From Podarcis cretensis (taxonomy: Eukaryota): 64,000 bases of DNA. How positions within the stretch are numbered: the stretch's first letter is position 1; the number at the start of each line of letters is the position of its first letter. The notes under the pieces are model-generated. The model saw nothing but the letters and a program-made list of their open reading frames with translations. It made no database searches and was not told the origin of the DNA. Of this stretch, positions 1-64,000 are shown piece after piece. Where the stretch lies: NCBI GenBank assembly GCA_951804945.1, contig OX638165.1, positions 13,950,001-14,014,000 of the forward strand. The letters are read 5' to 3'. The position numbers were made by a program, and so were the translations under genes.

Positions 1-130
1 TTATCATTTTTCTTCCACTGCTCATATCTCGAATCCTGCCAGCGATTTCATTTGACTCTGCTCTTCTTCTATAAAAAGTTTATCATTTGGGTCTCCTGGT
101 TTTGCTGTCAGCTTTGCCGTTTCTACATAA

Positions 131-488
131 AGGTAAAGGGTAAAGAGGACCCCTGACCATTAGGTCCAGTCGTGGCCAACTCTGGGGTTGCGACGCTCAT
201 CTCGCTTTATTGGCCGAGGGAGCCGGCGTACAGCTTCTGGGTCATGTGGCCAGCATGACTAAGCCACTTCTTGCGAACCAGAGCAGCACACAGAAACACT
301 GTTTATCTTCCCGCCAGAGTGGTACCTATTTATCTACTTGCACTTTGAGGTGCTTTCGAACTGCTAGGTTGGCAGGAGCAGGGACTGAGCAACAGGAGCT
401 CACCCCATCACGGGGATTCGAACCGCCGACCTTCTGATCAGCAAGTCCTAGGCTCTGTGGTTTAACCCACAGGACCACTGGCATCCCC
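131..488 (-). mobile_element. Sauria SINE, near full length
   Basis: On the minus strand: tRNA-like head (GGTTCGAATCC B box, seen as GGATTCGAACC on +), typical Sauria body and (ACCTTT)n-type tail read as AAAGGT on +. Highly similar to the copy at 3673-4020. Confidence 0.85.
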
Positions 489-744
489 CATTTCCACATA
501 GTCCGTTGCTTTTGAAAGCCGTTCCGCCTTCATTTGAACCTTCTCTTTTTTCCATTTCTGTGCAGTTGGCTGCTTTCTTCACACACACAGAGACTCCTTC
601 CATTCAAGCAAGCAAGTGGCATGATGCGAGGTTTAAGGATGCATTGCAGCCAGGCAGAAACATTCCAGGAAGGTGCAGATTATGTATAATATCCCATGAA
701 CGCAAGTCTCCAGCACTTACTGGCTCTGTAAATCTGCTTGGAGA

Positions 745-860
745 AGAGAGCAAGCTGTGGCATAGTGGTTCACTGGCTGAACTAGGACTTGGGGGACCAG
801 GGCTCAAATCTCCACTCAGCCCTCAAGCGCCTTGAGTGACTCTTTCTCTTTGTGAGGAGG
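745..860 (+). mobile_element. MIR/Squam3-like SINE fragment (related copies near 12760-12930, 15000-15210, 23090-23460, 26510-26725)
   Basis: GAGAGCAAGCTGTGGCATAGTGGTT...GGCTCAAATCTCCACTCAGCC head. Other copies carry the CCTACCTCACAGGGTTGTTGTGAGGATAAA core. Confidence 0.6.
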
Positions 861-988
861 GGGAGAAGCACACACTTCCTGGGATATGAACGCAAATGTA
901 AAAATAATTTGGGGGTCACAAAAGGGATGCGTTCAGAACTGAAGCTATGTTGGCAGGCGTAAAACATCAGAGCGATGTCAGAATATAA

Positions 989-1480
989 TTGTTTAGTCAT
1001 TTAGTCGTGTCCGACTCTTCATGACCCCATGGACCAGAGCACGCCAGGTACTCCTGTCTTCCACTGCCTCCCACAGTTTGGTCAAATTCATGTTGATAGC
1101 TTCGAGAACACTGTCCAACCATCTCATCCTCTGTCGTCCCCTTCTTCTTGTGCCCTCCATCTTTCCCAACATCAGGGTCTTTTCCAGGGAGTCTTTTCTT
1201 CTCATGAGGTGGCCAAAGTATTGAAGCCTCAGCTTCAGGATCTGTCCTTCCAGTGAGCACTCAGGGCTGATTTCCTTCAGAATGGATAGGTTTGATCTTC
1301 TTGCAGTCCATGGGACTCTCAAGAGTCTCCTCCAGCACCATAATTCAAAAGCATCAATTCTTTGGTGATCAGCCTTCTTTATGGTCCAGCTGTCACTTCC
1401 ATACATCACTACTGGGAAAACCATAGCTTTAACTATAAGGACCTTTGTTGGCAGGGTGATGTCTCTGCTTTCTGCTTTTT
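989..1480 (-). mobile_element. RTE-BovB LINE, 5'-truncated 3' fragment
   Basis: ORF 993-1424 (VFPVVMYGSDSWTIKKA...IDAFELWCWRRLLRVPWTARRSN...LRLQYFGHLMRR...LEKTLMLGK) is the characteristic C-terminus of the BovB ORF. Confidence 0.93.
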
Positions 1481-1547
1481 AAGATGCTGCAGAATATACC
1501 GTAATAGCGAGTGTTATAAGAAAAAACTGCTCCTTTATCCCTTATGG

Positions 1548-1775
1548 CAGGGGTCAGCAAACTTTTTCAGCAGGGGGCTGGTCCACTGTCCCTCACACCT
1601 TGGGGGAAAAAATGAACTAATTCCTATGCCCCACAAATAACCCAGAGATGCATTTTAAATAAAAGGACACATTCTACTCATATAAAAACACGCTGATTCC
1701 TGGACCATCCATGGGCCGGATTTAGAAGGTGATTGGGTCAGATCCGGCCCCCGGGCCTTAGTTTGCCTACCCCTG
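1548..1775. mobile_element. hAT (Charlie-like) non-autonomous DNA transposon / MITE
   Basis: Imperfect TIRs CAGGGGTCAGCAAAC ... GTTTGCCTACCCCTG, with an exact 8-bp TSD CCTTATGG at 1540-1547 and 1776-1783. Confidence 0.88.
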
Positions 1776-1811
1776 CCTTATGGGTATCCAAGAGGCCGTA
1801 TAGAGCCCTTA

Positions 1812-2539
1812 TGTAGGTTCTCTATCAGTGGGAGAAAATAACAGAGGCCAGCCAGAGAATATTGAGAAACAAAGGCTACTAAGCATGATCTTTATTAAAC
1901 TGTTGCAACAGGGTCCCCCACTCCCCCCACACAGGGAGGGAGGAGAGGAACCCAGAATAATTGTGTGCAAGCTCTTCATATCTGAAGTGTGCATGCACAC
2001 AAAAGCTTATACCCAGAACAAATTTAGTTCGTCTCTAAGGTGCTACTGGACATTTTTTTTTACTTTTTATTTATTTATTTCGACTGCGTCAGACCGACAT
2101 GGCTACCTACCTGAATCAAACCTCTCATACAGTATAGACATTTGAAAATTGCCTCCCCTGTAGCTCAAGACCACCCCCCAAAACATCATACATACATCAC
2201 TGAAGGGGCGGTCTACAGCAGAAAACCTGTCTGCCAGGATACCTGATAATGGTCATGGATTGCTTTTACCTGGGCATCCTGGCCATCCTTTTGTGATGGT
2301 AAATACTCAGTTCCTGAATCCAGGTCACAGGCTCACCCTATTCATTTGCCCTTAAGACAGGATTTGTGAGCAAAGAGACAATGAGGAGGCTTTCCCATTT
2401 CCTTCCTCCTTGCAGAGAAACATTTGAGGTCAGTTTGGGAGAGCCAAAATGGTTTCAGGATTGCTCTCCTGTACTATTTCAGACCCATAGTTTATATACT
2501 TATGTATGTGTTTGCCTTGCAAATTTGCGAACATATGAG

Positions 2540-2629
<90 letters not shown>

Positions 2630-2648
2630 CCTTAGAATTCCTATAACA
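1812..2648 (-). mobile_element. possible solo LTR (boundaries uncertain)
   Basis: TG...CA bounded segment with a minus-strand AATAAA near 1890. No convincing TSD found. Confidence 0.3.
2541..2625. repeat. compound (TG)n(TA)n microsatellite
   Basis: Directly visible; flanked on both sides by TATGAGA. Confidence 0.95.
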
Positions 2649-2922
2649 CAAGCGTGAGCAAAAGGTTGGTGGTGCCATAACTATAACCAGCCTCAACTTG
2701 GCTGAACAACCCAGGGCACAGTATAGATTTTCCTCTTAGGCCTAGTCAGCTGCAGGGCGATCGGTGGCGTCAGACATCGACCGAGCCTATTGAGCCTGAT
2801 ACAACAAACCTTCTGATTCCCCTCCCTGCAGTGGCCTGAGACACGGTAAATGTTATAGAGAGAAAGACGACTATGTCAGCATATTGCATACCCTCCAACA
2901 TTTATCCAATGAAAACAGGGAC

Positions 2923-2924
<2 letters not shown>

Positions 2925-2957
<33 letters not shown>

Positions 2958-3095
2958 TTGTGCACCATCCATCGGACTGGATTGCCCCAGCCACTCTGAG
3001 CAGCTTCCAACATATATCAAAACATAATAAAACATTAAACATCTGAAGGGCTGCCTTCAGATATCTTCTAAAGGTTGTATAGTTACTTATCTCCT
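2925..3095 (-). mobile_element. L2-clade LINE 3' end with (TAA)n tail (similar ends near 6085-6190, 10225-10470, 11490-11657)
   Basis: CCCCAGCCACTCTG.GC.GCTTCCAACA...GGGCTGCCTTCAG motif shared with the longer L2 fragments at 8783-9130 and 30520-30985. Confidence 0.65.
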
Positions 3096-3289
3096 TGGCT
3101 CCATACCCTCCAACATTTCTTTGATAAAAATAGGGATGTCCTAAGGAAAAGTGGGACACTCCGGGATTGAATCAGAAACCGGGACGGCTTCTGTAAATCT
3201 GGGACTGTCCCTGGAAAATAGGGACACTTGGAGAGCTTGATATTTTTTTTGTGTGTTTGTGTGTCTTTCTTTTTACTTCCCACCCTGTT

Positions 3290-3500
3290 TTCCAAGGTGT
3301 TAATTCAAATGCTGCTTGTGAGTTCATCATACTGTAGCATTTCCTTAAGTAGTCCGAAAAGGGCTTCCATTCTTCCACAAAACAGTCATTGTTAGGTTCT
3401 CTTATTTTAGCTGTTAACTTTGCCATTCCAACATAGTCCTTACTTATCCATCCTTCTGTAAGTGGGAACGTCTTCTTCCTTCCATTTTTGTGCATAAAGA
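3290..3500 (-). mobile_element. L1-like LINE ORF2 C-terminal remnant
   Basis: Translation W..K.Y..MAKLTAKIR....F..EW..F..YL resembles the end of reptile L1 ORF2 (recognised from memory). Confidence 0.5.
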
Positions 3501-3672
3501 ATCCTAGCTGCTGTTGTTACATACACAGACAGCATGTGTATCTCTGTATATATCAGGACTTAGCAGTACAGACAACCACAGTTTGAATTTTACTCTTCTG
3601 CCTTGGCATAAGGAAGTGACAACATGGTTTTGTTTCTAGGGTGTTGTTTTTTAAAAGAAGGGGACTCAGCTA

Positions 3673-4020
3673 GTAAAAGGTAAAGGGACCCTTGACCATT
3701 AGGTCCAGTCATGACCGACTCTGGGGTTGCGGTGCTCATCTCGCTTTATTGGCCAAGGGAGCCGGCGTACAGCTTCCAGGTCATGTGGCCAGCATGACTA
3801 AGTCGCTTCTGGTGAACCAGACCAGCGCACGGAAATGCCGTTTACCTTCCCACCAGAGCGTTACCTATTTATCTACTTGCACTTTGACGTGCTTTCAAAC
3901 TGCTAGGTTGGCAGGAGCAGGGACCGAGCAATGGGAGCTCACCCCGTTGCGGGGATTCGAACCGCTGAACTTCTGATTGGCAAGTCCTAGGCTCTGTGGT
4001 TTAACCCACAGCACCACCCA
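3673..4020 (-). mobile_element. Sauria SINE (subfamily A)
   Basis: Near-identical organisation to 131-488. Confidence 0.85.
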
Positions 4021-4032
4021 GGGACTCAACTA

Positions 4033-4324
4033 AAGAAGGTAAAGGTAAAGGTACCCCTGCCCGTACGGGCCAGTCTTGACAGACTCTGGGGTTGTGCGCC
4101 CATCTCACTTAAGAGGCCAGGGGCCAGCGCTGTCCGGAGACACTTCCGGGTCATGTGGCCAGCGTGACAAAGCTGCATCTGGCGAGCCAGAGCCACACAC
4201 GGAAACGCCGTTTACCTTCCCGCTGGTAAGCGGTCCCTATTTATCTACTTGCACCCGGAGGTGCTTTCGAACTGCTAGGTTGGCAGGCGCTGGGACCGAA
4301 TGACGGGAGCGCACCCCGCCGCAG
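4033..4324 (-). mobile_element. Sauria SINE (subfamily B), 5'-truncated, with 14-bp TSD
   Basis: Almost identical to 54566-54857. Flanked by CAGGGACTCAACTA at 4019-4032 and 4322-4335. Confidence 0.85.
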
Positions 4325-4493
4325 GGACTCAACTACACAGCTGCAAATAAAGCGTTTTAAATGTGTTGTAAAGCGCAACATACAAATGTGACACTAGGTG
4401 GCGACAGTGAGCTATGCAAAATTCAATGTATTTTTCAAAACTTTTCTTTAAAGCATTTTCACAGCGTTTTTTTATATGTGTGTAGATCCCACC
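4324..4493 (+). mobile_element. Harbinger-like MITE containing a CTCF-like motif
   Basis: Inverted homologue at 53456-53624; GG..CTACAC/GTGTAG..CC-type ends; internal GACACTAGGTGGCGAC. Confidence 0.55.
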
Positions 4494-4904
4494 ATGGATT
4501 CCCCCAGAACCTGAGCTGCACAAATGCAGGTGTTAAAAATGTCAGAGTCAGTTTTCATTGCAGCTTTCAACATGAGGACTAGAATCTTACTTTAGTTTTA
4601 AATGAAGGACTGTAGCTCAGTAGCAAAGCACCTGTTCAGTGGCATCTACAGTTGGGGCCAGGAAAGAACCCCCCGCCTGCCCAAAACTCTGGAGAGCTGA
4701 TGCCAGTACATGTGCCCATTCCTGAGCTGGAAAGACTGACTCAGTATAAGGCAGCTTCCAATGTTCCTAAAACCAAAAAAAGGGTCGTATACCTGCCTGG
4801 TTCAAGCCCCTTCCAGCCACCTCCTTCCTACTGAGCTGGGTCATGTATCTTACTTTACAGAAGACAGTCCTTCTCTACCTAAAGACGTCATCTGCTTGAA
4901 AAGC

Positions 4905-5060
4905 TGGCAAGATGGCTCGTGATGGAGAGCTCAGTCAATGAAGCCTGAGACTCCATCTTAAGGTCATGGATTCGAGTCCCATGTTGGGGAAAAGATTCCT
5001 GCATTGCTGGGCGTTGGAGTAGATGACCCTGGGGGTCTCTTTCAACTCTACAATTCTATT
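4905..5060 (+). mobile_element. tRNA-Lys-like SINE with CR1-type 3' end (other copies about 18636-18780 -, 27560-27682 +, 39795-39920 -, 40225-40355 +, 63670-63808 -)
   Basis: GACTC(TT)AATCT..GGGTC.TGGGTTCGAG.CCCAC.TTGGGC head, followed by AAAAGATTCCTGCATTGCAGGGGGTTGGACTAGATGACCC and an (ATTCTAT)-type tail. Confidence 0.7.
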
Positions 5061-6580
5061 ATTTACGTTTAGAAGGGGTGTTGGTGTTGAAATCATCCAT
5101 CCGCCATGAGTTTTTATTTCTAAACCTGCAGCTCCATATGTTGAATTAGTAAAGGCAGATTTTGTGCAGCTCTTGATCTCATCTTTCTAGGTATCTCTCT
5201 CTCTCCTCCCCGCTGAAATCTTAAGCTGACTGCCAGGGTTCGTTTTTTGCCAGCTTCCTGTTGTGCTCCACTTGCTTCTGTACCGATTGCCTGTTTTGTT
5301 CATGCCCGTCAACATTACTCAGATGAAAAACTGGGTCGCTTCCCGGCTCGAGTGTTTTTAAATATATTTATATATATACCCCTCTTGCAGGAAGCGTTGC
5401 TGCCTTGGCGCCTTCCTGCCTCCCATCTGCAGACTGACATATGGCAGGGAAAGAGTTGGGGGGAGGCTGGTCCAGGAGGACAAATGGGGTGCTGCCCCAC
5501 CAACCTCAATCTACCCTCAGCCAGACCCCTCTTTCACATCTTCTTACTCAACAACTCAACACATGCTGCCATCTTCCTGCCCCTTAGACTCAGTGCTGCA
5601 CTGAGAACCCATTAAAATCGGTTGACTTGAAAGCTAATCGTGGCTATAGATTTCAATGGATCTTCTCTGAGTAGGACTAATTTTATGCAAGCTCAGAGCC
5701 TCCAAGGATCCCTCTTTTCCAGGGACAGTCCCAGATTTACAGAAGCCACCTTGGTTTCTCATTTGATCCCAGAATGTCACGCTGTTCCTTAGGACATCCC
5801 TATTTTCATCGAAAATATATTAGAAGGCAATGTGACCACTGAACCAAGGAGATATGCAGTGCTTTTTTCTGTGGGGATGCATACCCCTAAACATTTTGTG
5901 AATCGGTATACTTTTGTCCATTTACTGTATTTATTTTTCCCGATTTGAACTATAAAATGGTGATTTTCTTGAGTCAAAATGAGAGCTCCCCTAAACATTT
6001 TTTAAAGAAAAAAAAAAAAGCACCAAGTACCGGTAACTATACAACGTTTAGAAGACATGTGAAGTTTAGGGAAGGTTGCTTTTTAAAAAACTTTTAATGT
6101 TTTATTATGTTTTTGTATCTGTTGGAAGCCGCTGAGAGTGGCTGGGGCAACCCGGTCGAATGAGCGGGGTATAAATAATAAAATTATGATGATGATGGGG
6201 ATGTTGCTGCTGCTGGAATAGGATGTCCCTATTTTCATCGGAGAAATTTTTTGGGTACGCAAGCTAAAGGAATTGAACAAGGATGGGGCCACACATGCCT
6301 TCCTTAGCAGGAAATAAATCAGATTATTTCAGGTGTTTTGGAGACTGAGAAAGGAGGCAATGGGGTGATTTGACAACTTGTAGTAACTCAGAGCAGGGCT
6401 TTTTGTGTGGCTGCCTCTGTTCTGTGGGAGACGTCTCCTAGGACAGGTGGCCTATGGCCTGCGCTTTCCAGAAACACCTGAAGACATTTGGGTTAAGACA
6501 GGCTTTCCTAGCTGAGTGAATGGGTCTCTGCCATGGGTGTATATTCTGCCTTGTTGTGTTGTGTTTCTTTTAAAGGAATA

Positions 6581-6814
6581 CAGTGGTACCTCGGGTTGCA
6601 GATGCTTCAGGTTACAGACGCTTCAGGTTACAGACTCCGCTAACCCAGAAATAGTACCTCGGGTTAAGAACTTTGCTGCAGGATGAGAACAGAAATTGCG
6701 TGGCGGCGGCAGCGGGAAGCCCCATTAGCTAAAGTGGTATCTCAGGTTGAGAACAGTTTCAGGTTAAGAACGGACCTCCGGAACGAATTAAGTTCTTAAT
6801 CCGAGGTATCACTG
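6581..6814. mobile_element. Tc1/mariner (Tigger-like) MITE
   Basis: TIR CAGTGGTACCTCGG...CCGAGGTA(T/C)CACTG with TA TSD; same family as 22610, 28538, 51610 and 57625. Confidence 0.85.
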
Positions 6815-8782
6815 TATCTGGTGTGTGTGTATGTTTAGCTGCTTTTTGCTGTTTTTACATCGCCTTGAGATGTGTAAGGCGACTGAGGAAGCTTTTAAAA
6901 AAATCACAATGAAACAAATGAAACAAAGCAGCTCCATAATAGTCCCCAACCACCCAATTTTCAAAAGTAAAATGTAATAAATCATCTTCATCTTAATAGT
7001 CATAATGATGATGATTCCTAAGGATTCCCCAGCACTATTTAACAAAAATCTATAATCTATCTGCCGCTCCATTGCGGTTAACAATGAAACAAGCAGAGAG
7101 CTCTTATTTGCTAGACACACACACACACCACCCTCCTTTTACCCTTCTGCCCAATTAAAATAAATAAATAGGAAGATTTACAATCTGGGGTAAGCGGGAT
7201 GCGTTCTGATTGGCCAGGAGTGACATCATTCCTTGAGTCCCTAGGGAAAATAGGTGGGGCAGCAGAGGGGGTGTGGGTGTGCTCTTTATTGTATATGGCC
7301 ACAAGCTGCCAGCTGGGGTTGGAAGTCTCAAGAGAATAAAAACACACAAACACACCACGGCTGCTTTTAACCCCCCCCCCCCCGGAATAAAGGCTTTGTC
7401 ATCAGACTTTGAGAATGCCAGAATATGGGTTATACAAAATGCACGTGCGACTTTCTCCAGCAAGGCAGGATTTTATAATACGTGGGCAGAATGAAATCTT
7501 CCATTGCTTTGACTTCTTGCTTCATTTACCAAAAAAACAAACAAACATATTGTATATTGATTAAATAAATGTGACGACAACGATTCTAGCTGCACGATGG
7601 TGATCTACTCAATTGCCTATTTAAAGAGAATGGTTTTTACAAGGTGTAGTAGTTTGTTGTGTATATGGAAGAACTTACACAGAGTTGGTGAAATTTAGAG
7701 ATGGAAGACAGTGGGGAGGGGGGAGGCCATGTGAAAACGCACGCGTCCCCACTGTCAGTAATGGGAAGCAAATGTTTACATTGGAACTATTTGGCACAAG
7801 TTGCTGAGATAATCGATTATTAATATAAATGATATTTATATAGATTTTATCAAAGCGTTTGAGTAGGACCATAATTATAGTTTTGTGTTTGAATATACAA
7901 AATTATACACATATTTGGATGAGGTCCCTTTCAGGTGACCTGCTGAAAGAGCGTTCAGCTCAATTTGTTTGCAGAAAGATTAGATGATGTTAGGTATTTA
8001 GTCAGCATTTGGCATGATTGGCTTGCAGGGAGATTAGACTGAGAGTTGTGTCAAGCAAATGCTATCACACTCTCTCTAGCACATCTTCCCATCACTTTCC
8101 TTACTGCAAAAAGTCTAATATTTTTGGGAAAGCGGATTCGTAGCGTAAGAGCTCCAAATCAGCTGTAATTGTGCAGCCTAAATGTGCTGGGATGTATCTG
8201 AGCCAGACTTGCAAAATGGTGACAGTCTGGAAGTGACATTGGTGTACACACACCATTTGCCACCTACACTCATCCTGACCAACGAAAATTTGCACATTAT
8301 CTGTAACCTGCACACCCAACAGCAAACTTGTCTGCCTCATTGCCGTCTTTAAGTCCGGCTTTTCTTTAGTGTAGTGGTTAAAGAGGTCGTTCCCAAATAA
8401 AATCTCACCTGTGCCGCAACCGCAGTCAGTGGGCTAGGTGTCTTAGTCACTACAAGCCCTTCAGCTTAATGAACTGGTTCACATATAATTCTAAGCCATG
8501 GTTAGCTTAGCCAAAGCATGGTTTGCTTGAACATGTGAACCCAGTGCAGCAGACTATCCATGGTCTGTTTTCCACCCACAAACCACAATGGAAAGCCATG
8601 GTTTGTTGTTGGCTTATAAACCACGGCTTGCTTAACAATGGTTTGTTATATCATTTTGTTTTATTTGATTGAATAATAAAACAGACAATACAAGCGACAT
8701 TACAGACATTAACAATAAAAATTATAATATAAGTTAAGTTCCAGTTCAAATAAATTCAGCTTTAGTCTTCTCAGAATAATGA

Positions 8783-9130
8783 TAATTTTATTATTTATAT
8801 GCCACCCATCTAATAACAAAATATTAAAAACACAATAAAACCTCAACCATTAAAAACTTCCCTGTACAGGGCTGCCTTCATATATCTTCTAAAAGGCATG
8901 TAGTTATTTATCTGTTTGACACATACTGGGAGCCAGTGCAGATCCTTTAGGACCGGTGTTATTTGGTCTCAGCTGCTGCTCCCAGTCACTATTCTGGCTG
9001 CTGCATTCTGGATTAGTTGTCATTTCCGAGTCACCTTCAAAGGTGGCCCCACACAGAAGCGCATTGCAGTAGTCCAAGCAGGAGATAAGCAGAGAATGCA
9101 CCACCCTAGCGAGACAATGCGCAGGCAGGC
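8783..9130 (-). mobile_element. L2-clade LINE fragment
   Basis: Translation LLISCLDYCNALLCG (L2 RT C-terminal motif) plus the shared 3' end. Confidence 0.7.
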
Positions 9131-9419
9131 AGGCAGGGTCTCAGCCGTCATACCGGGTGAAACTGGGAGACTGATGCCCTGGACAGAGAATTAACCTGTG
9201 CTTCCATGGCTCGGCAGTGATTTTGCTCCTGCCAGCACACAGTAAACTAGGCCTCCTTGTGAGGACTTTGGAGCAGGTGTTTGCTGTAATTGCACCGAGT
9301 CTGTGTGCTGGGTGAGTCATCACCAGCTAACGCCCTTGTGTTTGGTTCAACCGGCTCATCTGGAACGAGGAAAAATTAAGGCTCAAAATCAACTGCTCCC
9401 ATTTCCTTCGCCTTGAAGC

Positions 9420-9420
<1 letters not shown>

Positions 9421-9501
<81 letters not shown>
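9421..9501. repeat. compound (TC)n(TG)n(AG)n microsatellite
   Basis: Directly visible. Confidence 0.95.
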
Positions 9502-11615
9502 GCTGTGTTCACCTATCATAGTAACCCAGCTGTAGGGAACCTCAGGTCTACAAGCCAATTGTGGCTCTCCAGACTTCGCTAAATGGCCCTCATAGCTCTC
9601 CCCACCCACACCCTTCCCTGGCTCTACTTTGTGTGCTTCTGGCTGGCTGGGATGAGTCCTTGAACTCCGAATAATGCCTCCTTTGCCCGGATGGAAGTTA
9701 AGAGAGCAGCAGGGCTGGCCCAAGACATTTTGGCCCATGAGGCAGACCCCAAAATGGCACCCCACCCCGGCCAGGGAAGAAGGGGTGAGGGACGATCTAC
9801 ATCAGGGACAAGGGGTGTGGGGAGAGAAAGATCAACATTGGGGTCTGCTGCCACAGTGAATCCTGCCACCTGAGGCATTCTCCTCACCTTGGCTCATGGA
9901 GCAAGCAGGAACAGCAAACCATGGCTTGGTGTTCTGTCTAAACCAGAAACGGTTTTGTTTCACTCAAAACAGGTAATTCTATGATAAAGTTCATGGGTTG
10001 GCTTGAGTGAAAAAGCCACAATCCCTGGTTCAGTTTGTAGTGCTTATCTAGAGAAGCAGAAGTGATTAACTATGGTTTGCCGCTGAATGTGGGCTGAATG
10101 TGGCTCTCAAAGTGTCTCTGTTTGGCCCTCAGAACTCTTCCAAGGCAACACCCTTGCTTCACACCCTGGTTGTAATATGGAATACCGAGGGCCTTCTCGG
10201 TAGTGGAAGAAGAAGAAAATAAACAACTATCTGACTTTTAGAAGACATCTGAAGGCAGCCCTGTTTAGGGAAGTTTTTAATGTTTGATGTTTTATTGTGT
10301 TTTTAATATTCTTTTGGGAGCTGTCCAGAGTGGCTGGGGAAACTCAGCCAGATGGGTGGGGTTAATAATAATAATATACCTCACCTATCTGGCTGGGTTT
10401 CCCCAGCCACTCTGAGCGGCTTCCAGGCAAATATTAACATACAATAAATTATGATGATGATGATGATGTCCTTGAACTCTGAAAATGCCTTCTGACTGTT
10501 TTGATGGTTGATAGAGGGTTTGTGGGTAAGTTTGGGTCTGTAAAATCCACTCTACTATAAGGTAATTTTAATTTTTTTATTTAATCCATTATTATTGGTA
10601 GTAGTGGTAGTATTTACCCATCCTTCACCCTATGGTCCCAGAGCAGGTTACACCCATTAAAACAGTGATTGACATGTTGCTCTGCCTACCACTGCCTGTG
10701 GCCCTCAGAAGGTTGCCCAAGAGGGTTAACTAGATTAACTCGTTCATGATTATGTGCAGACTAGGGCAGATAGATGTGGACAGAGCCCTAAAATCTGGGA
10801 CTATCATAGTCCAATACAGCCTTTGCTGACTTGGTGCCCTTTTGAACTACAACTCCCATGAGCTCCAGCCGGCACATGGGAACTGTAGTCCAAAACACTA
10901 GGAGGGCGCCGGGTTGGCAAAGGCTGCCCCTGCGTATCTGACTCATGCTGAGGCTGGGCTGGGATTTGCCGGTGACTTGTCAGCGTGGGAAAAGGGATCC
11001 AGGCTGGATTTTCCCTTCGCCCACACAAGGAAGGTTGCCTGGCTGTTGATGATAATCCGGCAGCTGGGACAGCGGGCAGCGATGCAGCAGTGAGCAAGAG
11101 GGGATTTTGCGTGTGTCAAACAAAAGAAAACACACCCCTAGGTGATAGCGGGGAGAGTATGAGTAAGGAAGGGGGGAAGAGAGCGTTGCAGAGGCAAATT
11201 TCCACACTAGAGATGATTAGGAAAGAGATCAAAGAGAAAGACTGAATATATTGCTGTGCTCTTCAGCAAATCTGAGCTGCATCCCGGCTGAAATGCTGCC
11301 TGCAGTTCTGGGTCCTTGCATCTCACAAGAGATAAAACAGGGAAAGGGGTAGAGTAAAAGGACCCAGGGGCTGGAGCCAGTCTCCATCTGAAGGTGGAAG
11401 AAAGGAGCCTGCAAAGTTCACTTGGGGTTTTCGACAGGGAGGGAGACACTGTCATTGTCTTTTTTTACAGGTAGAATCGCAGTTGGAAGGTACTGAAGGC
11501 AGCCCTGTTTAGGGAAGCTTGTAATGTTTGATGCATTACTGTATTTTAATGTTTTGTTGGAAGCCGCCGAGAGTGGCTGGGGAAGCCCAGCCAGATGGGT
11601 GGAGTATAAATAATA

Positions 11616-11657
<42 letters not shown>

Positions 11658-12618
11658 TACTCCAAGGTCATCTACCCAACCCACTGAGATGCAGGAATCA
11701 CTGCTAAATAATCCCTGACACTTGCCCCCCCAAACCCCTCTGTTTAAAAGCCTCCACTGAAGGAGAGCCCACCCGCTTCTGAGGTGCTTTGTTCCACTGT
11801 TGAACAGCTCTGAGCACCAGAAACTGCTTCCTGATGTTTAGTCAGTATCTCCTCTCTTGTCATTTGAATCCGCTGAACCCAAACAGACCTTGGTGATTAA
11901 TCACTTGCTATTCAGTTTATATCCAGCCCAGAAACTCAGGAAGTGCTGTATGCAGTTCCACACGGGCCAAATTCGGCAGGTGGGTGGGGCCATCCAACCT
12001 GTCAATCACCTCACATCGCAATGACATGCAGTGAGAAATGTTTTGCCTGCCCAGTCAGCTGATCCTCGGAGGCCTACACAGCGCCATTGGGGGGGGGGAT
12101 TGCGCAGGAATTTTCAAGGAGCAGCAATCAGCTGATTGGGGGCAGCTGCAAACCCTCTTTCTATCAGCCATATATTTACCTGCCCCACATCTGATGCCAT
12201 CTGCAATGTCAGGCATAGGAACCAACTCCTAGGGGCCGAGCTCCCTTTGGCTTCCGCCAATAAAATGTTTGAGGGGGCTGGGACCCCCCCCCCAATTTGA
12301 TGGGCATTGCCTGGGACCCCTGATGTCAAGTGCTGGGCAGGATGGGAAAGGTTTGGTCAAAGCGGCCTTCCAGCCTCCTTCCCCTCCATGGGATGAAGAG
12401 GAGAAGGAGCCACAGCCATTGAGACTCAGCTCCGTCCCTGGCCTCCTTTGGGGGTGAGGGGGCAAAGGACTCAGGCCTTAGGAAATGGTACCCCTGCTTG
12501 CAGGCCATGCTAGAAAACATTCCGGGCCTGGACTGCCCCTCAGCCCTGACTTTTTATTCAGTCTTGACTACAGACTATGTTGCTGTATACTGCTCTGATA
12601 TTATGTGAGAGGATGGTA

Positions 12619-12661
<43 letters not shown>

Positions 12662-12934
12662 CGGTTCATCAGAGAAATTCAGGGCAGTTCACAAGATAAA
12701 AAATGCAAGATATAAATACTTTTATAAATCAAAACATATTCATGACATTAATTGATTACATTTTTAGCCCACTTTTCCTTCAAGGAGCTCAGAGCAGCCT
12801 ATGTCGTCCCCCCGCTCCGCATTTTATGCACACAAGAACACTGTGAGGTAGGTTAGGCTGAGCCTCATGACTTTGAACCCTGGTCTCCCAGGCCCCAGTC
12901 CAACTCTCTAACCATTACACCACAGCTGTCTCAT

Positions 12935-13190
12935 GTGAATGGCATGTGGAGAGGGGATTTCCTTCCTCTCTTCTATAATACTAGGCCTCAAGTTCACAAA
13001 TGGACTGGCAGTAAGTTCAGGACAGACCAGAGGAACAACTTCTTGACACAACACATAATTTACCGTACTTATTTGTCACTACAGGATGAGGTGATGAGAG
13101 CTACAACTGACCTCAAATGTGGATTGGACACATTCATGGAGTGCAGAGGGAAGTCAATGGCCACTAGCCATAGTGGTTATGTGGAGCAGC
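12935..13190 (+). mobile_element. CR1 LINE 3' fragment (another at about 53350-53760)
   Basis: CTCTTCTATAATACTAGG...AAGTTCAGGACAGACCAGAGGAACAACTTCTTGACACAAC...GGATTGGACACATTCATGGAG, typical of the CR1 3' end. Confidence 0.65.
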
Positions 13191-13650
13191 CACATCTAGA
13201 GGCAGTCTACCTTCAAATGCCAGTCACTGAGGGAGCAACAGCAGGTGGGGGCTGTTGTTTCATGACATGCTGGTGGGCTTCCCAGAGGTATCTAGATGGC
13301 CAGAGGATACTTAGATGGACCACTGACCTGAACTAGCAGGGAGAATTTATAAGAAAGGGAGCTGACTGCACAGAAAGTTTATTTCTACATTAGTTAACAG
13401 GTTTTTTTTTTAAAAAAAGGCTTCTATTGGGGGGGCTTCCTGCTTTTTTTGGCAGCCCTACTTAAAGACACTGGGAATTGAACCAGGGGCCTTCTGCATG
13501 AAAAGCAGATACTCTCTCACTGACCTATGGTCCTGAGTGGTGAGGCCCTGGACGTCTGCCCCAAAGTCCTATCTTCATGGCATCATTACCCAAGACCTTT
13601 TTTCTGCTCAGGGGCCCCACTAGAGACCCACCTCATGCAATAAAATCAAA

Positions 13651-14291
13651 TGATGCCAAGAATACACACTCCTTACAATGGACAAAACACCTCCACCTGG
13701 CAGGAGAGAGCCAGCAGTAAATCACACTGAGCGAGTCAGAGTTAACTCTTTATTAGCAAAAACAGGATCTACACAGGAGTGTCAGGCCTAATGAGCACAG
13801 CAATTCATCTCTGGCAGGTCTTGCCCCCATGAAGCAGTTGCAGAGACTGAAGGTCCTTGCCTCCCCACAGCTGCCTAAGTCCCCTCCTCTCCAGGGTTTT
13901 CCCCCCTAAGCAATCAGAGACTGTTCCTGTGTGTGGCCAATCTATACTCTGTCCTTTTCATGCCGCTTTTGGTTCTGGAAGCCCAGAGGGGAAGTGAGCT
14001 TGTCGCAGCAGGAGGGGGAGACTCCCTGGCTTCTGCACCAGCCAGATGCATCCCTGCTTCTTGGCCTCCCCATCCCCTGCTTCAGCTTCTGCCTCTGATT
14101 CTGAACTGCTCTCTGCCACAGACTCCCCCTGCTCACTAAACCCTGTTACCCTGTCAGCTTCTGACACCTCTTCCCAGTCTTTTCCCTCTGACCACTCATC
14201 ATCGTCCCACCACCAACCCTCGGGCTCTGAGCCTTCTTCCTTTGGCTGGTCCCTCCCACCATTCCGCTGTGCCCAACCAGTCTGTGACAAC
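13651..14291 (-). mobile_element. LTR-like repeat (uncertain)
   Basis: TG...CA bounded about 640 bp, purine-rich on minus strand, minus-strand AATAAA near 13750. No TSD confirmed. Confidence 0.35.
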
Positions 14292-16589
14292 ACCCTTAAA
14301 AAACTACAGGTCTTAGGATTCTTGGGGCGGGGGAGAACCAGCTTGCCTTAAATGTATAGTGTGGGTATGACTCCCTAAATGTATTTTACCTCTGAAAGGC
14401 TGGGGAGGGCAGGATAAAACCATTATATAGATGAGCTCAAATGGCTTAACAAGGTATCAGCTAGGTATCAACTAGACACTCTCTGGAGTGAGTACACAGG
14501 CACCAGAACAAAGGGCAGCTTGACAACTGAATGACACACGCCTTAGATGACACACACAATCCCAATGACCAACACACATACTCATCCCTGATTGCGGGCG
14601 GCTGCAGAGGAGCCTGTTCCTTGACTCAGCCCTCAAGTGATGTCTGTTGCATCACCAGGCAAGAGGCACCCAAACGACGGACAAAGGAAGTGTTCAGGAA
14701 AGGAGCAAAAGGCACTGTGGTTCATCCAACCCAGGGGTCAGCAAACTTTTTCAGCAGGGGGCCGGTCCACATGTTAAGAACAGTTTCAGGTTAAGAACGG
14801 ACCTCCGGAACGAATTAAGTACTTAACCTGAGGTACCACTGTATTTTAATTTCTTTGGGGAAGAAAACCAGTTTGGTCTCACCATTTTGCACATGAGAGC
14901 ATTTCTTCACATGGCAGCATAGCTAAACTATGGAATTTGCTCCCACAAATGTAACCGGAGCTATCCAGCTTGGAGGGCTTTAAAAGAGAATTAAACAAGT
15001 TCAGGGTAGTTGTCTTGGACATCATGGGAGGTCAGGGTTCAGATCCCACCCCCACCCCAGCTCTGAAGCGCTCTGGGGGACCTTGAACCAGTTACCATCT
15101 CTCAGCTTTACTACCTCACAGGGTTGTTGTGAGGATAAAGTGGCAAGCAGGAGAAGCGTGTCACCAGCTGGAACTCCTTAGAGGAAACGTGGGCAATTAA
15201 TGTAATAATAACAGAATTTGAAAATGTGTTGTAGCTCTGTCTGGATTGTACCATTTCAGACAGCAGGGGAGCAGGATGAACCACGCAACACTGCCTTGTG
15301 AAAATACCTACTGCCCTTAGAAAACAGCATTCCAAAGGGGCTAGGTTTTACTCTTCTCCCTGACTTGCTAGCTTTCTACATACAAGGACATTTTCCCGCA
15401 GGGACACATGCATTCAGACATGCAAAACTCCCCCTGAAGGGGCACAGTCCAGGTGCTAGACACTGCACAATATATATTACTTCACTTACTTCAGAATGTG
15501 CTGTGCCCATCATGCAGCAACCCTGCTGAAAAAGCAGGTATAATGCATATTGCTTTGCTATTTTTTTTCATGGGAGGCCACTGAAATAGGGGTGAGGAGA
15601 GAGATGCTTCTTTCACACGATTGTTCCTCTGTTCCTCGGGATCTATGAATGTAAGAAGAGCTCTGCAGGATGGACCAATGAGGGTCCACCTAGGCCAGGA
15701 TCCCATTTCCCACAGTGGCCAATCAGATGCCTTCTGGAAGCCCACCAGGACGGCACAAAAAGCCCTCCCTCTATGGGAAAGTTATTAATAAAGATACACT
15801 AGCTTTGCATCTGGAGGTTCAACCAGAGCTGCTGAGGGGTGGCATGACACTCTCTCTCTCTCTTCAATGTTTCTGCCTCATTCTCCAAAGAGGGGCTTTT
15901 CCTCAAGCTGTTGGGTGGTTACAACTGAGTTGCTGCAACCACAAGCTCTCATTTGTTGAATTGCAATTGAACTCCAAACAGGCCTTATAAGACCTGCTTG
16001 GCTTCCTCTCTCCCTGACTTCTCTCTCCTTGGGTGAACTGCCCCTCTGCACAAGGTTGGTTTTCCTGGCATGGAAATAGAAGGGAAAGCTAGCCAGCTGC
16101 TTAAAAATCTGGTGGGGAAGATGCTCAGTTGTTTTTGCAACAGAAAACAAGGTAGTGATCTATTTCTCTCTCTCCGTATTAACAACAACGATGGGCAGGT
16201 GAGGAAAATTAGTTGCTTACATTCCCCCCCCCCCACTTGCAAAAGAGGCACATTTAATTCTGATTGCTATTAAATGATAGTAATACGTTCGGACGTATGG
16301 TATTTGCATTGTTTATATTAATGTTTAAGTTTAAAACAAGATGGGCGAAGTAGTCTTATTGCCAGCTTGCAATGGATTTCTGTGGTTTTTAGTCGTTTTT
16401 ATTAGAATTATTTCATTTCCCTCTTTTTTCTGTGACCATTGCAAATAAATTACTACTGATGGTGATAATCAATTATAATTAATAATAATGTCAGGTGACG
16501 TTTAAAACGCATAGGAAGGCCCACAGCCAAGCTTCCCTCCCCCCACCAACCAGCCTGTCCCTCCCCCCTCCCCATTTTCAACCCCCACC

Positions 16590-16790
16590 CCCTTTCTACG
16601 GGGCCGAAGTTGCTTAAGCTGATCAAGCCCGTTTCACAATGAATGTAAGCGCTTCCCCGAGTCACGTGCTGCCTTCCTGCGTCACCTTCGCCGGGAGAGC
16701 CGGGCCGGCGTCTCATTGGCTGCCGATGATGTCACCCTACAACCCTTCCTCCTCTCTCTCTGCCCCCTCCCATCCCGCTTCCCTCTCCTG
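16590..16790 (+). promoter_or_regulatory. probable promoter of the DUSP10-like gene
   Basis: Local CpG enrichment, E-box/CRE GTCACGTG (16661-16668), CGTCA half-CRE, inverted CCAAT (ATTGG 16715) and TGATGTCA (16727), upstream of a strong splice donor at 17108. Confidence 0.55.
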
Positions 16791-17107
16791 CTCCCATCAA
16801 AAGCGTCCCCGGCACCAGAGCCAAGGAGGGGGAAAAACATAACAACAGGAAGGAAAGCAAGACAAAGCGGGCTGAGGGGGAAAGAGGGCTGGATGCGGGG
16901 TGATCAGCAGCAAGGCAGACCTAGGATAACCCGGAGGGTGCAAAGGTGTCAGAAGTCAAGGACCAACAAATCCAGATTCCTGCTGGGTTTCAAACGTCAC
17001 CTTCTCTCCCCTATCCCAGCCTCACCAGAAAGGCATCTCCGCCCTCCCCCTCTTTTCACGACCTCCAAAAACATCCTCATGGATTTCAGGCTTAGACTGT
17101 AATGCAG
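16790..17107 (+). other. probable non-coding exon 1 of the DUSP10-like gene (start approximate)
   Basis: Consensus donor CAG|GTGAGT at 17107/17108. DUSP10-type genes have a non-coding first exon, and an acceptor lies 13 nt before the ATG at 28981. Confidence 0.5.
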
Positions 17108-20100
17108 GTGAGTGGATCTGCTTCTGAAACGGAAGGTTTTGTTTTTTATTTTTATTTTTGCAACAGGGGACTTACTGGGTGTCTTGCGATGGTTAAACAC
17201 CTGGAAATCTCGACCTGCGTTAAGTTAATGGAGGGAGGGGGAATGGCTGTATTGGGGGGTTGAGAACAGAGGGACGATGTGGCAAACGAGCCTCCCTTTC
17301 CCGTCCTTGAAGGCAATGTTTGCAGGGGGTGTGCACGCACCTTTGCAACAAAAGAGGGGCAGCGTTTGCTGAAGGGATCGGGCGCCCCAGATTTCGACAA
17401 CATGAAAGGCGAGAGAGAGAAAGAGAAAATGTGTTGTTTGTTTCTGGATGCGGGGGGGGGGGAGAGATGATGAGAAATAGAGGGTGATGAGTTCTTGTTT
17501 CCTCCGCCTCCCCCCCCCCCCAGGTGGCAATAAAAAGAGTGGGCGTTTGTTTGTGGTGGCTGTCGCCTCGGTTTGTTGTGACAGATCATTCTTTTGGGGG
17601 GTGCGTAGGAGGTGGGGAGAGGCTGGCAGGCTGATGCCGAGAGGGTGGAGGTGCCACCGGGAGCTGGAAAAGTGTGTTTGCTGTGCGGGGCGGGGGGGGG
17701 GGGAGGAGGTGGATGTCAAAGAGAGAAGACCAATGTTTTTTTCCTTGCAAGCATCAACACAAGAGGTTAAAAGAGGATCTGGTGTGTGTGTGTCTGTGTG
17801 CGCGCAGAGTTCTCCCCTTACAGGTACCCTTAACGTCTCCTGACTGCTAGGATGACATTCGGGGATATTTTAAGCCGGTGATGCCATGGTGGTTATGGGG
17901 ACACCGGCGGGCTTTATATAGAGACGGGTGAAAGTGAGGCACGCGCCGACACGTGTGCTCGGGCTCACATGCAGAGGCAGACACGCAGACACAGTGCTTT
18001 CCTTTGTCGAAACACAAGGCGGTTAGAGAATCTGCTTTGCCTGCAGAAAATCCTAGGTTCAATTACGGTCAGCATTTCCAGGTCTGAAACCTGCCTGAAA
18101 CCCTGGAGACCTGCTGCCTGCCAGTACAAAACAACATTGAGCTAGATGGACTTTCTGTGCTCCTATTTAATGAGGTCTTTTCCTCAGAACCATGAGGACT
18201 AGAATCCTGCTTGGGTTTTAAGGAAGGGCCGCAGCTCAGTGGTGGAGCATTTGCTTTGCAGGCAGAAAGTCCCCAGTTCATTGCTTGATGGCATTTCCAA
18301 GTGTGGCGAGGAGAGACTATCTGAAACCTTGGAGTGCCTGCTGCAGACAATATTGAGCTAGATGGAGCAAGGACTTTGTATAAGTCAGTTTCCCATGTTC
18401 CCAAGTATGTAGTAAGATATGCATCAGTGGGAAGGCCAGTGAGCCCAGAGACACGCGGGATGTATGCAAAGGTTAATTAAACACCCAGTTCATATAGTAT
18501 AAATTGCAAACACAGAACTGAGGTGCATATCACATAGTGCTTAGGATCCACTGTGTGCCACCTGTGCAACACACCTGTGCAATACACCAACACCAGGTGA
18601 ACAAACAGTATTGCACAGGAGATACCCATTTTTCATAGAATCGTAGAATTGGAAGGGACCACAAGGTTCATGCAGTCCAGTCTAACCCCTTGCAATTCAG
18701 GAATCTTCTGCCCGATGTGGGGCTCAAACCCACAGCCCTGAGATTAAGAATCTCATGCTGTACAAACTGAGCTATACCAGGCCTCCCCCCCCCCGTTGTT
18801 TCAACTAAAATGTATGTCCTCTTTAAAAAAAGAAATCTGAGCAGGCAAAGGGTCATGGCAAAGTCCTCAGGCCTCCTTTGCCATGAGACAGCAAGCCCTT
18901 CTCTCTCAGACCCAGTCCTCCTGTCTGCAGTATGGGGAGAATAACACTGACCTGCCTCACAAGGTTTTTGCAAAGGTTAGAATGGAATGTATGCAAATAC
19001 TCAAAAACGACGTAGACGTTTTCTCATTGTCATTATCTAATAACAAGCGGAAAACTGGAAAAATACTACCTGCATAATTATTCCATATTAACTCCCTTCT
19101 TGGCAACATGAATATGTACCGTACTTTGTGTTCAGAATTACCTCCTAGGAGGGGTAGATTTAGGGCACTGGAGCCACAGGGCACTTTGTAGGACAAGGGG
19201 GATGGTTAGAGCAGCTGTCTTGCATGCAGAAGGTCTCAATCCTAAATGGCATCTTTTTCGAAACCCCAGAGGAGCCACTGCAGGCCCATATAGATATAGA
19301 CCAGGGGCAACCTAAATGGGCCCCATCAACTCCCACCTGCCCCACCAGCATAGCCGGTGGTCTGGGATCATGGGAATTTTAGTCTGACAACAACTGGAGG
19401 GCACCAAGTTGGCTACCACTGGTATTAAAGCAGTGCCCACCCCCGCAGCCCTTGCGCTTTCTGACTCCCTTGTGTCCAAACTGTTGTAAAGAATCTCAAC
19501 TTTCTTAGATATGCATAGCCAAAACTTGGTCATGCGCTGCCAAATCTGCAGTTGTGGCTGCAAAGAAGGTTTTCTCGTGGCCCGCAGATTAGGTTTTGCT
19601 GTTACTTCTAGTGAGTTGACTCCGAAAGCTACTTCACACGTGCCAGAGGAGGACAAGTGTCTGAAGATGCCTCTGCATGTGTGAATGAGCCACTAACAGA
19701 AGAAACTTGAGCATTGTGCTCTGTTGGACAGAATGCCAGTTTAAGTGTTTTGCTGCCAGTCTCCAACTCTTGGGAAGATATGAATGCATGCTGGTGAATG
19801 CATGCTGCCAACCAATATTGAAAGGTGTGCGGACAACCCTCACCTTGGGTGAATGGGGCTGATGTTCTGAATGGGTCACATGAAGGCCTTTGCTCCCTTC
19901 GGGAAGTAAACCAAGGCTGGATCCCAGCTGTAGCTGTGTTTGGCTTTTTGGATACAAGGCTGATGAAATGAAGCCAAAGGCAGAGGGTGTGAAGACAAAT
20001 ATCCATCAATGTGTCCATCAATGTGTTCCAGAAATCATGATGCAAGGAAAAAGGAGTTGTGTGCAGTTGGGGAGAGCTACCTGGTACTTGGGGGGTGGGG

Positions 20101-21008
20101 TGGGGAAGTGGGCCGTGGAAGCAATCTCAGTGCCCTCTGCATATTTGCTGGACTACAACTCCCATGAGTCTTCATCATGGACTGTGGTGGTGCTGACGAG
20201 AGTTGCCTTGCACGGCAGAGAGTTCAATCCCTGACTGCTCCACATAAAAAGAAGGCAAGGGGAAATATATTTCTCTGCCTTAGATCCTGGAGAGGTGCTG
20301 CCAGTCAGAGTGGGCTGCACTGGGCTGAATGGACAAATAGTCTGATACAAGATATAAGGCGGCTTATATCTTGTGGGAAAGTTTGCCTGTAGCTGTACAT
20401 ACACAGGCTGTTGAAAACGACAGCAACCGCCCATCACATCGATTGCAGCACAGCCTTGCAAGGTAGACCAGGATATTGCGCCCTTGCTGCAGATGGGAGG
20501 ACTGCAAGAACCAGGGGGAAGTTCCCCAATGTGCCAAAATTGGAATCAAAGGCTTTGGGTGATTCATACGAATTAATCCCGGCCAGCCTCGCATCCTTTC
20601 CTGTTGTTACCAGATGAGACATTGCAAATGCCGATTGGAACTCTGCGTTCCGCCCATCAGCATGTTTTGGGAGGCGGCAGGGAGCACCCTCAGGGCCAGG
20701 GACATGTGGAATCCCCTCGAGGCCTCTCCCCCTCCTCGTCTCCCCCCCCCCCGCACACACCGCCCCCGACACTGCATATCTAGGGCCAAGTGGTGAGCTC
20801 ATGGTGTGGGGTGAAACCCGAGGAGACAGATGCCCTCATTGGGCACTGCCAGGCTATGAGCTCAGGAGGGTATTTTTAGAGGCAGCACACAACTTCATTT
20901 GGTGGAGGAGAGAGCTGAACGACAGCCCAAAAGGAAGTGAACAGGCGCTGCAGGGGGACCACCAACCACGTCAGGGTGAGTGTTTGCGGGGGGGGGGGGA
21001 CGACCTCG

Positions 21009-21010
<2 letters not shown>

Positions 21011-21056
<46 letters not shown>

Positions 21057-21058
21057 TC
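21011..21058. repeat. (TTTC)n microsatellite
   Basis: Directly visible. Confidence 0.95.
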
Positions 21059-22609
21059 AAGTGCATTTGGAGAGTGTACACCGGCCCAAGCTGGAAAGGG
21101 AGATGCACACACTGCTGGGTGTGCAGATGTGTGTACACACACACACACACATGCAAACAGCCGTTTTGTGCGTCCACAAAGTGGCGGGCGCCCGACTGTG
21201 TGTGCAAATCCGATTCAGGCAGGAGGGAAGGAAGCGATGTGTCGGAGGGCTTTGGAATTCCTTGAACACAAAGCAGGCTGAGCTTCAGGGCTGAGCAGAG
21301 GGATGGAAATCCCCGCCGGTGTGTAGTGAGCATGGGTGTTGGTTGTGTAGAAAGCAATGCCAGGGGGAGGCGGTGTGCACAGACCAGAGAGGGTGCATGC
21401 TTGAATGGCTAGATTGTGCAATGGAGAGCCTGTGTGCAGCTAAATTGTTTGGTGTATGTGTGCGCATAAACTGCTTTGAGCACATGGTGTTTGCAGGAAA
21501 TGTGGCGTGTTAATAAACTGACCATGACACTGTGTGTGTGTGTCCCAGTGTTAGAGCATCTGCCTTTCATGCCAAAGGTCCGTAGTTTAATTCCTGGCAC
21601 TTCCAAGTACAGCTGAAACCCTGGACAGCTGCTGCCAGTCAGTGTAGGTGATACTGAACTGGATGGGCCGATGTTCTGACTCTTTGTGAAGCAGCTTCCT
21701 CTGTGTATATGCGGGTGAGAGAGAGACAGTGAGTGAGTGTGCAAGTGTACCGTATATGTGCCACGAAGCACGGAGGCACGTGCAGTACTTCGCACGAGGG
21801 AGTTTTCGCTGGCGAGGAGCGTTCTTTGGGGGATGCTTGCATTACTTATTCTTATAATGATTAATTACTGTAGCCCCATCAATGTCAAACACACTTTACA
21901 TAGTTTCCCAGGAAAGAGAGAGGCAGAGGTCCCTGCCCTCAAGGAGACCACAGTGCAAATGCTTCCGGTGGGGGAAATCAGCATTCAGGCAATTTCTTAA
22001 TGGGAGCATTACGTTATTGGGGTGGGCGAGCTATTTGTGGAGCAGAATTCCTCGCTACTTTGGTAGGGGGAGGCTGAGAAGGGAGAGCTACTTCCTAAGG
22101 CCCTCCCCACTGCAAGATCTCATGGGAGATGTTGGGGGTCTAGAATGACAGGCTGCGCCAGGATGGAATGGGGAAGCAGTGAGAGGAAAAAGCAGAGAGG
22201 TTTAAAAAGGTGAGGCAGCAGTTGATGGGAAAGGCTTCTGCTTGTCAGAGCAACTGTCCAGATCGGGTGTGGAGACTTCTGTATGTCACTAAACTACAAC
22301 TCCCATCATCCCTTGCCATCAGCCATGCTGGCAGGGGCTGATGGGAGCTGTGGTTCAGCAACATCTGGAAGGCCAAAGGTTCCCCACACTTGAGCTACAT
22401 GGATAAACAGTCTGGCTGGTTATAAGGCAGGCTTCGCCAACCTGGTGCCCCTTCCAGATGTTCTGAGCTGCGACTACTGGCTGCGTTGGCTGGGGCTGAC
22501 GGGTGTTGCTTTCAAACAACAACATCTGGTTGGTGCCAGATCGGTGGAGATTGTCTTACAGATATCTGCCAGTGATAATCAGGGTATAAGGAGAAGCAAG
22601 AACAAAGTA

Positions 22610-22851
22610 CAGTGGTACCTCAGGTTAAGTACTTAATTCGTTTCGGAGGTCCGTACTTAACCTGAAACTGTTCTTAACCTGAAGCACTACTTTAGCTAAT
22701 GGGGCCTCCCGCTGCTGCCGCGCCGCCGGAGCACAATTTCTGTTCTCATCCTGAAGCAAAGTTCTTAACCTGAAGCACTATTTCTGGGTTAGCGGAGTCT
22801 GTAACCTGAAGCGTCTGTAACCTGAAGCGTATGTATACCGAGGTACTACTG
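22610..22851. mobile_element. Tc1/mariner MITE
   Basis: CAGTGGTACCTC TIR, TA TSD; reverse orientation to 6581. Confidence 0.85.
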
Positions 22852-24431
22852 TAGTGGAACAGGGCAGGGCTAACCCTTAGCCAGGAATTTTGCAGGAAGG
22901 AGGAGTTGTGATAATCCTTGCAAACCAGCCAGAGCATAAATACAGATTGTGCTACTCCAGCCGAAAAAGTTATTTCATTGTCTTGCTTCCTATGGACTAG
23001 AATCTTGCTTGCCCATTTTTGCTTATTATCTCTGCAACAGCTAGATAGAGACGGAATGTGTTTAGCTTTTTTTAGCAGCAGCTGAACAAAAGATCCAGGG
23101 TATAGTAAGGGTTAAGAGTGTCTGATCCACACTCTGACATGATGCTCACTGAGTGGCTGTGGGTCATTCCCTGGCTATGCACCCATCGTGCATTTAAAGG
23201 ACCTGGTTTCCCCAAAAAGAACCCTGGGAACTGTAGTTTACCCCCTCACAGAGCTACTATTCCCAGCATCGTTAAGAAACTACAGTTCTCACGATCCTTT
23301 GCGTGCTTTAAATGTACGCTGTGTACGCAGTCACTGTCTCTCACCCTAACCCACCTCGCAGGGTTGTTGTGAGAATAAAAATGGGGAGGGGGAGAATCAC
23401 CTGCATCACCTTGAGCTCCTCTGAAGAAAGGTGGGGTTGAAATGCAATGAATAAATAAGTCAGGGAGAGGGGATTAGAATATCCAATTGGTGGACAGTCT
23501 CCCCCCCCCCCAAATCATCCAAGGCAGTGTGGTGATGCAATTCCTTTTTCTGCAACCGAGGGCGGAGCTTTCTCCCCCTCTGCATCCCAAAGTGCTGCAC
23601 TCGGCTGTCGCGCGCAATCGCCCCTCGCTTGCCGGGCACACGGTTGATGGAAATAACAGCGCTGTCGCCCCAGATTAGTGTCGCTGGGCTGTGTGGCTGT
23701 TCTGCAAAAAGAACCTCCGGGAGAAGGAGACTTTTGTGCTGGCTGAGTGTGTGGGCGGGGACGCAGGCAAGCCAAGATTATAATTCCTAGGTTTTTAAAA
23801 ATTTTTATTTTAAAGGGGTGGCAGAAGATAGGAGCAGAACCACGGGGCTTTGGCTGCAGATGGGTATATATGGGTCACTAGGAAATAGGGGACTTTGGGA
23901 CTGCGGGATGTGGAAGAGGGAGAGGCGAGGAGCAGGCAGAGGAAATCCGGGGTGTTTGCAAAGGGGGTGGGGATTTTGTTTTCTGCATGCACGTGTTACA
24001 CGAATCAAACATGCACACAAAATTAAGCTGTGAGTCCTGTATCGCAGGGGTTTGGACTGTATGACCTTTGGTGATCCCTTGCAGGTGTTGGATGAAGGAG
24101 GGGGTAGAGATTTGGAGAGGGAGGGAGCCATAGATCTGGGGCAGATCTCGCTGCTTTCCACACAGAAGTGTCCAGTTTCAGTGTCTGCACCTACAGCTAA
24201 AACAGAGGTGGGGAAATTCATTCAGCCCAAGAGCCAGGAAGGTTTCTGGGGGCTGCATGCCAGTGGTGGGAGGGGCCAGAGGCAAAAGTGGGCGGGGCAA
24301 CAAATGCACAGGTAACTTTTGTACAAATTTCTACACTCAGTCACGCATCCTCCATCCAAGCAACCAAAAGGCATGATCAGAGTTCAGGGACCAATCCCAG
24401 CCAGGCAGAAACACTTCAGGAGGGTGTGGAG

Positions 24432-24557
24432 CAGGCATTGGCCCTCCAGATGTTTCGGGACTACAACTCCCATCATCCCTAGCTAACAGGACCAGTGGTC
24501 AGGGATGATGGGAATTGTAGTCCCAAAACATCTGGAGGGCGAGTTTGCCTATGCCTG
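24432..24557. mobile_element. hAT MITE with internal palindrome
   Basis: CAGGCAT...ATGCCTG ends, 8-bp TSD GTGTGGAG at 24424-24431 and 24558-24565, internal ACTACAACTCCC/GGGAATTGTAGT inverted pair. Confidence 0.8.
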
Positions 24558-25419
24558 GTGTGGAGGGAGGGCCATTGAGGGGTGTGGCCTGGGGAGAGGG
24601 GGTGTGGCTTCAAGAAGGTGGGGGTAACCTGGCAAAATCATCCATTAGCATATAAGCTACTACAGTGTCAACCACACAGTGTTTCTCAAACTTCGGCCCC
24701 CAGCTGTTGTTGGACTACAACTCCCATCATCCCTGACCATTGGTCCTGCTAGCCAAGGATAAGCTGAGCCTGGCAGGTAAGCTAAGCCTGGCAGGAGAGC
24801 TTACTCTATGGTCTTAACCCTTTCATGCATTAATTAAACTTAAGCATGTTGGTTATATGAGGTTGGTTATTCCACAGTTTGGAGGTTGAGGGAGTGCAGC
24901 ACAGCCATCAGGGCAGAGACAGCCTTCCCTAAGCTGGCACCCTCCAGATGCTGTTGGACTACAACTCCCAACAGCCCTGCCTGCAAGGCCAGAGGCTGGG
25001 AATGATGGGAGTTGTGGTCTGACAACATCTGGAGGGCTAAAGGTTGGGGAAGGCTGCTGTGCAGCAGCCACACACAAACCCAGAGAGAGAGAGAGTTCTT
25101 AATTTTTGTTTGTCTCTGTTTTAGTTTCTTCCTCCGCAGTCCCAGGCGCCTTGTTCCCCAGGCGGCACGCAGCGAAAGGGTTTCTTAGCAAGCCTGGCAA
25201 ACATCACAAGGCTGCTGTGGTCCTTGGTGTCTCGATCAAATGCTCACACACACAAGCCACACACACAGAGCCCTTGAGCGGCTTCTGCCCTTCAGAACAG
25301 AGGCTGCCTCCCTCCATCCCAGAAGTGCGAAAAATGCTTGCAGAGGAGGGTGTTGCTGGGCACGTGCTCACACCCTCAATGCCCACAACCCCCAAAAAGC
25401 AGAGTGCTTTTCTTATTAT

Positions 25420-25471
<52 letters not shown>

Positions 25472-28400
25472 TGTGTTGGAAGATGCGATTTTGGAAGAGG
25501 ATGGCTAATCTCTCCTTGGCACGGAACCTAGCGCCTTTGAATCTTTTTCCAAGTCCCTGCAGGGAAATGTGGCAGGGAGCTGTATTTTTCTTGATAACAC
25601 GGCTTTAATGGGGATTGGGGTGGGGTGGGGGTGGGGAGATGCATCAAGAAAGCTGGGGGGGGGGGGCGAGAAAGAGAAAGGAGGCTGATCCAGGATCTCC
25701 TCCTCCTGTTCCAGCAGCACATGAAGTGCTGGAAAGATCTGAGGGTGGGGGAGTTAACATGTTTGTCTCCCATCAGAAAGCCTTTTTGCTAAACCTGACC
25801 CAATTTATATCTACAGAGAGAGGATGTTTTTAAAAGGAAGAGGGGGAATAAGGAATTTAGTTAAGCGTTCCTTGGCTCTTAGTGGCATTCTCCTACCCCC
25901 ACACCCACAGTTTTTAACCACAAATGAAATTAGATGCTACTTGATTGTAAAATCACCATCAACATCAAACTGTAGAATTGACAGAAGGGGCCCCAGGGTC
26001 ATCTAGCCCAACCCCCTGCCGTTCATTATTATCATGAATGATCATGTAAAAGCAGGGTGAATATACCAAGTGAAAGGATTTAAACATAAACAGAGGGAGA
26101 AGGAGGTCATTAATTGACCGAAACCCACTTTCCACCAATTAATGACTACCTCTCAGTTTTCCCATGTGTAAAATTGGAATGAAATAGTGGGCAAGCTTCA
26201 CCGCTTTGTGAGGGCAGATGCAGCAAGGATTTCGTCAGCACGTACAGCGTGGGTGTACCCCACGGTAAAAAGAAAAGGTGAAATGACGGAAGGAAGGAAT
26301 ATTAATTAAGATATACCAGGGATGATGGCTAGAGCTGGCCAAGCAAGTAGCATGTAGGGCTAACTCATAAGTCCACAATTCCAGACAAGTGCACAACACA
26401 CAAGACACAGAATTTAGCAATCTAAGAATTATCAGTTTTCAAGGGTTTCTTTTTTCTTAAGACTCTAGTCCTTAAGGCTACGATAATCAGTCATAAAGAA
26501 TTTATTCGTTTATTGCATTTATATCCCACCATTCCTCCAAGAAGATCAAGGCTGTGTACGTGGTTCTCCCCTTCTGATCCCCACAACAACCTTGTGAGGT
26601 AGGCTGAGAGACGGTGACTGGCCCAAGGTCCCTCAGTGGGCTTCATGACCAAGGGGGCATCTGAATCCTGGTCTCTCTCAAGTCCTAATCCGACAGCCTA
26701 ACCACCACACCACACTGACTCTCAGTGTGAATAATGTCCGCTGGAACCTTTTAAATTAGAGGGGCACTCATTACAATTGCTAGCAATTCAGGAAACAGAG
26801 GTCTATTCCTTTCCCGTGATAAGCCGGCACTAGATAAGAATACGATGAAAATAAATCAGTAAATCTGACTAGAATCCCATTTCCCTCCTCCAAGGCAGAA
26901 TTTGTCAATTATTATTTAAGTGCCAAATGTATGCATGCAGCAAGCTATCACAACACTAAAATACATGACCAAAAACCCCAACAAACCATACCGGGATTTT
27001 AGTCCAGAGGATTGGCTACCTGCTTAAGTCGGGACAAAATGATGACACCTGTCTGGGGAGGGTGAGCAAAGGAGCAAAATGCCACAGGTGAGGGAAGCAG
27101 CTGTGAAGATTTCTGGCACAAAGCCTCTGCCACAGGCGTGGGGAGCCTTTGACCCTCCAGATGTTGCCAGACCACATGCTTGCTAGGACTGATGGGAGTT
27201 GTAGTTCATCAACATCACTCTAGATCATTAGCCAATCAGGAAACCTGGAGTACAGCCAATCAGAGCCTGAGGAAAAACTCCCAGGCTTCTCAGGGTGCCT
27301 CTGGTGATGCATTAATGTAATTTGAGCCTGTGGCTCTGCAGACTGCCAGCTATGGCTACTGGGAGTTGTAACAGCTGAAGGGCCACAGGTTCCTCATCCA
27401 TGGGCTTCGTCAGGTTTTGAATGTAAAGGAAAGCGCCCCCTGAGCATGTGCAGAGAGCTTTACTTCTTGGTGCTGAGTAACCCAAAGCCAGTTGCCTCGC
27501 CCATTATCTGGAGAAAGATGGGGGCGAGAAATACACGGAGAACGTCCAGCTGCCAAAGCGCGAGACTCTTAATCTTAGGGTCATGGGTTCAAACCCCTTG
27601 TTGGGCAAAATATTCCTGCATTACAGGGGGGTTGGGCTAGATGACCCTCATGGTCCCTTCTAACCCTATAATTCTATGATTGTATCTCAAAAGCTTGGTA
27701 GCCTTTGTCTGCTGTGGGGAAGACCAGTCAAGTTGGCGTTCCTGGCAAGTCCCCCTGGGGAGGGCATTCCACGACTGGTGTGCCAACTCCTAGAAGGCAT
27801 TCTCTGGAAGACTTCGCTACCCATGGCAGCCTTCCCTGTTTAATGCAGGGATGGAGAACCTGCAGTCCTCTCTATGTTGCCGGGATACCAGCCAGCAGGG
27901 CCAATGGCGGGAGTTTTCACCCAGTGTCAGATCTGGAGGGCCACAGATTCCACTGCCACTCTCAAAGGCTACATGCACACTGGGACCTGCAGTCAGTGGC
28001 AGACCCACATTTTTGGGGCCCTGAAGAATGAACTGCTATGGGGTCCCCTTCGCAACCGACAACAAGGTCCGGGTAATCTTAGTTAAAAGGGTTGTTCCAC
28101 AACAGTTCACTACAATTTTTTAAAATTAAAAAATAGCCACTACATTTCATATTTTGATTAAAATTGCTCTATTAGACTATTTCACATCTCAAAGTCACTT
28201 GTGTGAATTCAAGTTATTTGCGGGGTGTGTGTGAAAATTAGGGAAATGTTATTTACATTCATGATGCGTTATAAAATGATTGTGAGTTGTGCGATTCAAA
28301 TTGGGTCTACTGGACCCAATTTTTTAAAAAGCAATGCAGACTAAAGTCATTTCTGGGGGGCCCCCTTGTATTAGAGACCCTGAAATTTAAGCTTCATTAG

Positions 28401-28537
28401 TTTCATAGTAGATCTGCCCCTAGCTGCAGTTTGTTAGAAGCTCTGGTAATTATATCTGTCTGAGGTGTAAACTAGAGTGCCCAGGATTATTTGAGGGGAA
28501 ATAATGTGTTTGAGTGTGCGATTCCCACATTGTAATA

Positions 28538-28769
28538 CAGTGGTACCTCGGGTTAAGTACTTAATTCGTTCCGGAGGTCCGTTCTTAACCTGAAACTGTT
28601 CTTAACCTGAAGCACCACTTTAGCTAATGGGGCCTCCTGCTGCTGCTGCTGCCACGCTGCCGGAGCCCAATTTCTGTTCTCATCCTGAAGCAAAGTTCTT
28701 AACCTGAGGTACTATTTCTGGGTTAGCGGAGTCTGTAACCTGAAGCATCTGTAACCTGAGGTACCACTG
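28538..28769. mobile_element. Tc1/mariner MITE
   Basis: CAGTGGTACCTC TIR, TA TSD. Confidence 0.85.
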
Positions 28770-28980
28770 TATATGGATCGTGTGGGGTGGCAGAGCTCAA
28801 TGAAACCTTAGACACCCCTGACAAAAGAAAGAAAACATGGGCGCCAACTTGCTGCATGCTCTTCTGAGCCCGGTTTTTTGAACCGGGAAGGGCAGGGTAT
28901 AAATAAATAAATATTATTGTTATATATTATTATCTCTCTCTCCCTCCCTCTCTCTTTCCCCCTGCAGTTCACCTTTCCCA

Positions 28981-30199
28981 ATGCCTCCCTCGCCTCTGGA
29001 AGAACGGATCGGCGTGCTGCAGCGACCCAAAACTTTGGCCTTGCGCCTCAACCACAGCTTTGCCAACGGGGGCACCCCAGGCGGTGGCGAGAAGCAGCCC
29101 CCGGCGGTCTCCAGAGCGCCTGGCCAGGCCGCCCCGGCTCCCGCGAAGGCGCCCTGCGACGAGGCCGCACGCCGGGGGACGCCGGGCGTCCTGCAGCCCA
29201 ACCACTCTCACACCATTGACATCAAGCTGACGGTGGGAGGCGTGCAGAGCCTGTCGCCTGAGAGGAACGTCTCCCTGCAGCTGGACCTCAAGCAGGCCGA
29301 GCCTAAACCGAAAGGCCTCGCTGGGCCCCAGCTGAAGGTCTTCTTGCCCCAGGCGAAGCTCAAGAAGCGCTGCTTCAAGGAGAACTCCAAACCGGCGGTG
29401 CTGGACACATCCACCAGCTCCTCCTGCCTCTCCAGCCCCGCCATGCACCCCCTCAAATGCGGATGCCGCGGCTGCTGGCGCCTCATGCGCTGCGAGGACG
29501 CCGGACCCAAGGGCGGCTTGCTCTCCCTGGGCTGCTTCTCCTGCCGCTCCAGCCTGCGCTCCCTCAGCTGCTCCAGCTGCAGCCCGCCGTCCGTCAAGAA
29601 GCTGGGGTGCCTGCCCTGCACCCCCTCCTCGGCCCTGCACTCCCTGGCCTGCCTGGCTTGCAACCCCTCGGTCAAGTCGGGCAGCTCCTCCTGTAGCTTC
29701 TGCAGCAGCGACCCCATCGTGGCCTACGACCCCCGGGCGGGCTCGTCCCCGGCCCCCAGCTGCGGGGACGACGATGACTACAGCGTCCGCACCATCTGGC
29801 CCGACGAGCTGGCCAAGAAAATGACACGGTCCCGGGCGCAACAGCAGCAGCAGCAGCAGCATGTCTCCCCGCTCATCCTGGACTGCCGCAACCTGATGGA
29901 ATACACCAAGAGCCAGCTTCAGGGCGCCATGCGCTTCGGAGCCGCCGACGCAGCGGGCCGGAGGCGGCTCCAGCAGGGGAAGATGGCCATGCTAGATTTC
30001 ATCTCCTCGCGGGGAGGCTGCGACGCAAGGGACTCCTCGCTGCAGCGTCTCTGGGCCAAGGAGCCCGGCGGCCGCGCCAGTCCGGAGCCTCTCCCCGCCA
30101 GCCCCCCCAAGCCCCGCAAAACGCAGCCCTCCCAGAATCTCCACCTGGTGCTGGATTTGCTCAACAAAGATGGCGGGCAGGAAGGGGTCGGCCGGAGAG
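28981..30199 (+). CDS. DUSP10/MKP5-like MAPK phosphatase, coding exon 1: N-terminal region, CxxC array, kinase-binding (rhodanese-like) domain
   Basis: Acceptor at 28967/28968. Starts MPPSPLEERI (DUSP10 starts MPPSPLDDRV); TIWPDELAKKMT...ILDCRNLMEYTKSQLQGA...RRRLQQGK KIM; donor G|GTGAGC at 30199/30200 (phase 1). High GC3. Confidence 0.92.
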
Positions 30200-30519
30200 G
30201 TGAGCTGGGGGTTCTAGGTGCCGACCGCTGTGGTGGCAGCAGAAATTGCATTGGTGTGTCAAAAGTTCTTTCTCCTGGGGCCACCACTTCCCTAGTTGCC
30301 CTGAGCCTTCTGCTGGTCCGAGGGGAATGCGTTCTGGGCTAACACAATGTCTCCCCGCTTTAAAGAACTCCTGCCTCCAGACAAGAGGTTGATTATTTCT
30401 GCAAGGCTGTCGCTTATCCATCAGCCCTGAGTTTCCCTCGGGTCCTTCTCAGGCTTCCTGAGGTTATATTTTTCCTTATTACATTTTGTTCCACATTGAA
30501 CTACCTGTTTCCCGGCTGG

Positions 30520-30609
30520 TAATAATAATAATAATAATTTATTATTTATAGGCCACCCATCTGACTGGGTTTCCCCAGCTACTCTGGGCGGCTCCCAACA
30601 GAATTAATG

Positions 30610-30645
<36 letters not shown>

Positions 30646-30985
30646 TAAAAAGCAATAAAACATCAGACATTAAAAACTTCCCTGAACAGGGCTGCCTTCA
30701 CATATCTTCTAAAAGTCAGATAGTTGTTTATTTCCTTGACATCCGATGGGAGGGTGTTCCACAGGGTGGGTGCCACTACTGAGAAGGCCCTCTGCCTGGT
30801 TCCCTGTAACCTCAATCTTGCAGGGAGGGAACCTCCAGAAGGCCCTCAGTGCTGGTCCTCAGTGTCTGGGCAGAACAATGGGGGTGGAGATGCTCCTTCA
30901 GGGCCAAGACCGTTTAGGGCTTTAAAGGTCAGCACCAACACTTTGAATCGTGCTCGGAAACAAACTGGGAGCCAATGTAGGATGT
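30520..30985 (-). mobile_element. L2-clade LINE 3' fragment
   Basis: LHWLPVCFRARFKVLVLTFKALNGLGP is a classic L2 ORF2 C-terminal motif; (TAA)n tail. Confidence 0.8.
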
Positions 30986-32736
30986 AGACTCCCCTTGAAA
31001 GCCACAGGGAGAAAGGAAGTTTGGAGGAGAACCATAGATGCTCCCTAGAGTTCATTGGGGGAGATATGGGAAATTAAACCACAAAACATTATCTTGATAG
31101 AATGAATACAGCAGGAAGACACAACAGGGCAGTTCTTTCCATGCATGTTTTCCCTATGCCAATTGGGTTAGGTTTAAGATTTGCACCACTCCACCATCTC
31201 TTTGGTGACCTCATCCCAGCTGCATGAGCTGATGGCAAGATGCGAAGGGGGGCTTCACACCCCCCCAGTCCCCCCCCCACCTCACTTTTAGCACCTGTTC
31301 AAAACCCCATTGAACCAGAATGAACTCTACCCAGCTGGTAGCATGACATCATTTCTTTGACCTTCTTTCACACTTGCCCCCTCCCTTCTCCCCAGCCCCT
31401 GCCAGCCCCCACCATGGAGGGTGGGGTGTCATTTTACATAGCAGATGTTTTAGGTCAGGAAGAAGAACAAGTCCCCTCCCTTTTCGCCCCCACCTTCCTC
31501 CCACAGAAAACTGCAAAGGGGAAGGGGGAAGCCACTCTCAAGTGGTTTGGTTAGCACCAATTTGGAGCATACGGAGTACCCTTATACGGAATTGGACCGC
31601 TGACCTATCTAGCTCAGGGGTGCCTGCTCTGACTGGCAGCAGCTCTTGGGGTTTCAGGCAGGGAGCTTTCCCATCCCTATCTAGAGATGTCACTGGGGGG
31701 GTTGAACCTGCATTTAAGCAGAGGGTCTCACACGACCTTTTTCAGGGGTTGTTTCTGTGAGGTGGGCACAGAAGAGATTCAGAAACTCACAACTTAGAAT
31801 ATTACTCTGCCACCAAATTCACCAGCTTTGGGTGTCACACAGAGCTCTTTTCCCGTGTTGTGCCTTTAGGTAATTTTATACATTGGACTTCAGCATCTGG
31901 CTGGGATGGGGGTGGCTGGAGAGGCTCTTTGGTGCCCCACTTGCCCACCAGTGGTGGCCAGTGGTCAGGGGTGATGGGAATTGTAGTGCAAAACATCTAG
32001 AGCAGGTGCAGCGGGCAAAGGGGGGGGGGAACCTTTGGCTCTCCAGATGCTGATGAACTACACATCCCATAAGTGCCAGCAAGGATAGCGTACGACCAGG
32101 GAAGATGTGAGCCGTAGCTCAACCACATCTGGAGGGCTAAAGGACCCCCACACCTGATCCAGAGCGCCTCACCCCCCCATTCACTTGCTTCAAAATTAGG
32201 GAGTGCCAGCCCTGCTGTGTTTCCAGCTCCCTGTCCCCAACACACCTTTTTCCGAGCAGGGCTCTGTGCCTACACCTCCATCCAAACCTCCCACCTTGGC
32301 AGCATGACTGGCAGGTCATTGGGAGGGCAGCTGCTTTGCAGGGGGAAAGTCCCTGGTTTCATCCACAGCATCTCCAGGTAAGGTTAGGGAGACCACGCCG
32401 CCCCAAAATCCTGGAGTGGTGCTGACTGTCAGTGCAGACAATACTGAGATAGGCAATTGTCCATCACAAGACTCCTTGAGGATCATTTGATGCCAACACT
32501 CCAACTAAATAAGGAAATGAGAGCAAAATGTTTTGCCTGTGCTCACATCCTTGGTTTCTAACTGCTCAGCCAAACCTACTGATCGATTAAAACTTCGCAG
32601 CCCTAATTAAAATTGAATTATTACAATTCATTTCTTTACTCACTTACTCAAAGCTTTTTATCCTGCCAGAAAAGGCTCCCAGATCAGCTTACAAATGTCA
32701 GTGGTAAAACAGTCCCTGCCCTCAGGCTTAATTTAA

Positions 32737-32744
32737 AGAAAGAG

Positions 32745-32808
<64 letters not shown>
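32737..32808. repeat. (GAAA)n/(GA)n microsatellite
   Basis: Directly visible. Confidence 0.95.
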
Positions 32809-32934
32809 GGGGGGGGCACACACAAAAGGAAAACAGATTGGGAGGGAGGAGGAAAAAATAAAACTCAAGCACTTTTTCTGCACAATGCTTCCACTCCAGG
32901 GACTCAACCCCTTTGCTTTGTGTTTTGACCACAG

Positions 32935-33234
32935 GCAGTCTGATTGGGCCAGATGTTGCGGACGGCCCAGATGACTTGGGGCCCCCACTCACCCCTGACC
33001 TGGAGAATGCTGAGCTGAGCCCCATTCTGCCCTTCCTGTTCCTGGGCAACGAACGAGATGCGCAGGACCTCGAACGGATGCTGAGCCTCAACGTGGGGCA
33101 CGTTCTCAACGTCACCACCCACCTGCCCCTGTACCACGCCGACAGCGGGCGCCTGCGCTACAAGCGCCTCCCCGCCACCGACAACAACCGCCAGGACCTG
33201 CGCCAATACTTCGAGGAAGCTTTTGAGTTCATTG
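32935..33234 (+). CDS. DUSP10-like, coding exon 2: first half of DSP catalytic domain
   Basis: ACAG|GC acceptor and ATTG|GTGAGG donor, phase 1-1. [21 protein letters not shown]...[10 protein letters not shown]...YKRLPATD (general-acid Asp)...[12 protein letters not shown]. Confidence 0.95.
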
Positions 33235-33266
33235 GTGAGGTCTAGTCCTGCGGCGAAATAAAGGGG

Positions 33267-33446
33267 AGGGTGTAGCTCAGTAGTAGAGCATCCGTCTTGT
33301 ATGCAGCAGGTCTCGGGTTCAATTCCTGGCATCTCCCTCTGGAATGGTCTTTTGTTTGAAACCCTGATGATTCAAAGCCAGCCAGGATAGACAATAGCTA
33401 GATGGATCAAGGGGTCTGACTCTGTACAGGGCAGCTTTCTATGTCC
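33267..33446 (+). mobile_element. tRNA(Ala)-like SINE (many copies: about 4607-4770, 18226-18402, 21540-21700, 36228-36412, 43474-43632, 43688-43830)
   Basis: GTAGCTCAGT.GTAGAGCAT...TGCATGCAGAAGGTCCC.GGTTCAAT.CCTGGCATCTCC head and shared GAAACCCTGGAGAGCTGCTGCCAGTC body. Confidence 0.7.
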
Positions 33447-33652
33447 CTCATTTCTATTTTCCTCCCAATCTGTTTCCCTTTCTAAAAAAAACTTTGCTGC
33501 CTGTTTGCCTGGGGCCTATTCTTAACTCGCCGTAGGCGAACAGGCAAGGAGCTGTGTGTGAAATGGAATTTAGTCCAGGAAGCATTTGTGCACAACCCTT
33601 TCTCAGGTTAGCGTTGACGCTGTTTTTCCCCTCCCCCCTTCCCTTACTCCAG

Positions 33653-33918
33653 AGGAGGCACACCAGAGCGGCAAAGGAGTCCTCATCCACTGCCAGGCCG
33701 GTGTCTCCCGCTCGGCCACCATCGTCATCGCCTACCTGATGAAGCACACTCTCATGACCATGGGCGACGCCTACAAGTATGTCAAAGGCCGAAGGCCCAT
33801 CATCTCGCCCAACCTCAACTTCATGGGGCAACTGCTGGAGTTCGAAGTGGACCTCAACGCCGGCGTCACACCCCGGATCCTCACCCCCAAGCTGGCCGGA
33901 GTGGAGACCGAAGTGTGA
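33653..33918 (+). CDS. DUSP10-like, last coding exon: active site and C-terminus
   Basis: CCAG|AG acceptor; [12 protein letters not shown] active site, [19 protein letters not shown], ends [16 protein letters not shown]-stop. Total CDS 1785 nt = 594 aa. Confidence 0.95.
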
Positions 33919-36678
33919 ACAAGATGGGGGTGCAGGATGAGCTCCGTCAATCTCAGGGCTGGGAAGAAGAGGAAGGGGGGGCGGGAATGCAATAAGGGGA
34001 CTGATAGATGGCAAGTGAGGGCTGAAGCAGTGAGCAGGAATTCGGGGGGGGGGGCTTCTCAACTACTTTATTACATCCCCCCCCCCACTTGAGGGAACTT
34101 TGCTTGGATACCTTTCTAAGTCCACCAACCTGGAAACGTTCAGCGTACAAGGCGACAGACAACGCCAAAGACTGATGGCGCTCCGTTCTTTAGGTACCGC
34201 TGCTGCTGCTGCTGCTGCCGCCATCGGAATTTCGGGGAACAGTTATTTCTACAATGACTTCTGAAAAAAAACTTTCTTACCTTCGTGGGGTGGGGAATGG
34301 GTGGTGTGTGTGTTTGTGTGTGTGTGTGATCATGCTGGTTTTTAATTTATTGGGGTGGGGAGTGTGTGTGTGTATAAATTGGGGGGGGGGGAGTTCTCTT
34401 TGTCTTCCCCCCAGTTTTTTTGATCCAGATGCTGATATTGCCTTGCTTTCCACCACGATGGACTAATTTGGGGCTGGGGTATCCTAAGCAATTTACACGT
34501 GTTTGTGTGTGTGTGTGTGTGTGCGTGCAGTAATGGAAGAGGGGGTGTCCATGGGGAACATTGCGGGTGTGAAACTCCTCTCCCCCCCCCCCCCCGCAAT
34601 TCCCACCAGATTTTAATGCTCAGGATCACAGAATCTCTTCTGGATAAGAGTGTGGGTGGAAAGAAGGGGGGGGCAATTCACAATTAATCTCCCCCCCTCC
34701 TTTGCTTGGGGTGTATGTGTGTTTGTGTGTGGGGTGGGAGAAGAGCCCTCAATTCTGCCCTCTCATCTAGTTATTTATTTGAACTGTAATTGCTGCTTAG
34801 ACTCTTTTGACCACCAACCTGTTATGTGGCTCTTAACAAGGGTTAATACTGTGGAACTGATGATATTATGGGATGGGGGCGGGGACTGGACCCTCCTTTT
34901 CCTCCTGCCCCTTCCCTCAAACATATTGTTAAGCACTTCTCCCCCCTTTCCCCTCCCCTTCTCAGGGTTATATGATGTAACTGGAACTTGTCTTCCATTA
35001 ATTAAGGGGTTCGGGGTTTTTTGACAATGGGGAAGGGATGCTGAAACTGGGGGGGGGAGTCCCCCTAGGACTCTCTAGCTCCCCTAAGACTCTCTAGCTC
35101 CCCTAAATTTTATTTTAGGTTTCTTGGGGCTGGTATGGAGTGGGTGTCGTCGTCTCCCCCCAGCTAATTTATCTTACGATGCAATATATACACAAAAATT
35201 TTGGTTGTTAATGTTAGGTGCTTTAAAGTGTCCCTGCCCCCCACCTCCGGCTCCTCTTCCCGCACCGCACAAAGAGGAGACAGGGTGTGACATGCGTCCC
35301 TTCATGTCAGTGGTCTTTCAGCCGTTCCCCGTCTTTTCCCAAACAGAATTCGAACCCATCACCAGCAAGGAGCAAGAGGCGGGATAAACGTTATGGAGGC
35401 TATGGGCCCCATCTCTCCACCAGTGAACTCGCCAGTCATACAAAATGGAAAAGCCCAACATCCCAGTCCATAAAGCTGTGGCACAATATTTGTTTGTTCG
35501 GGGATGGGGTAATTTCCCTTGTAATCATCAACATCTCATCATTTCTGTAGATGTAAAAATACATTGTGGAAGACGTTGCTCTCATCCCCAGGTTCTCGCC
35601 AATGTAGTACCCTCTGGAAGTTGCTAGACTCCAGCTCCCATCATTCCTGACCATTGGGGCTGATGGGAGTTGGAGTCCAGCAACATCCAGAGTGTCATTC
35701 CCACCCATCCTCAAATACTCCCAGAATCCTAACCGGGATGGCATGGCACCCACTTGGAACTCGTAATTTTCTGGGTGGCTGGAAAAACACCCAATAGCCA
35801 AGAGGCCAGGAGATGCAGTAAGGTAGCCTGTTCAACCCTCAGCTTGATGATCAGAAATTACTGGTTCAAGGACCTATTACAAGATGCCATAGATGTGCCC
35901 CCCCTGCCCGCGATTAAGCAGGGGCCACATCTGACCAGACCAGCGCTCCAAACTGCCACTGAAATGTTTTTTAAATCAATGCCCCTGGCCCCACAAAAAA
36001 AAAATGTTTTAAAATCCTCCAGCCCCCAAATTTCACTTCAGCTATTGAGGTTGGGGTGATGGTGGTGGTCGCACCTAAACATGAAAGTGGGATCTGTGTC
36101 AGAATGATTGATGTTTGTGGCTGAGCTGCAGACAAATCTTCGCTCTCGCCTCTTCTGGAATGCAGGGATGCAGAAAGGCTTCTGTCTGGCTTTGGCGGCT
36201 AAGTGATGTTTGCCCAGCTGTGGAAGGGAGCGGTGCAGCTCAGTGCTTAGAGCCTTGCATGCAGAAGGTCCCGGGTTCAATCCCTGGCATCTCCAGGCAG
36301 GACTGGGACTGTCCCTTACCTGAAACCCTGGAGGGCTGCTGCCAGCTGGTGTAGACACTACTGAGCTGGATGGAGCAATGGGTCCAGTGCAGCATAAGGC
36401 TTGATGTTCCTAAGGAACAGCAAAGCACCCTTTGCTCCCCCCACCCCTCCCCTGCTGCAGATCCAGAGTGGCTGGTGAATGCAACAGTTCCTCCCCCCTT
36501 TTTTCCATTTAAAGAGTTTTGTAGTGAAACTAAAATGCCCCACCCCATCCACCCGCTGGACAGGAAGCTGATGTGGTCAAGACTATAAGGTTCCCCCCTT
36601 CCCTTCCCTGCTGTGTCTTTTTGGATCTCGTCTTTGTTATTTATTGGGCCCAAGTGTGAGGCCCCAGCGTCATAATTT

Positions 36679-36684
36679 ATTAAA
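36679..36684 (+). terminator. candidate poly(A) signal (ATTAAA) of the DUSP10-like gene
   Basis: ATTAAA followed by a U/GU-rich tract; would give a 3' UTR of about 2.8 kb. Confidence 0.4.
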
Positions 36685-37197
36685 CGTGGTCTTTCTCTTT
36701 TTTTGTAACAAGACCCTGTCTCTCTTGAGGGTGGGAGAGGTGGGGAGATCAAGCCAATGTCTACCCAAAGATTGAACTGAGCCCTGGTGTCCCTTTCAAA
36801 GCAGAAAGAAAACCCACCGAGTTTTGAGACCTCGGAAGTCAACAGTGGCAGAGTAATACATACTTCTCTTGTGTCACCCATTCATAATCCAAAAGGGAAG
36901 AACTGCCTCATTTCCCCCCACCAGTCTTCCCGTGTGGTCGGCTGTTGCTGAACCAACTCGCCCCAGGCGAGTAGCTGTTTGCAAGCTGCCACTGAAAGTC
37001 CGCAGTGCACAAAGTGGGTCCAGCAGGAATTCGACAGGTTGATCCCCAGCGCTGGGTACATTTTGCAGGATTTATCTCAGGTTAACTGAGCTGGTCACTG
37101 TCATTCTTACTTCACTGGAACGAAGGCCAGGGTGGTAGACTCTGCACTAGTCACATCTACCCACAGCAGGCTGAGGCTCCTGAATCTTAAGTTAGAA

Positions 37198-37478
37198 CAG
37201 GGCTAGGCAACCTAAGGCCCATGTGCCACAAGCTGCCCACGGGGGTCGTTTAACTGGCCCACGAGCCACCCCCGAACCAAGCCACCCACTCGGTGAGTCC
37301 CCACGCACTGCGCTAAACCGGCACAGCGCAGCGCAGGGACTCGCTTCCACGGCACTGGAAATCGCATCTGTGCAGACACAGACGCTGAAAATCACGTCTG
37401 CACAGATGCAGATGCTGGAAATTGCTGGCGTGTGCACTCACATGTGCGCAGAATCCAGCCCACGGAGGGATCTCCCTG
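37198..37478. mobile_element. hAT non-autonomous element
   Basis: CAGGG...CCCTG ends; 8-bp TSD AGTTAGAA at 37190-37197 and 37479-37486. Confidence 0.8.
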
Positions 37479-38507
37479 AGTTAGAACATTGTGGTTAGTC
37501 CGTCTGAGATCTAGCCTCCTCTCCTGCAGTGAAGGGCGCCTCCTAATGGCAGCTAGCAGGAACTGCATCAATATGCAAGCACCTGCAGAAGTGATATGCA
37601 TTGTGCCCAAAAAATCCTAATTTCATGTACATGCTGATCGCTTCCTGAACCGGCAGTGATTGACCAGAAAAAGGGATATTGGGGTTGTGGCGGACAGCCC
37701 AGCACTTGCAGATGCTATGAGAGCTCCATGTTGGGAATTGCTAGGAAATGAATTGAACAGAAATCTGCCTTTGACCAATCTGTTGGTGTTAAAAGACTGA
37801 GGAACTGTCTCCCACTAGAGCCAACTTAGATAGCTTTAAGAGAGGATTAGCCAAGGCTATACATAGCTGCTCGCCACAATGGCTCTGCCTAGAGACAATG
37901 CTCATCGTGTAAGCTAAAGCAGGGTGATATTATTTAGCTTATCTTAACCTTGCAGGGTTGTTGGGAAGATAAAATGTGGCATGTTCTTAACCTGAGGTAC
38001 CACTGTATATAGCAAGCTACATCTTGGTCACACAAGTAAGTCAGAGGTTTCTACAGCTACCTTTCCACTTCCTTCCAGGAAAGCAGGGGGCACAACCCAG
38101 TTAAAGGACACTTTGCAGGCAAACAAAAGCCCCATGACAAACATGGCCTTGGGATAGGAGGAGCCCCGACTCAGTGGGAGAAGCACATTGCAAGGGGAGG
38201 GAGTAGATGTTCCTTTGGCTCTCTTCTAGCTCCACAGTTCTAGGATTCTGTGTTTAGCATGGAAGAGGCCCCTGGATTGGCTCCAGTAAAAGGGCTTAGG
38301 TAGCACCAGGTGGGACAAAGAATCTGACCTATTGGAAGGCGCTTGGTTGGCTTCTGTGAGGATGCTACAGAAGATAGGACACTTTTGGCCAGACCCAGCG
38401 TGGCTGCTCTTAGGTTCTTCATGCCAGCCAAACACAGAAAACAAAATTAAGACAGAAAGAGGGAGGGAGGGAGGGAGAGAGAGAGCAGGAGGGTATCATA
38501 AAAATAA

Positions 38508-38513
38508 TTTATT
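38508..38513 (-). terminator. poly(A) signal of SPINDOC
   Basis: AATAAA on minus strand about 800 nt after the stop codon, followed by a U/GU-rich downstream element. Confidence 0.65.
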
Positions 38514-39310
38514 GTTCCTTTATATAACAACAACTCAGATTCCCTTTAATGTAACTCATCCCTGGGAAGGTGCTGGGCAATGGCGCTGCCCCCCCTCCCC
38601 GCTCGGGTGTGTGCCTATTAAAAGTCATATAACAGGGTGTGAAGCCTCATCCTGCCCTGCCATGGGTCCTATGTATTGTGCCCTGTTAGCTGGAGTGTCA
38701 GTGGGGGGGGGGGCAGAGAGGGGAAAACATTATTGCCGAGGAAGGAGCCAGAGGCATCCCTTGCCTGTTTCGCTGCTGTGGAAACTAAGCGATTAGGGGG
38801 GCGGGAGTCCCTGGTCAGGCAGAGCCCCACCTCCTGATATGCTCCACCACCCCTGCTCTCTCTGGGGAGACAGAGAGGCAAACTTTTGGGAACACATGGG
38901 GTGTATGTGGGGGTAGTTGCCACGTGAAGGGTCTCCCCCAAACCTTTGGAGGTGAGGCAGCAATCGCCATTTCCCTCTCCTGCCACACAGACACACAAAA
39001 CATTCACCTTCCTCCCATCATCCTCTGTGGTAGTGATCAGGCGGACTGGTGGGGAACGGAGGGCAGGCACAAAGACGGAAGAGGCCGTGGCTGACCCCAG
39101 AACATGCTTGAGTAACGAAACGAGACAAGAATGAGGCGCCCTCTGGGTAGGGAGCCCAAGAGGGGAAAGAATGAACCCCACTTAGTAACTGGGTGCCTAA
39201 CCTTTCTTCCACCCGCCCACCCCCCAGCTGCCATGGGTGGCGAGTCCAACGACTTACGTTGCCACATTGGCATATTGGAGGGGTGGGATGGGCGACGGCC
39301 AAGCTCCCCT

Positions 39311-39735
39311 TCACTTCCTGGGGGCGGCAGAGGGGGACTGGCCCCTGCTCTCCCAGACTTCACGGATGGTGCGGCGGACCTCCCGCGGGAGGTGGAGGGT
39401 CTCGGAGTGGCACTGGAGGATGTGCTGCTTGACGGTGGCCAGGCAGATGCGGCGCAGAGGGTACTCGCACACCATGCAGACCAGGTGATTGGCCGCGGCG
39501 TCAAAATCCACGAGGAAGCGGGCGCGCCAGGTGGGGTTGAAGCTCTTGGCCAGGAGTTGGGCGTCCTCGCTGCCCGCTGCCGCCCGCTGCCGGCGGGGCT
39601 TGGCGTCGCAATCTTTGGCGTTGCTGCCGGGGGAGTTGGCCAGGGCGCGAGGGGCAGGGTCCCGTGGTGGGCAGAGCTGGCGGGGAGGAGGATCCGTGGA
39701 GTGGAGCCGAAGTAGAGACACAGAGCATTTGCGAT
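39311..39735 (-). CDS. SPINDOC: SPINDOC last coding exon, with a second SPIN-DOC-type zinc finger
   Basis: Pyrimidine tract plus AG (39736-39737), phase 1 matching the previous exon. WRARFLVDFD...LVCMVC...VKQHILQCH...IREVW; stop at 39311-39313. Confidence 0.8.
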
Positions 39736-41932
39736 CTGGGGAGGAAGAGGCGGCGAATTGAAACAACAGGCCGTTCGCTCAGTCCACCTATCCCAGAGTT
39801 GGAAGGGACAACGGGGGTCAACTGACCCAACTCTCCGCAATGCAGAAATGTTCTACCCAATGTGGGGCTCGAACCCACAACCCTGATATTCAAGGGTCTC
39901 GTGCTCTATCAACTGAGCTGCTCTCACAACTAAAAGTGAGCATTTAGACAGCAACGAAAGAGCTCAGCTGGATCAAGCCAAAGGCTGACCATCTAGCCCA
40001 GCCTCCCATTCTCATGGTGGCCAACCAGATGCCCATTATGGGAAGCTGATCACAGAATCAGAGTTGGAGGGGACCCTGGGAATCATCTAGTCTAACCCCC
40101 TGAAATGCATATGGGTATCGAACCTGCGACCCTGGGATCATCAGCACCATGCTCTAACCAATCAAGCTATCCAGGCTGCTAAGCAGGACTTGAGGACAAA
40201 AGTGCTCTCTCCAGCCACCCAGATAGATCAGTCGGCAGAGCACGAGACTTAATCTCAGGGTTGTGGGTTCCAGCCTCACACTGGGCAAAAAGATTCCTGC
40301 ACTGCAGGGGGTTGGACTAGATGACCCTCATGGTCCCTTCCAACTCTGTGATTCTGTGAATCCCCAGCAGCTGGTCCCCGGAGACATGTACTGCCTTCAT
40401 TTACTGCTTCCACTCTGGAAGTAAAGCAGAGCAGCTGTGGCTTGTAGTCATGAATAGCCTTAAGCATCATGAATTTGTGTAATCCTCTTTTATAGCCATC
40501 CAAGTTGGCGGGCAGTACCTACGCCTCAGAAATGCCCCTGGGAAGTCCCCAAGCATAGCAGAAAGCTCAGGGGGCGGGCAGGGCTGAGAATGGGGATATA
40601 TAAAGAGAAGAGATGTTGGTGTGCAAATCCTGCCTTGGGAGACGGAAGGAGTTCCAGTCCAGTTTTCAGCCGGGCTTCAGCCTTGGCTGAGCTTGGAGGG
40701 AATAAGCCAGTGATGTGAGGTTGCTCGTTTTGGTGACTTTTGATACACAGCCGGCAAGATTGGAGATAACATTCAGCCTCCCAATTAGCAGGGGGGAAAC
40801 CATAACACAGCAAGGACAAGAAACATCGCTTGTTTGTGCTAAAACAGGGGCGGTGAGTTTCTGGCCTGCAGGCCAATCCTGGCCAGGCAGGGGGTCCAGT
40901 TTGGCCAGCCCTACCTACCCGTCTGTCAGCTGCCGTCACTCAGGAAAATGGGTTCAATTCTGCCTTGGCTGTGGAAACAGGCACTTGCAGCCAGAGCGGG
41001 ATTTAGCACCCCTGGCAGTCAGCTGAAGAGTGGGTGGTGGGTGGGCCTAAATCCGACCCAGTTTTGCCCCTTGCGCCTGTTCCTTATTGGGAACAAGCAG
41101 CAAGACTTACCCACTGCTCTCTTCCTTGGGCCTGGCTTTGCTTCAGAGTCCTGGGGTGGTTCTGTAACAACAACATCGATAATACATTGTGGCCACCTGT
41201 AGGAACCCGTGCCATCAACATGCCCCCCAAATCCCAGAATAACAGAATTACGGAGTGGGAAGGAGCAGTGATCTGCAACATTCCAGGCAGAGGGCCGTCC
41301 CACCTCTCCTTAAGCCAACAGCTTCCAAGGAAGCCTGACTCCCTGCCATTTCCATCCCTTGGCTCTAGTTCTGCAGGTGGGGACGGGACTCAGATGTTGC
41401 TGGACTCAGTAACCCCTAGCCGTTGGCCGTGCTTGCAGGGGCTGATGGGAGTTGGAGTCTTCCAGACCTGCTTTAAGGGGTTAGAACATGGTGGCCAGTG
41501 TTCCGTTTTAAGGGTGGGGTGGGCAGCCTGTGGCCCTCCGGACATTGCTGGGAGCCCAACTTGCAACAGTCAAGGAGGGAGCTTTTCCCCCCAGCTTCCT
41601 GCCCCTGCCCTGCCCCTTCCACCACTGCCAGTTGCCAGGGTGGGAAAAGAGAAGTCGATGGGATGGGAGGCAGAGGGTGGGGAGAGGTCAGTACAAGTCC
41701 GAGCCTCCAGGACACCGACCCTCAAGCCTGACCGCGGCTCCGCCTCCACCTCCTCAGGGAGGCCATGTGACAGCCTGGCTGTGTGCATGTTGCATTTGAC
41801 AGGTAACGTGCCTCTGGTTTGGGCCCGGGCGGCAGTGGTAGCAATGCACACATGTTTTACCTGCTCCCCCCTTCCTTCTCCTTTCCCTCACGCAGGGAGA
41901 TTTTTAAGTATGACCGCCAAAGCACTAATCAC

Positions 41933-42052
41933 CTGGTTGAGTCCGGCAGTACAGTTTCAAGGCAAAGCCAGCTGGAAAAGTGCCGTCCGTGAAGATACGG
42001 ATTTCGGCAGGTGCCGAGCCTGGGACCCCACATTCCGAGAGCCATTCCTTTC
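41933..42052 (-). CDS. SPINDOC: SPINDOC exon encoding the Spindlin1-docking peptide
   Basis: APAEIRIFTDGTFPAGFALKLYCRTQ matches human APAEVRHFTDGSFPAGFVLQLFSHTQ; AG/GT ends, 120 nt, phase 1-1. Confidence 0.92.
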
Positions 42053-43921
42053 CTGGGAAGAAAAGAGGCGGCGAGGAATTAAGCCAAGGATTGGGCAACT
42101 TTTCAAGCCCGAAGGCTGCATTCCCTTCTGGGCAGCCTTCTGGGGGCCGTGTGGAAGTGGCACTGGTTGTGGAAGAGGCCAGAGGTGAAAGAGGGCAAAG
42201 CATATTGGCTCTTTGTCAAATAGGATGGCTTACACACACGCTCACACTCCCCACACGCCTGCCCCACTTTCTCTCCTCCATCCAGACAGGCTAGAGGCAT
42301 AATCTGAATTCAAGGACATATTCCGGCCAGACAAAAACACTCAAGGAGGGTGCAGAAGCAAGGCCATGGAGGCAAGTGGCCTGGGAAGAGTCCCGAATCT
42401 GCCACCACTGAAAGTGACTACTATAAACTCAAAGTTAGACCTATTTAAAGTGATGGGCATGGCTCCACTAGGTTCACTAGTTTAAATGGGTCTACTCTGA
42501 GGAAGAAACTTAAGTTGGATGTAACCCCCACAATCCTATTCTGTCCCCTCCCAAAACAACAGCACAAAAAAATATGTACTCTGTACCAAGCAGAGCCAAA
42601 TTCTGCGATCTGTGTAAGTCAGGCACGTCAAACTACTCTGCACCCCCCCACCCACATTCTCACCCCACCTATTTTGCAAATTATTCTGACTGTGTTGGGG
42701 AAGGGGCACACAGCGACTTTTGCAAGAATGAAGGATGGTTTTGTTCAACCCACCAAATTCAGGTTTTCAGTATTACCAAAACCTTGATGGCATGCTGTCA
42801 AGCCCCTCTTTAAAGGTTAGAAACTTGACCTTCAAAGGAGCCAAGGAGGAAGGCAGATAAGATCCTACGAATGTTTGGCGCCTCTGCGGAGCGCTAGCCT
42901 GTGGGTGGACACACAAGGAGGCAGCTAGGCACGCAAAGGGAAGGAACGGTGGCGGCGACTGAACGGAAGACGCTTCCATTGCTTTGGGGAGGGAAAAACC
43001 TGCCCCCACTCTAAAAAGCAGCCTTACAGCAATGTTGCTAACCTGTGGTCTTGCTGGGATGCTTGCTCGTGTCTTTGATGGCGCTCAAGCTGTGCCACCT
43101 CTGCTGGCCTTGTGATCGCCGTTCAGGGTCTAAGCATACATAAAGGAAAAACAGTTCCACGGGTTAGGTCCATGGTCTTCAACTGGTGGCTGGAGTCAAG
43201 TCATATCCCACTCCAACGCTAAAGTGGAAGGCAGTGCCTGTGGCCATCAGGCTTCGCTCATCCTGCACACTTTGCAAAAGAAGGGATTTCCGGATGAGGC
43301 TCTTATCCCTACAAGAAGAGCCTACAGCCATAAAGACTCCTCCTTCTACCCAACAGCCAGAGGTAGAGAGATGCCCTCTTTGGCACCTGGGCAAGAGAAG
43401 GCTAAAGCCAGACACATGTGTTAAAAACAAACAAACATTGGAATGGGGTGTCGTCCTGCTGGTTGAGGGATTAAGGGCCATAGCTTGGTGCTTTGCACAC
43501 AGAAGGTTCCAGGTTCAATCCCTGGCATCTCCAAGTAGGGCTGAAAAAACTAATTGAAACCCTGGAGAGCTGCTGCTAGTCAGTGTAGACAGCACTAAGT
43601 TAGATCCCTTGGCGTAAGGAAGCTTCCTATTTTCCAGTTTAAATTCAGAACCATGAGGACTAGAATCTCATTTCGTTTTTTAAGGGAGGGGCCACAGTTC
43701 ACATGTTTCCTGCAGAAGGACCCAGGTTCAGCTTCCTGGAGGCATCTCCAGGTAGGGCTGCAGAGCGCCCCCTGCCTGAAATCCCTGCCGGTCCGTGTCG
43801 GCAGTGTTAGGCCAGACGGCAGCTCCCTATTTTTCTTACGAGTGGGTCCTGGGTCTGAGAACGATGACGATGACCCGTCTAAGCGACGACCACCACCACC
43901 ACCTCCGGCCCCAGCACTCAC

Positions 43922-44026
43922 CGCAGCGCGCTCTCAGGTGCCCACGCTTCCGACTCGCCGGCTGCCGCTCCTCCGAATCGAGGAGCACCTCTATCTCAGC
44001 CGGCTGCTTGCTCTTGCCGGGGTCGC
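43922..44026 (-). CDS. SPINDOC: SPINDOC internal exon (missed by the ORF track)
   Basis: CCAG|GC...TGCG|GTGAGT, 105 nt, phase 1-1. Encodes DPGKSKQPAEIEVLLDSEERQPASRKRGHLRARC (human PAEIVVLLDSED). Confidence 0.88.
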
Positions 44027-45562
44027 CTGGCAGGGGATAGTTTCAGAAAGGGGAATCAAAAGCGGCACACAGCACTGCATGTTTGCTCCACGGCAAAGAG
44101 TGGAAATGGGCAGCAGCGGGCAGAGGACTTGGCCTCCCAAGGATCTCATCTTCCGTTTAGGGGGAGGGAGAAAGGAAAGAGACAAGTTTCTAGCCCTTAT
44201 GGATGTGAATTGGTACTCCAAGGCAATGCCTGGAGGAATCTTGGTATCCAGGGTGGAGCTGAGAGAGAGAGAGGCTAAGTCAGTAGGCAATTGTCTAGGG
44301 CAGCCTTTGCATACCCAGAGCCCTCTGGGTGTTCTCAGCTACAACTCCCATCAGCCAACATGGCCAGGATGGCTGGGGCTGATGAGAGTTGTAGTTCCAA
44401 ACACCCAGAAGGTGCTTTCGCCAGCTGTTTGCTTCTCCCAGTGACTAACAGGCACAAACATAGGCAGAGTGATTGCATTTCTATACATTCTTCATGCATA
44501 AATACACAACTTCCTGGTTGCGTTGTCCAACCTAAAGGCCAGTATCTTCCAACTTCTGTAGTCATTAAATGCCGCTAAAACCCACAATTCAAGTGCTATT
44601 TCACTGTCAGTCCTCAGCACCATCAGGCCTCCTCTTGATCCCTACACTCAACTTTTGCCCTGGGACTGCAAAGATGGAGGGCAGCATGTCTGGACCTCTG
44701 CCACCACCCGGGGGTCTAAGGAAGGCAGCGCCCCCTGCCTTCTAGGAGGAACATCACAGCAAGGAGGAGACCAGCCTGACCCAGTCCAGTGGCCAGAGAA
44801 GGAGCAGCTGCAGAGAGCTGGCTTCCCCTCTCCGTGCCAGGGAGAACATTTATGAAACACTATGTAAGCGAGAACAAGTCCACGAGTTTGCTTTTTCCCT
44901 CCCAATCCTTTTTTCTTTTGTGCTGTGTCTTTTTTCAAGTCTGTAAACCTGTGGGCAGGCTCCGCCTTATCACTGGTTGTCTGCAAACTGCCCTGGCTTT
45001 TTCAGCTAAAGAGCAGAGAAAAACACTTCCACTGAAATGTTTGCCAACATCCTGTTAGTGTAGTCAAACAATGACTTGAAATGATTCTTGAAAGATTTTG
45101 CCCTAGCAACAAGTCTGCCCCTTATCAACAGGTTTCTTTATAAGGCAAGGTCTGGATCAGAGAGAGAGAGAGAGAGAGAGAGAGTTGGAGGCTGTTGCTC
45201 TGGCCAGATGGCTGAAGAGCACAGTGAGACAGAATGATTATCTGAACGTAGTTTTACTTTACTTTACTAGACTAGTGGTTCTACAAGATGTAATGTTAAT
45301 TTGACAATAAATGCATTCAGAAGAACCAAAATGTGAAGAAATGGATTCTGGAAGACTTTCTGGGCGACTCTGCTGACCGGAAAAGGAACCCCAAAGGATG
45401 GCAAACTGCACTGACACCCCCAGCCCCTTCTCCAGGAGGCACAGGGGAAATGGAAGAGGCAGACACAGAGGGCCACTTTATCTCAAAACCCAAAACCTTT
45501 TCCAGACACAACTGGAGATGGCACCATTTAATACAACACTGATCTGTGTTGGTGTGTGTTAC

Positions 45563-45847
45563 CTGCAGGGGAAGGTTGTGGCTCTGGCTCAGGAAGCACC
45601 ACCCCTTCGCTCCAGGCTTCCAGGATGTTGCGCTTCTCTTCGAAGCTGAAGTCCAAGGAGTGGGCGTGATGCTCCAGAATGTGTTTGCGGGCGGCCACAG
45701 GCCCCGAGGCACTCAGGTTGCCGCCGCACACCATGCACACTGGCTGCCTGCCCCCCGAGCTCTCGGCAATCAGGTACTCCTGACTCCAGGAGCTGCCTGC
45801 CTCTTCTGGGCCAACCTCGGCCACCGGGATTACAACCAGCCGCTCTC
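45563..45847 (-). CDS. SPINDOC: SPINDOC exon encoding the SPIN-DOC zinc finger
   Basis: SWSQEYLI...CMVCG...ARKHILEHHAHSLDFSFEEKRNILEAWSEGV matches human SWEQEFLV...CMVCG...ARSHILEQHPHTLDLSPSEKSNILEAWSEGV; 285 nt, phase 1-1. Confidence 0.93.
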
Positions 45848-46613
45848 CTGGGGGTGAGAAAGGGGGCACGTTGGGATGGAGGAGGGGTCTGATGCCAGCC
45901 TTGGAGACAGTTCCCATCTCCCTGATTCCTTGTGCGCGCTCTGCCCCCTTCCTTTCTCTAACAGACGCTGCCGGACTACAAGTCCCATCACCCCCCCCCA
46001 TGATCATGCTGGCTGAGACTGATGGGAGTTGGAGTCAGGGCAGGCAGAGAGAGCCCTTGGCTGCCCTATGGATGGCACTGGGAATGAACCTCCCATCAGC
46101 CACAGCCAGTGTGGCCTACCAGCAGGAATGGCGGTGGTTTTTGCCTAGAGAGTAGCCACAGGACCTCTACTCCTCTCTTCTAGGTCAGCCTCATTGGCTC
46201 AAGCTTTTTCCAACAAACAGCTCTTATTATTGTTTCACGGGCTAACTCAAGGCTGGAGGTCCTTTTCCATCCTAAGAACCCAATAAAAGCCCTGCAGGTT
46301 CAGGCCTGCAGCCCCTCCAGCACCTAATTCATGTAGTGGCCAGCAACAGACAGTGGAGGGAGAACATGGCCATTGAGGCTGGTAGCCATTGATCGCCTTG
46401 TCCTCCGTGAATTTGCCTAATCCTCTTTTAGGTTGGTGGACACCACCCCATCTTGCTGGAGGGAATCTCCCAGTTTAGCTATGTGCTGTGGGAAGAAGCA
46501 TTTCCTTTTGCATGTCCTCAAGCATCGGACTTTGTTGGGCATCCCTGAGTTCTAGGATGATACGAGGGGAGGGACTTTCCCTGTCCTGCGCCCTGGAGGG
46601 GCACGTTCCCCAC

Positions 46614-46770
46614 CTCTGTCCACGGGATCTGCGTGGGGCCCATCCAGCCTGACTGGGGGGCAGCTGGGGAGCAGATGCCCTGCGGCCACTTTCTCTTTCT
46701 CCTTCTCTGTTTTGCACTTCAAAGAGACCTTGAGGTAGTCCAAGAGGGGAGCTTCTGCCTTCAGTGCCAT
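46614..46770 (-). CDS. SPINDOC: SPINDOC first coding exon (exon begins at 46806)
   Basis: MALKAEAPLLDYLKVSLKC versus human MALKAEGAALDCFEVTLKC. Acceptor at 46807-46808, donor AG|GTGGGG in phase 1. Total CDS 1092 nt = 363 aa. Confidence 0.85.
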
Positions 46771-46925
46771 GAGTGTTTCGGTGGGGCTGGCACAACAAAA
46801 GCCCACCTGTAGAAAAAGAAGCAGCACCGTTCAGGTTGCAGAGGGGGTGGATGGAGATGGGAAAGAAACACTTCCAAGGTGACAACCTCAGTTCCCACAC
46901 CTCTTTTTCTCCTGGCTAGGAAAAA

Positions 46926-46966
<41 letters not shown>

Positions 46967-46970
<4 letters not shown>

Positions 46971-47211
46971 GGTACCTTGGTTCTTGAACGGCTTGGCTCC
47001 TGAACAAATCGTCCGGCTCCTGAATGTCGCAAACCCGGAAGTAAGTGTTCCCGTTTGTGAAGTTTTTCAGAAGCTGAACATCTGACACAGCTTCCGCTTG
47101 AGTGCAGGAAGCTCCTGCAGCCAATCGGAAGCTGCGGCTTGGTTTTCAATCAGTTTCGGGTGTCAAACAGGCCTCCGGAATGGATTAAGTACAAGAACCA
47201 AGGTGCCACTG
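46967..47211. mobile_element. Tc1/mariner MITE, second family (related: 52864-53103, 60807-61027)
   Basis: CAGTGGTACCTTGG...CCAAGGTGCCACTG TIRs; abuts a (CA)n tract. Confidence 0.75.
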
Positions 47212-49789
47212 TATAGGAAGGCTCTGTCATTATTTATTTATTTAAGACATTTAAATAACACTTAATATTTAAATATTCTCGGTGGCTGCTCCCAGACATT
47301 GGGACTCCCTCCCTACAGAAATTGGACTGGCTCTCTCCTTGTTGTCCTTCCTCCGGCAGGTGAAGATTTTCTTGTTCCAACAGGCGTTTGGGAACTCACT
47401 GCTTTTAAGGAAAGGGCTGGTGCTGTGCTGTTTTTATTGTAATTATTGGTATGGTTTCAATACATCCTATGTATGTATACAGTTTTATTTTTATCAATGT
47501 TTAATTGTTTTTCAGTGATTGCTTTTTCTGTTTTTAACAGCTCTTATTTTTTACCTGTAAGCGGCTTTGCTTCCTATCAGGGGGAAAAGGTGGGGTATAA
47601 ACAAGCAAGCAAGCAAACAAACAGAATCAGAATTTCTAAGCAGTGTAAACAAATTGTTAAAAACCATTCGAAAATAAGAACAAATAAAGCTCATCATAGA
47701 AACAGAACTTTACTGACTTCCTGCTGATGAAGCCAAAAAGGAAAAAGGGGAAGAGAAAATAAGCAGACTCAGACCATGACATGAAGCAATTCTGGGATAC
47801 AGTTTCTGAGCAAGATGTGGGAAACATAGCTATTTGGGGACCTGAAGGCCATTGCTATAGTCACTCCTCCCCTCAATTATATTTGTTTATTTCCACTCAC
47901 AAAAGTCTTCTTTGTCTTCAGGCCACGGGAACCAGGATGCGGGCGGGGATCCGAAGGCCATACAGGGGAGACATACAGAGCCAAACTGCACCCTCTGCTG
48001 TTCACTGTACATTTTAAAGTATTATTTGGATGAATGCAAGGATAAAGTTTGCCAGCCTGCTGGAATATAGGATACCCCCTTCCTCTTTGCTGAGTACATG
48101 TGCAAAACATCTTAAGAAACCTGCTCCCTGAGTTGTTGCTACCCCCAATCTTTTGTTTTCTTATTCAGGATTTTTTTAAAAAACAAACAAACAGGCACCA
48201 TGTGTTCAAATTTACCTCCTACCACCTTGAGAACTAGAAACTTTGTTACTTTTAAAGCAAATACTGCCACACTGTGGGTGAAAGGAACTGCATAATGCAC
48301 TGGGATGTGACATTAATTCCAAACCCTTCCTACCTGTGGCAGGGCGTCAATCCGGATCGTATCCAGAGGAAGGGCTTGGTATCTAGAATCCACGCAGTGC
48401 TGCCTGGTGATAGCAAAGTCGCTCGCTCTTCTGGAAACAAAAGTGGGGAATAGTAAATCCATTAGCCACAAGAGTCTTTGTTCCCTAGAAAAGAGGAGAA
48501 CCCAAGGGGAAACATACTTGTGTTTTCTTTAAGAAAAACTTCACATGTAGAAAGTGCCATCATCTACGAAGAAGAGGGAAGCTGTGAACACAAACTCCAT
48601 GCATTTAAAGCACATGGCTTCCCGCAAAGAATCATGGGAATTGTAGCGTGGTGGGAATTGTAGTTCTGGGAGCAGTAAGCTACAATTCCCAGGATTCTGT
48701 GGGCAGCCTTACTGTGTTCAAAGTGCATTCAGCATAAAGCATAACAACACAACCTAGAGGATGTTTGTTTAATACTTTTGTATTAACCCTCCTCTGCTCC
48801 TGCACATTCAGGGCCAATCTCTTTTTTTCCTGGTTTGAATATGTACGGTATTGTCTTTCTTGCTTTGACTGCTGGGTCTTTGCCCTGACACCAACCCCCC
48901 CCCCCTTTAAATTATAAAGGTGTACTCCATTCATGTCCGAAAAAGGAACAGTCTCAACATCCCGTGGAATTCTAATTTCCCTCCCCACAGTCACAAGGCC
49001 CTGTTCACATTTTTGCCATGTCCACAATTACTCCCACCAGAACCTCAAATCTCCTCCATCCTCTAAAGCAAACCCACAACTATTACTTTTATTATGAAAT
49101 TGTCTACTCTGATCTCATTGTAATAAGCCACTTTGAGCATCATTTTGGGAGGGGTGGGGGGGAAAGATGGCCTACGAATAAAGTGATAATTATGAAATAA
49201 TATCACTTTCCTTCAAGTCTTTATTTCTCCAGAATCTCATTTCTCCCACCAAACAATTTGCATTGTTGCACCTCCCTGTTCTGAACCTTCTACCCCAAAG
49301 TGTATCATCATCATCATCATCATCATCAAAAAAATCATTATTTGTACCCCACTCTGGGCGGCTTACAACAAATTATTGAAAATACAATAAAACAACTTTG
49401 CACCTCCTTCCCCCTCACCAGGCACCATTTTAATTCATTCCTGGATCTCAGCTAGCCAGCCAGCCACCAGCCTGACTTCTCCTTCTAGACCTCCCACCCT
49501 TCTCTACCTTGCCTCCACCCACAGATTTCTCCTCTGTTCTCCCTCTACATCCTGCCCCACACCATCCCCGCAGGGTAATACTCTTTTCAGGGTCTTTGTG
49601 TGTCTCATCTGCATCTTAAAAGAGGCAAAATGCCCCCATCTTTACCATTTTCACATCTCCTCCCTTAAGAGTCCATGGGTTGTCTCCAATGTTCAGAGTA
49701 GACCCATGGAAATGAAAGAACCTGGCTGTTCATTTCAGTGGGTCTGCTCTGAGTAGGACTTAGCTGGATACAACCCTAACACACTAAAC

Positions 49790-49880
49790 CATAGCTGTCA
49801 ACTTTCCCCTTTTCTTGCGAGGAATCCTATTCGGAATACGGGAATTTCCCTTTAAAAAAAGCGAAACGTTGACAGCTATG
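49790..49880. mobile_element. 91-bp hAT MITE
   Basis: Perfect TIR CATAGCTGTCAAC/GTTGACAGCTATG and exact 8-bp TSD CACTAAAC at 49782-49789 and 49881-49888. Confidence 0.9.
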
Positions 49881-50848
49881 CACTAAACCGCCTTCCTACT
49901 ACTGGCCATGCCATAGGCTCCCTCTTCTCTCCGCCCCCCCCCCATTAATATTCTTCTGACCTCCCCACATGCTCACCCTTCCTGAGCCAGGCAACCCCAT
50001 TGAATATGCCTACCAGGCACTTGCCCTTGTGACCTGATCCTCCATCCTTACTTTCCCTCTTACAGTCGCACCTCAAAAAACCAGCCCCAGTCCCCACCAC
50101 CATCCATCTTGGTGACCACCTAGCTCTTTGCCAGTCCCTCCCCTTCAACCTAAGTATCTGTGGGGGGACGGGGACAATAGTGACCTTGTAATACCATTAA
50201 ACTGCAAGAAGAAAAATAAGTTCTCCCCCCCCCCACCAAACACCACCCCAGTTGTTTTTCGGGGGGGGGGGGGGGTGAGACACCAGGCCTTCTCCCATCC
50301 CACCTGGTGGTGACCATCTCTGTGTGTGCATGCACGCAATGAGCACATCAACCCACCACAGATGCATTTATGGCGGAGGATGGGCAGGGAGCACCAGCCT
50401 CTTCCCTCTTCCAGATGTGCCAAGCCAGCTGTGGAGGGCCCCACCAGCCCTTCCCCCCAACCCAGCTGTGTTTATGGGGGGGAGCAGCACCCCAGTTGTG
50501 GGGCCACCCTAGGTGTGTGGGAGGGGAAATACCACCATAACTGGGGTGGAGAAATATCACCATAGCTGAGGGGTCACCAACCCTTCCCACCCCCGCTGTG
50601 TTTTTGGGGGGACACCACCCCAGGTATGGAGGACGCCAGCTCCATCCTAGCTATGTTTATTGGGGAAGAAAGCCCCCACCAGCAACGTCTATGCGGGGGT
50701 TGAACAGCTCCCCAGCTGTGGGGGGCACCAGCCCCTCCCCCACCCAGGTTTGTATACAGCCCCCCCCATATTTGGGGGCCGACAGCACCTCTCCCCCCTC
50801 CGCACCTTGGCCCCCGCCCCTACCTACCCAGCGGGCCTCTCTCCCCAC

Positions 50849-51100
50849 CTGGCCGCTCAGCTGCTTGAGGCCTCCCGAGCTCTCCCGTTGGAGCCCCCGC
50901 CACGCAGCATAGAGCTCTCCGGCTCCCAGCGAGGCAGAGCGGCCTCTCCTCCCCGCTCCCACTCTATGGTTTCATTGTCCGAAGGACCTTTCCCTCCTCC
51001 GCTCTGTTGTCAGAGATAGCCATAACTTCCGGCGGGAAAGAGAACGCCGCCATAGATACCTCGCCCCGGCGGCTGTTTTCTTATCTCTACGTTCCGCGTC
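50849..51100 (-). other. SPINDOC: probable 5' UTR exon 1 of SPINDOC (TSS approximate)
   Basis: Donor CAG|GTGGGG at 50849/50848 just downstream of a CpG-island promoter. Confidence 0.55.
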
Positions 51101-51360
51101 GGAAGTTGCGTGCGGCAAGGAAAGGAACAGTCCGCTTTCAGGCCGGAAGTTCTCGCTCGGGAGCGCGACGACGGCGTATAGGTCTCTCTTTTCTTAGATC
51201 TGCGTTGCCTTCGCTACCCAGAGAATCCAATGGCCAGCGCGGCGTTCTCTTCTCTTCTCCGCCCCTCGGCAGGTTATAGACTACTCGGCGCAGGGGACAG
51301 ACCGAGAGCATAGAGGCGGGTGGCTAGCGAGTCCGAGAAAGGTCGCCCCCTGGAGGGGAA
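51020..51360 (-). promoter_or_regulatory. CpG-rich housekeeping-type promoter of SPINDOC
   Basis: ETS/GABP sites ACTTCCGG (51025), CGGAAGT (51100) and CCGGAAGT (51143); YY1-like GCCGCCAT (51046); CCAAT (51227); GC box CCGCCC (51259); CTCF-like CCTCCAGGGGGCGAC on minus strand (51342-51356). Confidence 0.75.
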
Positions 51361-51609
51361 GGGGTGGAGTTGCAGGAAATATAAGGGAGTGACAAAGGCG
51401 ATTTAGAGCCTGCAGAAAGGAATCAAAGAGCCTAAGGAAAACGAAAAGTCCAACTCTGCCTACTTCCAAATAAGTGCCAACCAGACATGCCTGTAACAAA
51501 ACCCCACAAGTCTTCTCCTGATGCCTCCCTGCCAGCATCCCTGAGATAGACTGACATTTGAAGGTAGACTGCCTCTGGCTGTGGAGGATCAGTTTAGCTG
51601 TCATTAGTA

Positions 51610-51851
51610 CAGTGGTACCTCGGGTTACATACGCTTCAGGTTACATACGCTTCAGGTTACACACTCCGCTAACCTAGAAATAGTGCTTCAGGTTAAGAAC
51701 TTTGCTTCAGGATGAGAACAGAAATTGGGCTCCGGCGGCACGGCAGCAGCAGCAGGCCCCATTAGCTAAAGTGGTGCTTCAGGTTAAGAACAGTTTCAGG
51801 TTAAGAATGGACCTCGGGAACGAATTAAGTACTTAACCCAAGGTACCACTG
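51610..51851. mobile_element. Tc1/mariner MITE
   Basis: CAGTGGTACCT TIR, TA TSD. Confidence 0.85.
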
Positions 51852-53455
51852 TAATATAGCTCTTCCTCTAGCTCCCTTCCTCCATGAGTAGGAAGCCATC
51901 AGAGCTAGTGGCCGGCCCTCACAACACATTGTAGCGTTGAGTTCCATGTGTTTGCTTGAAGAAGTGCTTTCCTTGACTTCTTCTCCACTAGCTCCCAGTC
52001 AGTTTTGTGAGAGGATACCCCCCTTTTGAATCATTGTGGGACAGTAAGAAATAGACTATCCATTTTCTTCTGTACATATAGTGTTACAAATGTCTATCAA
52101 GTCATATCTTGGTTTGCCACCCCACCCTGTAAACCCCCCAAATGTTTTAGCTTAGCTTTCTTTGCAGGGAAAGTTCTTCAATGATCCGATCCTCTGGAAA
52201 ACAACAAGGAGTCTTGTGGCGTCTTTAAGGTGTTTGAAGGCTCTTTGTCCTTTTGGCGACAACAGTTTAGGAATCTGAGTAAACTTGAGGCCCCTTTCTC
52301 TATCTCCCGTTTTCTTAATCATTACAAATCAAATTATAATGAGGGGAAACAGCAAAACTTTGGAGGGCTACAAAGCTCTGAAACAAACAGAACATCCATA
52401 TTGTCTCTCTAACCCTTACAAGAACCTTATAAGGTAGGACAGTATTATAACCCTTACATAGCAGACTGCAGGCTGAGGCTGAAAGAATTGCCTGCTGCCC
52501 AATTGCCTAAGCAAATTGATAGAGCTCCCCACCCCATGTGGGAAGAAAATAGATCTGACCCTTGTGTGTGTAATTAACAAAAGTATCATCTGGATGCCTA
52601 GCTTCAAAACACAGGGTTTTGCACTCCCTCCAGCAGAAGAGAGCCCCCAGCAAAGTTAAAAACAATAAAGTGGGGGAATATGGGCTGTTAGACCCATATT
52701 ATCTGCTTTAAAGCTCTGCCCATCACTCTACCCTTCTTGCAATGAACAGACCACACACTATTAAGTAAGTTTAAAATGCTTTACTTACTAAATCTAAAGG
52801 TCTGGTTCATGAGTTGTTCCATGCAGCAGTAAGGAGAACACAGCTAACAAAATACAGAATGTACAGTGGTACCTCAGTTTAAGAACAGTCCTGTTTACGA
52901 ACTATTCGGTTTACGAACTCCGAAAACCGGAAATAGTGTCCCGGTTTGCGAACTTTACCTCAGTCTAAGAATGGAAGCTGAACAGTGGAATGTTACCAAC
53001 GGTGAGAGGCGTCATTAGGGAAAGCGCACCTCGGTTTAAGAATGGTTTCTGTTTAAGAACGGACTTCCGGAACGGATTAAGTTCATAAACCGAGGTACCA
53101 CTGTAGTTTCAAACATGCATGTCCTGAGCTTGGAGAAAGTTCAGGCATGTCCATCTTGGTCGTTTACGTGGTGCAAAGAGAATGAGAGAAAAGAAAAGAA
53201 GCAGCTTCACATTCTCCCTCACGGAGTCTGAGTCTGAAAAGAGAACTCTGTGATCTTAACTCCTTTGGGCGCCAACTAGCACTCATGTGTAGTTATGTTT
53301 GAATGCAATTTCCTCCAGCCCACCCCACAACTCCCCTGTGAGGAAAGGTTACAACATTGAGACTTTTTAGGGGAGACATGACCACAGTGTATAAAATCAT
53401 GCATTGTGTGGAGAAAGCAACAGAGAGATGTTTTTATCCCTCTCTCATGACACTA

Positions 53456-53624
53456 GGGTGGAATCTACACACACATAAAAACGATCTGAAAATGCTTTTT
53501 TAAAAAACATTTCCAAAATATATATTGAATTTGCCACTAGCTCACCATCGCCATCTAGTGTCACATTTGTATAATGCACTTAAAACACTTAAAACGTTAT
53601 ATTTGCAGCTGTATAGCTGAGTCC
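53456..53624 (-). mobile_element. Harbinger-like MITE with CTCF-like motif, inserted into a CR1 fragment
   Basis: Reverse complement homologue of 4324-4493. Interrupts the CR1 sequence CACTAG^AACTC with a short TAG-type duplication. Confidence 0.6.
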
Positions 53625-54565
53625 TAGAACTCATGGACATCCAGTTCAGCCAAATGTTGGAAAATTCATGACTGGGAAAAGTAAGGACTTCTCCACCCAG
53701 CACCAAGTTAAATTGTGGAATTTGCTACTGCAAGATGTAGTGATAGTCACCATTTCCTAGATACAGTAAATTGTGAAAATGCTGGACTAGATAGGCCTTT
53801 CGCCTGATCTGGCAGAAGTCGTATGTTTTTGCCCTTTGTGGTGCGCTTGGTCCAAATTTGGCCCCTCCTACAGCTTTGCAATCCGCTGTGTAAAGCTTGG
53901 CCCTTAGAACCCAGATGCCAACGTAATTTAAGCCTAAGGGGATATATTGGAGGAAATGCTATTATTGAGCTTTGTCAACTGCTGAGCACATCAGTGGCAC
54001 TAAACTGGAAAATACGTAAATAATAATGGTAACAACTTAATGTCACATTTGTCTCTGTTAACAGTGACACAATGGCCAGAAGTGCAACAAATAAAGCCAC
54101 CAATCCCGGCCAAACCCGTTGAATTCATACCCTAGGATAGGGGAGGCTGCCTTCCAAATGTTGCTAGACTCCCATCAGCCACTGCGGGCCAAGCCAATAG
54201 TCAGGGGTGATGGGAATTGGAGTCTACACCTGAAGGGTCACAGCTTAGCCACGCTTGTAGGCACAGGAGTCTTGCCACGTGAAAACTGACAACCCGGACC
54301 CAAACTCGACAGTTCACACAACCCAATGGGCAGCTTGTAAATGTGGTTTTCCTGCAAGTCTTTCAGCAAGGGTAAACCGCGTCTCTCTTCAACCATGCTC
54401 AGCTCCAAACTCAATCTACCTAAACAGGGATGAACTGATGTGTTGAGTTAGTGTTTTAATCTGTTTTTAGCTTGTTGATTTTAATAAAATTTTGAATTTT
54501 TTAAAATACCAGTTTTTAACTTTGTCTTTTATTGATATGTTTTCACAAGCCACTTTAGAGAGTCT

Positions 54566-54930
54566 AAAGGTAAAGGTAAAGGTACCCCTGCCCGTACGGG
54601 CCAGTCTTGACAGACTCTGGGGTTGTGCGCCCATCTCACTCAAGAGGCCAGGGGCCAGCGCTGTCCGGAGACACTTCCGGGTCACGTGGCCAGCGTGACA
54701 AAGCTGCATCTGGCGAGCCAGAGCCGCACACGGAAACGCCGTTTACCTTCCCGCTGGTAAGCGGTCCCTATTTATCTATTTGCACCCGGAGGTGCTTTCG
54801 AACTGCTAGGTTGGCAGGCGCTGGGACCGAGCAGCGGGAGCGCACCCCGCCGCAGGGATTCGAACCGCCGACCTTTCGATCGGCAAGTCCTAGGCGCTGA
54901 GGCTTTAACCCACAGCGCCACCTGCGTCCC
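54566..54930 (-). mobile_element. Sauria SINE (subfamily B), full length, young
   Basis: Intact tRNA-like head GGGACGCAGGTGGCGCTGTGGG...GGTTCGAATCCC, CpGs retained, (ACCTTT)3 tail. Confidence 0.9.
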
Positions 54931-56139
54931 TACTTACAATCAAATGACACAAGCTCTGTTAAATAAATCAATAAGCTCATTGCATCTTCTGCCTCAAGCT
55001 TCTTCAGCTCCCTGTCAACCCCATTAAAGTTGCCATCTTATTTACTGTCCCCTGCGCCTGTGCTCAGCTGGCACACGTTAGCCAATAACGCTGCTAATCT
55101 CTGCACAGCAAATCAGTGGTCATCTGAGGACTTCTGCAGATAAAACTGTTGCTAACAGCGCAAGAGCAGGCTGTGCCTGTTTCCCTCTCCCCTCCCTTCT
55201 GGTCAGTTGGCAACCCCAAAACCCCTTTGATTGTGTTGATCAGTCCTCTGTCTATCCCTTACAGCTAGGATAAAGAGTCTGTGGCCCTCTGGATTTTGCT
55301 GGACTCCAGCTCCCCTCAGCCCCAACCAGCATTACCAGTGCTTAGGGATGAAAGGAACTATAGTTCTACGGAATCTGTAGGGCCACAGGTTCCTCATCTC
55401 TGCCCTACAACATCCTGAAAATATGGGCCCCAAAGAGGGTTGATCTCTCCACATTTGTTGTTCCTAGCTAAGCTCCCATGTCTTCGAACCCTGCCAGGTA
55501 GGCAGAAATGCAACAAGGGAAGCTTTTCATAGCAGTGCATCTCTGTATGCTTCACCTGTTGGATTTCTGCATATTTCACACCTGCCACAGAGAGATGTGT
55601 CACAAGGGCGGAGAATGCTAACTCTCCAAAACTGCATCTAGGAATCTCCATGATGTATTGACCCATTTACCTGCTTGTGCATTCCTCTCTAGAATGTGCA
55701 TTAGGGATATTGAGGATACATTTAAAGCACATGACTTCCCCACAAACAAATCTGAGAACTGTAGTTTGCCCCTTGTAGGGCCAAAAAATTCTCAGCACTT
55801 CTAAAAAGCTACAGTTCCCAGGATTTGTTGTTGGGGGGAAACGTGCTTTATTCCGGAGTCTTCACTTTAAAGCCTATTCACACACACGAGCTGTAGTTTG
55901 TTAAGGGTGCTGGGAACTGTAGCTCCGTGGGAGAGGGGTAAACTACAGTTCCCAGGATTCTTTGGTGGGCGGAATAATGTGCTTCAAATGCATGATGTAT
56001 ACCCAGAGGACCTGCAACAGCTAAAACACAATCGGAATGAACGGAAGGCTTGCTTGAAGGGCCAGGGACCACGGGGAAGCCCCTTCCTCTCGTCTCCCCA
56101 ATTTTCCCCTCCCCCCACTTTCCAAAATCTCTCATCCCC

Positions 56140-56722
56140 TTGCGCCAGCAGCAGGGGGCCGCGTTAGGGACCTAGTTATGTAGGCTTTAAAAAAATACAC
56201 CTTAAATACGGATATATGGCTATATATATATAGCTTAGGGGACAAAACAATACAACGAGGAAGAACCGGGTTAGGGATGCTTTGAGACACTTTTTTGGGG
56301 GAGGGGGTGTCCAGTGAATCACCCCCTCTCCTCCCCTCCCCTCTTTTTCTCTCTTCCCTCCCCCCTCAGCTGCAAAAATGGAGCACGTCCCCTTTAAATT
56401 TACCCAGGAGCCCTTAAAGGAGCCCCAGGGGCCCCGGGGGGAAAGGCATCCCCACCCTGCTAACCGGAGCCTGCCTGGCTCTGCTGCTGCTTCTTTTTCG
56501 GCCGTGGAAACGGAGCCTTGATGCAAGTCGATTAGAAGCGGAGAAAAAATTGCCATTTATCCATATATATATTTATTTTAAGAAATCGGGGTTGGGGGTG
56601 GGGAAAGGGGGGGATATTGCAACGGAACCGAGAGAATCCACAGCGAAGCCGGGAAGGTTATTTGTGTGCATCGAGGTGGGGGGTGGAGATGAATCCCTAG
56701 GCAGGGAGGGAGGGAGCCAAGC
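56140..56722 (+). promoter_or_regulatory. promoter / 5' UTR region of ZFTA
   Basis: CpG enrichment, C-rich tracts, lies directly upstream of the ATG exon. TSS not determinable. Confidence 0.5.
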
Positions 56723-56771
56723 ATGGAGGAGCCCCCCAGCCTGTGCATCAAGCTCGAGCCCCAGGATCCAG
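56723..56771 (+). CDS. ZFTA: ZFTA probable first coding exon (MEEPPSLCIKLEPQDP)
   Basis: Strong Kozak AGCATGG, perfect donor CAG|GTGAGT, phase 1 matching the next exon. Sequence not recognisably like the human N-terminus. Confidence 0.65.
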
Positions 56772-57624
56772 GTGAGTACAAAAGGCCCCCTCTTTTTTTT
56801 GGGGGGGGGAGAAATATATGCGCGCGCCCCCCACCTCTTTTCCACGCCACCTGCTGGTCGTGTGTGAGTTGGAGAGTGGCACCCCCCGGAAAAAAATACT
56901 GTACCTGGTCGGTGTTGGTAGGGGTGTGTTTGTTGTGGGGGGTGTTGCAAGTTTGCCCAGCTGGGCAGGGAGAAGGAAGTCGGGGGGGGGGCTGGTGGAG
57001 GAAGAGCGATGGCCCCTTTAAGATCCCCCCCTCCCCGCCTTCCTCCATCTTCCTGGGCACTTCAGTCCTGGACGGATTCCTGCCTCTCCCATTCAAAAAA
57101 ATAGCGACGAGGGATTGAGCACAAAAGGAACCCGAGCTGCCAAGAATCAAATGACGTGGAAAGGGGGGAGCCCTCTCTCCCTGAAGGGGTGTTTGTGTGT
57201 GTGTGTGTGTGTGTCTTTGGACCTCACCCTTGAAGATCAGGAAGACTTCGGGGGAGTTTGGCTCCTCCTTTTGGGAAACCCCTCCCCCCCAGTTTGGACA
57301 AACCCCTCTCAGCCCCCAGCCCCCAGGTGTGGTTTTGTGGGCCTGTCTCTTTGACAGGTCCTGCTGCCCATTTGAAACCAGCCCCTTCCAATGTCGTATA
57401 CAGCACCCCTCTCTTTTCCACCGTACCCCTGTAAAGTCTGTTACTGTTGCATTGCAGGGGGTTGGACTAGATGACCCTGGTGCCCCTTCCAACCCGATGC
57501 TTCCACTACTTCATCCTTGCTTTCACAAAGTGACACAACATCTCTGCTTCCGGGCCAGCAAGTCTTGCACCACCTCCCCCCGCCGCTGCCCCCGTTGTTG
57601 TTTTGCCTCCTGTCAAAAGAGTTA

Positions 57625-58567
<943 letters not shown>

Positions 58568-60293
58568 TAAATTCGCGGGTTTGTGGATCATCTTAATCGT
58601 AGCCACGGATAGCCTTATCCGTTCATTTTTTAAATCATTTTTTATTGATTTTCCAATAAAGACAGCCAATCAACATGCCCACATCATAATCTAATTAAAA
58701 ACAAAAAACTAAAATAAAAAAGGTCAAATTGTGATCCACATTTTAATTATTAATTTTTCCATGCTCCCCATAGTCTGGACCTCTGAAGCATATCTCCAAA
58801 TCTTCAGTCTTGCCTCCTCTCGTTGTTTTCATATTTTCCACATCCCGATCTTAACGCTTTAAAGTTCTCCATCCCTGGCTCTGCGATTCTCAGTCATGTC
58901 AAAAATCATATATTTATGATTTATGATGCCTTATCTTCTGTTTGTTGGTCTAATCCCACCCCCCTTTTTTAATATTGTCAGAAATGGTATATTTTTCTTC
59001 CATAGTGGTAATTTTTCTTCAATGACTATATTTTTTGGCCATAAAAATTATTACTTGAACAGATGAAAAAACTTTCAAAAAAAAACCCTGGCAACTAAAT
59101 TTTTATATAGGTTTCATTCAAAAAGAAAGAGAGCTATGTTTATAGTGTTTGTTGGACTTCAGATATGAGGCACCATTTTTTCATTAAATCTCAAAAAATA
59201 TTCCAAAACATTTATCATCATATCCTCCCCCCCAAAAAAATTCAACATAGATTTCTTCTTGACTTCCCGCCCCCCCCTTTCCTGATGTTTGTTTTCCACT
59301 TCTTTTTCTTAGCTGTTTTACAGTACATGTGTTTTTATTAACTAAACTTTGCTATCCTTAGTTCTTTCAGTAATCCACTGCTTATATTTCAATTCCTGCC
59401 CGCAGCTTTATGTATGGATGAAACTTTGATAGATAATCCTGACAACTAAATTGCTTAACACAGTGAGAGGGTTGGACTTGCACTGTGGGGACCCATGCAA
59501 CTTTTTTTACAGTTGGATATTCCTTTCACCCTTCCTTTTTATAAAAAGAATACGTTAAGTGGCCATCCCAAGCAGATAAGGAGGTTTTATTTTTATCTTT
59601 TTGTGAAGATTTTTAATTTAATTTTATAGTGTATATAAAAGTGAACAGATGAAAATTAAAAGATGAAAAGCAAAATGATAAAACAGGCATGTAGAATAAG
59701 TGCAGTTGTACACGGGTTAAAAAACACAAAGCCCAAGTAAATATTGTTGTGATCTGATTATCATAGTTCCAGATTTGCCAAGGTGGTGACGGGGGTTGTC
59801 TTGAAAATGACGGTTCCCTTGTATATGTCATAAAGGAATGCCAAATCATATGTCTGGAGGTTCTAGGCTTGTCAAAATCTCAAATTATGTGTGATTTTTT
59901 TCCATTATAGCTGTATTCCAGAGGGGATGGTACCAAGTGTTTAGCGTAATATTTTGGGCTTTCCCCCCCCCTGAGTTTCAATTACTATTCAAGCTGCCAC
60001 AATCATATATATAAGACCAATTCTTTTTTTTCTTTTCTCAATTAATTTATTATTAATGTTGCAATACATATATAAAATCTTTACATATTGATACATATAC
60101 ATTATATTTGTAAATTTACATTTCACATGTGAAATATAAGACCAATTCTTCTGACATTGTAGATATCAGTAACATTAATTTTGGACAGCAGACAATAGTT
60201 TATTTAATAATGTTCATCATCTCTGATGAAATTAGATTCCGAAAAGCAGACAAGAAGGTTCACCTGCTCTCCACCTGCCTTGCTTCTGTACAG

Positions 60294-60683
60294 GTGGAGA
60301 ATTTCCGCTGAGTAGCAGCCGCAGGAGGCGCCGTGGCCCAGGACCCCTCTCCTCTCGTGGGGGGCGACGACCCTCCGGCCTGGCCCTGAAAGCCTCCCCG
60401 GGAGTGGAAGAGCAGAACTTGGAGCGCTACCTGAAAGAGTCCCTGCAGAGCTGGTTCCAGTCTGAGTTCCTGATGGACTATGACCCTCAGGGCAACCGCC
60501 TCTTCTGCATGATGTGTGGCTCCTCACTGCCCAGCCTCAACTTGGACGACATCAAGAGGCACGTCATGGATGCCCACCCCAGCTCGCTTGGCTTCAGCCC
60601 CGCCGAGAAAGCCAGCATCCTGGAGACTTGGAACGCCCGGGCCGTGGTCCCGCCAGCTGAGGGCACAGGAGAGACACCAGTGG
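60294..60683 (+). CDS. ZFTA: ZFTA exon 3, zinc finger 2
   Basis: LERYLKESLQSWFQSEFLMDYDPQGNRLFCMMCG..LPSLNLDDIKRHV...HP; ACAG|GT acceptor and GG|GTGAGG donor, 390 nt, phase 1-1. Confidence 0.93.
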
Positions 60684-62430
60684 GTGAGGCAGGAAGTGGG
60701 CAGAAGGCGGGAGGGGAGGGCGGAAGCAGAGCGCCGGAATTAGAACGATATTTCAGCAGGCCTGCAAGTGACATGATCATGCAGGTGGCGGGAAAGTAGA
60801 TAAATACAGTCGTGCCTTGGTTGACAAACGCCTTGCGACTTAAACATTTTGGCTCCCGAACGCTGCAAACCTGGAAGTGAGTGCTCCGGTTTGCGAACGT
60901 TCTTTGGAACCCAAATGTCCAACGCGGCTTCCTGCAGCCAATTGGAAGCTGCACCTTGGTTTCCAAACATTTTGAAAGTCGAACGGGCTTCCAGAACAGA
61001 TTCCATTTGACTTCCGAGGTACCACTGTTAATGGAGAATGCGGAGGGTGAAGAAACTGGTGGAAGAGGCTGTCTGAGACCTTGCGAAGGCCACATGGGAT
61101 TTTGCGTGACCTTCGCAGAGCCCAGTAAGCAAGGCAGAGGGCTTGGAAATCTCTTTCTGCACCAGTTTTTCCTGCTGTGGAAATAGTTTTTAAGCCGTCA
61201 GCCTTGCTTCCCGGGCTGCTGGAACCCTCAGGAAGGGTGTGGACTGCCCCAGAGCATTCCTGAGGCCCCTTCCCGGAGTCCAGGAAGGTAGGATTGGTTG
61301 TACAGAGGGGAGGTTCCAGGTATCTTCCTGACTTTGCATGATTCTGTATCTGCTCATGAATCCCTGGAGCGTAAGCCCCACATAAGTTTTGGGCCTGCTG
61401 TGTTGCTTCTCTGAATCAGGCACCGTACTTAAAATCGAGGAACTCCTGTCTCTAGCTTCTTCTTGAAGGAAATCCTGGGATACATGCTAGTGACCAAGGA
61501 TAAGGGAACCTGGCGTTGTCCGTATGGTACAGAACTCCAGTTCCCAGCAGCCACAGCCAATGGTCGGGGGGAGGGCCAAACAGCAGGTGCAAACAGGAAC
61601 CTCATTCCTCCGAAACCTTGTGTAACCAGAAAGTGAGGCATCCAGCAGTCTCTTGTGGGAGGGAGAGCGGAACCAAGAGTTGCGCAAGTACAAAACAGAT
61701 AAGTGAGTGCGGACTGAGCATGCTCAGTGGGCACAGAATCCTGGTGAGTGGCAAAACCCGGAAAATCAAAGATAGGCGTGCGGAATGGAGTGTCCTCAAA
61801 ACGGGGATGGCTTGCGAGTAGGAAACAAACTGCCTTGAACCTTTGGTGCATCTAGCTCAGTATTGTCTTCGCTATCTGTACTATACATTTGAAAGCAGTA
61901 TCATGCCACTTTAAATAGCCATGGCTCCCCACCCCCCCACCCCAAATCCTGGGAGTTATAGTTTGCTAAAGGTACTGAGAGTTATTGAGTGAATCCCCTT
62001 GTCACAGAGCTACACTTTCTGTCTCTTCCCGGGGAATTCTGCGAATTGTAGCACTGTGAGAGGAATAAGGGTCTCCTAACAAATCTTAGCACCCTTAACG
62101 TGTCACTGTTCCCAGAACTACAAAGGGGTGATCGTTACTGCGGATGAATTGGATCAGAGCAGAGGATGCAAAGTGAGGCACATATAGAGGGCCAGACAAG
62201 AACCTTGGCAGTACTATGCATGGGTTCTGCTTTATGAATGAGAAACAGCGAACATTCACCTGTCCAAACATGAAGAATGGCTACCCAAACATCGCTAGAC
62301 ACATTGCAGATTCAGATACTTGAACAGAGAGCATCCTCTACTTCCTTGCTTGCCGTTTGCTGGCTGGTGGAGCAATGAAGTGAGAGAGTGAGAGATCAGA
62401 CAAATCAGAGCATTTTTTCTGTTTTTCGGT

Positions 62431-62709
62431 GGGAGGTCAAAATTCTAAATTAGAATTTTTCAAAAATTAGGGGGGAAAAATCAAAATTGGAAATTTCCTC
62501 ACAGGACTCAATGGAAATCATTGACTCCTTATGCAAACGCTTGGCTAACGATCAATTTGTAGGGAACACTGGGAGGTCAAAATTCAAAATTAGAATTTTT
62601 CAAAAATTAGGAACAAATTTCAAAGTTAGAAATTTCCCCACAGGACTCAATGGAAATCATTGACTCCTTATGCAAATGCTTGGCTAATGATCGATTTGCA
62701 GGGAACACT
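62431..62709. repeat. two-copy tandem duplication, unit about 140 bp
   Basis: GGGAGGTCAAAATTC...AGGGAACACT starts at 62431 and again at 62571. Confidence 0.9.
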
Positions 62710-62794
62710 GTGTGTTCGGTAAGCAGGACCTTTGTGTAATTAAATCCGTCCTCTTGTCCCCCCGCTTTCCCACTCCTTCCTGGATCCACCCCAG

Positions 62795-63220
62795 AGGCAG
62801 AGTCTGAGCCGTCCCCTCAGGACCTGACCAAGAAGGAGGTGGACCCTCCCACGTCCCCAGACCAGCCTGCTGGCGAGGACGGCTCTGAGGAGGCCGGCGC
62901 TTGGGACTCGGAAGAGAGTGGCCTTCCTGCCCCGGCCCGGGGGAGGGACCACCGCCGCTACTTCCAGGAGCACTGGCGGGTGGAGTACTTGATGGACTAC
63001 AACGGGTCGCGCCACGGCCTGGTGTGCATGGTGTGCGGGAGCTCCTTGGCCACGCTCAAGATGAGCACCATCAAGAGGCACATTCAGCAGAAGCACCCGG
63101 ACTCCACCCAGCTGAGCCACCACGTCAAGGCCCTCATCGTGGAGGAGTGGAACCAGAAGGTGGCCCGCCTGGCGGACGCGGAAGACTCCTTGCCCGAAAC
63201 AGACGGCGAGGCAGACAAAG
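62795..63220 (+). CDS. ZFTA: ZFTA exon 4, zinc finger 3 (gene continues beyond the window)
   Basis: GRDHRRYFQEHWRVEYLMDYN...[25 protein letters not shown]; CCAG|AG acceptor and AAG|GTAAGG donor, 426 nt, phase 1-1. Confidence 0.93.
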
Positions 63221-63276
63221 GTAAGGGGCAGGCGGGGTTTGAACCCCCCCCCGGTGCATTTTGCTCCTGGTATATT

Positions 63277-63320
<44 letters not shown>

Positions 63321-64000
63321 CTTTATTATTATTATTCAGCCAGCTAGCCTTGGTGATTATCTAATGCTTATTAGATGAATTTCCCCTAAATTGATTTCTG
63401 AACTTTGGATTTTATTGTTAATTCACGTTTTTATACTGTATTTTATGCTGCTTTTACAATTGTTTTAAATTTGTTGTTAGGCGCCTGAGCCCAGTTTTTG
63501 AACCAGGAAGGGCAGGGTATAAATAAATTATTATTATTATTTATTGGTATTGTACAACCTGTGTACAATGAAATTAAACGAGCCTCCCGCCCCCAAACAC
63601 TCAATCTCTTATTGAACAACACACCACCTGGTGCAGGCCTCATTGTGACTACTTGGAGATTTCAGGCTGGAGAATTGAAAGAGATCACAAGGGTCATCTA
63701 GTGCTCCCCCTGCAATGCAGTAATCCTCCCCCCCCCCCGCATTGTGGGGCTCACACCCACGACCTTGAGATTAAGAGCTTGATGCTCTGCTGACTGAGCT
63801 ATCCCAGCTGCTCCAAGATGTGCCAGGGGAAAGCATTCAAAATGTGCTTGTGCTCCTGCAGGCTGAAGCTGTACAGTTCCGCCTCTGGATCCTACTCCCC
63901 GATTTCTGCCTTGTTTTTCGGCAAACTAAACCCTCCAGATGTTTTGGGACTACAACTCCCATCATCCCTAGCTAACAGGACCAGTGGTCAGGGATGATGG

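Follow-up and report, generated by a model that had tools for sequence, protein, structure and literature searches.

The window, a stretch of 64,000 nucleotides from the genome of Podarcis cretensis, contains a gene which on sequence comparison is not a modified DUSP10 but a separate DUSP10 paralogue older than the split between sharks and bony fish. This unstudied ancient paralogue carries in its N-terminal part a real, conserved and uncatalogued Cys-rich module, and the sequence evidence that translation also starts at a second codon in front of it is good. The conserved second Met before the module and the incomplete kinase-binding domain described below are additions to the original prediction. 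For the module we favor, at a probability of about 45%, a role as an anchor S-acylated (palmitoylated) at several sites, which would keep the predicted JNK/p38 phosphatase on membranes.

Joining of three coding exons across GT-AG introns yields a frame of 594 aa without internal stops, and 584 of 595 alignment columns are identical between its product and the 'DUSP10-like' protein P0001 from Podarcis muralis. The exons are the following:
26935..27087 (+): probably an exon upstream of the coding ones, either 5' UTR or, in some Podarcis models, part of an extended N-terminus; detected by tblastn with P0251 and P0246 in two frames
28968..30199 (+): first large coding exon, with an acceptor before 28968 and a donor GT at 30200, phase 1
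32935..33234 (+): second coding exon, in which the dual-specificity phosphatase domain begins
33653..33918 (+): last coding exon, with the intact active site H-C-Q-A-G-V-S-R-S (33688-33714) and then the stop

The coding part of the first large exon extends from ATG 28981 to 30199 (1,219 nt, 406 aa). The upstream exon is out of frame in this genome and contains several ATGs and a donor. A search for an extra exon that would supply the end lacking from the kinase-binding domain found none, and the longer RefSeq isoforms differ N-terminally. At the start of the kinase-binding domain, a CAG/GCA repeat (29838-29861) encodes poly-Gln, the length of which differs among lacertids. Further downstream, Spin-doc zinc-finger exons (PF18658) are present on both strands (45528-46031, minus; 57779-58567 and 60236-60796, plus), as are similar ORFs at 39311-39778 (minus) and 62740-63378 (plus). 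We take the Spin-doc exons to belong to two divergent genes, probably SPINDOC and ZFTA. Human SPINDOC and ZFTA presumably adjoin MARK2 and human DUSP10 presumably lies near MARK1, neighborhoods that would fit a genome-duplication pair with DUSP10; a first-exon search of the window with short patterns revealed no MARK exon.

The host gene had originally been taken for DUSP10 itself, an assignment that has to be revised. Podarcis muralis possesses both copies, the paralogue P0001 and a canonical DUSP10 of 481 residues (P0138). In an unrooted tree of 47 chosen proteins, calculated from the kinase-binding and catalytic domains only (the Narcine row being uncut) and with neither lamprey nor invertebrate outgroup, DUSP10-like proteins and canonical DUSP10 form two groups with support of 100/100, and the window gene falls inside the group named DUSP10-like or, in teleosts, si:dkey-175m17.7. 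Each group spans sharks, ray-finned fish and lobe-finned lineages and, as far as an unrooted tree can be read, the duplication therefore predates the jawed-vertebrate radiation. Carriers of the paralogue by name are sharks, rays, bichir, sturgeon, gar, teleosts, coelacanth, lungfish, caecilians, salamanders, one frog, turtles and squamates. No such name from a bird, crocodilian or mammal occurs among the matches listed (58 of 58; best 120 of 152), whereas canonical DUSP10 of birds and mammals did turn up among the best 120 of 770 matches, which may point to a loss of the paralogue in birds, crocodilians and mammals. GC-rich genes are often absent from bird assemblies. The only frog orthologue found, P0050 from Discoglossus, has a long branch, lacks the basic docking segment and retains of the module only the head plus a truncated tail; the gene may be decaying in frogs.

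In the frame from ATG 28981, CxxC motifs begin at aa 162, 185, 197, 210, 224 and 238 (first Cys codons at 29464, 29533, 29569, 29608, 29650 and 29692), with spacings of 23, 12, 13, 14 and 14, and the stretch from the first to the last Cys (29458-29703) comprises 82 aa with 14 Cys. Six CxxC within 82 aa were reached in none of 20,000 shuffles of the 406-aa exon protein. When the 82-aa module alone was shuffled, 137 of 20,000 shuffles gave at least six CxxC at any spacing and none gave five CxxC at 12-14 spacing, the spacing at which the last five motifs recur. The strict consensus L-[GSA]-C-x-x-C-x-[PS]-S that had been proposed for these five applies to three of them in P0001 and not to the others, the last unit having a sequence of its own. 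As no tandem repeat was found beneath the units at the DNA level, they are not the result of recent slippage. Three parts can be distinguished:
29458..29493 (+): head block C-G-C-x-x-C-W-x5-C, with the last three Cys present in all 28 lungfish and tetrapod rows and the first one in 22 of them
29518..29640 (+): variable inner units, three here, with the consensus L-R/K-x-L-G/S-C-hydrophobic-x-C-x-P-S
29650..29730 (+): near-invariant last pair C-x2-C-x10-C-x2-C, followed by S-S-D-P-I-V-x-Y-D

Alignment of orthologues shows that the Cys are largely invariant and the number of repeats is not. Of the 14 module Cys, 11 are each present in 27 or all of the 28 orthologues from lungfish and tetrapods, and this holds for both Cys of each of the last three motifs. 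The pattern C-x2/3-C-x10/11-C-x2-C occurs in 153 of 159 DUSP10-like proteins and in none of 98 canonical ones, a count that is partly built in because the 159, which include isoforms and close relatives, were selected by a pattern containing the last Cys. The number of CxxC motifs ranges from 1 to 7 across 61 orthologues chosen from the 159, while head and tail blocks are nearly fixed. The second Cys is missing from 24 of the 73 distinct inner units that 20 proteins supplied, while Leu, Arg/Lys, Leu, Gly/Ser and a hydrophobic residue are retained at positions -5, -4, -2, -1 and +1, respectively. The module is net basic (K+R 8-18%, D+E 2-7%). Its identity to P0001 is 84% in squamates (15 proteins), 85% in turtles (5), 74% in amphibians (5), 69% in lungfish and 50% in sharks and rays (7), as compared with 73, 63, 58, 59 and 38% for the kinase-binding domain and 60, 52, 30, 28 and 20% for the upstream linker in the same order. 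In every group the module is thus more conserved than the kinase-binding domain and it lies far above the flanking linkers.

No Pfam family matched the module of P0001 at E values up to 1, 12 aligned members gave sub-threshold matches only, and the best E value in PDB sequence searches was 0.059; this is in accord with the original view of a conserved module on a MAPK phosphatase that corresponds to no described domain. A profile search of 1.84 billion representatives returned 11 proteins, six of this paralogue and five unrelated perfect tandem repeats (P0240-P0244), which were rejected as relatives of the module, and canonical DUSP10 was absent from the 11. Two of the five, P0241 and P0242 from snails, consist C-terminally of perfect 11-residue Cys-containing repeats, are probably translated minisatellites and match the profile by composition. 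The ESM Atlas gave no usable match for the module or for residues 1-270. AlphaFold2 modeling of P0001 gave pLDDT values of 35-43 and no secondary structure for the module; the control, canonical P0138 at equal alignment depth, failed likewise, its known kinase-binding fold being left unbuilt, and these models therefore permit no conclusion as to whether the module is disordered or the kinase-binding domain unfolded.

Upstream of the module, the following features bear on translation initiation:
28981..28983 (+): Met1, in a weak Kozak context with C at -3 and C at +4
28984..29442 (+): poorly conserved linker, of which residues 25-154 show 20-60% identity across groups
29443..29445 (+): Met155, the second in-frame Met and predicted start of a short isoform, with G at -3

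Met155 is located five residues ahead of the first module Cys, and 58 of the 60 orthologues from outside the teleosts share it. An equivalent of Met155 is absent from teleosts, 62 of 69 of which have a Met-Gly at another site further into the module. In 18 lineage representatives, only 5 Met occur in 3,931 linker residues versus 94 in 5,238 downstream residues (1.8%), a depletion with P 7e-12 even at a rate of 1%, although the rows are related (median pairwise linker identity 0.35) and the counts are not independent. The linkers show no depletion of Ile, Asn, Lys, Leu or Val, a partial one of Cys and also one of Trp (0.33 versus 1.15%). The teleost linker, which is enlarged to about 370 residues, has 3 Met in 26,032 residues. 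The DNA context of start codons was read in the window only and that of orthologues was deduced from protein; on this basis, in 118 of 127 cases the residue ahead of the second Met, one of eight different ones, has only codons that place a purine at -3, with 7 ambiguous cases and 2 forced pyrimidines. In 11 of the 12 models with an upstream extension, the residue ahead of Met1 is Pro. Within the window, the 459 nt of the linker contain no ATG, whatever the frame, versus 11 in the next 754 nt; for out-of-frame ATGs alone, a codon shuffle was uninformative (P of zero 0.78) and a base shuffle gave 0.027.

A weak first AUG, no AUG in between and a conserved second AUG in good context are thus all present, and these sequence features suggest that the start at Met155 is probably in use and gives rise to a short isoform. 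Such an isoform would begin with the module and lack the JNK-docking motif. Against a simple scanning scheme, the probable upstream exon bears ATGs and some gene models begin further upstream. If the upstream exon is spliced as in the Podarcis models, an out-of-frame ORF of some 86 codons would begin at ATG 27079 (27079-27087 joined to 28968-29219), extend across Met1 and end at 29219, ahead of Met155; translation of this ORF could shift the balance of the two isoforms. The tetrapod short form would start with Met-His and so offers no priming site for myristoylation. In teleosts (P0081, P0109, P0113 and others) the second Met is followed by Gly, with a Cys at position 9. The myristoylation consensus includes Ser or Thr at position 6. 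Although this residue is lacking, the start of the teleost short form is a possible myristoyl-plus-palmitoyl signal.

The remainder of the protein is that of a MAPK phosphatase with an altered kinase-interaction region. The catalytic domain of P0001 matches DSPc (PF00782, E 3e-40) with an intact C-x5-R motif, and its best PDB match is human DUSP10 itself (2oud_A, E 6e-90); the enzyme is a predicted JNK/p38 phosphatase. Three further features concern kinase binding:
29023..29043 (+): R-P-x-x-L-x-L, a JNK docking motif of the JIP1 type, which corresponds in position to residues 18-24 of DUSP10
29782..30180 (+): eroded rhodanese-type kinase-binding domain, matching 3tg1_B of human DUSP10 (E 2.4e-22)
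29959-29976 (+): basic docking segment R-R-R-L-Q-Q within the kinase-binding domain, kept in the window

The Pfam Rhodanese score is 17.2 bits for P0001 (cut-off 22.2) as compared with 50 bits for canonical P0138. The central element of the I-V-V-Y-D-E type is found in 0 of 159 DUSP10-like and 98 of 98 canonical proteins, and the C-terminal element G-G-x-x-x-F in 0 of 107 DUSP10-like proteins in which the pattern could be tested and 72 of 86 canonical ones, coelacanth having a looser variant. Judged by these elements, the kinase-binding domain is homologous to that of MKP5 yet incomplete, unlike that of a classical MKP. The basic docking segment is retained in 133 of 159 DUSP10-like proteins and is missing from the sampled snakes, sharks, rays and frog. 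As p38, but not JNK1, is described to require the kinase-binding domain of MKP5 (PMC4802042), a shift of the paralogue towards JNK would be a reasonable inference from the incomplete domain. A JIP1-type motif at DUSP10 18-24 is recorded in PMC4670726, and residues R15, P16, L19 and L21 of the corresponding motif in the paralogue are each present in at least 90% of 63 rows. The first 24 residues, which include this motif, are 69-98% conserved, and the long form is accordingly under selection as well.

The variable number of motifs, the single-Cys units, the basic and hydrophobic flanks and the N-terminal exposure in the short form are together best accommodated by an S-acylation anchor. Ribosomes that pass the weak first AUG and meet no AUG in the linker would initiate at the second Met, so that two isoforms would be made, a long one with the JIP1-type motif and a short one beginning with the module. 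Several module Cys would then be acylated by zDHHC enzymes, aided by flanking Lys/Arg and Leu, and co-localization on membranes with acylated JNK modules would compensate for the eroded kinase-binding domain. S-acylation sites of proteins with no other lipid or transmembrane segment are described as often lying in basic or hydrophobic regions, and JNK2/3 and DLK as being S-acylated on vesicles (PMC11417247). The module Cys do lie in such surroundings, a property that is at most necessary and not sufficient. Dual palmitoylation of Cys spaced by 3 or 2, as in the module, is listed for H-Ras (181/184), Fyn (3/6), CD4 (394/397) and Lck (3/5) (PMC7655920). Those proteins have one such pair beside a farnesyl, myristoyl or transmembrane anchor, whereas the module has up to seven pairs and in tetrapods no other evident anchor. 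Since palmitoylation is described as having no consensus (PMC7655920), the match of the module cannot be scored, and the published Cys pairs and the basic/hydrophobic rule are analogies for the module rather than tests. The near-invariant late motifs and the nearly fixed last-pair spacer speak against an anchor, as they look more structural than a lipid site needs.

These same late motifs argue for the chief rival, zinc binding, in which the last two motifs would form one Cys4 site and the upstream units would be optional extra sites or would clasp a Cys pair of a partner. Both Cys of each late motif are conserved, the last-pair pattern is nearly universal (with the selection of the set noted above), its 10-residue spacer equals that of RanBP2/NZF fingers, and the module weakly resembles FHL1 LIM chains (E 0.059) and, in 3 of 12 members and at E 1.3, DZR. 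However, no Pfam zinc finger was significant and the last-pair spacer is mostly Ser, Gly and Pro. Notechis and Polyodon lack a late Cys, Discoglossus is without most of the array, and CxxC counts are odd in 23 of 38 orthologues outside ray-finned fish, which were left out as one of their pairs is C-x3-C. With a count of 1-7 and many units lacking the second Cys, the three fixed Cys4 sites originally envisaged as an upper limit are unlikely as a fixed design, and zinc binding in the looser form just given is rather unlikely as the role of the module. S-acylation and zinc binding could also both be true, for different parts of the module.

The individual zinc-binding candidates were rejected. 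LIM domains have eight ligands including His at fixed spacing, and the stretch aligned at E 0.059 has no His and lacks one Cys. NZF fingers have the consensus W-x-C-x2-C-x3-N-x6-C-x2-C, of which the last pair of the module matches the spacing and not the Trp and Asn, with no Pfam match; the DZR resemblance was likewise discarded. The module thus shares CxxC pairs with RanBP2/NZF and LIM domains, the NZF spacer length in its last pair and a weak LIM alignment, but it lacks their defining Trp, Asn and His, has variable spacing and gives no significant profile match. The original statement that no such domain is known in MAPK phosphatases stands for catalogued families, and it needs qualification by the precedent of Yvh1/DUSP12, in which a Cys-rich zinc domain is joined to a dual-specificity phosphatase domain (PMC9404827). 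That domain differs from the module in being C-terminal, folded, shown to bind zinc and built on seven fixed Cys, in an atypical DUSP (PMC9404827), and the module did not match it in PDB searches.

The inner units might instead be repeated short docking motifs for a protein partner, with Cys serving as small hydrophobic residues. Conservation of the Leu and Arg/Lys positions is similar to that of the second Cys, the number of units varies, and linear docking motifs are already present in the protein. On the other hand, the fixed blocks keep Cys and do not replace it by Val or Ala (the inner units having been defined on a Cys), and the JIP1 class (PMC4670726) has a longer spacing between the basic residue and Leu; this reading is improbable. 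Less probable again is a redox switch or sink, in which CxxC disulfides formed under peroxide would protect or gate the catalytic Cys. In phosphatases of this family that residue is prone to oxidation, and the CxxC chemistry would suit such a role, but the single-Cys units (24 of 73) are unable to form an intra-motif disulfide and no thioredoxin-like family was matched. That the array is a low-complexity expansion with no function of its own, as its Ser-richness, variable length and near loss in one frog might suggest, is very hard to reconcile with an identity of 69-85% across lungfish and tetrapods versus 58-73% for the kinase-binding domain, with the much lower identity of the flanking linkers and with the lack of an underlying DNA repeat.

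Canonical DUSP10 was expected to have only a short Cys patch at the position of the module, and this is what was found, namely R-S-L-x-C-G-C-x4-C-C with 3-5 Cys at the matching place and no array in any of 98 proteins. The patch is the best unit-like window in 91 of the 98, and in the five proteins tested 3-24 of 1,000 shuffles were as good. A profile-profile comparison of the module with the canonical N-terminus aligned 5 columns at a probability of 1%; this support is negligible, and homology accordingly depends on position and a short motif. On these two, module and patch are likely to have a common origin, with the direction of change unrooted, and the earlier suggestion of an internal expansion of the patch is plausible in that the patch resembles one unit. 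Canonical DUSP10 of sharks and rays (P0139, P0145, P0149, P0177) has one CxxC downstream of the patch, at a site that in other vertebrates has one Cys or none.

Canonical DUSP10/MKP5 resembles the paralogue in having the closest catalytic domain, an N-terminal R-P-x-x-L-x-L and the basic docking segment, and it differs by its separate tree group, the lack of the array and a complete rhodanese domain. It also has a second Met ahead of the Cys patch in 94 of 94 proteins. Unlike in the paralogue, this Met follows Tyr in 93 of 94, which gives a weak context; it is invariant, with no Met between it and the first, and it lies in a conserved stretch of 60 residues. The case for a second start in canonical DUSP10 is thus weak.

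The paralogue is annotated automatically in many genomes and no paper on it was found in literature searches. No title or abstract on the paralogue, the module or the second start came up in a search outside which most subscription papers and the supplements lay; the gene may stand under a LOC number in supplements, and palmitoyl-proteome tables could name DUSP10. A genome-wide survey of catfish DUSPs gives a 461-residue DUSP10 only (PMC11598348). S-acylation of phosphatases is called sparsely studied in a source in which JNK modules are known as acylated (PMC11417247), and the DUSP10 N-terminus of about 150 aa is described as being of unknown function (PMC4802042, PMC6480380).

A wider and doubtful proposal is that jawed vertebrates had a second MKP5 gene which would make, from one mRNA, a long JNK-docking and a short palmitoyl-anchored form, would have traded the kinase-binding fold for a lipid anchor with the number of units setting its strength, and of which the human DUSP10 patch would be the one-unit version. 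The paralogue magnifies a conserved Cys patch of DUSP10 into an array with a likely start codon in front, and so yields a specific prediction for human DUSP10. If the proposal is true, the paralogue would be a membrane-tethered MAPK phosphatase whose anchor strength is set by unit number, and the one-unit Cys patch after the second Met would give a function to the unexplained N-terminus of DUSP10.

Follow-up and report, generated by a model that had tools for sequence, protein, structure and literature searches.

Evidence for an ancient second DUSP10/MKP5-type gene of vertebrates beside SPINDOC in a lacertid lizard

A DUSP10-type gene located next to SPINDOC in the genome of the lizard Podarcis cretensis is very probably the lacertid orthologue of an ancient second vertebrate DUSP10/MKP5-type gene, and likely encodes an active JNK/p38 phosphatase. 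It was found in a 64,000-nucleotide stretch of contig OX638165.1 (positions 13,950,001 to 14,014,000; hereafter the window), and all coordinates below refer to that stretch. Database predictions of the gene as 'DUSP10-like' or si:dkey-175m17.7 already exist for more than 100 species, and what the present analysis adds, with support from the evidence below, is its placement as an ancient second DUSP10-type paralogue. The first-pass annotation of this DNA had described the gene as essentially uncharacterised. This stands for the literature, where searches on DUSP10-like or si:dkey-175m17.7, on DUSP10 ohnologues and on loss in mammals returned nothing relevant, but is qualified by the existing predictions.

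The gene spans 28981-33918 on the plus strand and comprises three coding exons with a combined length of 1,785 nt (594 codons plus the stop), separated by two phase-1 introns (Table 1). Direct reading of the exons and junctions confirmed a complete 594-aa gene of this layout lying tail-to-tail with SPINDOC, as had been annotated, and the MPPSPL start, the active site and the C-terminal end motif were all found. Public lacertid models have identical junctions, with exon 1 encoding residues 1-406, exon 2 residues 408-506 and exon 3 residues 508-594. An AG acceptor (28970-28971) is present behind a polypyrimidine tract just 5' of the ATG. A tblastn search of the window with the Podarcis 'isoform X1' model (P0309) identified a candidate 5' exon covering the 55-aa N-terminal extension of that model; since the match is broken across two reading frames, a 5'UTR exon is more likely in this genome. 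The first coding exon contains the MPPSPL start, the N-terminal region, a CxxC-repeat module, an acidic DDDDYSVRTIWP motif, a truncated rhodanese/CH2 domain and the kinase-interaction motif (KIM). The general-acid Asp, within RLPATDNN, is encoded by the second exon, and the active site HCQAGVSRS (33688-33714) and the pocket sequence beginning DAYKYVKG by the third. A tRNA-derived SINE lies within intron 2.

Table 1. Features of the DUSP10-like gene and its neighbours in the window.
Feature	Position	Strand	Details
Candidate 5' exon	26935..27085	+	tblastn match
Coding exon 1	28981..30199	+	1,219 nt, 406 codons + 1 nt; ATG at 28981, GT donor at 30200
Cys-rich module, six CxxC motifs	29458..29703	+	From clade alignment
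MKP5 kinase-binding domain remnant	29782..30180	+	3TG1_B, E 1.9e-21; 2OUC_A, E 1.3e-20
Kinase-interaction motif RRRLQQGK	29959..29982	+	Read directly; identical to canonical DUSP10 motif
Intron 1	30200..32934	+	Phase 1, GT...AG
Coding exon 2	32935..33234	+	300 nt, AG/GT; linker and first half of DSP catalytic domain
Intron 2	33235..33652	+	Phase 1, GT...AG
Coding exon 3	33653..33918	+	266 nt; second half of DSP domain, C-terminal tail, TGA stop
SPINDOC	39314..46830	-	Spin-doc zinc fingers and SPIN1-docking peptide
SPINDOC zinc finger 2	39314-39778	-	Spin-doc match
SPINDOC SPIN1-docking exon	41928-42215	-	Docking peptide matches PDB 7CNA_B/7E9M_B, E 5e-7
SPINDOC LLDSE exon	43839-44042	-	Part of synteny anchor
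SPINDOC zinc finger 1	45531-46034	-	Spin-doc match
SPINDOC MALKAE start exon	~46.7 kb	-	Part of synteny anchor
ZFTA-type gene	57878..63378	+	At least three Spin-doc zinc-finger exons

Exons were searched one by one. As the full-length stand-in we used P0001 of Podarcis muralis, a protein with 97% identity over exon 1 and 100% over exons 2 and 3. Exon-wise identity to lacertid 'DUSP10-like' proteins is 96-100%, whereas identity to the canonical DUSP10 of P. muralis is 34%, 78% and 88.5% for exons 1, 2 and 3, respectively, in agreement with the strongly diverged N-terminal half noted in the first-pass annotation.

The catalytic half of the protein is clearly of the DUSP10 type. The Pfam DSPc domain is detected with E 4e-7 in exon 2 and E 8e-27 in exon 3, and among PDB chains the DSP domain matches human DUSP10/MKP5 (2OUD) with an E value of 6e-90, compared with 4e-38 for the top chain outside DUSP10. 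The remaining JNK/p38-selective MKPs, DUSP16/MKP7 and DUSP8, are of the same class and likewise have a DSP domain and a KIM, but their similarity is far lower (PDB 4YR8 and 4JMK, E ∼1e-29 to 1e-30). In MKP5 the catalytic residues are D377, C408 and R414, and the allosteric, MAPK-binding site includes Y435, N448 and M452 (bioRxiv 10.1101/2024.09.05.611520). The equivalents of all six are identical in the DSP alignment with human DUSP10, the α4-α5 pocket residues of MKP5 are unchanged in the window protein, and HCQAGVSRS is intact in all 41 members of the DUSP10-like clade. By its DSP domain and KIM, the predicted protein falls within the DUSP10/MKP5 subfamily of MAP kinase phosphatases in the broad sense.

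The N-terminal half departs from this pattern. Residues 9-128 of the 158-residue human MKP5 kinase-binding domain (KBD) chain align with a remnant in exon 1 in which a proline-rich stretch takes the place of strand β3 (IIVYDENT) and from which the C-terminal strand and helix (PLVLKGGLSSF...) are missing. A Pfam search of exon 1 for a complete rhodanese/CH2 domain gave no Rhodanese match, and the truncation is common to every member of the DUSP10-like clade. The RRRLQQGK motif within the remnant is kept in most bony vertebrates of the clade; shark sequences have a diverged version, and frogs have a deletion at this point. The CxxC module is specific to this paralogue. Its conservation reaches from squamates to sharks, where it is partial, and frogs have it deleted. 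An AlphaFold model of the full-length protein (41-row DUSP10-like clade alignment) had a mean pLDDT of 45.8, and a model of the kinase-binding segment (79-row alignment) contained no strands and had a pLDDT of 60.9; the quality of neither model was sufficient for searching by fold.

Whether this genome has a separate canonical DUSP10, a question raised in the first-pass annotation, was addressed in P. muralis, the closest species available, in which the protein shows 97-100% identity to the exons of the window gene. P. muralis has a 481-aa canonical DUSP10 (P0094) in addition to the DUSP10-like P0001, and is one of 13 species in which both copies are present. The main tree was built with IQ-TREE from 69 rows and 457 columns, with an invertebrate outgroup (amphioxus, hemichordate, mollusc and copepod), and it gave support of 100/100 to the DUSP10-like clade, 100/98 to the canonical clade and 100/99 to vertebrates. 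Both clades roughly mirror the species tree. The DUSP10-like clade includes sharks, rays, bichir, sturgeon, the teleost si:dkey-175m17.7, coelacanth, lungfish, amphibians, turtles and squamates, and the orthologues listed come from squamates, turtles, lungfish, caecilians, salamanders, frogs, sharks, rays, bichir and paddlefish. It has a long stem branch and an evolutionary rate approximately twice that of canonical DUSP10. The tree of DSP domains that had been proposed earlier gave a mixed outcome: the clade that the full alignment recovers was not recovered from the DSP domain alone, in which the canonical clade is nested in a DUSP10-like grade with weak support (48-84), and DUSP10-like monophyly was not rejected by the AU test (p 0.25).

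A clade of its own that extends from sharks to squamates, outside the canonical clade, means that the window gene is not a translocated orthologue and that the duplication is not confined to squamates either; the claim of a paralogue distinct from canonical DUSP10 is upheld. It is extremely improbable that the window gene is the sole DUSP10 of this genome, translocated and fast-evolving, given that P. muralis carries both genes, that the canonical clade leaves out the window protein type at 100/98 and that exon 1 shares so little with canonical DUSP10 (34%). There is likewise almost nothing to be said for a retrocopy or for a recent duplication within squamates, to which the N-terminal divergence and nothing further might point. 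A recent squamate-only duplicate is ruled out by the orthologues in turtles, amphibians, lungfish, ray-finned fishes and sharks in the tree, and the two introns at phase-1 positions argue against a retrocopy, as annotated from the outset.

The occurrence of cartilaginous and bony vertebrates in both clades means that the duplication predates crown gnathostomes. It also postdates the separation from invertebrate chordates, in a tree containing no cyclostome; none was named among the ten mid-ranking representatives, which comprise invertebrates and teleost fragments only. Two protein searches yielded no mammalian, bird or crocodilian member of the DUSP10-like clade, and the reported absence of the gene from human is to this extent supported, its scope being protein databases. 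Full-length orthologues of newts (578 aa) sit on Logan contigs of 1.9 kb, which implies spliced transcripts in a relative. Several DUSP10-like orthologues carry the plain label 'DUSP10' in databases, and these names need correcting.

The DUSP10-like gene on the plus strand faces SPINDOC on the minus strand, with a ZFTA-type gene farther on. SPINDOC and ZFTA were not separable by protein-database comparison, and the docking peptide in the PDB decided for SPINDOC. The plus-strand Spin-doc gene would fit ZFTA, judging from its zinc-finger exons, and probably extends beyond the end of the window. Open frames in positions 1-26900 of the window revealed a LINE fragment only and no other gene, and MARK2 was not seen there. 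On the human map SPINDOC and ZFTA flank MARK2 on 11q13, and DUSP10 lies near MARK1 on 1q41, presumably a classic paralogon pair.

We propose that a single ancestral DUSP10 was duplicated after the amphioxus split and before the divergence of sharks and bony vertebrates; the most probable occasion is the whole-genome duplications early in vertebrate history. Such an origin would agree with the 11q13-type neighbours of the gene, given these human map positions. A small-scale (segmental or tandem) duplication followed by relocation could also have produced an ancient paralogue, and the tree places the event no more narrowly than after the divergence of amphioxus and before crown gnathostomes. We nevertheless consider this quite unlikely because the timing agrees with the 1R/2R window and because the gene adjoins SPINDOC and ZFTA, in what would be the 11q13 counterpart of the 1q41 region of DUSP10. 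On our reading, the DUSP10-like gene was retained by cartilaginous fishes, ray-finned fishes, coelacanth, lungfish, amphibians, turtles and squamates, and lost by mammals and apparently also by birds and crocodilians.

The product of the window gene is most likely an active MAP-kinase phosphatase with JNK and p38 as its targets, a reading based on the intact catalytic Cys, Arg and Asp, the DUSP10-grade DSP domain and the unchanged α4-α5 pocket. The truncated rhodanese domain would no longer act as a folded kinase-binding domain, in which case RRRLQQGK may serve as a linear docking motif. The paralogue-specific CxxC-repeat module may add a new regulatory or localisation function, for example metal binding, redox sensing or lipidation. 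Targeting of MAP kinases is not assured, however, since sharks have a diverged KIM and frogs have lost it. The gene could be real and conserved, but, after loss of the folded KBD, be recruited through its Cys-rich module to different substrates or to a scaffolding role. The clade-wide truncation, the degeneration of the KIM in sharks and frogs beside an intact catalytic domain, the long stem branch and the doubled evolutionary rate are all consistent with such a role, which we regard as somewhat unlikely in view of a KIM identical to that of MKP5 in most bony vertebrates and of the unchanged JNK/p38-binding pocket. For the preferred JNK/p38 phosphatase, a more far-reaching proposal is possible but tentative, namely that vertebrates other than mammals possess an eleventh active MKP that docks in a different way. 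In it, the folded rhodanese KBD would have shrunk to a disordered segment with a linear KIM, and the added CxxC module, through zinc binding, redox sensing or palmitoylation, would regulate or localise JNK/p38 inactivation in a manner lost in mammals, birds and crocodilians.

The closest known system is human DUSP10/MKP5, a protein of 482 aa with structures of its catalytic (2OUD, 1ZZW and 6MC1) and kinase-binding (2OUC and 3TG1) domains. Shared features are the MPPSPL N-terminus, the RRRLQQGK KIM, the C-terminal tail and a DSP domain that is ∼78-88% identical, with identical active-site and α4-α5 pocket residues. The arrangement of one long and two short coding exons would also be shared with DUSP10/MKP5. 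Unlike DUSP10/MKP5, the window protein has an N-terminal half of ∼34% identity, a rhodanese KBD without strand β3 and the last strand and helix, and six CxxC motifs inserted where MKP5 has CGC...SCC only. The window gene also differs in belonging to a separate clade older than the shark-bony vertebrate split, in evolving approximately twice as fast and in its SPINDOC/ZFTA neighbourhood. Its orthologues (clade support 100/100) are the teleost si:dkey-175m17.7 and the proteins named 'dual specificity protein phosphatase 10-like' by NCBI. They range from ∼900 aa in teleosts, with large low-complexity N-terminal expansions, to ∼410-450 aa in frogs, where the KIM and the Cys module are lacking.

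The ten MKPs of mammals are the basis on which MAPK-phosphatase biology is modelled. If a conserved extra MKP5-type enzyme is present in zebrafish, relatives of Xenopus, axolotl, turtles and lizards, the effects of DUSP10 knock-outs or MKP5 inhibitors in these animals may be buffered by the paralogue or may extend to it, the allosteric pocket targeted by MKP5 inhibitors being identical in the window protein. The DUSP10-like gene would also provide a clean case of an early vertebrate duplicate with independent losses, one in mammals and another, probably, in archosaurs, and its truncated KBD with a retained docking motif would represent a natural experiment on how MKPs recognize their kinases.

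The window's DUSP10/MKP5-type phosphatase gene, termed here DUSP10-like, encodes 594 codons plus a stop, with both introns in phase 1. Its position, three-exon phase-1 layout, length and quoted motifs, as reported in the first-pass annotation, are borne out by the splice sites and by exon translations, in which the MPPSPL start was among the motifs read. By Pfam, a DSPc domain is divided between exons 2 and 3, and exon 1 gave no rhodanese match. The exons were searched one by one, and the public Podarcis muralis protein (P0001) was used wherever full length was needed. Identity to P0001 and to the lacertid proteins that cluster with it (Zootoca, P. raffonei, P. lilfordi) was 96-98.5% for exon 1 and 99-100% for exons 2 and 3, and the residue ranges of these proteins break exactly at the exon junctions of the window; the DNA is accordingly that of a lacertid near Podarcis. 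An AG acceptor with a preceding pyrimidine tract lies 10 nt before the ATG. The 55 additional residues of isoform X1 in the Podarcis gene models map upstream, and the gene therefore has a further 5' exon; the match spans two reading frames with a break near 27000, so that this exon is more likely 5'UTR than coding. Given this change of frame, the long isoform is probably non-coding in this genome, and isoform X1 may be an annotation artefact. The poly-Gln run that immediately precedes the kinase-binding remnant in exon 1 varies in length among lacertids (7 Gln in the window versus 8 in P0001).

Features of the window, in window positions
Feature	Position	Strand	Evidence or remark
LINE fragment	996-1478	-	open frame like C-terminal part of LINE reverse transcriptase (…WTIKKADHQRIDAFELWCWRRLLRVPWT…)
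Simple repeat	21000-21100		(GAAAG/CTTTC)n type
DUSP10-like upstream exon	26935-27085	+	matches 55-aa extension of Podarcis 'isoform X1' models
DUSP10-like coding exon 1	28981-30199	+	1219 nt; ATG at 28981, then GTGAGC
Poly-Gln run, exon 1	29838-29861		(GCA)8
Simple repeat	32700-32800		(GAAAG/CTTTC)n type
DUSP10-like coding exon 2	32935-33234	+	300 nt; CACAG acceptor, GTGAGG donor
SINE head, DUSP10-like intron 2	33255-33336		
DUSP10-like coding exon 3	33653-33918	+	266 nt; TGA at end
SINE head, DUSP10-like 3' flank	36230-36294		
SPINDOC second, C-terminal Spin-doc zinc finger	39314-39778	-	Pfam PF18658, E 1.5e-20
SPINDOC SPIN1-docking exon	41928-42215	-	peptide APAEIRIFTDGTFPAGFALKLYCRTQ
SINE head, SPINDOC intron	43511-43532		
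SPINDOC Spin-doc zinc finger	45531-46034	-	Pfam PF18658, E 5.5e-18
SPINDOC start exon	~46.7 kb	-	reads MALKAE...
At least three Spin-doc fingers	from 57878 onward	+	E 1e-26 to 7e-31

The stop codons of SPINDOC and DUSP10-like face each other ∼5.4 kb apart, confirming the tail-to-tail placement reported earlier. The SPIN1-docking exon of SPINDOC matches the crystallized docking peptide of the human protein (7CNA_B, E 5.4e-7), and the plus-strand gene with further Spin-doc fingers fits ZFTA. Upstream of DUSP10-like, no recognizable gene was found in positions 1-26.9 kb except the LINE fragment, which is a repeat fragment and not a gene. The tRNA-derived SINE head GGGTTCAATCCCTGGCATCTCC occurs three times in the window with at most one mismatch (none expected by chance). 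The two (GAAAG/CTTTC)n-type runs, whose open frames give 'KERKKERKK' or 'FLSFFLSF', are simple-repeat DNA and not coding.

Exon 1, used as query in a word-indexed protein search, retrieved 75 proteins, from lacertids (97% identity), other squamates (59-79%), turtles (63-66%), lungfish, caecilians and salamanders (48-51%), and sharks and rays (33-40%), together with bichir, paddlefish and teleosts; none of the 75 was from a bird, crocodilian or mammal. Most are annotated as 'dual specificity protein phosphatase 10-like' or 'si:dkey-175m17.7'. A second search, with the C-terminal 306 residues of P0001, placed the same taxa on top, followed by canonical DUSP10 at 54-62% identity, including a separate 481-residue protein of P. 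muralis itself (P0094), to which the window's exons 1, 2 and 3 are 34%, 78% and 88.5% identical. Both copies are also present in Pogona, Varanus, Latimeria, Protopterus, Rhinatrema, Hyla, Mixophyes, Ascaphus, Cetorhinus, Chiloscyllium, Heptranchias and Narcine. Archosaur or mammalian orthologues would be expected between turtles (∼480 bits) and amphibians (∼445 bits) in the C-terminal search, and no such protein was found in that interval; in the turtle cluster of 33 sequences, the 15 members listed were all turtles. At the level of annotated proteomes rather than genomes, these data support loss of the gene in mammals and make loss in birds and crocodilians probable. Bird assemblies often lack GC-rich regions. 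In teleosts (P0085, P0087, P0090, P0122), orthologues reach ∼900 residues, with large low-complexity N-terminal expansions, one being auto-named 'hornerin-like', and several 505-520-residue teleost entries named 'DUSP10' are in fact members of the DUSP10-like clade.

A tree of 69 proteins and 457 columns was built in IQ-TREE (LG+C20+F+G4 PMSF; support as ultrafast bootstrap/SH-aLRT), with amphioxus, Ptychodera, two molluscs and a copepod as outgroups, obtained by running HMMER exhaustively against 1.84 billion cluster representatives, followed by name look-ups. The 63 vertebrate sequences group together (100/99) apart from the outgroup (6 sequences, 100/99) and divide into a canonical DUSP10 clade (22 sequences, 100/98) of chimaera, sharks, rays, coelacanth, lungfish, amphibians, birds, mammals, squamates and one teleost, and a DUSP10-like clade (41 sequences, 100/100) of sharks, rays, bichir, sturgeon/paddlefish, teleosts, coelacanth, lungfish, caecilians, salamander, frogs, turtles and squamates. 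Branching inside both approximates the species tree. The DUSP10-like stem is 0.44, and this stem and the paths within the clade are about twice the canonical lengths. The first-pass annotation had proposed a separate DUSP10-type paralogue and named a tree of DSP domains among its checks; DUSP10-like, from sharks to squamates, indeed falls outside the canonical clade. A translocated DUSP10 orthologue and a squamate-only duplicate are both ruled out by the tree. When the tree was restricted to the DSP domain (168 columns), the canonical clade was retained (100/100) and the outgroup joined inside a DUSP10-like grade with weak support (48-84); an AU test on these columns did not reject DUSP10-like monophyly (delta lnL 1.05, p 0.25). 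Whichever root is taken, the canonical clade includes one of the two genes of sharks and one of the two of bony vertebrates and excludes the other, and thus the duplication, in a tree built without cyclostomes, falls after the amphioxus split and before crown gnathostomes. From this timing, whole-genome duplication would be the natural reading. It agrees as well with the location beside SPINDOC and ZFTA, genes that in human flank MARK2 at 11q13, whereas human DUSP10 lies near MARK1 at 1q41.

Among solved structures, the catalytic domain matches human MKP5 best (2OUD, E 6e-90), the next family being DUSP6/9/7 (∼1e-35 to 4e-38), and by sequence it is DUSP10-grade. The general-acid Asp, the HCQAGVSRS loop (kept in 41 of 41 sampled proteins) and the pocket segment are unchanged relative to MKP5. 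This unchanged segment includes the equivalents of the MKP5 catalytic residues D377, C408 and R414 and of its allosteric, MAPK-binding site Y435, N448 and M452 (bioRxiv 10.1101/2024.09.05.611520). The alignment of exon 1 with the kinase-binding domain of MKP5 (3TG1_B, E 1.9e-21) ends at residue 128 of the 158-residue chain; a proline-rich stretch replaces the IIVYDENT strand, and the domain lacks its final PLVLKGGLSSF strand and helix, a truncation common to the entire clade. The RRRLQQGK docking motif is present in squamates, turtles, lungfish, salamander and ray-finned fishes; variants that differ by one residue occur in snakes, an amphisbaenian, caecilians and bichir. The motif is degenerate in sharks and rays (P0030-P0037; for example, GRSRAEQGQ). 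In DUSP10-like proteins, five to seven CxxC motifs form a cysteine-rich module between MHPLKCGCRGCW and SCSFCSSDPIV; canonical tetrapod DUSP10 has none. In frogs (P0072-P0075, 410-450 residues; branch length 0.78, very long) both the docking motif and this module are deleted. The docking region is evolutionarily labile, whereas the catalytic domain is not. AlphaFold models of the protein and of the kinase-binding remnant were weak.

Dozens of species, spanning >400 million years, retain an intact reading frame and intact catalytic residues, and full-length 578-residue newt orthologues are encoded by Logan contigs just 1.9 kb long, which implies that they come from spliced transcripts. Catalytic competence and motif conservation are evident from the sequences. 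We propose that DUSP10-like would be an active JNK/p38-type phosphatase that docks via the catalytic-domain pocket and the linear kinase-interaction motif, with the cysteine module as a putative new regulatory handle; substrates, docking mode and module function are all predicted. Public databases already contain predictions of the gene from well over 100 species, with entries mislabelled plain 'DUSP10' in Zootoca, Pogona, Chelonia, Polypterus and some teleosts, and a literature search found no paper naming or studying it. DUSP10-like thus adds a new, uncharacterized member, with a modified docking region, to a well-known enzyme family. Losses of early vertebrate duplicates in mammals are common, so the finding is of moderate interest and not a surprise.

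Follow-up and report, generated by a model that had tools for sequence, protein, structure and literature searches.

Lizard SPINDOC carries a second Spin-doc zinc finger that was probably inherited from a tetrapod ancestor and lost in mammals

Introduction

The SPINDOC gene of the lizard Podarcis cretensis raises the question which parts of this protein mammals have lost and what these parts might do. The gene is encoded on the minus strand of the window analyzed here, a stretch of 64,000 nucleotides (contig OX638165.1, positions 13,950,001 to 14,014,000). A first, sequence-only reading of this DNA proposed that the last exon encodes a zinc finger missing from human SPINDOC, which we take to have one finger, and that an ancestral protein with two fingers flanking the Spindlin-docking peptide was truncated in mammals.

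SPINDOC is described as a mostly disordered mammalian Spindlin1 cofactor that is required in spermatid development (PMC8442334, available text) and docks onto Tudor 3 of Spindlin1 (PMC13213052 and PMC8568969, available text). According to the available part of a 2026 preprint, the silencing of young transposons by SPIN1 and SPINDOC in mouse stem cells works via histone marks (bioRxiv 10.64898/2026.08.20.746118). Reptile SPINDOC with two fingers is already present in RefSeq and UniProt as automated models that include the exon, thus the sequence itself is not new. Literature searches, with most subscription papers and supplements outside their scope, found no paper on the domain evolution of SPINDOC (second finger, HTH, a third finger F3, mammalian loss), and the available text of PMC13538051, PMC8442334 and PMC9995695 does not cover these subjects.

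Results and Discussion

The terminal exon of lizard SPINDOC contains a Spin-doc finger

Podarcis proteins were mapped to the window, resulting in a chain of coding exons (Table 1) in which every junction is phase 1; all proteins compared in this work are gene models. The chain encodes 374 residues with 8 differences to the squamate model P0001. The SPINDOC peptides in PDB entries 7CNA (E 5e-6) and 7E9M (E 1.8e-5) identified the docking exon and align to residues 189-215 of P0001; the mean identity of this exon across squamates is 94%. Lizard F1, the finger encoded upstream of it, groups with the mammalian SPINDOC finger in an amniote F1 clade (100/96). The acceptor of the terminal exon at 39735 consists of a pyrimidine tract and CAG and is in phase 1, and the stop codon TGA is located at 39313-39311.

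Table 1. Features of the SPINDOC gene and of the neighboring ZFTA-type gene in the window
Feature	Position in window	Strand	Basis
First coding stretch, conserved start codon	46614-46770	-	mapped Podarcis models
Exon with finger F1	45563-45847	-	Pfam PF18658, 66.4 bits
Optional 105-nt internal exon, conserved PAEIEV motif	43922-44026	-	absent from some models
87-nt internal exon	43043-43129	-	absent from some squamate models
Spindlin-docking exon	41933-42052	-	matches SPINDOC peptides of PDB 7CNA, 7E9M
51-nt phase 1-1 exon	41111-41161	-	canonical AG and GTAAGT sites
SPINDOC final exon (poorly conserved linker, then F2)	39311-39735	-	97-98% identity to Podarcis muralis models
Linker, replacing the turtle/amphibian HTH	39545-39735	-	pLDDT mostly <50 at residues 1-57; 41% mean identity in squamates
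F2, Spin-doc zinc finger	39347-39532	-	PF18658 match, predicted fold, squamate conservation
ZFTA-type gene head to head with SPINDOC, finger 1	58253-58465	+	PF18658, 97.4 bits
ZFTA-type gene, finger 2	60437-60631	+	PF18658, 93.3 bits
ZFTA-type gene, finger 3	62947-63150	+	PF18658, 107.3 bits

The sequence-only reading had joined the docking exon directly to the terminal exon. Its phase-1 frame holds, the path does not: annotated models run from 41933 to 41161 and from 41111 to 39735. The 51-nt exon in between is included in P0001, P0002 and four other mapped squamate models; a direct join of 41933 to 39735 would likewise stay in frame, still the Podarcis models include this exon. That the terminal exon is a separate gene or a fossil, attached to SPINDOC by annotation pipelines, is extremely improbable, since an in-frame phase-1 chain with canonical sites links it to SPINDOC, it has no start of its own, and the same join recurs in gene models from 37 reptile species as well as on two short contigs (P0030 and P0235). 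In the skink-like record P0030, a single frame of 426 amino acids spans F1, docking peptide and F2; its contig of 2,898 bases is shorter than the 7.5-kb coding span of the Podarcis locus and thus fits a spliced transcript.

The finger encoded by the terminal exon, F2, matches Pfam PF18658 with 73.3 bits (E 1.3e-20, profile positions 3-64 of 64, cut-off 27.3), which bears out the proposal of a second, full C-terminal Spin-doc finger at this place. Its ligands follow the pattern C-x2-C-x14-H-x4-H (minus strand; Cys 39478 and 39469, His 39424 and 39409), with an upstream Trp (39529) and a downstream helix, and 4/4 ligands are invariant across 16 squamates. In the AlphaFold model of the last exon the first 55 residues are disordered and residues 56-131 are folded; the secondary structure predicted for F2 is helix, hairpin, helix, helix, with a pLDDT of 79-86 over residues 71-130. 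Zinc binding and folding of F2 are predicted on this basis. The base pattern is that of coding sequence (GC3 0.91, GC2 0.42; flanking intron 0.51 and 0.55). Among 15 other squamates the mean identity to Podarcis is 87% for F2, 76% for F1 and 41% for the linker. Fold searches with the lizard finger stayed below significance (best E 1.6 in Foldseek, best Z 3.1 in VIA) and are uninformative. A Cys directly precedes the second His of F2 (window 39412-39409, minus strand) in 9/9 tree rows and is a possible alternative zinc ligand.

F2 occurs in reptiles and amphibians and in none of the mammalian proteins listed

Among the matches listed, F2 was found in 33/44 squamate proteins (23/29 species), in 17 of the 19 turtle proteins (14/16 species) and in 6/8 amphibian proteins (3/5 species, a caecilian and two frogs). 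The count comprises named orthologues, unnamed mammal-like records having been excluded beforehand, and it is inflated for squamates, since the search began with the F2 exon as query. Mammalian isoforms with the same finger would have spoken against a mammalian truncation; among the matches listed, F2 is present in 0/32 mammalian proteins from three lineages (17 eutherian, 9 marsupial, 6 monotreme). Because F2 was part of the search profiles, a mammalian protein with F2 would rank higher, and the mammalian zero is not biased downward. F2 is likewise absent from one coelacanth isoform and from one tuatara fragment, the model of which ends before the docking exon. An HMM scan of orthologues with Pfam is in agreement, with a single PF18658 finger in 7/7 scanned mammalian proteins. 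The claim that the finger is missing from the mammalian form therefore stands for these proteins; for human SPINDOC itself, the closest indication comes from a chimpanzee isoform, which has one finger.

F2 is not present in 11/44 squamate and 2/19 turtle models, several of which look frameshifted or cut short; genuine losses or short isoforms may be among them. No crocodilian or bird SPINDOC was among the matches listed (the best 150 of 232 in a whole-library profile search), which is not evidence of loss. Turtle isoforms (P0053-P0056, P0232 and P0233) differ in composition, some skipping the docking peptide (F1-F2) and others lacking F1 (docking-F2). The existence of isoforms carrying F2 but no docking peptide suggests that F2 may also act without Spindlin.

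Nothing would have been lost if an isoform or a downstream exon that annotation has missed still encoded F2 in mammals. The monotreme models do differ in their last exon, and the mammals among the matches listed are a sample. Against this, the 32 mammalian proteins without F2 include models that continue in other reading frames, no mammalian tail exceeds its own shuffles when scored with the F2 profile, and none of the mammal-like representatives examined from the profile search (17 eutherian-like ones left out) has a finger after the docking peptide. We consider a hidden mammalian F2 improbable and a loss the better reading.

F2 is an old finger of its own lineage

A tree of 61 fingers and 70 columns was calculated with LG+G4 and mixture models. 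Reptile F2 lies on one side of a branch together with the first post-docking finger found in the caecilian and in the two frogs (90/99 with LG+G4, 100/99 under the mixture model). The coelacanth finger and the final finger of amphibians form a separate clade, F3 (100/99). AU tests rejected trees in which reptile F2 was placed within a ZFTA finger group (seven groupings, p 0.0004-0.04) or was joined with F3 (p 0.003) or with amniote F1 (p 0.012). F2 of reptiles and amphibians is thus one clade apart from every ZFTA finger, which argues that the mammalian absence is a loss and not a reptile gain. With amphibian orthology assigned by motif order and the 70-column tree, these sequence comparisons support an F2 that is at least as old as tetrapods and was lost in mammals.

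A reptile gain by copying of a ZFTA finger had to be considered, because the ZFTA-type gene lies head to head with SPINDOC at a distance of 7-12 kb and F2 is slightly nearer to its three fingers in the window (33%, 29% and 33% identity) than to F1 (26%). The higher similarity to ZFTA fingers that the sequence-only reading had pointed out holds by this narrow margin; turtle F2 is far closer to lizard F2 (67-69% identity), and amphibian F2 shares 36-43% with it. Since the caecilian and two frogs carry F2 and the AU tests reject the ZFTA, F3 and F1 placements, copying is largely refuted and very improbable. The family relationship is plain: ZFTA (C11orf95) has the C-x2-C-x14-H spacing of F2 (C129 and H144, available text of PMC12431856). 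F2 nevertheless nests in no ZFTA group and differs by its Cys before the second His, and the ZFTA-type proteins scanned do not have the docking peptide found in SPINDOC. The first two ZFTA fingers of the window each fall with their axolotl ZFTA counterpart, the third joins no clear group, and no PDB sequence matched any ZFTA finger, which is uninformative. The head-to-head arrangement of ZFTA and SPINDOC is presumably also present in human.

Turtle and amphibian orthologues, known from automated annotation and in several cases labelled ZFTA-like, contain F2 past the docking peptide as the lizard does. Unlike the lizard, turtles kept an HTH before F2, and amphibians have F3 in addition, with F1 degraded or lost. 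The Ascaphus and Discoglossus proteins read docking - HTH - finger - finger; Geotrypetes has a degenerate F1 - PAEI - HTH - finger - finger in an isoform without docking peptide, and Rhinatrema a degenerate F1 - PAEI - docking in a model without F2. The Latimeria protein, a single isoform with the label ZFTA isoform X3, consists of F1 - PAEI - docking - finger (F3), without HTH and F2. Amphibians carry F3 and the lizard does not, hence lizard SPINDOC is itself a reduced form. The proposal of a two-finger ancestor truncated in mammals is right in that mammals lost F2, and has to be revised in that the ancestor very probably had more than two fingers. We regard it as highly probable that the ancestral order was F1 - docking peptide - HTH - F2 - F3, that F3 was lost in reptiles, that the HTH eroded in squamates, and that F2, F3 and most of the HTH were lost before the monotreme split.

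Several further observations concern F1 and outgroup proteins. In amphibians (P0111, P0129, P0131, P0142) caecilian F1 is degenerate, with the second His missing from the Geotrypetes copy, and F1 was not detected in the frog models, a loss in the reverse direction. P0098 (XP_064407994.1) and P0142 (KAM4617888.1) have SPINDOC architecture despite the source label ZFTA or ZFTA-like. The bullfrog protein P0147 (Aquarana) contains the PAEI motif and two F3 copies, without docking peptide and F2. In ray-finned fish, P0143 (Polyodon si:dkey-28a3.2), P0162 (Amia) and P0240 (Channa) are long proteins with a single terminal finger that groups with F1 (97/98); in the Polyodon and Amia proteins a PAEI-like motif follows the finger, and there is no docking peptide. 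These three may be the fish counterpart of SPINDOC, ending before the docking exon. F1 and ZFTA finger 2 of the window share a branch with two ray fingers (97/95).

The mammalian tail looks like a relic of an HTH

The stretches preceding F2 in turtles and amphibians match each other with an hhalign probability of 73% (0/60 shuffles). HTH_23, HTH_28 and HTH_SB (Sleeping Beauty) match them in Pfam, all below cut-off, including HTH_SB in Geotrypetes with E 2.9e-6. In the Discoglossus model the stretch forms three helices. Comparisons of the turtle and amphibian HTH to known HTH domains gave Z 5-6.8 (best Z 6.8, rmsd 1.4, 49 aligned), a range that indicates the HTH fold, not its family; the top Foldseek hits of the frog model are paired domains, none of them significant. 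In the lizard exon the three-helix HTH is absent, the stretch is predicted to be disordered, and 31/100 and 1/100 shuffles reach the profile scores. The HTH is eroded in squamates.

Mammalian SPINDOC (C11orf84), the cofactor that docks to Tudor 3 of Spindlin1, has the N-terminal motif, F1, PAEI motif and docking peptide in common with the lizard protein and uses the same exon slot past the docking exon. It has one PF18658 finger and stops about 97 residues past the docking peptide, where the lizard has F2. The mammalian tail matches helices 1 and 3 of the turtle/amphibian HTH across a gap of 14 residues; the match is weak (probability 21.6%), was reached by 0/200 shuffles, and two control stretches were at noise. 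The conserved mammalian tail thus looks like an HTH relic. The likeliest course of events, with moderate support from these alignments, is that the final exon itself was retained in mammals, while helix 2 disappeared and a stop arose ahead of F2 or right at its beginning.

The VSLL segment, which the sequence-only reading regarded as similar in lizard and mammals, had to be abandoned as a homologous anchor, since 7/60 shuffles reach the match, which is probably false. The lizard VSLL (exon residues 6-9) is in ungapped register with turtle VSAL, and the mammalian one lies about 25 residues past the divergence point of the alternative models. A decayed finger was searched for with the F2 profile in the tails of 32 mammalian proteins, the echidna W...CC stretch included, and none was found; with the F3 profile all scores in these tails were negative (best 5/200 shuffles). 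The conserved last Trp of the therian tail could be the first Trp of F2, which no test supports.

F2 may read DNA and tether Spindlin to chromatin

Classical C2H2 numbering designates positions -1, 2, 3 and 6 as contact positions. The residues at these positions are K-S-T-R in ZFTA finger 1, R-G-T-R in turtle F2 (14/14 species), R-A-T-R in caecilian F2 and [KR]-[SC]-T-R in F3 (6/6), the K/R-x-T-R contact positions being carried over from C2H2 numbering and not from a solved complex. F1 and ZFTA finger 2 are without the K-S-T-R signature, and amniote F1 varies, position 6 often being acidic. ZFTA finger 1 uses its second helix to bind a GGCCCC site (available text of PMC12431856). By analogy, F2 would read DNA via the helix before its first His and give Spindlin a sequence-directed route to chromatin, which we hold to be slightly better than an even chance. 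The docking peptide would hold Spindlin and F2, bound to DNA, would tether it to chromatin, adding a sequence-directed route to the reading of histone marks by the Tudor domains of Spindlin. F2, F3 and HTH would then be the DNA-reading parts and F1 mainly a protein module, and mammalian SPINDOC would rely on histone marks and protein partners. We assign a probability of roughly 0.6 to the overall reading that F2 was inherited from a tetrapod ancestor, was lost in early mammals via truncation of the same exon, and binds DNA, thereby tethering docked Spindlin to chromatin.

Squamate F2 departs from the ZFTA signature, with C-A-T-Q in 15/23 and C-A-T-R in 4/23 species-level patterns, and the lizard finger may therefore have lost or altered DNA reading. 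DNA reading is consequently more weakly suggested for lizard F2 than for F2 in general, and a protein-binding role would be the main rival: with the same history, squamate F2 could be a protein-binding or structural module whose DNA reading went with F3 and the HTH. The Cys at position -1 and the mostly Gln at 6 speak for this, as do the eroded HTH next to it and the nearly invariant last helix of F2, which fits a protein surface. A precedent for partner binding is residues 115-165 of human SPINDOC, which bind PARP1 (available text of PMC8568969) and overlap the end of F1 if the chimpanzee numbering holds. Thr at position 3 in 21/23 squamate patterns, Arg at 6 in 6/23 and the R-G-T-R retained in turtle F2 stand on the other side, and we judge a mere protein-binding role rather unlikely. 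A DNA-binding F2 remains the preferred reading.

The stepwise loss in SPINDOC is larger than earlier proposed, and a DNA-tethering role appears plausible. The analysis suggests that the ancestral SPINDOC was likely a DNA-binding adaptor, which mammals reduced to a docking scaffold. A more far-reaching proposal, which we regard as possible but doubtful, is that SPINDOC began as a sequence-specific DNA-binding factor steering Spindlin, composed of BED-like ZFTA-family fingers and a captured Tc1/paired-type HTH. Lineages would have kept different subsets, F1 being lost in frogs, F3 in reptiles and the HTH in squamates, and mammals would have dropped all DNA-reading parts, with the HTH relic left as conserved C-terminal motif. 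Weak zf-BED matches to the BED fingers of hAT transposases were obtained for ZFTA and frog fingers, and none for lizard F2; unlike Tc1/paired-type HTH transposases, SPINDOC orthologues have no transposase catalytic domain, and their HTH matches are under curated cut-offs. If this proposal held, the mammalian stem lineage would have replaced sequence-guided by histone-mark-guided targeting of Spindlin, the silencing of transposons in mouse stem cells included. Histone-mark targeting in mouse stem cells fits a mammalian SPINDOC without DNA-reading parts and is compatible with it, not a test of it.

Should SPINDOC outside mammals carry DNA-reading modules, the mammalian form would be the derived exception, the conserved and unexplained C-terminal motif of mammals would gain a candidate origin, and the reptile and frog proteins would offer a direct way to ask whether sequence can target Spindlin. 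The comparison also flags amphibian and coelacanth SPINDOC orthologues behind the database labels ZFTA-like or uncharacterised.

Further features of the window

The first candidate poly(A) signals of SPINDOC are located at 38550-38508 (minus strand), about 760-800 bases past the stop codon. The last SPINDOC intron contains three related short repeats in both orientations (39790-40352, 78-85% complementary), which we take to resemble tRNA-derived SINEs. An open reading frame at 996-1478 (minus strand) has no Pfam match at E 0.001 and presumably represents the end of a RTE/BovB-type LINE. A dual-specificity phosphatase gene (28903-33915, plus strand), which we assume to be DUSP10-like, lies tail to tail with SPINDOC; two segments, 32862-33242 and 33574-33915, encode its DSPc domain.
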